Assembly: GCA_000934665.2 (NCBI GenBank)
Contig: JYFJ02000337.1
Coordinates: forward strand, 124,001 to 167,446
Length of the DNA stretch: 43,446 nucleotides
DNA from: Catajapyx aquilonaris
Lineage: Eukaryota
Direction: 5' to 3'
Of this stretch, positions 1 to 43,446 are shown piece after piece. A program made the position numbers and the translations under genes. Numbering within the stretch: the stretch's first letter is position 1; the number at the start of each line of letters is the position of its first letter. Under the pieces are notes generated by a model. It had not been told where the DNA came from and searched no databases. It worked only from the letters and a program-made list of their open reading frames with translations.

Positions 1-168
1 TAAGCTAGCACCAACTAGCAGGGCAAGGAAAATAAATTCCACCCAATGGCAGTAACAAAGTATTGTCTCTTGAACATTAGTAAGATTATTGAGCTTGAGT
101 TATGGTAGATTTACCTAAATTAATACATTCAGATGGCAAATAAATGTACGATTTTTACGTCATTGCAG

Positions 169-939
169 GTTCCATTTCCAGCAGGCGATGTGAACAACAA
201 CCATTCCCGACTGATGAATGGCCTGCAGCTGATCCCAAGCCGGCTGCCTAGTGGTGAACTTGCTCTTCTCCTGCCCAGTGGAACTCACATGAATGGGGTT
301 CTTCCCTTCTTCTCTCCTGCAACCACCACCACTGCAACATCCACCGCAACAGCAGCCACTGCACCTGCAATTCCTACTGCCACTATCACAAGTGCCACCA
401 TCAATGACCGCTCACATCCAAGTGCCTTCACTGCTGTGCTCCGCTGCCAAAGTCCACTCTCTACCAGCAGTGGGACCGAATCCCAGTCACCTAAGCAGGC
501 TGCCAGTCCTACATCGTCAGCACCACTCTCCGGTTCAGACACTGATGTCAGATACTCAGGAACAGCCACCATAACATCGGCTGGAAATGCATTTCACTTC
601 CCAGATGCCCCATGTGTCAATGATACTGCATTTCCAAGCACATCATGGAGCAATGAATCGCGGCAGAGCAAGGTCATTGTCAACCACGTGAACCACAACA
701 ATGCTGAAAACAAGGACCCACTCGACTTTTCCATCAAGGGCATGAAGCGGCCAGCTGATGAAGTGCCGGACGGTGCTCCTCCTATCAAGATGGAGAAGGC
801 CGCATTGCCATACGTGGGCATGCGTGAGAATGCAAAGGTGGTGCGAGTGGAGCCTCTCAGGCCTCAAAGGTACCTTCTGGTGCAGGACTTGTCCCAGCCA
901 TCCACATCGGCCAACAAGGACATGTGGAGGCCGTGGTAA
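169..939 (+). CDS. dpn: Terminal coding exon of a Hairy/Deadpan (HES-family) bHLH-Orange repressor; bHLH and Orange exons lie upstream of the window
   Basis: Acceptor cattgcag|GTT at 168/169, in frame with ORF 133..939. It ends in the Groucho-binding WRPW-stop. It contains GLQLIPSRLPSGELALLLP, the conserved hairy/deadpan block (closest to deadpan as I recall it), and a PLDFS CtBP-type motif at 718-732. The dpn versus hairy assignment is less certain than the family call. Confidence 0.85.
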   Translation, partial: VPFPAGDVNNNHSRLMNGLQLIPSRLPSGELALLLPSGTHMNGVLPFFSPATTTTATSTATAATAPAIPTATITSATINDRSHPSAFTAVLRCQSPLSTSSGTESQSPKQAASPTSSAPLSGSDTDVRYSGTATITSAGNAFHFPDAPCVNDTAFPSTSWSNESRQSKVIVNHVNHNNAENKDPLDFSIKGMKRPADEVPDGAPPIKMEKAALPYVGMRENAKVVRVEPLRPQRYLLVQDLSQPSTSANKDMWRPW

Positions 940-3560
940 AAAGTTGCCATTTGGACACCACTTAAAGCTGTGAAGGAGTACAAATCTGTCATGTTCCTGC
1001 TGACACTTGTTCAAGTCTGTGATCTTAAAACATTTCCCAATATTCCATGTCGTAGTTATCTCTCTTGCTTGCTAGGGAGGGTCATCTATAAACTAGCATA
1101 ATTCATATTGATGGTTGAGTGATGCTCAAACGACTGAGCTGCAAATGTGACACTTTCTTTTAAACTTGTTGAAGGATAAAAATTTATAAGGAGTTTGTTG
1201 TACTTGCATGTAAGCATTTATAGCCTATGGTAGGTGAAGTTGTTGAAGTTTGATGAGGTAATGGTGAAGAAGGGCTGAAGCTGAAACATCAATATGAAAC
1301 TAATGAGCAGCCTCTCACAAATATATCAGTATCAGTGATGACAAGATATGTTTAATTGAGAGCTTGTGCCTTTCTGTTTCTTGAATCTGTCAATGATAGA
1401 ACTGACGTTGCATACCATATTCATTAAGTTCATTAAAATTAGCTTAAATTCATTAAGTCCTCAACATCATGCTGATTTTTGCCCTCTTGACTCCTTTTGT
1501 TGACTTGCCCACACATGTAGTGTTACGGAGAGAATTTCTGATGCTTCTGAATGGGCTCCGTCATGTTTTGCTTTCTTGGCAGGCAGTGCAATTATCGAGC
1601 AAAGTAATGTAAAATTAACAAGTGCCAACATTACAGGAGAAAACAAGGAGGGCATGCCCTTTTAAGACATGATTTTTAAAATAAATACTGCAACAGATTC
1701 AACACTGGTTGATTACTTAGAGCACATCCGATAAATTTAGTCCTAAGTGATCAATTTGTGATCAGATTTCAGTTCCACTGTTATCAACCAGAGGAAGAGC
1801 CATGATGCAGTCCTGTTCTGTCTCATTAATTTCCTGAAATATGCAATGAAACTTCAAAAACTAGTGGAACTGCTTTGCCGATCAAAGAAGTTGGATGTGG
1901 TAACCTGTCCTCTCTCTGTAGTAAACAGAACTTTGTAGTTATTTAATTCGACATCTCCTTGTGCCATTACACTGAATATGCACATGCACTGGCATTTCAT
2001 AGAAAGTGATGATAATGCTGGGAAAAAACTGGATCAACATAATTATGCCCATTTGAATCTTGGAGTGGACTAGACTTTATTGCACCAAAGAGGCAAGCAG
2101 GAATCAGAAGTAGTGCTGATTTTTGAACATCACTACAAGACTGATATAAAAGCACCTGTGCATAAAACATTTTACATTTAATCCCACTTCGATTCTTGCC
2201 ACAATGGCTTCTGGCCAGATGTATATTTTGTTTTAAAATATTAAGTCACATGGGGACTATAAATATTTAAATAATTATTTATACAGGATTTTTCTTTTAC
2301 ATATGTAGACCAATACATTCCTATGCTAGGTAAGTCACGAATTCAAAATACATGCTGCAAGTATGTATTCAACAAAGCTAGATAATACTGTGTAATCTTT
2401 GGTAGAAAAGTAAAATGCTGCAACAGAACTAGCCCTCTTACATAATATATTATGGTAGCACACATTTGGTGCAGCTTAGAAACTTATCAGTGTAAAAAAA
2501 AAAAAAGAAAAGAAAGGGGTGAGCATTTACATGTACTGGACCCTCTTTCATGCCATACAAGTCTCAAACATATATGAACCCAAGTGTGCGAAAGGTGATG
2601 TTGTAGCATTCTTTTGATCATGTGCCTTTAATTACTTTGGAATGTAAAGTGGCAAAAGAAGGCTGCCTATGGGATTAAGAAAACATTTCAATATTGTATG
2701 AAGTTATTTTTGTGAGAGAAGTCCAGAAATAAAGCTTGGACCTTGTTTCATTACAACACTTTCTTTGATTTCTTATCAGGCATAGCTGCACTCTCGTATA
2801 ATTATACAATGTACTCTGTGCAACAAAAGTCAGTTTGCAGCCATACTGGTGCCTTTCATGAAGGCGAGGTGAGAGAGAATTTCCTCTAACGTGGATGTGA
2901 GCTGACTTTGGTTGCTTCTAGTATAACGTGTATATCATAGGATTTGATACAACTTGAAAGCCACAGGCTAAAGCATTAATGCTACCATGCATTGATGGGC
3001 ATTATCTGACAGCAGATTTAACCATAGCTCAACAGTCAACTTTAAAATATGATTTGGTAAGGAACTCTTACAACAAATAAATACCCTACCATAAGATATT
3101 GGGTTTGAGCCTTGCTGTGCCCTGGTCACATCCACAGGACATTACTTAAAAGTAAAAGTAACCCATGTTATGAATGGAAATGAGCAGCTGTGAGATTTTC
3201 ACATGTGTGAGCTAATTTTTTGTCATGCTCACGACAGTGTTCAGATCAATAATACATGACTGGCTTAATTTTTATGAAAAGAATCTAAAATCTGTCAGGT
3301 TCAATCACCACAAGGAAATTGTCAGATCTCCATAATACTCGGCCTAGAACAATTTAAAAAAGAGAAGCAGTAAATCAATTTCTAGTTTACAAAGTCTTTT
3401 GTCAAGGTCTCTTCATTTTTGATGAAAGTTTTCACTCTGCCAACAAGCAGGACTGACTCCTGCAATGAAATGCACATGCTGGCTGGAATCAAGTTGGAAG
3501 TAATTACTACCTCTGAATAACTCTGTGTCAATTATTCATAACTGGTGATTATTCATACTA

Positions 3561-3971
3561 CAGCGAAACCAATATGTAGCAAAAGCACTACGCTCTGCAG
3601 AAATTTGCCACAGCAAACTAGTTTCCTACGTACTGGACAATCCTTAACCATGAAAAAGAAATAACAACTTGGACGAAGTTTGTACACTTTTAGAACAAAT
3701 TTGTGGCAACTGCTGCCAAATTTTCACCAACCAGAGTGACTTTTCTTGCCAGCAAGCTACCCACACCCACTTTTTGCCCTGCTTCTGGTTCTGCTAAACA
3801 GCTTTTAATGTGGCATTTATTCCACCACATACAGGGTTTTCCTTATTGAGGAACTTTAAAATTGCCTCTGTTTTGCATAAGAAATTGGACAAGAATATAA
3901 GGAAATCTTACCTTGCTGCCAGGACAGCAAAGTTTTTGGAGATAAGTTTTTGCTACAGGCAGGTTTCACTG
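3561..3971. mobile_element. Degenerate Tc1/mariner-pogo (Tigger-like) MITE, copy 1
   Basis: TA|CAGCGAAACCAATATGTAGCAAAA ... TTTTTGCTACAGGCAGGTTTCACTG imperfect TIR. The last 21 nt are identical to 39431-39451. Confidence 0.6.
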
Positions 3972-4622
3972 CATATGGTCATGGCTTCATAAATCCCAGA
4001 AAAAAACAGTTGTTCTGAGTGAATGAAGTTACCCCAGCAGTCTACATATTGGCATTGACAGTGCAGGATGTTCTTAACTAGGCCAATATTCATGCTGCAG
4101 TACATTGTGGTCACTAGGGAATATTTTATATTTAGGTGTTGATGATACCTGGCCAATGAGATAATCGACTTCAAACACAAAGCATAGCATATCCAGGAAT
4201 GTTTGAAACCTTTTTACAGGGAATGTGTCCAAAACTGTGCTTATCTCTGCAACAGCCGGCTATTACACACGTGTTTTAGTCAACAGAGGAAAGAAGAGTG
4301 CAGATCCCACACTGCAGTTTGCAAACATGCCAGGATCTTCAGTTGTGTTTGAAGCATATTATTTCAGAAATAATGTGTTGTCCACCAAAAGACACCTAAA
4401 CACAAAGCGAAACGCAAGTGACAAATTATGTACCATAGAAGTAAGTCTAGTTAACAAACACCCTGCACGTTAGGAATCAGCAAATATAATCTGCTTCAAG
4501 GACAAACTAATATTAATTAATAGTCACATTCATATCAGCTACACACCCAGCATTCCACCAGTTGTACCTTGGTCAAAGCTTCAAAACTAGCAATCAGCAA
4601 GGCAAGCACTTTCATCAAAAGC

Positions 4623-7600
4623 CTAGGGAGAATTTCTCTCTCCCTGATTATTTTCGACTAGCTTTGAATTGAGCGCCACCACTGTTTCCACAAATGGAAA
4701 CCCCTCCATTGCCACAAAATCACATATGACAATGTTCACCCCCTTCGGACCAGGTCCCTGCTTATCAAGCCACTTGGCCGTAGCAGCATTACATGGGAAC
4801 CCACACTTCTCCTCCAGGTTTCCGCATGGGTGACGACACACAAAGGCAGCGTCAGGTGTGAGTATGCACTGAGTGATGTAGCAGAGGTCCGGGTTGCGAT
4901 TTTCTATCTGGCCCTCGAGGAAGGAGAAGAGTCCTGGGATTGACAGCGTGTTGGGCCATGGGTTCGGAAATGCACCTGATGGCCAGAAGTGAGCCATGCC
5001 AGTCGACACCCTGTAATAGCCATTTGTGTAAATGCCTTATATCCTAATAATGCAATAAAATATTCACTAACTTGTGAACAGAATTATGGGAAAGAAAATG
5101 AGAAAGTGGCAGTATTACACTCTGTGCATAAATATGGCAAGTATTCTCTGTAAGCACTGCATTTTGGAAAATGACTTTCATGGTAAGTCCATCCCGTTTC
5201 TAATATTTAATTTTATTGACAACTTGACTATTCAAGCATAGCTAAAATCCGAGCAAGCATAGCATTGTCTACAAACAACGGATGACCACATATTTCCAAA
5301 GCATAATTAGTAGAGAACGGATTTCTAGGTTCTAAAAAACCCTCAAATAGGTAGGCATTTAGGCCCTGAAAACAGTCAAAATAGGCTCTTAAATAGGAAC
5401 TATAAATCAAGCTGGTTCTAATTTATTTTAATTTCTACACATATTTACAGCCTACTCCTGGCCATTGAATTTTTCAGAACAGTAACGAACCAGCAGTTAT
5501 TCCCTATTTTCGTTGGTTAATCGCAGTTATTCGGCGACAGTTAAGATGCTCCCTCACGGGGAGCCGATATGGCCGATAGAAAATCCGTCGGGCCGAATGT
5601 AGCAGCTTATTTAACGGCTATTAATAACAGTTATTTCGACTCGCAATAGCTGTTAACGGCATATTACCCGGGATCTTGCCGATCAACCGCTTCTTCGCTT
5701 GTCACAAGTTGAAGTGGGAGGGATTCCTTGAACGGAAAACCTGCAGAACTCTCGAAAATCTTGCCGAATGGCGTGAAAAAGGTCGAAATAGGCACTAATA
5801 GGTGCTAATAGGCCATTTAGGTCCCAACACCCGAAATAGGCATTTTTAGGTTCTATAAAACTGCGATTTTAGAGGTCCTTGTGTTATGAAACGGATAGAT
5901 ATTTTGGTTCCGGTGTTCTGCCTACAGAATAAAAAGTAGGTAAAAACCTAGAAATCCGTTCTCTAATAATTAGCCTCCCACAACACATTTAATAATGTAT
6001 TTATGCACAACATTATTAACATGACATTGATGCTTGCGACAGACCTGTTGCAACATTTGAGTTGAGAATCATTGTGATGAATCACTTCAATATATTTCCT
6101 ACTCTCTGAAGAATAATAAGTCCAATTAATCGTGTCCTGACTCTGGTGACTATTGAAATGTATCCTAATTCTGTCTGAAGACATCTCTTGAACAATGCAA
6201 TTCAGTAGAATTGTTTGTTGACTTAAGTAATCTCATGTTACATCACAACTATTTACTTCCAACCCCCATAAACGATATTACCACCAATACTACTGTTACT
6301 ACTATTTTCTATACCTGTTACGGTAAATAACCAGCACCGCAGCTCCAGTCTTTGAAGCCACATCCAGGGTGAGGTTGTTGAGATGCTGCACAGGGCACAG
6401 AAGGTCCCCGAACAAAGCCACAATCTGGCCAATTAGCCACTCATGGTCATCAGCACTGACGTTGTAAAAATGTTGGAAGTCGAGGAAAACCAGCTCCCTT
6501 GGATGAGTTCGTGCAAACTCTAGCACTTCCAGGAGGACATCCGCAATGGCCGAGCCATACAAGCCATGAATTATGAACACACCCTTCTTGCCAGGCATTG
6601 TTGCCAGTCTTAGATCGAAGTATCTGCAAATTTTTGTACATTTTTCTTGTACAAGTTGCACACTTCAGAAAGAGTTGAATAATGGTAAGGAGTCAAAGCA
6701 TGATCCAACAACAAGGATTTAACCAATGGTGATTGACAACTGCAAAGTCATAATTGGTTCCCAGCAATCCAGCTGTGATGCAAGCCTCAAACACACAAGC
6801 AGTTGAGAAGTCTTCATGCAGATGATAGAAGCAACAAGGACACAGAGAGGACCACAATTCTGAAGGAGCAAATAAAGCCAATGAGAAGTAACCAGTGGCA
6901 CTAATAAACACTTGAGTTGAAGAATTATGCTTGGTGCCTAAAGAACGTGTTTCCTCATTCCGTAACAGAGTAGGATATTCTGATCTTTTGTGGGCATTTT
7001 ATTATTTCCCAGTGGCATGGACATGTTACTTGAATTTACATGAAATGTAATTTATAGATGGGTAATCTCATAGATAGTTGAATTAGTTCAGCATGTCTTA
7101 GTTGTAGTCCCCAAACATTGCCTCATTGCAGCAGAATTCCTCCAAGGTCTCTTTTTCCATTGTGGTAAATATGTCCCGCTCCCCTTGCCACCACCCACTC
7201 AGGCACTTTTTATCATCACATTATCACAAACCCTTTGAATGCAATGATCACAAGTTATTGCATAGTTGTAGGCATGCATTGTGTTCATTGCAACATCAAT
7301 TTATCAGGAAGTGGGTGTCACTAATGTACTGCTTGAGCTGGAGACATCTCCCATTAGCTCTAGTTAATTCATCCCTGGGTTGCACAACAAGGCCGCAGCA
7401 CCAATAGATCTGTACAAAAATTGTGTGTGCCACACTAGATTGGCACCACAAAAACCTATGCATTCATGCTGCCACGTATGGTGCACAAAAAAATAAACTT
7501 GAACATACTTGGAATGCATAAGCGCTGCACCATAACATTTCATGGTCAGTTGCAACAACTAAAGGCACAAGGACAGATTGCATCAATGCAGGATCTTTTT

Positions 7601-8412
7601 TAAATAGTCTGTAGTCATTGTTGCTAATTGCTTATGAAACAATTACCATATTATTTTGATGACATATAAGACACCCTACACCTATTCCCCCCAAAATTGA
7701 CTTAAAAAATTGCTAGGCAACCTATATGCATAAATGCTCTTTTTTCTGGAATATGATCTACTGAAATGAGGATGCGTCTTACATGCCCGCACTTCTTATG
7801 TCATCAAATGTGGTAACAGCCCATCCATTAAGGTTTTGCCAAAACGAGTTGGCTTTTCATCCCTTTTAAAAATTGTTTGCTGGATTTTTAAAACAGACTT
7901 TGGTGCTTCCAGTCCCAATACAAGCCTGCTACTATTACAAGAAGGGAAATCCACCCATGACGCAGCCATGAAAAGCATGTGCAACAAGCAGAAATCGTGC
8001 GGAGCTGCGACTGGGCTGGGAATTAGTCCCTGTCCTACCTGATCCCTTGGCGCAACTGCTCCGTAACAGTCGTCCTCTGCGTGACAGACCACTTGTACAC
8101 TATGGGTTTGACAATTACCCCGCAAGCCCTTGCAACTCCCCGTATCCAATCCGGCTCATCAGGTCCAACCGGCGTGGACGTGCTAAGCGAGTACGTACAC
8201 GAGTCATGAGAACCTGAAACAAGCGTAACATTACAACACTGTAGTGTGGCCGGCAACAAGTGTACCAGCAGTATACCAGGTATGGTGAGCCTGTTGACCG
8301 GCATGTGCCTGAGCTCATCGGGCAGGTTGGACATCCAGCTGTCCCAGCTGCCTGGAGCCATCACCACCCTGGCTGGCTTTGCTGACCGTCCTTCTCCGGC
8401 TGAGTCAGACAT
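4623..8412 (-). CDS. PLCXD: PI-PLC X domain-containing protein (PLCXD2/3-like), 335 aa, 4 exons
   Basis: Exons 8412-8277, 8213-8039, 6623-6315 and 5010-4623 have GT-AG introns with consistent phases and total 1008 nt. Motifs: WMSNLP..L.IPGSHDS, KWSVTQ..EQL..GIRYFDLR, HGLY, HPRELVFLDFQHFY, WPNT, Q.ILTP, NIVICDFV. Confidence 0.93.
5311..5965. mobile_element. Non-autonomous hAT DNA transposon in PLCXD intron 3
   Basis: Perfect 21-bp TIR TAGAGAACGGATTTCTAGGTT, perfect 8-bp TSD ATAATTAG (5303-5310 and 5966-5973), subterminal AATAGG repeats, CpG retained. Confidence 0.92.
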
Positions 8413-8775
8413 TTCCTGCTCTCTCTAGCTGTGGTTCGAAGGAGGGCCAGCCGAGCCAGTCCTGCTCAGAGTGTGTCCACCCCCGGTTTGCGTGTGTGGA
8501 TGGTTCTGCAGGGCGGGAAAATGAGACGGGCTTTTTTTCTTTCTTTCCTTTCCTTTCATGACCCAGCAGGCCGGTCAAGGTTGTTCGAATCGATGGCGCG
8601 AGAATCTGACGCCATCTTGGTGCAGGCAGGCGCGCCTCGTTCAAAAATCCGGCTGCTTCTCTATAAATCTAAGCATTAAATTAATATTAAATTATACATT
8701 ACTAGAAGCAGAACTGGTTCTTAGTGCGGTCAAATAATAACATTGTGGAGATCCGAATTTATGGCACGGTAACCG

Positions 8776-9297
8776 GTTGCCATGCCAAGCCAGCAGCAGT
8801 TGCCATGGAAACCAAACCTCGACGAACAAACAAACTTTGCCCTTTTAAATAATATTATTAAGATATAGGCTACCATGGAAATATGTTGCCATGGAAAGCA
8901 AACCTGGACAAAAAAAAACCACACTTTGCCTTTTGCGTATAATAATTATGATAGGCCTAGGGGTAAGCTAACTCAGGGCCGCAACTGGGGGGGTGGGGGG
9001 GGGGTGGGGGGCAATTAGGATTCGATTTAAAAAGAGATGAGCGTTATGTTCTAAAACCTCAAGAATGAGATGAGTTTGTTTACACTAACGCAGTTGGTGG
9101 GAAATATTTCCCCACCAATGATCGTTCTAAATTCCATACCAATTAAAACTCAGCAGGGGGCGGGGCTAATTATGGTTGCCAAGGACACAAACCACCTCCC
9201 AAAACCCATAAGTTAGCTTCTACTATACCACATGAAAACATGTTTCCATGGTAACCAAAACATCGACAAACTATAAATACAAACAAACTTTCCTTTT
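8776..9297. repeat. Dispersed direct repeats each carrying an RFX X-box-like motif
   Basis: GTTGCCATGGAAAC at 8799-8812, GTTGCCATGGAAAG at 8885-8898 and GTTTCCATGGTAAC at 9242-9255, each followed by CAAA..GAC..ACTTT(G)CC(C)TTTT; weaker copies near 8776, 8868 and 9175. Confidence 0.65.
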
Positions 9298-11555
9298 TAT
9301 AGTAACAGAAATATTATTCATTAGTAATTGTATAGACATTACGGCCACATTATAAAATGTAGATGAAAGGTGGGTCTGTAGATATCGTATTTTGGGACCA
9401 ATGTTTGTCAGAGACGCATGTCAACAGGATGGGGTGCAGACGTCTGTAGGCTTGGTCTCACGCACGTCAGAGCCATCAGAGAGATGAAGCAAGACGGCGA
9501 ACGTTTCGTCCTCTCCAGGAGGAAAATGTCACGCCCAAAATGAAACTTGGCACTTGGGTGTGTTTACAGAAGCACCGAAACAAGGTTATTCGCGTCAAAG
9601 GATTCCAAAGTCTCGTGCAGGGACAATGTTGCCTAAATGTTATTCACCCACTTATGAATAGTTAAAAAAAAAGTATACAAAAAAAAGTTCGTAGTCAAAC
9701 CGAAGAAAGGACGTGCACGACACGAGTCTCGTTATAAGAATAAAGCACGATCGATAAGATGTTATCGAGGTTTGTCAGTCAAATTCAAGTCGCGATTCAG
9801 GCATATGGCATATGGCATAATTATGTAATGAGTACGAAGTTCTGAAATGCAGAACGATCAAAGAAAAGTTTTGATCGAAATTTTAGTTTGACATAGTGTA
9901 GTTCTCGGAATTGCGTACTCGCATTTCAGTCTTTACGACTGCAAACACAGCACTATGGATGCAAGTAAACTACAATTCCCTGGAATAATTTTTCCATACC
10001 TACCTCGACCGATGCGATGGTTAGAATGGTAGTGGATTTCAGGATAATGTTTCACAGCTCACGGTTTCAAGAAAAATGCGTTGTAATCACATCGAGTCAT
10101 CGAACCAACCTTAGCGATCGCCGATCAGTGAAACACAAAAGAAGAGGAGATAATTATTTATCGATGCTGTATACATATACGCCCTATTAGTTAATTCGAG
10201 ACAATGGTTCATGCATTCTTCTCCCACAGTTCCCATCGATAAAACGCACAGATTTAACGACACATCCAAGATAGCAATATTCTATTATATTGTTCAGCGG
10301 ATAACGTCCTCCCCTAAAGTATGTATACGATTTGAAAGGGATGTAATGGACTGTGCCATGAATCAAAGATGCAACCTGGTGTTACACAACGTCAGCATTG
10401 TATACAAATAAATGAGAAAACTACTGAATGAAAAAAAACAACACACACAATCATGCAGAATACATTTGATCAATATTATTTTTGGCACTTTAAAATTGGC
10501 GATTTAACCTCAATTTTCGTTCGCACAAAATTGGCCTTAAATGTTAGATATCGTACTAAGTAAAACAAAAACTATCAATGGATAACGACAAACGAAGGAC
10601 AAAAAAAAATCAATCGATTACAGAACCATACTGTTAGGTAATATTTGGCGTGTAAGTCATGTCCACGTCATGTCCGACAACATGTAACTAACTCCAACAG
10701 GATGTGTAACGATTATAGACGTTCGCACGCTCAAAATTTCCGATAACGAATAGTAAGAAATCCAAACACTTCCTTGTGGAAATCGACACGTCACACCGTA
10801 TTCAAACGACACGTCAAGAAAAATGCATCATATGCCAAGATTGCAACCATAAACATCGCCATATTTCTCCGCTAAAAATTATTGGCAATTTCAAGTAAAC
10901 AGCCTCACATGGTCAGCTCTACTTAACTAAGCCAAATTACCCTTTAAAAATAGTACTTAAAAATTTGAGCCGTGCTAGAAAACGAGGTCACAAATAGTCC
11001 GCCCCGTTTGTTTGTTAACCTTGCCCACACCATAATATGCGTCATCGAAGAGCCTTGAAAGGCTCATGCTGTTGGAGGACGGAAGAGGTCACGGACAATA
11101 TAAGAAGTCAACTTCTCACATTATAAAGAAAGCCACCTTTTTTATTCCTCTCACTTTACCGTCCGTTTACGACCAGTTTACATAACCCGGTTTTCCAACC
11201 ATAAAAGCTGCATAGTGGCGCCGGCGCCTCTATACCATCACCTGAAAAAACTCTGCACATGTCCATTGAGGGTCTGTTGTATTGATTCGCAAAACTTGTT
11301 TTTGGTCTGGCACAAGGCTTGCTGTGAGCATCATTACTCGATTGGCCCAGTTCCCAAATAAGAGGAGAGGCCGGCTATAAATACTGGTCTAGTTTTGCTG
11401 TTGGTTTTTAGAACGGTGAGACATGGTCCAGTGACAAGGTTGGGGGGATATGGTGGACATGCGGTTGGAGATACGCTGGACATCTTCACATCACTTCTCG
11501 GAACTTGCGAGGTGGGCCGCACTGTTGGGACAATAGCGGTGGGGCCTGGTGGACA

Positions 11556-14396
<2,841 letters not shown>

Positions 14397-14697
14397 TGTG
14401 AAAAGCTCGGTATTATTTTTGTAACATTAATCATATATATTAATTTTCTGGGAGAGGAATACAAAGATATGTTGACAATTACAAGTTGACAGTATATGCT
14501 TGAAAGAAACAATGCACTGCAAGAGGTATGCTCTACTTTCAGCAAGCTTTATATGCACAAGGCAATGCTGGTGATGTACTTTCAAACAATTGGAAATTAT
14601 CATTGTTTTGTCACAATCTGGTATGTGCTTCCACGTATTTTAACATTCAGAGTTGTGTGTGAATTGGTGATTTGATGTACCAGCATCTACAGCCTCC

Positions 14698-14703
14698 AAT
14701 AAA
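14698..14703 (+). promoter_or_regulatory. Candidate polyadenylation signal of PFKFB
   Basis: AATAAA about 300 nt after the stop codon, followed by U/GU-rich sequence. Confidence 0.5.
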
Positions 14704-14804
14704 TCTGCACAGATCTACTGCTGTTTTGACTATCTGTTAACAATTTTTTAAAGAAATCCAAAAGGGATCACAAAAGCAAATGCAATCACAGTTGGTAAAA
14801 ATTT

Positions 14805-14810
14805 TTTATT
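14805..14810 (-). promoter_or_regulatory. Candidate polyadenylation signal of CCDC47
   Basis: TTTATT on the + strand (AATAAA on -) about 560 nt after the stop codon. Confidence 0.45.
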
Positions 14811-15370
14811 GCATGGATACCATGCTGCGACTAGTCAAGAGAAAAATGCGACACGCAAGTTATGAAAAGAGAACACAACTCCCCCATGCACATTTTTTTA
14901 AAGTTTATGAAATAACATTCAGTGTAGAAGGTGGTATGGAAGAAATTTTTTCCAAAATATGGGCTCACCATAAGTGATACAAAAAGGGATTCAAAATTGT
15001 TGCATAGTTCCTTACAAAAATGCAACAAGTAGTGGGCTGGAAGCACATTTCCTGTAACCAAAATGTTCAAGATGAATGAAACTGTCATAAATGGCGTACA
15101 CACTATTTCATAAAAACAGTTCAACACAAAGTTATATTATACTCATATCATTAACATGCTTGCCAGCAGTTATGATGTAATGCTCTCTGGTCGTTGTACA
15201 TTACAATCCTCCTCCAAACAACACTCCTGAGAATTACAAAACACATAAGAAAATGTGTGGCGCATCTTACGCCAAAAATTAAGTAACTGTGAGGGGGGTA
15301 AAAGAAACAATAACTACTGCATGGCTTGTTCTGTCAATGGCAATAAAAAAAGTGCCCTTTACCTTCCTGC

Positions 15371-18300
15371 TTACAAGGCCTTAACCTTGAGCTGTTTCAT
15401 TTTGGGAGCCTTCTTCTTCATCTGCCTGCGCATCTCCCTCTCCTCCCACTTGCGTTGCTTCTCTGGGTCATCCTCCTGCATAATCCTTTCCTTTTCCTGG
15501 CGCCGCTTCTCTTCTCTCCTGGCAGCTGCAGCCTCAGCCCTGGCAGCATGAGTGGTCTTCAGAAAGGCTTCTTCCACCCGGGACCTGTTCTTGTCTGCCT
15601 TGGCCTTCCCTTCCTTGCTCAGGCGGAAGCGCTTCACCTTCTCTATGCAGTAGAAGATGAGCTGGACCAATGGGCGCATCTGCTCCATAGCCTCTGACAT
15701 GGGCACTCCTTTGGTGGGGATGTTGATGCTGAAGATTAACATCTTGTGCGAGTCAGGGAGCCTTGTGGGGGCAGTGTCGCTAAAAATGGAGAATAAAGGA
15801 TGAGACGATGGGTCAGGACTCCCACAAGTGTTGGCTGCATTTATCACATTTCATCCAGGTAAAAAGGTCGAGTTGACAATATTTTACAACAAGTTTCAGT
15901 CATGCAATCTTTTTGTGAGGCTTATTGCTCTAGTCTAATGTACAGGGCTGAACACTCTAAGCTAGGATATATTGCTACGTTTATTACGTAACTAACAGCA
16001 TGCAGAGAGGACATTCCCATGTATTTATGACTTGGAGAGATTCCATGTAACATGAAACCACATTGACCTTTCCTTATAACTTGCCAAAATATTGCAGTTT
16101 GTAATCATGCCAATGTTTTATAACCACTTGCACATCCACAAGCCAACGTGCCTTTAAAAAAAACCACACTTACTCTGGCTGCTTTGCTCCTGAGTACTGG
16201 TCAGAGAAATGCACATATTCGACTAGGTCGGCATACTTGTTGAGGACAGTGACAAACTTTGAATCAAGCATGGCCACTGTCACCTCTCCAAGTTCACTCA
16301 TTATGATGAAGTTGGATGGGACGCCAAACTTCTCCCCAGACTTCTTCTCTGGACAGTAGGTGCTCTGAAGGGTATGGGTGAAATGAGGCAGGTCAAAGGG
16401 TTGAAAAAAAAGACTGACAAAGCAGGATGCTTACCAGGTCAGCCAGTTCCTTCCCAAGCAGGGCTGCTGATTTCCGTGTGCCCAGATAAAAAACAAAGGT
16501 GTCCATATCATCCTTGTTCATCCGAACTTTTATGTGAACTTGATCTCTTGTTGGCCGCAGCATTTGGGATATCACTGCCACTAGATCTTGCCTCTGGAAA
16601 AGGAAATGCTCATATTTTGCACTTCCATGTGGTAGTAATCTACATGACAATATCACAGGGAAGAATTTCTACATTTTAAGAAACTTTACATATTTAAAAC
16701 ACACTTTATACGAAGTTCAAGCCCTATCCAATTGATATTAACAACAATTAGGACTATGACACTCATCAAACCTTTCTTTGGCCAAATCATAATTAAGTAC
16801 AGATATGACAATGCATACCTTAATGAATTTGAGCTCAACGAGCATTCCTTCAACACACGTCCGTCCACTGCACCAGAGTGTGTACATATTTTCTGACTCC
16901 TTGATCAGGCCTGGATAATCACACTCAATCTTCCCATCATCACCTGAAAAATAAGTACAAGTTGCAATAAAATTGTAATGCAACTACAGTAGTAATAACT
17001 AATAAGCTTACCATTAAAACAAGATTGTAAAAAAACAGTTGAAGGCACTTATTGTGTCATCCTTAGATAATCTAATGAGTGAACCTTCACACAAACCAAT
17101 CGCAGACAGGTAATACAGGAAATTACAATTTGAAGTTGTATTTTACTGAGCAACAGTTCCATTACCTGCCAATTCAACTTGAAAATTACATGATTGCACA
17201 ATCAGGTCTTACCCACTAGGCTGAAGTTCTCCTCTAGTATAGATCGGTGAGTGTTGAACCAGGCATTAGCCAGCCTCTGGTTCTTGGACTTCCCAGCAAA
17301 GAAGTTGAGAAAGTAGACAAAGAGTCCAGCAAGCATGAGAATCTCAAGAAAGAAGCTGTCCCAGTTTGTCCGCAAATGAAGAGGCACCTTGGTTATGGTG
17401 ATTTTGGGGCCCTCCTTTGAGTCTGGTTTGACTCCACCTCCACTCACACGTTCCCCATCAAATCCCTCAAATTCCTCTTCATCTTGGAAGTGGTCAAACT
17501 CACTCTCGTCATCCTGGAATGTCAAGGTTAAACCATACATTATGTCTCAAATTGTCTCTCTGCAATATATTACAGTATTATGTATCAAATTATGCGCCAA
17601 CAATGGAGTTAAGCATCAAAACCCAGGGCAAATCAATACTCTGTGAAAAGGAGTCCTCAAGGTACGAATAGGTCTTTTGCAAAATCTCAGTTGCCCATCG
17701 ACACTAAAAGAGAAGCAGGAGCACAGCAAAAATGGCTTTATTCACCAACTCAGTAGTGCTCCCAAGCATGACTGAACAAGCCAAAGTAGGCCAATTGTGG
17801 CTTGTGTTTTTCCCAAAATACACAGAAAGAAGATCTTCATTGTTTGGCAGACCCACTTGGCTGGGCTTCGGAACACAATAGATGCAGCTAAGACACCTCT
17901 CCCGTGACAAGATCATATTTCACATATGTATAGCTGGCTGTATGCCAAGAAGTTCGGGAAGAGATAGTGTTTTCAGCATCCTCCGCTCTACCACATAATG
18001 GAGACTTGCTATGACTCAGAACTTGCCCCTTTATTCTAAAAAATGACTGGTTAAGTTCCCGAACCTTCACAAGTGCGAAATTTGATGTGGTAGTCTCGAG
18101 GGCATAGGTAGTGTTCCTGGAAGCGACAAACTGGTGTCCTCCAACCAAATAAATGTGTGACCTTCTTTCTACGCACTTACGAAGAATTGCAGCCAAAGAA
18201 TACGATTCCATGTAAATGGGTGTAACATGGGGTAACGCACCTCAACCATGGACTCATCCTCCGAATCCCCCTCGTCTGACTCTTCCGTCGCAGGCTCTTC

Positions 18301-18531
18301 CCTCCCGTTGCCCTCCCCTTGCTGCTGCTGTCCCCCGGGTGGCGGTGCCTCCTTCTTCCCGCCTCCTCCTCCTCCAGCCGCTCCAGCATCACCTCCCATC
18401 AGCAACTCATCATCATCAAACTCCTCAAACTCTGCGAAATCATTATCCTCCACATCAGCCTGGTACTTGTTGGCCTCCACCCACAGCCAAGGGAGCACCG
18501 CCAACAGGCACACCACCAGCAACACCCTCAT
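15371..18531 (-). CDS. CCDC47: PAT complex subunit CCDC47 (calumin), 491 aa, 6 coding exons
   Basis: Exons 18531-18241, 17513-17213, 16943-16819, 16593-16435, 16364-16174 and 15779-15371 total 1476 nt with consistent phases. Signal peptide MRVLLVVCLLAVLPW, DNDFAEFEEFD, DEEEFEG, VPLHLRTNW, TM helix, GKSKN, LWCSGR, KRQDL, HFSDQYSG, basic coiled-coil end KKAPKMKQLKVKAL. Confidence 0.96.
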
Positions 18532-18659
18532 CTCTCTGCCGCCTCTGCAAACAAAACCACGAGGATCACACTTCAATTGCAGATGTGCATACACACCTTG
18601 AGTAATGCTGATGTGTAATGATGATTATGATGAGCTAATTTCTTGCAGGTTATGCGAGG

Positions 18660-19135
18660 ACACCTGGTGGGTAACTGCGCCTCTACCGGCCGCCCAGGGA
18701 TCAGCTATTTTTAAACCCGAAAATGTAAATAATTAAACTACGTTGCACATGTTAGGTTCGTTCTGATTATTATTAAACTCAATGTTTAATAGAGGCGGCA
18801 TATGCTCAAGTCCTGACAACCACTGCACCACCGCCCTCTGCCAGCTGAGTGGCAGAAGTAAACATGGCCGTAGTCCCCCATTTTGTTCCCAGGCCCAGTG
18901 TCGCGTTGTCCTGCATCTTCCTGCTATAGGATCCGTATTGGGATCGACTTTAGAAGAATAAATGGCGTTCGTAGCGGACATTTTTGTGATGGGGCCGACG
19001 CCTGGGGTCTACCCCCAACACGGCTCCGAGGGGCGCCCCGAGGCAGTGCTCACCCGTTAGTCGACCGTTCGAAGAACCCGGTGGTAGTTGGAGAGCGAGC
19101 TGAAGGAGCGGCGGTCATAGGCATATGGGTGAGGC
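18660..19135. promoter_or_regulatory. Probable CpG-rich bidirectional promoter and 5' non-coding exons of CCDC47 (-) and the giant zinc-finger gene (+)
   Basis: GC/CpG-rich island between head-to-head genes. Both genes have a splice acceptor just upstream of their ATG (18545 and 24543), so each needs a 5' UTR exon. Candidate + strand donors G|gtgagg at 19129 or GAG|gcaagt at 19134. Confidence 0.55.
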
Positions 19136-19694
19136 AAGTATGCCTCCCTCTCGTTTCAGGGAATGGAGAACTCGAAGGAGTGGGGACCTGCTTGGGCTTG
19201 CTTACATGGCACTCTGGAAACTGAACCGGGTCTGGATCCAGTCTGGTTTCTAAGTATCTCCCACAGCTATTTAATTGGGGCATACCTAGGCGTGGGAGTG
19301 TGCCATCATACAATGGAAAGTAACTACCTGGCGAAAATTGATTGCTAATTACTGCATTTGAGTGTTTGTCTTTTTTAAAAAATTGAAATTTAGGGCAGTA
19401 TTACAAGCACAGGCTTGTCATGGACATGTGTTGTCATTCCAATTGAAATGTGATCTAGGCGCCTTAGAGCCAAAGTACTAAAATAGGCATTTCAACCTGT
19501 GTGAGCTTAAGTGCACACTAATTAAAAGTGTCAATGCTAAAAGGAGTTTTCGTAAATTTCAAATGGCTACAGGAAACTGTTGAAACATGCAGGAATATTA
19601 CTTTTATCTTTATAGCGTGATTGATGGAAACATACAGTATTAAAGGCACCTTGAAGCGTGGTTGGCATTGTAATGCCCAATGTGACACCTGGTA

Positions 19695-21150
19695 CAGTGC
19701 TGGACACATTAGCCGTCGCTGAATGTTTTTTCCGGCGGCGGTGGTGGCGTCGTTACCTGCCAACCCCGGCCGGCGGGCCAATTCAAACATCAGCATATCG
19801 TCGGCCGGGGATCAAAACCTCGTAACTCCATTTTTGCGCGAAAATGGACTTACGAGTGAGGTCAGTCGAGAAAATAATCACCCGTGTACGCTCAAATCCT
19901 CGTACCTCCAGTGACATCACAACGACATCTGAATTGTTAGCATGAACAGAAAACATGATTTTACAAAATGTTTTTTGTCCCTCCTGTAAAATTTGGGCTT
20001 GAGGAGTTACGAGGTTTTGATCCCCGGCCGACGATATGGAGAGTGCTTCCATTGCTGCCACTGTTTACAAATCGAGTGAGTGACGCGGACGACCCAGCGA
20101 CGCGACTGGTCTCTTCTGCCTGCTTCCACAGTATCTGCAGGGATACGCAGGAAAAAACGGGAAAATAATGATGTTAGAAGCAAACCACGTTGAGAAAATT
20201 ATCCCTGGACTCAAAGAAAGGTTTTCGTCCAGCACACGAAATGTATTCCACCCGTGAGGAGGGGGTGTCAATTAAGATCAGGGGTGTGCTAATTGAAAGC
20301 TCATCAACTGACGGATTCTGTTGGTTTTTGTGTCTTTTCATCGTACTTCGACACCTCTAAGACGAATGGAGACCATGCCCCGTATGCCAGACACCACGTC
20401 AGTCTTGTAATTTGTCCCCAAACACGTCATATCTCAAAATGGCTTCCGCTGTTCCGCATATACGAGTACGTGTTGTTCGCGTCATATTCGCGCCATGAAG
20501 AGATACACGACTAACGCTTGTTGCAGGTGTTCATATTATTGTGTCCAACCCCTGTACGTGTCATGTTATTCATGTATCTCTTCGTGGTGCGAATAGGACG
20601 TGAACGACACGTACTCGTATATGCGGAACAGCGGAAGCCATTTTGGGATATGACGTCTTTGGGGACAAATTACGAGTCTGACATACAGGGCATGGTCTCC
20701 ATTCGTCTTAGAGGTGTCGAAGTATGCGGAAAAGACACAAAAACCAAAAGAATCCGTACGTCAGTTGACGCACTTTGAATTAGCACACCCCTGATCTTAA
20801 TCATTGACACCCCCTCCTCAGGGGTGGAATATATTTCGTGTGCTGTGGACGAAAACCTTTCTTTGAGTCCAGGGATAATTTTCCCAACGTGGTTTGCTTC
20901 TAACATCATTATTTTCCTGTTTTCTCCTGCCTATCCCTGCAGATACTGTGTATTGTGTAAGTAGGCAGAAGAGACCCGTTGCTGGGTCGTCCGCGTCACT
21001 CACTCGATTTGTAAACAGTGGCAACAATGGAAGCACTCTCCATATGCCGATGTTTGAATTGCCTGCTGGCTGGGATTGCCAGGTAACACAGCGCCGTCGC
21101 CGACGAAAAAAAAAAAAAACATTCTGTGACGGCTAATGTGTCCAGCACTG
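19695..21150. mobile_element. Fold-back (almost fully palindromic) Tc1/mariner-type non-autonomous element
   Basis: TA|CAGTGCTGGACACATTAGCCGTC ... GACGGCTAATGTGTCCAGCACTG|TA. The arms stay complementary to a centre near 20540, apart from a nested insertion. Confidence 0.9.
19799..20033. mobile_element. 235-bp MITE nested in the left arm of the fold-back element
   Basis: Perfect 31-bp TIR CGTCGGCCGGGGATCAAAACCTCGTAACTCC flanked by ATAT on both sides. The right arm of the host shows the empty site (gcATATggagag in reverse complement). Confidence 0.9.
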
Positions 21151-21324
21151 TAGCATCTAATATTTCCCAGTTGCTGATAGCAGTAATTGACCAATTTCCA
21201 GATGCGCGCCTCTCGCGGCCAATTTTGGCCTGCCATCAAAATGGCTGCGAAATGTGTGCAGAGGCGGGACTGGCCTATCCCTGCCCATGTTAAATGGCCT
21301 CTGCTTTCTCGCGTCGGGGGGTTT

Positions 21325-22075
21325 GGCCCCAGGGCAGATCTTGTTGACATATTTTTTTGTGGAGTGAGGAGGTTCCTGGCCTGCTCTCACCAGGTTACAA
21401 AAGTTAATTGGCCCCCGGGCGGACCGCCCCCAGAGTAATTTCGTGAATGGTGATCACACTTTTCTCATTGCTATCCGGGCTAATTGTCCTCGTCTGGTGG
21501 TCTGGCCCCGGGGCAGACCTTGGTGAGATTTTGGTAGTGAGGAGGTTCCCGCCCTCGGGTTCCAAAACTTAACTGGCCCTGTGGCGGACTGCCTCCGGAG
21601 TGATTTCGTGAGTGCGAGTTTCTCATTACTATATCCTGCAGTTGGCTTTGCTTGTCCGCATCTGGTGGTTTGGCTCCGGGACCGATCATCATGTCAATAT
21701 TTTTTTTGGAGTGACCAGGGACGCATGCATCGAAGCTGATCTACGGAACACAAAATGCAAAATCCAAAGTCCGCCATTCCTGCGAAATCAAAGGCAATTT
21801 ACAGAAGACCAGATGATGTTGACTAAGAATAACATTGTTGGTGTCAGGGTACAGTACATGTGGAATGTGCCATGAATACTCTATTAAATAGTTGTTTGAG
21901 AATTTGTATTTGCTGTGCCCATATCTCTGCATGTCCTATGTTGCCACAGATCTGGCCTGTCGTGTGGCCATCTGTCAAATTTGTGACGTACCACTCTGAG
22001 GGTGGAAATCACTCCGTGGGTGGTCCGCCCGGGGGCCAATTAACTTTTGTAACCTGGTGAGGGCAGGCCAGGAAC
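21325..22075. repeat. Transposon remnant with ~70-bp inverted repeat and an internal diverged direct repeat
   Basis: 21372-21442 is nearly the reverse complement of 22005-22075, and 21501-21620 is a diverged direct copy of about 21325-21450. No TSD identified. Confidence 0.6.
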
Positions 22076-22939
22076 GCTTGGCTGGAAGTGGGTCATTAGT
22101 TTCCGTAAAAGTCATTATTTATTGGCCAAGTCATTAAAAGTCATTAATATTGAGAAGAGGTCATTAAAGTCATTAAATTTCAAGATTCTGAGAAGTGAAC
22201 TTCTGTTGTACAGCAAAGGATGATAACTTGTCTATTTTTTATACTAAATAACACGATATTTGTCCAGGGGAATTCGTGGTTATTTCTATATTTTTTCTCT
22301 GCCGTAGGTCACGAATAACTCATACTAACCATACATTTTGCCTGAAATTTGTTTTTGATTCAGGGCAGTCAAAAATCCAAATTCCGCGAGATCAAGTGGA
22401 CCGAAATGTTGCTATACCATCTCTGAATTTGGTGATGAAAATCACCGCTGTACACACCTAATAATACCATAACCCTGCATATCCAGTTTCATCAATATTA
22501 CGCAATACAGTTGGGAGGGGAAAAAAACGACGAAATTTGGAAAGGGCTAAAAATGAGGTCTTCTTTGCATATTAATTTTCGGTTAGTGCAAGTGGTCAAA
22601 CTCCAATAAACACATCATCAAAAGAAAGAGGTAGACGAGCAGGAGGCGCCTATGGAATTAGTTTTCCTCTAAGGTATGACCAGAATAATATGTGTGGCAT
22701 TCCATATGCCACATGTCCAAGAATTTGGGTCCTTGAAAATTAATTGTATATCTTCGAAACATCTCTAATATTTTCTCACGTGCCATGCATGAACCAGGCT
22801 TCAAACTGAACATATTAAACCTTGCATGGGTCGCAACCCTTGTCACCAAATATGGCTGCTGTTATTCAAATACATCACTAATATTGTTGGGCTCAAAATT
22901 CTTGGATATGTGACTGAGCTAGTGACCAATGAAATGCAA

Positions 22940-23250
22940 CACCCAAGGGGTTAGCAACTCCCCCAAAAAAGTGTACCCCAGATCCTGAAACCGGGAGGTT
23001 CCACCCGGTTCCAAGCTGGTTTCAGGCTGGTTCCAAGCCGGTTCCACCTGGTTCCTTGGTCAGGGTGTACACCGGTTCCAGGGAGTTGCTAACCCCTCGG
23101 CCACACCCAAGGGGTTAGCAACTCCCCAAAGAAGTGTACACCAGATCCTGGAACCAGGACGTTCCACCCGGTTCCAAGCCGGTTCCACCTGGTTCCTTGG
23201 CCAGGGTGTACACCGGTTCCAGGGAGTTGCTGACCCTTCGGCCACACCCA
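22940..23250. repeat. Two-unit tandem duplication (~150-165 bp) built from GGTTCCA sub-repeats
   Basis: CACCCAAGGGGTTAGCAACTCCCC...GGTTCCAAGCCGGTTCCACCTGGTTCCTTGG..CAGGGTGTACACCGGTTCCAGGGAGTTGCT..CGGCCACACCCA occurs twice. Confidence 0.8.
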
Positions 23251-23335
23251 GGCCACACCTGTTTTCTGGTTACATATTTGAGGAAAACTAATTTCATAGG
23301 CGCTTTCTCCTCGTGCTTATCTTTCATTTGATACA

Positions 23336-23485
23336 CAGGGTGTTCCAGGTTCGTGGGTCACTTTTTGATGACTGATATCGCCCGATAGCAGATTTTAGGG
23401 GGCACAACAAGCTACGGTACAAAAAATGTCTGCTATTGGGCAATATTAGTTATCAAAAAGTGACCCACGAACCTGGAACACCCTG
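23336..23485. mobile_element. 150-bp mariner-type MITE
   Basis: CAGGGTGTTCCAGGTTCGTGGGTCACTTTTTGAT ... ATCAAAAAGTGACCCACGAACCTGGAACACCCTG|TA; imperfect pairing extends to about 55-60 bp. The left flank is CA, probably a mutated TA. Confidence 0.85.
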
Positions 23486-23495
23486 TATACTCGTA

Positions 23496-23825
23496 CAGTG
23501 CTGGACATATTAGCCGTCGCTGAATGTTTGTTTTTTTCGGCGGCGGCGTTACCTGGCAATCCCGTCCGTCGGGCCAATTCAAACATCAGCCCATGGAGAG
23601 CGCTTCCATTGTTGCCACTGTTTACAAATTGAGTGAGTGAGTGCGCAGGCAGAAGAGACCCGTCGCTGGGTCATCCGCGTCACTCACTCGATTTGTAAAC
23701 AGTGGCAACAATGGAAGCGGTCTCCATGGGCTGATGTTTGAATTGGCCCGCCGGACAGGGTTGCCAGGTAACGCCGCCGCCACTGAAAAAGAAACATTCA
23801 GCGACGGCTAATATGTCCAGCACTG
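23496..23825. mobile_element. 330-bp internally deleted copy of the 19695-21150 fold-back family
   Basis: TA|CAGTGCTGGACATATTAGCCGTCGCTGAATGTTT ... AAACATTCAGCGACGGCTAATATGTCCAGCACTG|TA, with ~145-bp arms homologous to the long copy. Confidence 0.9.
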
Positions 23826-23974
23826 TACATACTGTATAATATGTTGATTGGGTTTTGTCCACTTCCACTAACCTTTAAAAAATTATCCAAAAATGGCTTC
23901 ATTTCATCCATATTTCATCCATATTAATTTCATGTATTTCTTTTGATGATTCATTAGTGTTTCATGTTATAGAG

Positions 23975-24226
23975 CAGTGGTTCCTAACCTGTGGATCATG
24001 ACCCCCTCTTCTAGGGGGTTGCGCTGTCGCCACGGTAATTTTTACTTGCAATAAATTTTACAGGATATTTCACCACAAGTCAAAGGTTTTTTTTTTTTAC
24101 GTTTTAATGTCTATACTAATCTTCACACTTCACTCTTTCACACTGGGTGTGTGTGTGTGTGTGTGTCTCAGGTTATTTGACTATCATAAAAGGAGGTCGT
24201 GACCCGGAAAAGGTTGAGAACCACTG
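23975..24226. mobile_element. hAT (Charlie-like) MITE containing a (TG)n microsatellite
   Basis: CAGTGGTTCCTAACCT ... AGGTTGAGAACCACTG termini; 8-bp TSD TTATAGAG/TTAGAGAG (7/8 match). Confidence 0.8.
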
Positions 24227-24572
24227 TTAGAGAGAAACGGTGAAATATGAAAATGATGAACATTGGGATTTCACCCCACATAAAGGTCTGATATTCTTGA
24301 ATTAATTCTGAGGTTTTAAGATCCTGGCATGGTAAAAGTTGCAGTGCATTTTATAACATCTGAGGTGACCAATTTTTTTGTAGAGGAACTGTGTTATTGG
24401 AGCAGTATGTAATCCTCGGTAAGATCACAGATGGATTTTCACTACAGGATGAATGTCAGTGTATGGATGAAGAGGGAGGTGCATAACACCTTCGCAAGAG
24501 CAAACATTGCTCTTTTCTACATTCTTCTCTTGTCTCATTACAGAACAATAATCTGGAAGTAAAAAACTTGTG

Positions 24573-27500
24573 ATGGATTGCTCTAGGAGTGTGCATAGTA
24601 CCGGTACAGAGGATGATGATAATACCAGCTTGGATTTGTCCGGGATGACAACACTTGATGAAGTGGGAGATGACGAGGACGATGATACTGCAGAAAGGGG
24701 GGAAATGTCCCCATCCCAAAGCATTGAGGACATTGATGCCATTAGGGGTGGGGACAGTGATTCAGTTAGGGATAATAGCAATAAGCAAGTAGAGGTAGGG
24801 CTTGCAGGCGATACTGACAAGCCAAGTATAGTCACATCCAGCGATGAACATGGGGGGAAAGATGGCTCGGTCCTAGAAATACTTCCAACTATTGGGGACC
24901 AACAAAAAGAAAGTATTTCTTTGGAGGGTACTGTGTCTGGTGTTTGTAGAGGTGACCAGACTCTAACCAGTGTCATTATTGGTGATGAAGCTCAGGGCAC
25001 AATCCTGACATTGCATGACATTCCAGGGGTGTCTGTGCCTTTAAATGAAGGGTCAATAGCACCTGTGACTCATGTGAAATTGAAGTGTGACAATGATATC
25101 AAAGATCCCAAATCATCTCCAGGTCCCATTGTCGAGTCTAAGGTGTGCTCTAAAACTGAGCCAGACACATCAGCAGTAGCTCCCGAGAGTCAGGAAGTCC
25201 CTGTGGTGCCAGTGGATGAGAAGATGCCAGTTCCGAAGGTGAAGATTGAAGGAGCTCAAGAAGAGGTTGCATCTGGTGTGCAGCCAACTGGAGATTCAGC
25301 AGTTAGCATGAACATGCAACCTGCAAGCAAAGACTGTGATGTAAAGGTTGGACCCAGTGACACGTCGAATTTGGAAGTTAAGAAGACTGAAGTTGCGAAC
25401 ATGCCTGATTCTCAGGCTAAGCCATCCATGCCTGCAGTGGAACCATCTGCTGCTCCAGTGAAACCACCTGAAGTGGAGGCCAAGCCAGCTGTTTCAAACT
25501 CAGAGGAAGCTGATTCCAGCATGCAGGCACCGAACAGTGGAACCAACGAAAGCAAGGCTGGAGATCCCAGTGTGCCTGGAAAGGTAAATATGTGTGCTAG
25601 TGCTCTTGTTAGTAATGAACCTGTTCACAGCATTGTTGGATTTGACGATATTAGTTTAGATGTAACACTAGATGCTGCAGAAGTGTTACCAATAACTCAC
25701 ACGGATGTGAGAGAGTGTAACGATGGTTTGGGGACCTCGGAGTGTTCAAATGTACCTATAATAGTGAATGCCCCGGAGCTGTTGCCTGGAACATGCAAAG
25801 ATGTTCCAGAAGAAACTGCGGATGTGGAAGCTGTAGATACGTTGGACACGGCTGCATCATCTTCATCTATGGAGGTCTTGCCTGTAACTTACAAAGATGT
25901 TTCAGATGATGTGAAGATTGAGAAAGCCTCAAAAATGGCTGCATCTGTTGAAGTGCCCGAGGTGTTACTTGAGTCTTGCGAGGACTTTCCTAAGTGTAGA
26001 GATGGAGATACTTTGCAATCTCCAGTTGTAATAGTAACTGATGATGCAAAAACTGTGCTATCTGATACATGTCAAGGAATTTGCGATGACATTGACAGTG
26101 CCAGTTCTGTACACATAGCCACTGCAGAGATGTTAACTAAACCTTGTGAGGGCGTTCTAGAGGACAGTGATAATGTGGCAACTTCCAAAACTTTAAATGT
26201 AGCTGTAAGTGTTGATGCTGTGGAGATGTTAACTGATTCTAGTGAAATTATGCCTGGGGAAAGGGATGATGTAGTCGTGACTGTTGAAGCTGCAAAGGTG
26301 TTAATTGAATCTTGTGAAAGTATTCCAGAGGGAAGGGATCAGGGAGATGTGTCAAGTTTTTCAAATGTGGTAGAAACTGTTGGGGCCACTGAGGTACTTC
26401 CTGAACCTTGCAAAAATGATGTTGAGACTTCCAAATCTTCTGATTTAGCTGTACCTGTCAGTGTTGCAGAATTACATGAAACTGGCATAAATGTATCAAG
26501 GGACAGCTCAGGGGCTTTAGAAACATTGAAAACATGTGCACTGGTTGATGTAAGGACTGTGTCACCTACGACTTGTGATAATAGTCAGCAGTGGGAAAAC
26601 AAAGCAGGAGGCAGCGAAGAAATAGGTAGAGATTCTGACTTGCCATCAGAAACTTCCAAAGACATGCTACTTACTGACAATGTTCCAGGGATATTGAAGG
26701 TTTGTAATAAGACTGATTCTAAATCCAGCATTAAGACTGACACAATTCCATGTAAAGTAGTGTTGTACCGCATGCATATTAGGAAGAAATATTTTTCTCG
26801 CAATGGGCAAGTTCATCTGAAGAAGTTTTTAAATAGTGGCACTTATGCTTACATGAACCATGTGTACAGGAAGCTGCGACATATGTCAGGTAAATGTCTT
26901 GCAGAGCACAAACGACATGAGCATTCGCGAAGTAGGAGCAGGGAGAAAGTTAAGGCAGAGGCCTCTAGAGCTGTGAAACGAGGCAAGAGCAAAGTTGGTA
27001 GGTCTGGCAGCAAATCCAACCTTAAGCCAGCTGGCAATGTTGAGGAAAGGAAGAAAATGAAAGTGACAGAGTCTACAAGTCAGGGTAGTAGTAACTCAGG
27101 CACACCTGTAGATGTTGTAAAGGCTAAAAATGAAGGGTCAAAGGCAGCTAACCGGAGGAAGCCCAGCACTCATAGTGATGAAGACCTGAACATAAAGAAC
27201 ATATTAATGGAGGAGATTGGTGATGACAGCTTGTTTGATTTTGATGATCTAAATGAGGGTCATGACTATGCTGCCTTGGTTGATATTGTCTCCAAGTCTA
27301 TTGAGACATTGGAGAGTGAGCATGAGGATGTTGGCGAAGCAGTTGGTGGGCCAACAATATCTGAGCCAAAGGAGAAGAAACTGCAAGAGGAAGTCAAGCC
27401 TGAAGAAACCAAGGCAGCGGAAGGGGTGGTGAAGATTAAGCCCATTATTGAGCCGAAGCAGGCCGAGGAAATAAAACGGCCTGATGAAATAATACAGGCC

Positions 27501-28837
27501 GAGGAAGTAAAACAGGCTGAGGAAGTAAAACAGGCAGAGGAAGTAAAACAGGCAGAGGAAGTAAAACAGGCAGAGGAAGTAAAACAGGCAGAGGAAGTAA
27601 AACAGGCAGAGGAAGTAAAACAGGCAGAGGAAGTAAAACAGGCAGAGGAAGTAAAACAGCCTGAAGAAGTAAAACAGCCTGAAGAAGTAAAACAGCCTGA
27701 AGAAGTAAAACAGCCTGAAGAAGTAAAACAGCCTGAAGAAGTAAAACAGGCAGAGGAAGTAAAACAGCCTGAAGAAGTAAAACAGGCAGAGGAAATAAAG
27801 CAGGAGGAGGAAGTAGAGGAAATAAAGCAGAATGAGCAGCTAAGGAAAGCTGAAGGCTCAAAGAAGCCAGATGAATCAAAGCAAGTAGAGAAGCAAACAT
27901 GTGCTGAAAGTAATAAGCAACTTGAGAAATTAGAGGACACGAAGAAGCTGAAACATGAAAAAACAAAGCAAGTGGAGAAGAGAAGAGTGTCTGATAAGTC
28001 TGAGTCTGAGAAACTAGGAGACAGCAAGAAACAGAAACGTCGTGAAAAGCAGGGGCAAGAAGAGAGACAGAGAGAAGAGAAGGGTAAACCAGCCAAAAAA
28101 TTGAAGCGCATAGAGAAGCTGAGAAAATGGCAAAGGGAGTTGGGTGTTAAGATATCCGAGGATGACCTTGTTAAACTGAAAGACTGTTCCGTTGTGTTGC
28201 AGAAGTGTGTTGTACCTGAGAGTAGTGCGGGATCTGCTGTTACGGAGAAAGTAAAGCGCAGGAATAGTGTAAAAGAGGAGGACCTGGAGGAAATGGGGGA
28301 GTCTAGTAAACAATTAGCGAAGGGCCAAGAGAAAGTGCACGTGAGGAAAAATATAGTGCTCAATCTGAAGAAGCCTATTGGGAAGTCAAAAGAGTCTGAA
28401 AGGAGTGAGGAGAAGGGTAGTGAGGCAAAAGACAAAAGCATGCTTGTGGCTGAAGTGTTCGAGGTTGTAGATGATGACTCAGTGGGAGGGCCCTCAGAAA
28501 AGGAAATCAGTGTGGCAAAGAATGGAGTTGCTGAAAAGGGTAGTGATGTGAGGGGCGACAGGCAATCTGTTCCTAGAAGTAGTAGGTCTGAGCAGCATCG
28601 ACATGGCAAGGACGTCCTGAAGGAGGAAACCCAAAGGGCCAATGAGAAGAGGCAGCAGCGATTGGAGAAGCTGACCGAGATGTCCAAAGAGAGGAGGGTG
28701 AAAGGGGAGTACCGAGAACATAAGGAGCACAGCCATAAGCCCCAGAAGTCTGCAAGTGCCAAAGCAAAGCCTGACGATACAGAGAAGTCCCTCAAGGTGT
28801 ACAAGGCTGCTGCTGGTGAGGATCTTAAGTCCTTTAA
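24573..28837 (+). CDS. 4.27-kb first coding exon of the giant zinc-finger gene (acidic, low complexity, repeat-rich)
   Basis: Stop-free 1,423-codon frame. Acceptor ctcattacag| at 24543, in-frame TAA at 24549 upstream of ATG 24573, donor AA|gtaagt at 28837/28838. Confidence 0.88.
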
Positions 28838-31800
28838 GTAAGTAGTGTGAGGATTTTTTCTCCTTTTTTCCTGTTGATGTAGCTCATAAGGATGTATTTG
28901 CAAGTCACCATGTTGTTGATTTGGTATTCTATTTTCAACTTCAAATTGTGCTTAAAGGGCTTCTGAGGTTGGGTTAGACGTCAAGCTCCAAGAAATTAAA
29001 TAAGCAGTCACATTCCTGTGGTGCACTTTATTATTATGATTTATTTTATTTTATTTTATTTTTCCAAAATTGGAAGCTGCAGTGAGATGACAGCAGATTG
29101 GGTTGCAATGGCAAAATATTACACATGCACTACCTGGCAGGAGCATTCATGGTGCAAAATTGGCATATGGTGAAGTAGCTCTGATTATTATCATCACCAA
29201 GCACTTGAATAAGTCTGAAGTACTTAAGATATGTTTTTTCTCTTCTGAGCCATTGTATTGTAAATTTTGTATAGTTATGAATTGATGCGGGTGATGATAA
29301 TCATACCATATGAGTTGCTTTTCACTGGGACATTTCCCCATTGTTTGAAGCAAGAGTGGTGAGAATCATGACTTTATCACCAATTTGCAATAATCAAGGA
29401 TGACTATATTAACCAAGTCATTCAGCGTCATGACTGCTCTAACTAGGCAGTGCAGCATGGAAAACCATGCTTCATTGCTGTCTCGTGGACTTTTCCTGAG
29501 CTTGCCTGCCAGATGTGAGAAAATTGGACTGCAACCTTGGAGTCAGATGTTTTTTACAAAAAAAGTGCCATCTTGTAAGTCAGCCTCAGACCTTTTAAAA
29601 TGGCCATAAAATTTGGGACATATTGGAGTATTCTGGTAAGTTACGTGGTAATGATGTCACTGATAGAGTGATGTTCATAGTGCTACACTATTAGGTTCCA
29701 TAGGGTTATATTCTGTTGGAGTGAATTATGGATTTGTGATGGCAAGTTTTTTTTGCAAGACTTGTGAGAGCCCTTTTACAGCAGAAATACTGATTTTAAA
29801 TTAAGTAAGATTGGGGAGGTGTGGTGGCCGAGATGGTAATGTCTCGGCTTACTGAGGGAAAGGTCCCAGGTTCGATCCCCACCTGGGATGTCCCTTTCGC
29901 CTGCGTCAGGAGGGTCTCTGACCCGCACCTTGGAGGTGTCTGGCAACCTAACCTCCTGGGGGACTGCACATGACCAGTTTACTAACATTGCACCTGCACC
30001 TGTGTCCCCTCCCCAAAAATCTGCATCCCCACCCCCCCATGTCCTTTCGTTCTTGCACCGGTGCTGAAGAAAAATAAGAAAATGGTATTTAAGGTGGTTC
30101 ACACACCCCCCCCCCCCCTCCCCCTGTCCAAAAAACAGCTCTGCTCTCCAATGGAGTAACTAAAAATAATTAAAAAAGTAAGGTAAGATCAGATCTGAGC
30201 CAGAAATGGTTGGATTGAAGTGGACTAGGGCAGATTCAAGATGATTACTGGTAATATGGATGTAATTAGGCTTTCAGGGATTTCAATTCTTGTGCTGAAT
30301 TTTTATGATAAATTGCATGAAATTTCTATGTACTTAAGTATGTAATGAGTGTACTTGCCCTATGATCTTGGTGCATTTACTAGTTCTTTTCAATGGGGGC
30401 GGGAGGGGGAGGGGGGGGGGGCAGCAATCGTGTGATAAAAATATGTGCTCATTTCACATCAAATGTCCAGGTGAGCAGAAATCAATTAGGGGTCATTCCC
30501 ATTCTGCATTTCAGAAGCTTGCCATAATAAACAAGTTTGACCAACTTTCTGACCATAATTTTTGTGCGCGCCCAGTGATTATGGACGTAATATTTAGACA
30601 CGTGGGATACAATAGAGGAGTTGGGGGGAGTGGAGAAATTGCACAACAAATTGAAATAAAGGTGCGTTCACATATACGCGATATTGAACAAAAACGAATG
30701 AATTTCAGCTTTCTGCGAATTCGAGTCTGGCCGAAGGCATTCACGTATCGGCGATTTTCCCCTAGATGTGAGCAAATTTTGGTCTACGCGACTAAACTAA
30801 AAATCGCACTCCTCTGTCAGAGCCAGATAGAAGCCAATTTTTGACGTGAGCGAATTTTGGAGTTGGTTCGAGCCACCCAGCGCCGCCACCCGGACTTGTC
30901 GGCCTTTCTCGACCGTGTTGGGAATGCGGATGCCCGAGCTCGGAAGTTACCTATTTTTTTGTCGCAGACTCCTGACCCGGCCAGCCTCCACACCATGTCC
31001 AGCTCTTGCCCCACTTCGTGCACTGTGACCTGGACGGCCTTACGATGTCGGTTCAGCAGCATTTTCACTGCCATGCCGGCTGCCTCCGCAGCACAGGCTC
31101 CGCCATCTTTCTCAGCCCAACACCTCCCCCTGCCCACATGACCCCAACCCTGTCCTCCCTCCTACCTGCCATGCTGCACCGCGCATGCGCCATAACTAAC
31201 GAGTAAGTTTTATCACATAGCGGATATGTGAATGCCCGGAAAATTTGCCAAAAATTCGTTCGCTTCGTGATGTAAAAGATGCGAAAAAGCAGAACCTGAA
31301 AATCGCTCGCAAGTGTTTATTCGTGTATATGTGAATGCACCTTAACACATTTTGTGATGTCCAGTTGGATGTCATGGAATTATTTTTGTTAGGGTTGGGA
31401 TGGACAGAGGTGGGAGGTAAAACCAATCAGTATGCTTCTTGTTTTTTGGGAACGTACTGAAAACTGTACTTATCATGCAATGAGGAATTCACTTATTTCG
31501 AGTTACATTTTATAGGCTAAAGTAGTTGCAATTTTGGATTAGTGGAGACAATGATGCAGGATATAAGAACAATAGAATCTGAATGTGAACAGGCTGTCAC
31601 TTACTGTCACCACTATGGCTGGGACAATCTGTGTTAGGCATGTCTGTAGTTTTGGAGAAGATTTTGTAATGTCATTATGTGAAAGCATCTAAGCTGATAT
31701 AATACAAAGATACTTAAGGTAAAATTGAGCTATTTGGTTACGTGCATACCATGTAATAGATGCAGTTACTGGAAGAAGAATCCTGAAGCTTCTCATAGAT

Positions 31801-34800
31801 AGGTCTGAATTGCTACCCACCAAATTTGTTGCCATTAGAGTAAAAGTGTTGATACGATGAGAGAAACTAAATATTGGATGAAGTATTCAACCCCCACCAA
31901 GAGGAAGGATGCATGCAACGACAGCAACACGTGATGAGCAACATGCAGTCTTTTGATCTTGTGCACTGGAACAGATGCTCATCAAGATGCAGGAGGAGGC
32001 AGATATCCTGTGGTAGCGTGTCACTGGCAGCAACCAAGAGTTGATGGAACCACCCATCCGCGTGCGGTCAACTGGTCCACTTTATTTGATGGGCTGGGCG
32101 TGAAAGTGTGGGTTGGGGTCCGTGAATGAAGTTCTATTGGCAACCAAATTTGTTAGATGGGTAGGTGAGACTCACCTACATCTTGGGATCCTTCTTCCTA
32201 TAGTGCAGCGGTTCTCAAACCTTCCCACATCGGGCCCCTCTGGGAAAGTAATTTCAGATACTAACGAGTAAGTTTTATCGCATAGCGGATACGTGAATGC
32301 NCCCCCCCCGGGTTTCCCCAAACCCAATGAACGGAAGCAAATTTGTGTTCAAGGTCACACAAGCTTAGGTGAATGTAATAACTAACAAAGTACAGTGGAA
32401 TCCTCCTGTACGGTAAGCACATCAGATATAAGCAAGTAGAAAGGTCGGTCTCTTCATATTTCCAGCAGTGCCAATGTACAAGTGCAGTTGAATCTGGATA
32501 TAACAGACTTGTCTGCTATCTTCTGACTGCACAAATCCTTATTCAGAATTGCTCTTTTGGCTTTTAGAACTGCACGCTACAGTTAGCCCTGATCGAGAAG
32601 TAGTTCTTACCTAATCAGCGCGACTTTTGCGCTTGTTTCGAGTCACATAAGTTATGGATTCGCCCCACACCCCCATTGTCACCCCTTTGGCGCCCCCCCC
32701 CCCCCNCCCCCCCCCCCAGGGGGGTGCGCCCCACAGTTTGAGAACCTCTGCTCTAGTGCTAACCTATACTATATGCAACCTTGTTGATGCACTGCTTCGT
32801 GGACTACAGTTACTTAAACCCCCCTTATACATTACCAATTTTTAATGAATTAGCTCATGGCTCATCCAGAAAATTTAGCCATTGTTTTTAAGGGTGTATC
32901 TGCTTTGATATTGCAGGCAAAGTTTAGGTGGAAGTTCCATTAGAACCAGCCACACAAAGGAATGCCAAGGTTGGTTCTCATGATAACTCTGCCCAGACTT
33001 CCTCTGCAATTTGAGTAAGTGTCTCAAAGCAAAGGATAATTAATTTTATTGGATATAGGGACTGTTACTAAGGTGCGTCAGATATTTGGCTACCAAGTCC
33101 CTTATCACCTTTGTTCAAGTGCCACTAGTATATATTTAAACTATATTATGTCTGTGTGTACTATTGAACATTGGCATCTTAGGAAAAGGATTTCTATCAT
33201 GAAGTAGTTGCAATAATATCATGTACACCCAAAATGGAATATCTGAGCACCTGGGTTTGGTAGTGAAATGAAGAGCTGGCAAGAAATGGCGGTTGTTCTT
33301 GCTCTATGTAAATTGCAGCTACGACCTGTGACTCTCCCTCTCCCTTTCCTCCACACTTACCATAAGCAACCTTCCTTCTGCCTCTCTGTGTAGGTATGTA
33401 TTGAATGGCTTCCTGAGAAATGTAATTGAGGAACTGCTCCCAGGAGCAGCAGGTCTGGCTGGAGGGTGCTGGAAGGGGAAGGTTAGGGAGAGCTCACCTG
33501 CAGAAGTTACAAATGTTAGCCCCTATTGGGATGCATTCTTTTGATATTGGTCAGTATGCTATACCGTGTTCACTAGGCAGCCTACTGCTATTAAATTGAT
33601 TCCAGGTCTCATCCACTCCCATTTTGCCTGTGGGTGTGGTGGCTCATTCAGTGAGCTGTTTGTTATTAGGTAGCGTATGTACTTATTCTGTAAAAACGGA
33701 GAGGAGGAGGTGGGGATTGCAGAGATAATAGATTGGAATGTTCAGGAGTGAATTGAATGTAGGATCTCTCATACAGTGTGTAAGACTGATAGTGTTTTAA
33801 AATACTGGAATGCCTCTTGCCAGGGAGCAAGAGTGATAGCGACTATGCTAGATGATAACAAATATTAAGATGCAAACACACCCCAATTGTCTGGTAGCAA
33901 AAAAAAACACATTCCACCAAAGGGGCCCAAGTGCAAATGTTACAATCTTTCCATGCATTTATCAACCACATTCTATGACAGGGGTGGGCAAAGTTTTCTT
34001 TTTGTGGGCCGGTCTAAAAATTCTAAACCATGGGGCGGGCCGGTAGCAACTCAAACTCCATGTCAAGTGACTACACAACAAACCTAGGATCAGTCACGTT
34101 ATTTTTAATTTTTATACTTAATTTGTGTCAGAATGTTAGGACTGCCGATTGCTAAAGCTAAGGCTAAGTAGCGAAGTGCTAAGAGCTTACTCATATGACA
34201 TATTGTATTTGATAAATTAAATGTCAATCACCCTAACCGTGTAGACTTCACACTTTGGCAGACAGGTTGGTCCAAAGACTTTCGCAGGCCTGGTGTGGGC
34301 CACATGCTGCACTTTGCCCACCCCTGTCCTGTGAGATAAAGGAATTAGCAGTCATGTAGGTGAATTATGGTTCACATTGCATCTGCCCATTATAACAAGC
34401 TATTTAGGTAATGCGAGCTGGACCTGACAGTCGTGGAGAAATAGCGAACATTATTTTTCATTGCATTGTTTGTGTGAATAATTGGTTTCATGTTACTTAT
34501 GGAAATTAATTTTTTGTGGCTAACACTGCCTGTTGAGAGTACTGGAACAATATGAACTGGATGTTTATGTACGTGCCTGGATGGCATCCAGCGTGATTCG
34601 TATATGGTGAATGTTTTCGTGAATATTCGGTCTACTTACAATTATAAGGTAGTGTGTAGCTGCTTAATGGACGATGCAAAGCTCACATCCATGCTTGGCA
34701 TTATATGGAACTCCTTGAGGGATTGGCTGAGGGGCTTACTGGATGGCAGCTGTGACATTAATGGTAAATCTTTGGTATAGTAATAGAAAGAATTGCATTT

Positions 34801-37800
34801 TGTGAAATGTATGTAGTGTAAGAGTCGATTCACTTCAGAATGCCTAAGTTACATTGTAATCTCTTTAAAACTGGTATTTATTAGATAACTTTTTGAATTA
34901 AAATTTCTGCAGATCACAGAATTGAGTCAATGACGTTTTCTCAAGTGCACATCATCTGGAATTCCATTTACATGTTCATTAATTTTTAGTGTTTGGTGGT
35001 CTCCAGTTTTTTTCAGTAACCCACATATGCCACACACATTACATTACAACTCTTCTTCAGCTGTAATATACTACTGTATTTTAAAATATGAACTCAACAA
35101 AAACTGCTTCTTGAGTATTGGGTTTGAAGTTGGTGACTCTTGAATGGCAATGGTGACTGGCACCATTCAGAACTATTACATTACTGTCACATGTCAGGAT
35201 TGTCAGATGGATGTCACTGCTTAGTTTTACGCTATCATTATATTAATGTGACCACAAGCAAGCAAATAAGGGCATTTATTTTGACATCAACCTAGTCAGA
35301 ATTGACACTAAACATGTCCTTCAGTGATTTGTTTCCTTGAGTGAGTTTGGTCTGTTTGTTTATATTGGCTAAACTTGTTGGCTTATTTAATTAAACGTGT
35401 CCATTATGATCAAAGGCAATGAGAAATGAAAGCAGTCAGTGTTTATATGGGGCTTCAATGCAGAATTATTTTGCAGGTTTTGTCCTGATAACAATTAATT
35501 TATTAGGTGCAGAAAAGCATGAAATAATGAAATTGAAATAATGATTAAAGCTTTTAAAAATAAGTGTTATTAGACTTTATTTCAAAGAGGAAATTCGACT
35601 TTGAGATTTTTTTGTAATTCTGCACTGAACCAACAGCTTTCGGTAGTTATTGTTCATGTCATGGACACAACGACCTTTAATGAGCTGCCGTAATTGTCAT
35701 CAGACAAGCAAACCGTAGTGAAAATGTGTGCTCTTTGTAATTTCAGGATCCCCAAAAAGCAGCAAGAGTTGTCCCTATCAAGAAAGAGGGAACGTTCGAA
35801 GGACCCGCTAGTCAAAGGAAGTGCAGATGAAAAGCAACGCCATTATGACAGCTCGTCTGGGACTAAAAGGGCCCATGATGGTGAATATTCCAGGAACAAG
35901 AAAGAGAAGAGGGAACACTCCATCAAAACCAAAGAGGCGAAGGAGGATATCCAGAAAAAGTACAAGCGTAAAGAGGCACCGCTTCCAGGTTGGGAGTCAG
36001 CTACCTCCAGGAGATACCGAGAACCATGGCAGGGTAAACTCTGTGAAAGGAGCACATCAAATGAAACCGCCCTGGTGCCTGTCACTGAGGTGAAGCCACA
36101 ACCCCCTCCCCTCATGGAATTTGCTTCTTACCAGCAAAATGCTCAACATACTATCCCACTACAACCCACTATCCCTGTGCTGGTCACTCGGCGACAACCA
36201 ACTCGGTTTTCAAGTGGCAGTGAGGTTGTTCAGGCTAGTGCAGAGCCTGGTGGCAGGGTTTTGGTTAATGTGAACAATCCTGCAAATGCATTGCAGGGTG
36301 TTGGTCATCAAAAGCCAATATCTACTGTTAATTCATGGCAGTCATATGTGACACCAGTGCAGCCTATTCAACCACTTGCGGTCCCCCATCAAATGCGCCC
36401 AAATTTAAAGACAATTATGACTGAAAGGCAATTTCCAGATTGGACAGTTGCAGGACTTGGGCATGCTTCCACTGCATCAGTGGCCCCAAGCTGGGCAGCA
36501 GAGACAGGCCTGACTGATGCGGGACCCCAGTGGTCTTATACAGGTTTTGAGGATATTTCATCCAGTATAACCACCAGATGGGATCAGTCTGGTCTTGAAA
36601 ACATTTCAACTGAAGAGGAAACTGCAAGAAAGTGGTCAGATGTGGGTTTGGAGAACATTTCAACTGAAGAGGAAAGTGCCCGAAAGTGGTCAGACATGGG
36701 CCTGGAAAACATATCACCTGAGAATCCTGCTCCGAAATGGTCAGACATGGATCTTGAGAACATCTCTGGGGATGGAGAAGGGGTTCCAAAATCTTCACCA
36801 GATCCTGCTCTCGAGAACATCTCGGATGACTCATATGGTATTGCTGTTCAGGCTGAAAGTGTACGACAAAGGGCTCCAGGTGATCCTGCTTCTGTTTCAA
36901 CCTGGTCTGATGGACGGGTGACAGTACCATCACCAATGTATCATGAACCAGAACCAGAGGTGGATGACCGGTGGCTCACAGGTGTCAACTTGTTAGGCAC
37001 CTCCTCTCAGAGAGTGAAGAGATCAGTGCACAAGTGCCAGATGTGGGTGGCCAGCAACATTGAGTACTTTCTTAAAGATACGCCAGAAGAAGATAGTCGA
37101 TCACGAGGAAGTGGTGCTATGATGGATGTACTCTCTGCCAGTGTCAGTGATATTACATCAGTTTCTGAGCCTGTTGCACAGGAAGATCGGGATAGAAAAG
37201 GCAGACTGGCAAAGTGCCTGGAGAGGATACGTGGAATGGGTGGGCCACAAAATGTAGGTGACAAGCATGAGATTGAACCAGAAAAGCCTGAGATTAAACC
37301 AGAAAAGCCAGCTGAGGTGTCAGCTGATCCTCCAAATTTGAATTCAATCTTAAGCAGATTGCGTGGATTGGTTCATAAGAAGGATGTACCATGCAAAGAG
37401 GAAGTAAAAGCACCCGTGGTTTCAAAGGAAATCAGGATTGTTTATAGGAAGGATCTGCCATGCAAAGAGGACATAAAAGTACCTCTGGTTTCAAAGGAAG
37501 AAATCAGGATGGTTTATAGGAAGGATGTGCCATGCAAAGAGGAAGCAAAAGTACCTCTGGTTTCAAAGGAAGAAATCAGGATGGTTTATAGGAAGGATGT
37601 GCCATTCAAAGAGGAAGTAAAAGTACCTCTGGTTTCAAAGGAAATCAGTAAGGTAGATACGTCTCCAGTTAGTAAGACCAAAGCGAAAAAGAAGGAAGAC
37701 CAGCATATGAGTGATGTTGAAGGATGGGGCACAGCACCTTGGTTGCCAAATGTGGTAAGTTGAACTTTCTTGTTCATATAACTTCTTGTATCAAGATGGT

Positions 37801-40800
37801 CATAAAAATTTCCATATCAAATATTTAGCTTTATGAAAGTATTATACCTGTTGTTTTCTATGTTACTTTTTAACGAAAATGCAGTATTACCTCATTTAGG
37901 ATTTGTAAATTCTAACTTTACACCAAATTCTAGGAGAAATTGCATTTCAAGCAGTACCGCTATCTAAATATTTCTGTCAGGGATAAGCCCAGCTTGTATC
38001 AGTGAACATTCTTTGAGCAAGTGCTTAAATATTTGGACTTTATTGTTCCTCTTTGAAGGTTAATTCAGTTATTTTTACAGAGTGAATTTTAGATGACGAA
38101 ATGATGATGAAATTATTGTTAAAAATTGGCTACCATTTATGCAGTGAGCAGCCATTTTTAAAAACATGTTATTAACTTATTTATGGTTATTTGAATTTTA
38201 ATGAATGTATTTTTATTGAGACATAAGTGAAATTAGTGATTTTAATGGCATACACACTACTTAAGCAGACAATTGTTTCCCCTAGAAACACGCAATTTGG
38301 TCCAATCACCAGTACCAATATACTTGAACAATGCTAAATATTTTTGATCCCATTTCACAGACATATTTTTGTAATTGTCACTGAGTGACTCTTGAGTGTT
38401 ATGATTACACTTTTATAATGAAGCGATCGCCGGCCTTAATACAAGCACAAGAAGCTGTCAGCAAGAAGATGTTTAATGGCACTTGGTTACAAATGATGAC
38501 TTGGAATCATTAGCCATTGTGCCGAAGCCAGATGACATGACAAGCTCTATTAGCATTTCTCTCCATTACCTTCGGCATATAAAAGTTGTATTAAAAATTC
38601 GTGGGATGTGATAACTGCATTTTGGCCTCGCTGTTACTAGTTTATCACAGTTAAAATAAAGAAAGGAGAATAGATGTCCTGTAATGTATTTAATACAGAC
38701 TAGCATTTCCCCCCAGTGAAATGTTTGCATGCCTTTTCTAGTAATTAAATTTTTATGACCATCTCTGTACAAGCATATGAGAATAGTGTATCAGTAATGA
38801 CAAAAATTACAAGTTACCTTTTCTCCGTTTCAGGTAAATTTGCCCTGAATGTGTAAAGAGTAGGGATAAATCAGAAAAAAGAAGCAGCAAGTCCTCTCGT
38901 TTTATGATAGGATGGGCTTAGGACCTTGGGAATGGTTTTTTTTACTGGGCCTGCCATGGAGTGTCCAGCTTCAGGACAAATTTGCCTGAATTTGGATTGT
39001 ACAGTGAAACCTGCATAAATTTCGCAAAAATTGTCTGCAGTGGACTAGTCTCCGCTATATCGGAGAATACTAAACTAGAAAAAAATCACTTAAAGTCACA
39101 TTAAATTTGCTTCCCCCCAAGTTAGTACATTTTTGAAATACCAATTTGTGGGGTCACTTCCAACTAATTGCTTGCAATGGCTATTTTTTATTGTGCTTGT
39201 GTTGCTTGCATCAATTTTCCACCTCTCCTTCCTTGGTGTATGTGAAGTGGCTTTAATGGAGAATAAATTCCAATATGCACAGGTATTTTTTTCACTGACT
39301 TGTGAGCAGCCTATAACACACGTCTAGACAGATTTCGTTACATCTGACAAAAATTCACTGGAAATCTTATCTTGCTGCCAGTATCACAAAATCTCTCTGC
39401 AGTCGCCAAGTTTCTGCTGTATCCTAGGTCTGCTACAGGCAGGTTTCACTGTAGTAGTATAGATGCTATGCATAAGAAAAATATCAATAATTTGTTTTCG
39501 TATGTGTATGAAATATTGGTTTCCGATACAGTGAATAAACTGAGGCAACAATATATTGTCGTTTTGGTAGTGCCTAGAATGGTGGTATAATGATTCTCAG
39601 GCATAGAGAAGTAAATTGCTATCAATATAAAAATCGTAAAACTGCAGCATTTGTTTTTCATTCATTTGTACCAAGGAGCTGTGTTGTAAATGACTCAATT
39701 GTTATTTTATGATAATGCTATTTTCGATCAGGTATTTCTGAATGGCTATGTCCATATTGTAATGGAGGCAGTGAAATATTACAATCGAAACAATTTTTAT
39801 TTATTTATATGGACCATTTTACTTGCCTAGCCTGTGCTGCGCACCAAATCAAGAGGCAGGGTGGTCTTGGCTGACGGAAATGAATATACCATCCTGGAGC
39901 GGGCAGGCGCACTTCACATCACCTGCCATGTTTGTGAGATAACTGCTTATGGGTGGAGGAATTTTGACTTCCATGTGAATGGCAAGAAGCACATGACAAA
40001 TCTGAAGTTCCAAAAGAAACCTCCCATGAAGAGCATAGGTAGATATTTTTTTTTCGTTAGTCCTGGGCACCAGCAACATATGTAATTGTCATTTTCAGAG
40101 CCACCTGTAGAACTCAGTCAGCCCTTGCCACCTGGAGTTGAGGAAGTGGTGTTGGACAAACCGAGCAGGACGGCAGCAATCATGGACATTGTGCAGAGCT
40201 ACAATTCACCTGTCCCAGGTAGATTCAGTGCAAGGTCTATTCCAGTAACTTTGAATGACATGTATTTTGCCTGGCTAGGTGTGGAGTATGTGGTTGAGAT
40301 TGTGCAGTCTGATCAAGACCCCCTGTACATATGCATCGTGTGCATGATGCGAGCTCGGAGGCACACTGTGATGGCACACATGAGCAGCACATCACATAAG
40401 CTGAAGTACATTGTGAGTGAAAATTTTCATTTACCTTTAATGTGTAACTTTTGCAATTGCAGCAGTTGGTAGAAATTATATATTTAAAAATCCTTCTGAA
40501 TTTTAATAGGAAAGATATCATTAGTATATGTTGGGCACTGTTCAGAGTCACCAGCAACAGTTTAATTCTATGAGTTAAATAGCCTGCCCTTCATTAGTGC
40601 AATGCATTGAGAAAATTGCATATAAAGTTGCTTTTTCTGCCTAGGGTGTCATGTGGCAGTAAACATGGGCTGCAGGTTCAAGGTTGATGTACTTTACACT
40701 AGTTTTTTTTTGTTTTGTGTACATGTTAAATCTTTGGTTAAACCATGATTCATTTTTAGCCCAAGGTTATTCAACCCTGTGATTTGTGCAATCATTATGT

Positions 40801-41958
40801 ATACAGGCCTAATTTGCCTGAAATGGACTTGTGCTTTTTACATTCATTGTCACATTGATTTGCCATAAGCCACTGATGTTCTTTAGGAACAGTTTGGCTA
40901 ACCAGTCAGTCACATTTTTTGAGCATATGATTTTAATTAGCCTTCACTTACCATTTAAAAAATTGGTTAACATCAGGTTAACGTTGCAGACAAAGCAGAA
41001 AAATTACTGACATCCCTTCCCTGGCTCTTTCTTCTTCCTTAGGAAAAGTTTTTTCCTGACATACACTGCAAGTTTAGTAAGGTGGACTTCACCAGCTGGA
41101 TGGCTGAGACTCATCTCAAGCTGTCTAATTTTTTGAAAAAAGTAGAGGCACACTTTGGACGCCTTCAAGCTATTGTAGTGGACCGCGATGTGTTTGAGAA
41201 GGATGCTGCGGAGGTGCTTACCAGGATTGAAGTTGGTCCTCATTGGAAGTAAGCATTAACTAGTAGTAGTTTTTTTGAATGCTTCATTTGTTGACCAGTG
41301 ACTTAAACTCCCTTGGAAGGTATGCAGAGCTCTCAGTTAAAATTCCCCTTTGCCATAGTTTTTCTCTCAAGCAGTTTGTAAAGTTCTGGCAGAACTTGAA
41401 CCCTACATTCTGTTTTGAAATTTGCAGCTCCACATGGCAAGGTTTTGCCTACAATGTGCATCAGGCAATGTTGATGCTAGTAAGTAAATGTAAACATGAT
41501 TATTAGTCAGTCACAGGTCTCACAGGTGATGGAAATATTGGGTGGAACCTTGAAAGATTTTTCTGGGTTTTCCCACTCACAAAGGCGGATGTGATATTCA
41601 TTGACTAACACTTTGATTCTACATTGGTTGTATCAAGCAACTTGAGAATTACAGTGCCTGACTTGGAACTGTGCTTTTCCAGACCTGTTCCAGAATTGGA
41701 TTTATCAACAATAGAAGATCCCTTCCCAGGGATTCCGGACCCTCCATGTTTACCTCCACCAAGGCCTGCAGCTGCCCCTGTGGCATTGGGTTTGCTGAAC
41801 AATGAGCCTCTCAAGTTCGACTGGAATAAACCTCCATCTGGTTAGAGAGAATTGGCAGTTTTTGTTTTTGCATAAGGATGTGAACTTAATATTCTTGATT
41901 ATTTACTTGCAGCACCTCCTCCATACTTGTTGGAAAATCTAGGAAGACAGCAGGAGAG
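24573..41958 (+). CDS. Giant, largely disordered protein with C-terminal U1/matrin-type C2H2 and CG7065-like zinc fingers; 3'-incomplete, at least 2,381 codons
   Basis: Phase-consistent exon chain: 24573-28837, 35747-37754, 39831-40038, 40099-40218, 40279-40412, 41043-41248, 41683-41840, 41913-41958, then beyond the window. Zinc fingers: CHVC-x12-HVNGKKH and PGVEYVVE..YICIVC..HMSSTSHKLKY followed by EKFFP..VEAHFGRL..IEVGPHW, resembling Drosophila CG7065 from memory. Joining the two large exons to the finger exons is inferred. Confidence 0.72.
27501..27803 (+). repeat. Coding 18-bp minisatellite encoding (EEVKQA/P) x16 plus EEIKQ
   Basis: GAGGAAGTAAAACAGGCA and GAAGAAGTAAAACAGCCT units, in frame within the giant exon. 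Confidence 0.97.
29813..29890 (+). mobile_element. tRNA-derived SINE head (or tRNA pseudogene)
   Basis: Pol III A-box TGGCCGAGATGG at 29825-29836 and B-box GGTTCGATCCC at 29869-29879 with tRNA-like spacing. I could not build a clean cloverleaf. The body may extend to about 30075. Confidence 0.6.
30660..31342. mobile_element. PIF/Harbinger-type non-autonomous element
   Basis: TAA|AGGTGCGTTCACATATACGCGA ... TCGTGTATATGTGAATGCACCT|TAA: 22-bp TIR with 2 mismatches and a 3-bp TAA TSD. Internal TIR-like motifs near 30737 and 31223. Confidence 0.85.
32206..32750. mobile_element. hAT (Charlie-like) MITE with assembly ambiguities
   Basis: CAGCGGTTCTCAAAC ... GTTTGAGAACCTCTG termini; TSD CTATAGTG/CTCTAGTG (7/8 match); N bases at 32301 and 32706. 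Confidence 0.75.
33979..34326. mobile_element. hAT MITE
   Basis: Perfect 16-bp TIR CAGGGGTGGGCAAAGT; degenerate 8-bp TSD TTCTATGA/TCCTGTGA (6/8 match). Confidence 0.78.
35747..37754 (+). CDS. 2.0-kb second large coding exon of the giant zinc-finger gene
   Basis: Acceptor aatttcag|G at 35746/35747 is phase 2, matching the upstream donor and reading SFK-IPKK. The ORF is open for 689 codons. Donor GTG|gtaagt at 37754/37755. Confidence 0.86.
36543..36830 (+). repeat. Coding repeat (~54-bp unit) encoding W-S-D-x-G-L-E-N-I-S-acidic motifs, 6 copies of the core
   Basis: GFEDISS, GLENISTEEE x2, GLENISPEN, DLENISGDGE, ALENISDD. Confidence 0.9.
37371..37646 (+). repeat. Coding tandem repeat (69-72 bp, 4 copies) encoding VYRKDVPCKEEVKVPLVSKE(E)IRM
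   Basis: Four near-identical units visible in both DNA and protein. Confidence 0.93.
39002..39451. mobile_element. Tc1/mariner-pogo (Tigger-like) MITE, copy 2
   Basis: TA|CAGTGAAACCTGC ... GCAGGTTTCACTG|TA; same family as 3561-3971. Confidence 0.72.
39831..41248 (+). CDS. Zinc-finger-encoding exons (U1/matrin-like C2H2 plus CG7065-like finger and helical region)
   Basis: Four exons with canonical splice sites. Cys/His spacing C-x2-C-x12-H-x5-H (HVNGKKH), and a second C-x2-C...H-x5-H finger preceded by GVEYVVE. Confidence 0.82.
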
Positions 41959-42011
41959 GTGAGTGTTTTAAAAATTGGTGATTATACTAATTTTCTTTGT
42001 GATTGAGAGTA

Positions 42012-42314
42012 CACTGTAATCCCTATTATCCGGGTGCAGATTATCCATCTTGCGGATTATCCGTGCATGGCTAAAGCAAAGAAGAGTCAGAAAAATATCA
42101 ATTTTCTCCAAAACAAAAAAATGTAGCAGACTTTTTCCAAAGACAATTTAAAAATTTACGAAAACTTTTCCAACATTGTTTAAATCCTATTTAGAGCAGT
42201 ACAGTTATTCATTAAAAACATGTGAATAGCTCATCTGTTTTCCGATCATCTGTGTTTTCCAATTAGCCGGTGACACCTGTGCAGCCATTAGCCTGGATAA
42301 TCAGGAGTGCAGTG
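42012..42314. mobile_element. Tigger/pogo-like MITE
   Basis: TA|CACTGTAATCCCTATTATCCGGG ... CCTGGATAATCAGGAGTGCAGTG|TA imperfect TIR with repeated GATTATCC motifs. Confidence 0.68.
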
Positions 42315-43446
42315 TATATCCATGCTAAATCATGGCAAGAGGAAATTAGTCGTGTGGCCGGCATTTTTTTGAAAATCCATTTTAGTAGAAATTGTTAAGG
42401 AACAGAAACACATGCAATTTTCAGCATAATTTTGAGAAATATGCACATGTTTCCCAGTTTACAAGTCTCAGTGGCATGAGGATGGGAAGGTTTGAAATCC
42501 CATCCGCTCACTTGAGTGCATGCACATTCAGTGCAGATGCAGACATTGTAGATGTTGTGTAACTGCACACCACTTAAGTTCATTGTTTGCGTGTGTCTTG
42601 GCTGAGTATGTTTTCATCCACTTCTTTGCAGTGTTATGTAGTTTTTGATTATTTTTTAAAGTAGCAATGGCATCTAGGCATAAGGCCACGTTTACATGTG
42701 AATGATTCATTCAGCAATGACACCATCTCTTCAGGGGGCGAAAATCGATTGTTACTTTCGTCCCAAACAATTGGTTTCATTGCTCAGTGATGCTCACATG
42801 TAAACGAGGCATAGTGCAAGTGTGTTGGCGAGTGTGCGTAGATGAAAGAAGGTTAGGATTAGCCTCAGTGTAAAGTATGCATGTTTGTTAAACTTGGTTC
42901 TGGGCTGTGTATAGCATTCGACGGCCACGAAGTCTGTGTGATTTAATCCAATGACAGTAAATCTGCAATAAGGAAGAAAGCATACGTAGAGCTGTGCATG
43001 AATCGGTCTAGAGTGCATGATGAACATGGTCCTGCACGAATACAACTCCTCCTTTTCCAAATAGGATCAATAGTTCTGTCTTCACGGAGTTTTCAAGGAA
43101 CCTAACACCTTCTAATGTTAGCACTGACTGTACAGTAAGCCCCCGGTCTACTAACGGGGTTACCCTCTTGAAAATGTCCATAAGTCAGATCGCTGAGGAA
43201 CAGAGCATTATATACAGCATGAAGATGCTGCTCCAATGAACTGCTTACGTTGTGTGTTTGTTTACCTGGGCAGAAGAACATGGTTTCCCAATTATTTATT
43301 CATTATACAAATATACAGTATTTGTTTTGAAATTGGTGTTGTTCAACAGAGGCAAAAGGGATTTTAAGTGGATGAATAATTATAAATGATCCGTATGGAG
43401 AGCCTTAGAGACCTTTCGTAAGTACGGATCGCCATCAGTGCTGGAT

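Follow-up and report, generated by a model that had tools for sequence, protein, structure and literature searches.

A Catajapyx aquilonaris gene for a giant, mostly unstructured protein ending in two RNA-type zinc fingers

Results

Gene structure and transcript evidence

The window analysed here, a stretch of 43,446 nucleotides from contig JYFJ02000337.1 of Catajapyx aquilonaris, carries on its + strand an animal gene that is both real and expressed. Its product is a mostly unstructured protein of ~2,380 residues with two RNA-type zinc fingers at its end. In our model, all features of which lie on the + strand, eight exons are spliced into a coding sequence of 2,382 residues with a stop codon at 41960-41962. 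The first ~2,090 residues are encoded by two giant exons, while the last ~290, encoded by six small exons, hold both fingers. Exon 1 (24573..28837; 4,265 nt) begins at the first ATG, seven codons after an in-frame stop, encodes residues 1-1421 plus two bases of the following codon, and ends at a consensus donor (AAG/GTAAGT). Exon 2 (35747..37754; 2,008 nt) lies between the acceptor TTTCAG/G and the donor GTG/GTAAGT, entering in phase 2 and leaving in phase 0. Exon 3 (39831..40038) carries finger 1, exon 4 (40099..40218) a linker rich in proline, exon 5 (40279..40412) finger 2, exon 6 (41043..41248) the 68 residues immediately past finger 2, exon 7 (41683..41840) a proline-rich tail, and the coding part of exon 8 (41913..41962) a PPPY motif and the stop. 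The introns on either side of exon 4 are just 60 nt each; the one at 40039-40098 contains an in-frame stop and the one at 40219-40278 is open in frame.

The giant exons occupy open frames of 1,429 codons (24552-28841) and 689 codons (35694-37763). No open run exceeded 172 codons in 200 shuffles, and when the letters of the exons were shuffled on their own the longest open runs were 156-169 codons. Base composition differs strongly between codon positions in exon 1 (χ2 380, p = 5e-79) and exon 2 (χ2 96, p = 1.5e-18), and shows no such bias in either large intron (p = 0.3 and 0.58).

Transcript evidence comes from the public run X1, the kind of which is recorded as “?” and not as RNA; its contigs are treated as cDNA only because GT..AG skips are present in them. 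The contig pieces listed match the window with no more than one differing letter. Contigs cover parts of exon 1 and, at 35900-36165, of exon 2, and a single 1,409-nt contig links all six small exons via five GT..AG skips, stays open up to the stop ending at 41962 and runs on for ~530 nt (from summed piece lengths) as 3′ UTR. A preliminary description of this DNA had proposed two huge exons spliced in phase to six small ones, ending at 41958. That layout holds: the sites are canonical, the phases match, the five downstream introns are found in one contig, and the proposed end lies no more than a codon away from the last sense codon.

Neither of the two long-range junctions, 28837/35747 and 37754/39831, is among the six GT..AG joints listed from the X1 contigs. 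No molecule was seen to bridge exons 1 and 2, or exons 2 and 3, and we infer these two joins, and with them the single-gene model, from the genomic sequence. The four splice sites concerned (28837/GTAAGT, TTTCAG/35747, 37754/GTAAGT and CCTAG/39831) are canonical and their phases agree. The frame of exon 2 is open for only 53 nt 5′ of its acceptor and requires two bases from an upstream exon, exactly what the exon 1 donor provides. Immediately 5′ of the exon 3 acceptor an in-frame TAG closes the frame, and no ATG precedes finger 1 within the exon, which therefore requires an upstream phase-0 coding exon; exon 2, with its perfect GTAAGT donor, is the closest upstream exon to end in that phase.

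A repeat-built unstructured region

Most of the long region is highly charged, contains few hydrophobic residues and is made up of five short-repeat families, in agreement with the disordered, repeat-built sequence described previously. Its composition is 11% E, 10% K and 10% S, charged residues make up 40-55% of several 100-residue blocks, and there are eight basic clusters of the form K-[KR]-x-[KR]. Tandem Repeats Finder recovered the four arrays noted in that description, all of them coding and all with a period divisible by 3: an 18-nt array of 19.8 copies (27459..27815) encoding hexapeptide units QAEEVK/QPEEVK, a 54-nt array of 2.3 copies (36597-36721), a 21-nt array of 2.2 copies (37263..37309) encoding KPEIKPE, and a 72-nt array of 3.9 copies (37369..37643) encoding 24-residue VYRKDVPCKEEVKVPLVSKEEIRM units. 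The 54-nt array sits inside a series of tryptophan-bearing 18-residue repeats (36579..36824), K-W-S-D-x-G-L-E-N-I-S with an acidic tail, present as five LENIS copies and one FEDIS copy. To these is added a fifth, diverged repeat recognised at the protein level, an acidic unit of ~32 residues in eight copies (25677..26492; residues 369-640) with the core motif [AE]-E-V-L-P-x-x-C. Proline makes up 23% of the final 82 residues, and the PPPY motif (41915-41926) stands at the end of this tail in exon 8.

A very large in-frame exitron

Within exon 1, an X1 contig joint at 25583/28203 marks a GT..AG intron of 2,619 nt (25584..28202), a length divisible by 3. Its splicing drops residues 338-1210 (873 residues, 37% of the protein) together with three repeat families, and the short isoform would be 1,509 residues long. 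The interior is also found in X1 contigs (26678-27112, 27228-27548 and 27756-28176), so both spliced and retained forms exist. At 873 codons this exitron seems very large for its kind. Exitrons as described by Marquez et al. 2015 (PMC4484396) are likewise in-frame GT..AG introns lying wholly within a coding exon, occur in spliced and retained forms, and encode disordered, motif-rich sequence.

Two zinc fingers of unequal standing

U1-like fingers have a long H-x5-H spacer between their histidines, where classical DNA-binding fingers have H-x3-H. In the spliced translation this spacing is found in both finger 1 (39924-39992; C2123-H2145; C-x2-C-x12-H-x5-H) and finger 2 (40332-40397; C2219-H2240; C-x2-C-x11-H-x5-H), the latter preceded by G-V-E-Y-V-V-E. 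The fingers are 96 residues apart, from C2123 to C2219, and their likeness to one another by BLASTP is not significant (E 1.7).

Finger 1 scored 22.4 bits (22.1 in another run; E 1.5e-4) against Pfam zf-met (PF12874), for which the cut-off is 21.2, and on this score is classed as a U1-like/zf-met finger, just over the threshold. Weak matches to zf-C2H2_jaz and SF3a60/Prp9 belong to the same class, the closest solved structure is the spliceosomal ZMAT2 finger (weak, E 0.021), and among Atlas clusters those of zf-met/jaz lie nearest (0.96; 182-185 features in common). Finger 2 fell under every Pfam cut-off, its best matches being zf_C2H2_ZHX (E 0.005) and zf-C2H2_2 (E 0.006), and it did not match PF12874 at E up to 10; it is a sub-threshold variant. 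The U1/matrin type previously assigned to the fingers holds for finger 1 and is weaker for finger 2.

Several further Atlas clusters serve as leads only. Arthropod clusters neighbouring both fingers comprise a hypothetical one (0.90), one of 763-residue zf-C2H2_2 proteins (0.84/0.91) and one of 250-residue AKAP95-domain proteins (0.87/0.92); a chordate AKAP8L cluster neighbours finger 2 at 0.84, below the 0.9 under which a score is a lead only.

Homology searches

Pfam returned no family for exons 1, 2, 6 and 7, exon 6 being the part that the preliminary description called helical. Apart from the weak ZMAT2 match of finger 1, the search of solved structures matched no chain in the PDB set used, from which the TEsup-1 domain is possibly absent. 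Word-index searches together with an exhaustive HMMER search gave no relative for any part of the protein; with finger 2 as query, no protein in the size range of 78-2,000 residues came up, and the searches spanning 785-2,501 residues found nothing. With no homologue for any part, the support that conservation usually lends to function is lacking, as is any relative by which to judge the term “lineage-expanded” of the preliminary description. The cause may be rapid evolution of the unstructured region or, equally, sparse sampling of the lineage in the databases searched. Compared with human CCDC47, the genome looks like that of a slowly evolving invertebrate.

Discussion

Interpretation and rival explanations

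The protein probably serves as a scaffold that binds RNA in the nucleus, and as such would be of a generally familiar kind. We give a probability of roughly 55% to the reading in which one eight-exon gene on the + strand encodes a 2,382-residue long form that acts as a two-finger, RNA-anchored docking scaffold. Other U1-like fingers bind duplex or structured RNA, and RNA of this sort would be the most likely anchor for the two fingers here. The long unstructured region would offer many short docking motifs and so gather partner proteins on the RNA, and exitron splicing, which takes away 873 residues and three repeat families, would change the number of docking partners. The earlier label of a nuclear RNA/chromatin adaptor is a reasonable inference; the accompanying phrase “undescribed system” was an overstatement for a single gene of familiar architectural kind.

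That the giant frames are noncoding (decayed, transposon-derived, or open by chance through purine-rich composition) is scarcely credible. Neither giant exon has a homologue, and the opposite strand is open for 561 codons at 27266-28951, so composition alone favours open frames there. Against this, own-letter shuffles fall far short of the 1,429 and 689 codons observed, a strong codon-position bias marks the exons and is missing from the introns, every array period is a multiple of 3, the exitron is in frame, and the exons occur in spliced contigs. A division into two or three genes is the more serious rival, though still unlikely. Exon 1 would then be a single-exon gene of ~1,422 residues with one exitron, ending at the TAA inside the “donor”, and exon 2 and/or exons 3-8 would belong to other transcripts with other 5′ exons. 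Unspliced, exon 1 does reach a stop one codon after 28837 (AAG TAA), so that it is possibly a complete coding sequence alone; the long-range junctions are missing from the listed joints, and an open stretch bounded by AG...GT at 39096-39301 is a possible alternative upstream exon for exon 3. What favours one gene is that each unconfirmed donor reads as a perfect GTAAGT and each acceptor lies behind a pyrimidine tract, that the phases match at both joins (for which alone the chance is ~1 in 9), that exon 2 has no in-frame ATG past its acceptor until ~residue 125 of the exon, and that exon 3 could not encode finger 1 unless joined to an upstream phase-0 exon.

Two further explanations concern ancestry. 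The C-terminal module might be that of the AKAP95 family (AKAP8/AKAP8L/ZNF326; Pfam PF04988) placed on a lineage-specific giant unstructured region, which we consider about as improbable as the division into separate genes. The spacing of 96 residues is close to the ~90 of that family, and the AKAP95-domain and AKAP8L clusters neighbour the fingers, those of their scores that are below 0.9 being leads only. The kinase-anchoring helix pattern, which is found in AKAP8 only, matched once, where 500 shuffles gave 2.3 matches on average. PF04988, a profile that extends across both fingers, was not reported at E up to 10 for exons 3-7 taken singly, over three of which the fingered region here is spread. 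The functional layout is alike, AKAP95 having an unstructured scaffold and two pre-mRNA-binding fingers (PMC5105168, in the part available). Membership of the TEsup (CG7065/CG31510) family, which would make the protein a cofactor linking nuclear Argonaute/Piwi complexes to nuclear-exosome adaptors, is a clearly weaker prospect. It is prompted by the motif G-x-E-Y-V-V-E...C-x2-C...H, which the preliminary description likened to CG7065, by the arthropod Atlas clusters near both fingers, again as leads, and by the combination of U1-like fingers with long disordered SR-rich regions in TEsup proteins (10.64898/2025.12.16.694471). The domain order differs, however, with fingers at the C-terminus here and near the N-terminus in the TEsup account available; Pfam on exons 1, 2, 6 and 7 recognised no tri-helical proline-recognition domain with tandem aromatic motifs, no solved chain matched, and finger 2 drew no protein within the size range given above.

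Returning to the RNA-anchored scaffold, a more elaborate version can be imagined, on which we would place even less weight than on TEsup membership. The protein would be a giant and strongly diverged equivalent of the two-finger RNA scaffolds of the fly TEsup or the AKAP95 type. The tryptophan repeats, five or six in number and evenly spaced, would provide multivalent hooks to catch a nuclear partner, whether of Argonaute/PIWI type or another; a proline-recognition or WW domain would bind the proline-rich PPPY tail; and the exitron would switch the scaffold between high and low valency.

If the single-gene scaffold model is right, the locus adds another large, repeat-built nuclear scaffold anchored on RNA by U1-like fingers, in a class whose members AKAP95, ZNF326, ZNF318 and TEsup have proved to be regulators of splicing, RNA decay or transposon silencing. 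In practical terms it offers a clean example of giant exons growing through tandem repeats, of a very large in-frame exitron that takes out 37% of a protein, and of a family-specific finger module, G-x-E-Y...C-x2-C...H-x5-H, that could serve as a probe for relatives.

Comparison with known proteins

The proposed scaffold would work in a manner similar to that of AKAP95/ZNF326, ZNF318 and the TEsup proteins of the fly, a likeness by analogy that does not imply membership of any of these families. ZMAT2/Snu23, SF3A2/Prp11 and ZNF346/JAZ share a class with finger 1, on the grounds of the zf-met cut-off, the spacing and the ZMAT2 match; they are, however, small or have at least three fingers and known partner domains, whereas here two fingers end more than 2,000 unstructured residues. 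A further difference from U1-like/zf-met proteins is finger 2, with its x11 spacing and its scores below the cut-offs.

In long-form ZFP318 the fingers lie mid-protein, unlike the C-terminal fingers described here. ZNF318/ZFP318 (TZF) is otherwise similar in having ~2,000 residues, one or two U1-like fingers and a length greatly altered by splicing: the available part of the report gives 2,025 residues, against 902/924 for alternatively spliced forms, and one or two U1-like fingers by isoform (PMC11520953). The layout of an unstructured scaffold with two widely spaced C2H2 fingers is common to AKAP8, AKAP8L/HA95 and ZNF326; AKAP95 binds RNA-processing factors through an unstructured part at its N-terminus and pre-mRNA through its fingers, and its residues are numbered to 692 in the text available, so that the protein here is ~4 times longer (PMC5105168).

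The Drosophila proteins TEsup-1 and TEsup-2 (CG31510 and CG7065) offer the third comparison. CG7065 had been called uncharacterised in the preliminary description; a December 2025 preprint describes it as TEsup-2, a Piwi cofactor linking to nuclear-exosome adaptors (10.64898/2025.12.16.694471). According to the available part of that preprint, TEsup proteins are nuclear adaptors with U1-like fingers and long disordered SR-rich regions that bind partners via proline-rich motifs, and the family, which its authors find restricted to Arthropoda, is delimited by significant similarity to each of three domains common to TEsup-1 and TEsup-2. The protein described here has in common with them U1-like fingers and long disordered regions, and also has a proline-rich tail with an aromatic residue. 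The order is reversed: the TEsup fingers are placed at ~51-83 and ~476-506, with a tri-helical proline-recognition domain near the C-terminus (10.64898/2025.12.16.694471), whereas the fingers here occupy residues 2123-2240 of 2,382.

Coding evidence for the giant exons

The two giant exons of the zinc-finger gene, exon 1 (24573-28837) and exon 2 (35747-37754), each lie within a long + strand open frame, of 1,429 codons for exon 1 (24552-28841) and of 689 for exon 2 (35694-37763). In 200 shuffles each of the region, the exon 1 letters and the exon 2 letters, the longest open runs were 172, 156 and 169 codons, respectively. Both exons show a strong bias in base usage among the three codon positions (chi2 380 for exon 1, 96 for exon 2); neither large intron shows one (p 0.3 and 0.58). 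The first ATG is at 24573, with an in-frame stop 7 codons before it. Tandem repeats encoding unstructured sequence are common in long internal exons, according to excerpts from one study (PMC12457776), so giant exons built from repeats are not unusual per se. A 561-codon open frame on the opposite strand (27266-28951) runs across the purine-rich end of exon 1; no gene is needed to explain it, given the marked excess of G and A in that stretch (GC skew 0.34-0.36, AT skew 0.23-0.46).

Gene structure and transcript support

The preliminary description had proposed that the giant exons splice in phase, through junctions 28837/35747 and 37754/39831, to six small exons encoding two C2H2 fingers. All four sites are canonical (AAG/GTAAGT, TTTCAG/G, GTG/GTAAGT and CCTAG/C, the slash marking the cut), and the frames are compatible, exon 1 ending in phase 2 and exon 2 in phase 0. 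One public sequencing run of unrecorded kind, X1, was found with exon 2 words (0.30 of those sampled); no run with such words is recorded as RNA. Placed on positions 24000-42500, its contigs differ from the window by at most one letter in the pieces listed. A single X1 contig of 1,409 nt covers 39830-40038, 40099-40218, 40279-40412, 41043-41248, 41683-41840 and 41913 onward, pieces joined by five GT..AG skips, which bears out all six small exons. Two of the introns (40039-40098 and 40219-40278) are 60 nt long; the former has an in-frame stop and the latter is open in frame, so that its retention would add 20 residues just before the second finger. In the spliced reading the frame is open to a stop ending at 41962, giving a protein of 2,382 residues. 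Near the estimated end of this contig no AATAAA was found, but an ATTAAA occurs at 42211.

Another X1 contig lacks 2,619 nt of exon 1, in frame and between GT..AG ends (25583/28203), and three others fall inside the skipped part; spliced and retained forms therefore both exist. The skip is an exitron as defined in PMC4484396, and the spliced form lacks residues 338-1210. The preliminary observation is confirmed, and the analysis adds to it the exitron, the two 60-nt introns, the position of the stop (ending at 41962) and one further, fifth family of repeats.

We take X1 as cDNA because its contigs carry GT..AG skips; that the spliced contigs represent a processed DNA copy is formally possible. 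None of the X1 joints listed crosses 28837/35747 or 37754/39831. X1 leaves several bins of the target region uncovered, and gaps, depths and the contig start at 39830 carry no weight in the argument. We infer from the sequence that the giant exons and the finger exons belong to one gene. The frame of exon 3 is closed by a TAG immediately ahead of the acceptor, and no ATG precedes the first finger; a coding exon ending in phase 0 must therefore lie upstream. The nearest candidate is exon 2, whose donor matches the consensus perfectly. The open frame of exon 2 extends no more than 53 nt beyond its acceptor on the 5' side, and it must receive two bases from an earlier exon; exon 1 supplies them. 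Against the single-gene reading, exon 1 could yield a stand-alone product, since its unspliced reading meets a stop one codon past the donor.

Protein architecture and zinc fingers

In the single-gene reading, residues 1-700 are acidic and contain eight diverged copies of a ~32-residue unit built around the core motif E-V-L-P-x-x-C. A basic stretch comes next (residues 701-800, net charge +17), followed by an 18-nt array encoding about 20 QAEEVK/QPEEVK units. Between residues 1100 and 1500, 40-55% of the sequence is charged, and most of the K-[KR]-x-[KR] clusters occur there. Exon 2 encodes five or six 18-residue units (W-repeats), each K-W-S-D-x-G-L-E-N-I-S followed by acidic residues, then a short KPEIKPE array and four 24-residue units. 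The periods of all four DNA arrays (4/4) are divisible by 3. Counts of synonymous and non-synonymous differences among repeat copies were dropped, as unit-length differences confounded them.

The fingers, C2123-H2145 (finger 1, exon 3) and C2219-H2240 (finger 2, exon 5), are 96 residues apart, and each has H-x5-H spacing and is preceded by G-x-E-Y. Directly after finger 2 comes a segment of 68 residues and then a tail with 23% proline, including PPPY at 2368-2371. Finger 1 passes the Pfam cut-off for zf-met (22.4 against 21.2 bits), and the Pfam matches of finger 2 are all below threshold (zf_C2H2_ZHX, E 0.005; zf-C2H2_2, E 0.006). An origin of the pair by internal duplication is unsupported (BLASTP of the two fingers, E 1.7). 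ESM Atlas neighbours, which serve as leads only, were zf-met/jaz clusters for finger 1 (0.96) and arthropod hypothetical clusters (0.90) and AKAP95-domain clusters (0.87, 0.84) for finger 2; three clusters were common to the two lists. Structure prediction of exon 3 with no alignment gave a mean pLDDT of 46, and for this reason no fold search was made. The family assignment goes as far as "zf-met finger protein".

Searches for relatives

Against Pfam, exons 1 and 2 gave nothing at E ≤ 1, exons 4 and 7 had no match, and exon 6 had an insignificant match to RGCC (E 0.054). Word-index searches returned no relatives for exon 1 (proteins of 785-2,501 residues; 8,000 candidates scored, none at E ≤ 0.001) or for the ORF at 40086-40472 (225-2,000 residues; 70 candidates, none at E ≤ 0.01), and with finger 2 alone no candidate among proteins of 78-2,000 residues contained three shared words. 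When exon 2 was searched exhaustively with HMMER, a database of 1.84 billion representatives yielded one match (E 4.6e-5), a 1,466-residue repeat protein judged phage-tail-fibre-like; it matches the repeat only, its own repeat resembling the W-repeat by chance, and was rejected. Solved structures offered nothing credible apart from a weak match of finger 1 to a ZMAT2 finger, its nearest (E 0.021). A match to STE5 (E 0.14) was rejected, as was a LIM-protein match to an E/K-rich stretch, there being no qualifying stretch. This absence of relatives is weak evidence, because the comparisons made with the finger exons reached proteins of 2,000 residues at most, and this animal lineage may be thinly sampled in the databases.

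Genomic setting

The window is animal nuclear DNA. Upstream of the zinc-finger gene lie a PFKFB gene on the + strand (Pfam 6PF2K, E 2.8e-31 and 1.9e-37) and CCDC47 on the - strand (PF07946, E 2.7e-31 and 1.5e-15), the latter separated from it by about 5 kb of nested repeats. This interval includes a foldback of ~1 kb (20034-21045) made of four inverted-repeat pairs, one nested within another, with arms of 79-118 nt that are 91-96% complementary; it is probably a transposon of the foldback or MITE type, and related arms are present again at 23539-23781. Rfam and tRNA scans found nothing. Intron 1 contains a tRNA-derived SINE-like element (29813-29980, + strand) with box A and box B-like motifs, called by neither ARAGORN nor Rfam, on which X1 contigs stack with word depths of 100-670 and loose ends on both sides. 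The sole N letters in the window, at 32301 and 32706, are both spanned by X1 contigs, one skipping 99 nt of the window and the other having 23 other letters for 66 nt; both sites resemble placeholders for assembly gaps, or else indel differences.

At 124-939 (+), a serine/threonine-rich terminal exon without a Pfam match ends in W-R-P-W before its stop, the C-terminal tetrapeptide of hairy/HES-type repressors. Several - strand open frames at 4600-8400 (for example 6302-6664) looked like exons of a PI-PLC X-domain protein; two pieces had no Pfam match at E ≤ 0.01.

Comparison with known systems

Taken as a whole, the evidence slightly favours (probability about 0.55) a nuclear, RNA-anchored, multivalent scaffold of an AKAP95/ZNF318/TEsup working type; the gene model itself is more secure than this, the proposed mechanism less so. 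The interpretation in the preliminary description held in part: the zf-met assignment of finger 1 supports it, but its description of Drosophila CG7065, which it proposed as a motif resemblance, as "uncharacterised" is outdated. In the portions available of a December 2025 preprint (10.64898/2025.12.16.694471), CG7065 is described as TEsup-2 and CG31510 as TEsup-1, nuclear Piwi cofactors of a family that its authors report as arthropod-restricted; a second preprint concurs on TEsup. By the same account, TEsup proteins have U1-like fingers near the N-terminus and a C-terminal tri-helical proline-recognition domain that binds exosome-adaptor scaffolds, whereas in the protein studied here the domain order is reversed. 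ZFP318, of 2,025 residues, has isoforms with one U1-like finger and isoforms with two, as given in an excerpt of PMC11520953. The closest working analogy is AKAP95, in which, according to the part of PMC5105168 consulted, an unstructured N-terminal region binds RNA-processing factors and two fingers bind pre-mRNA.
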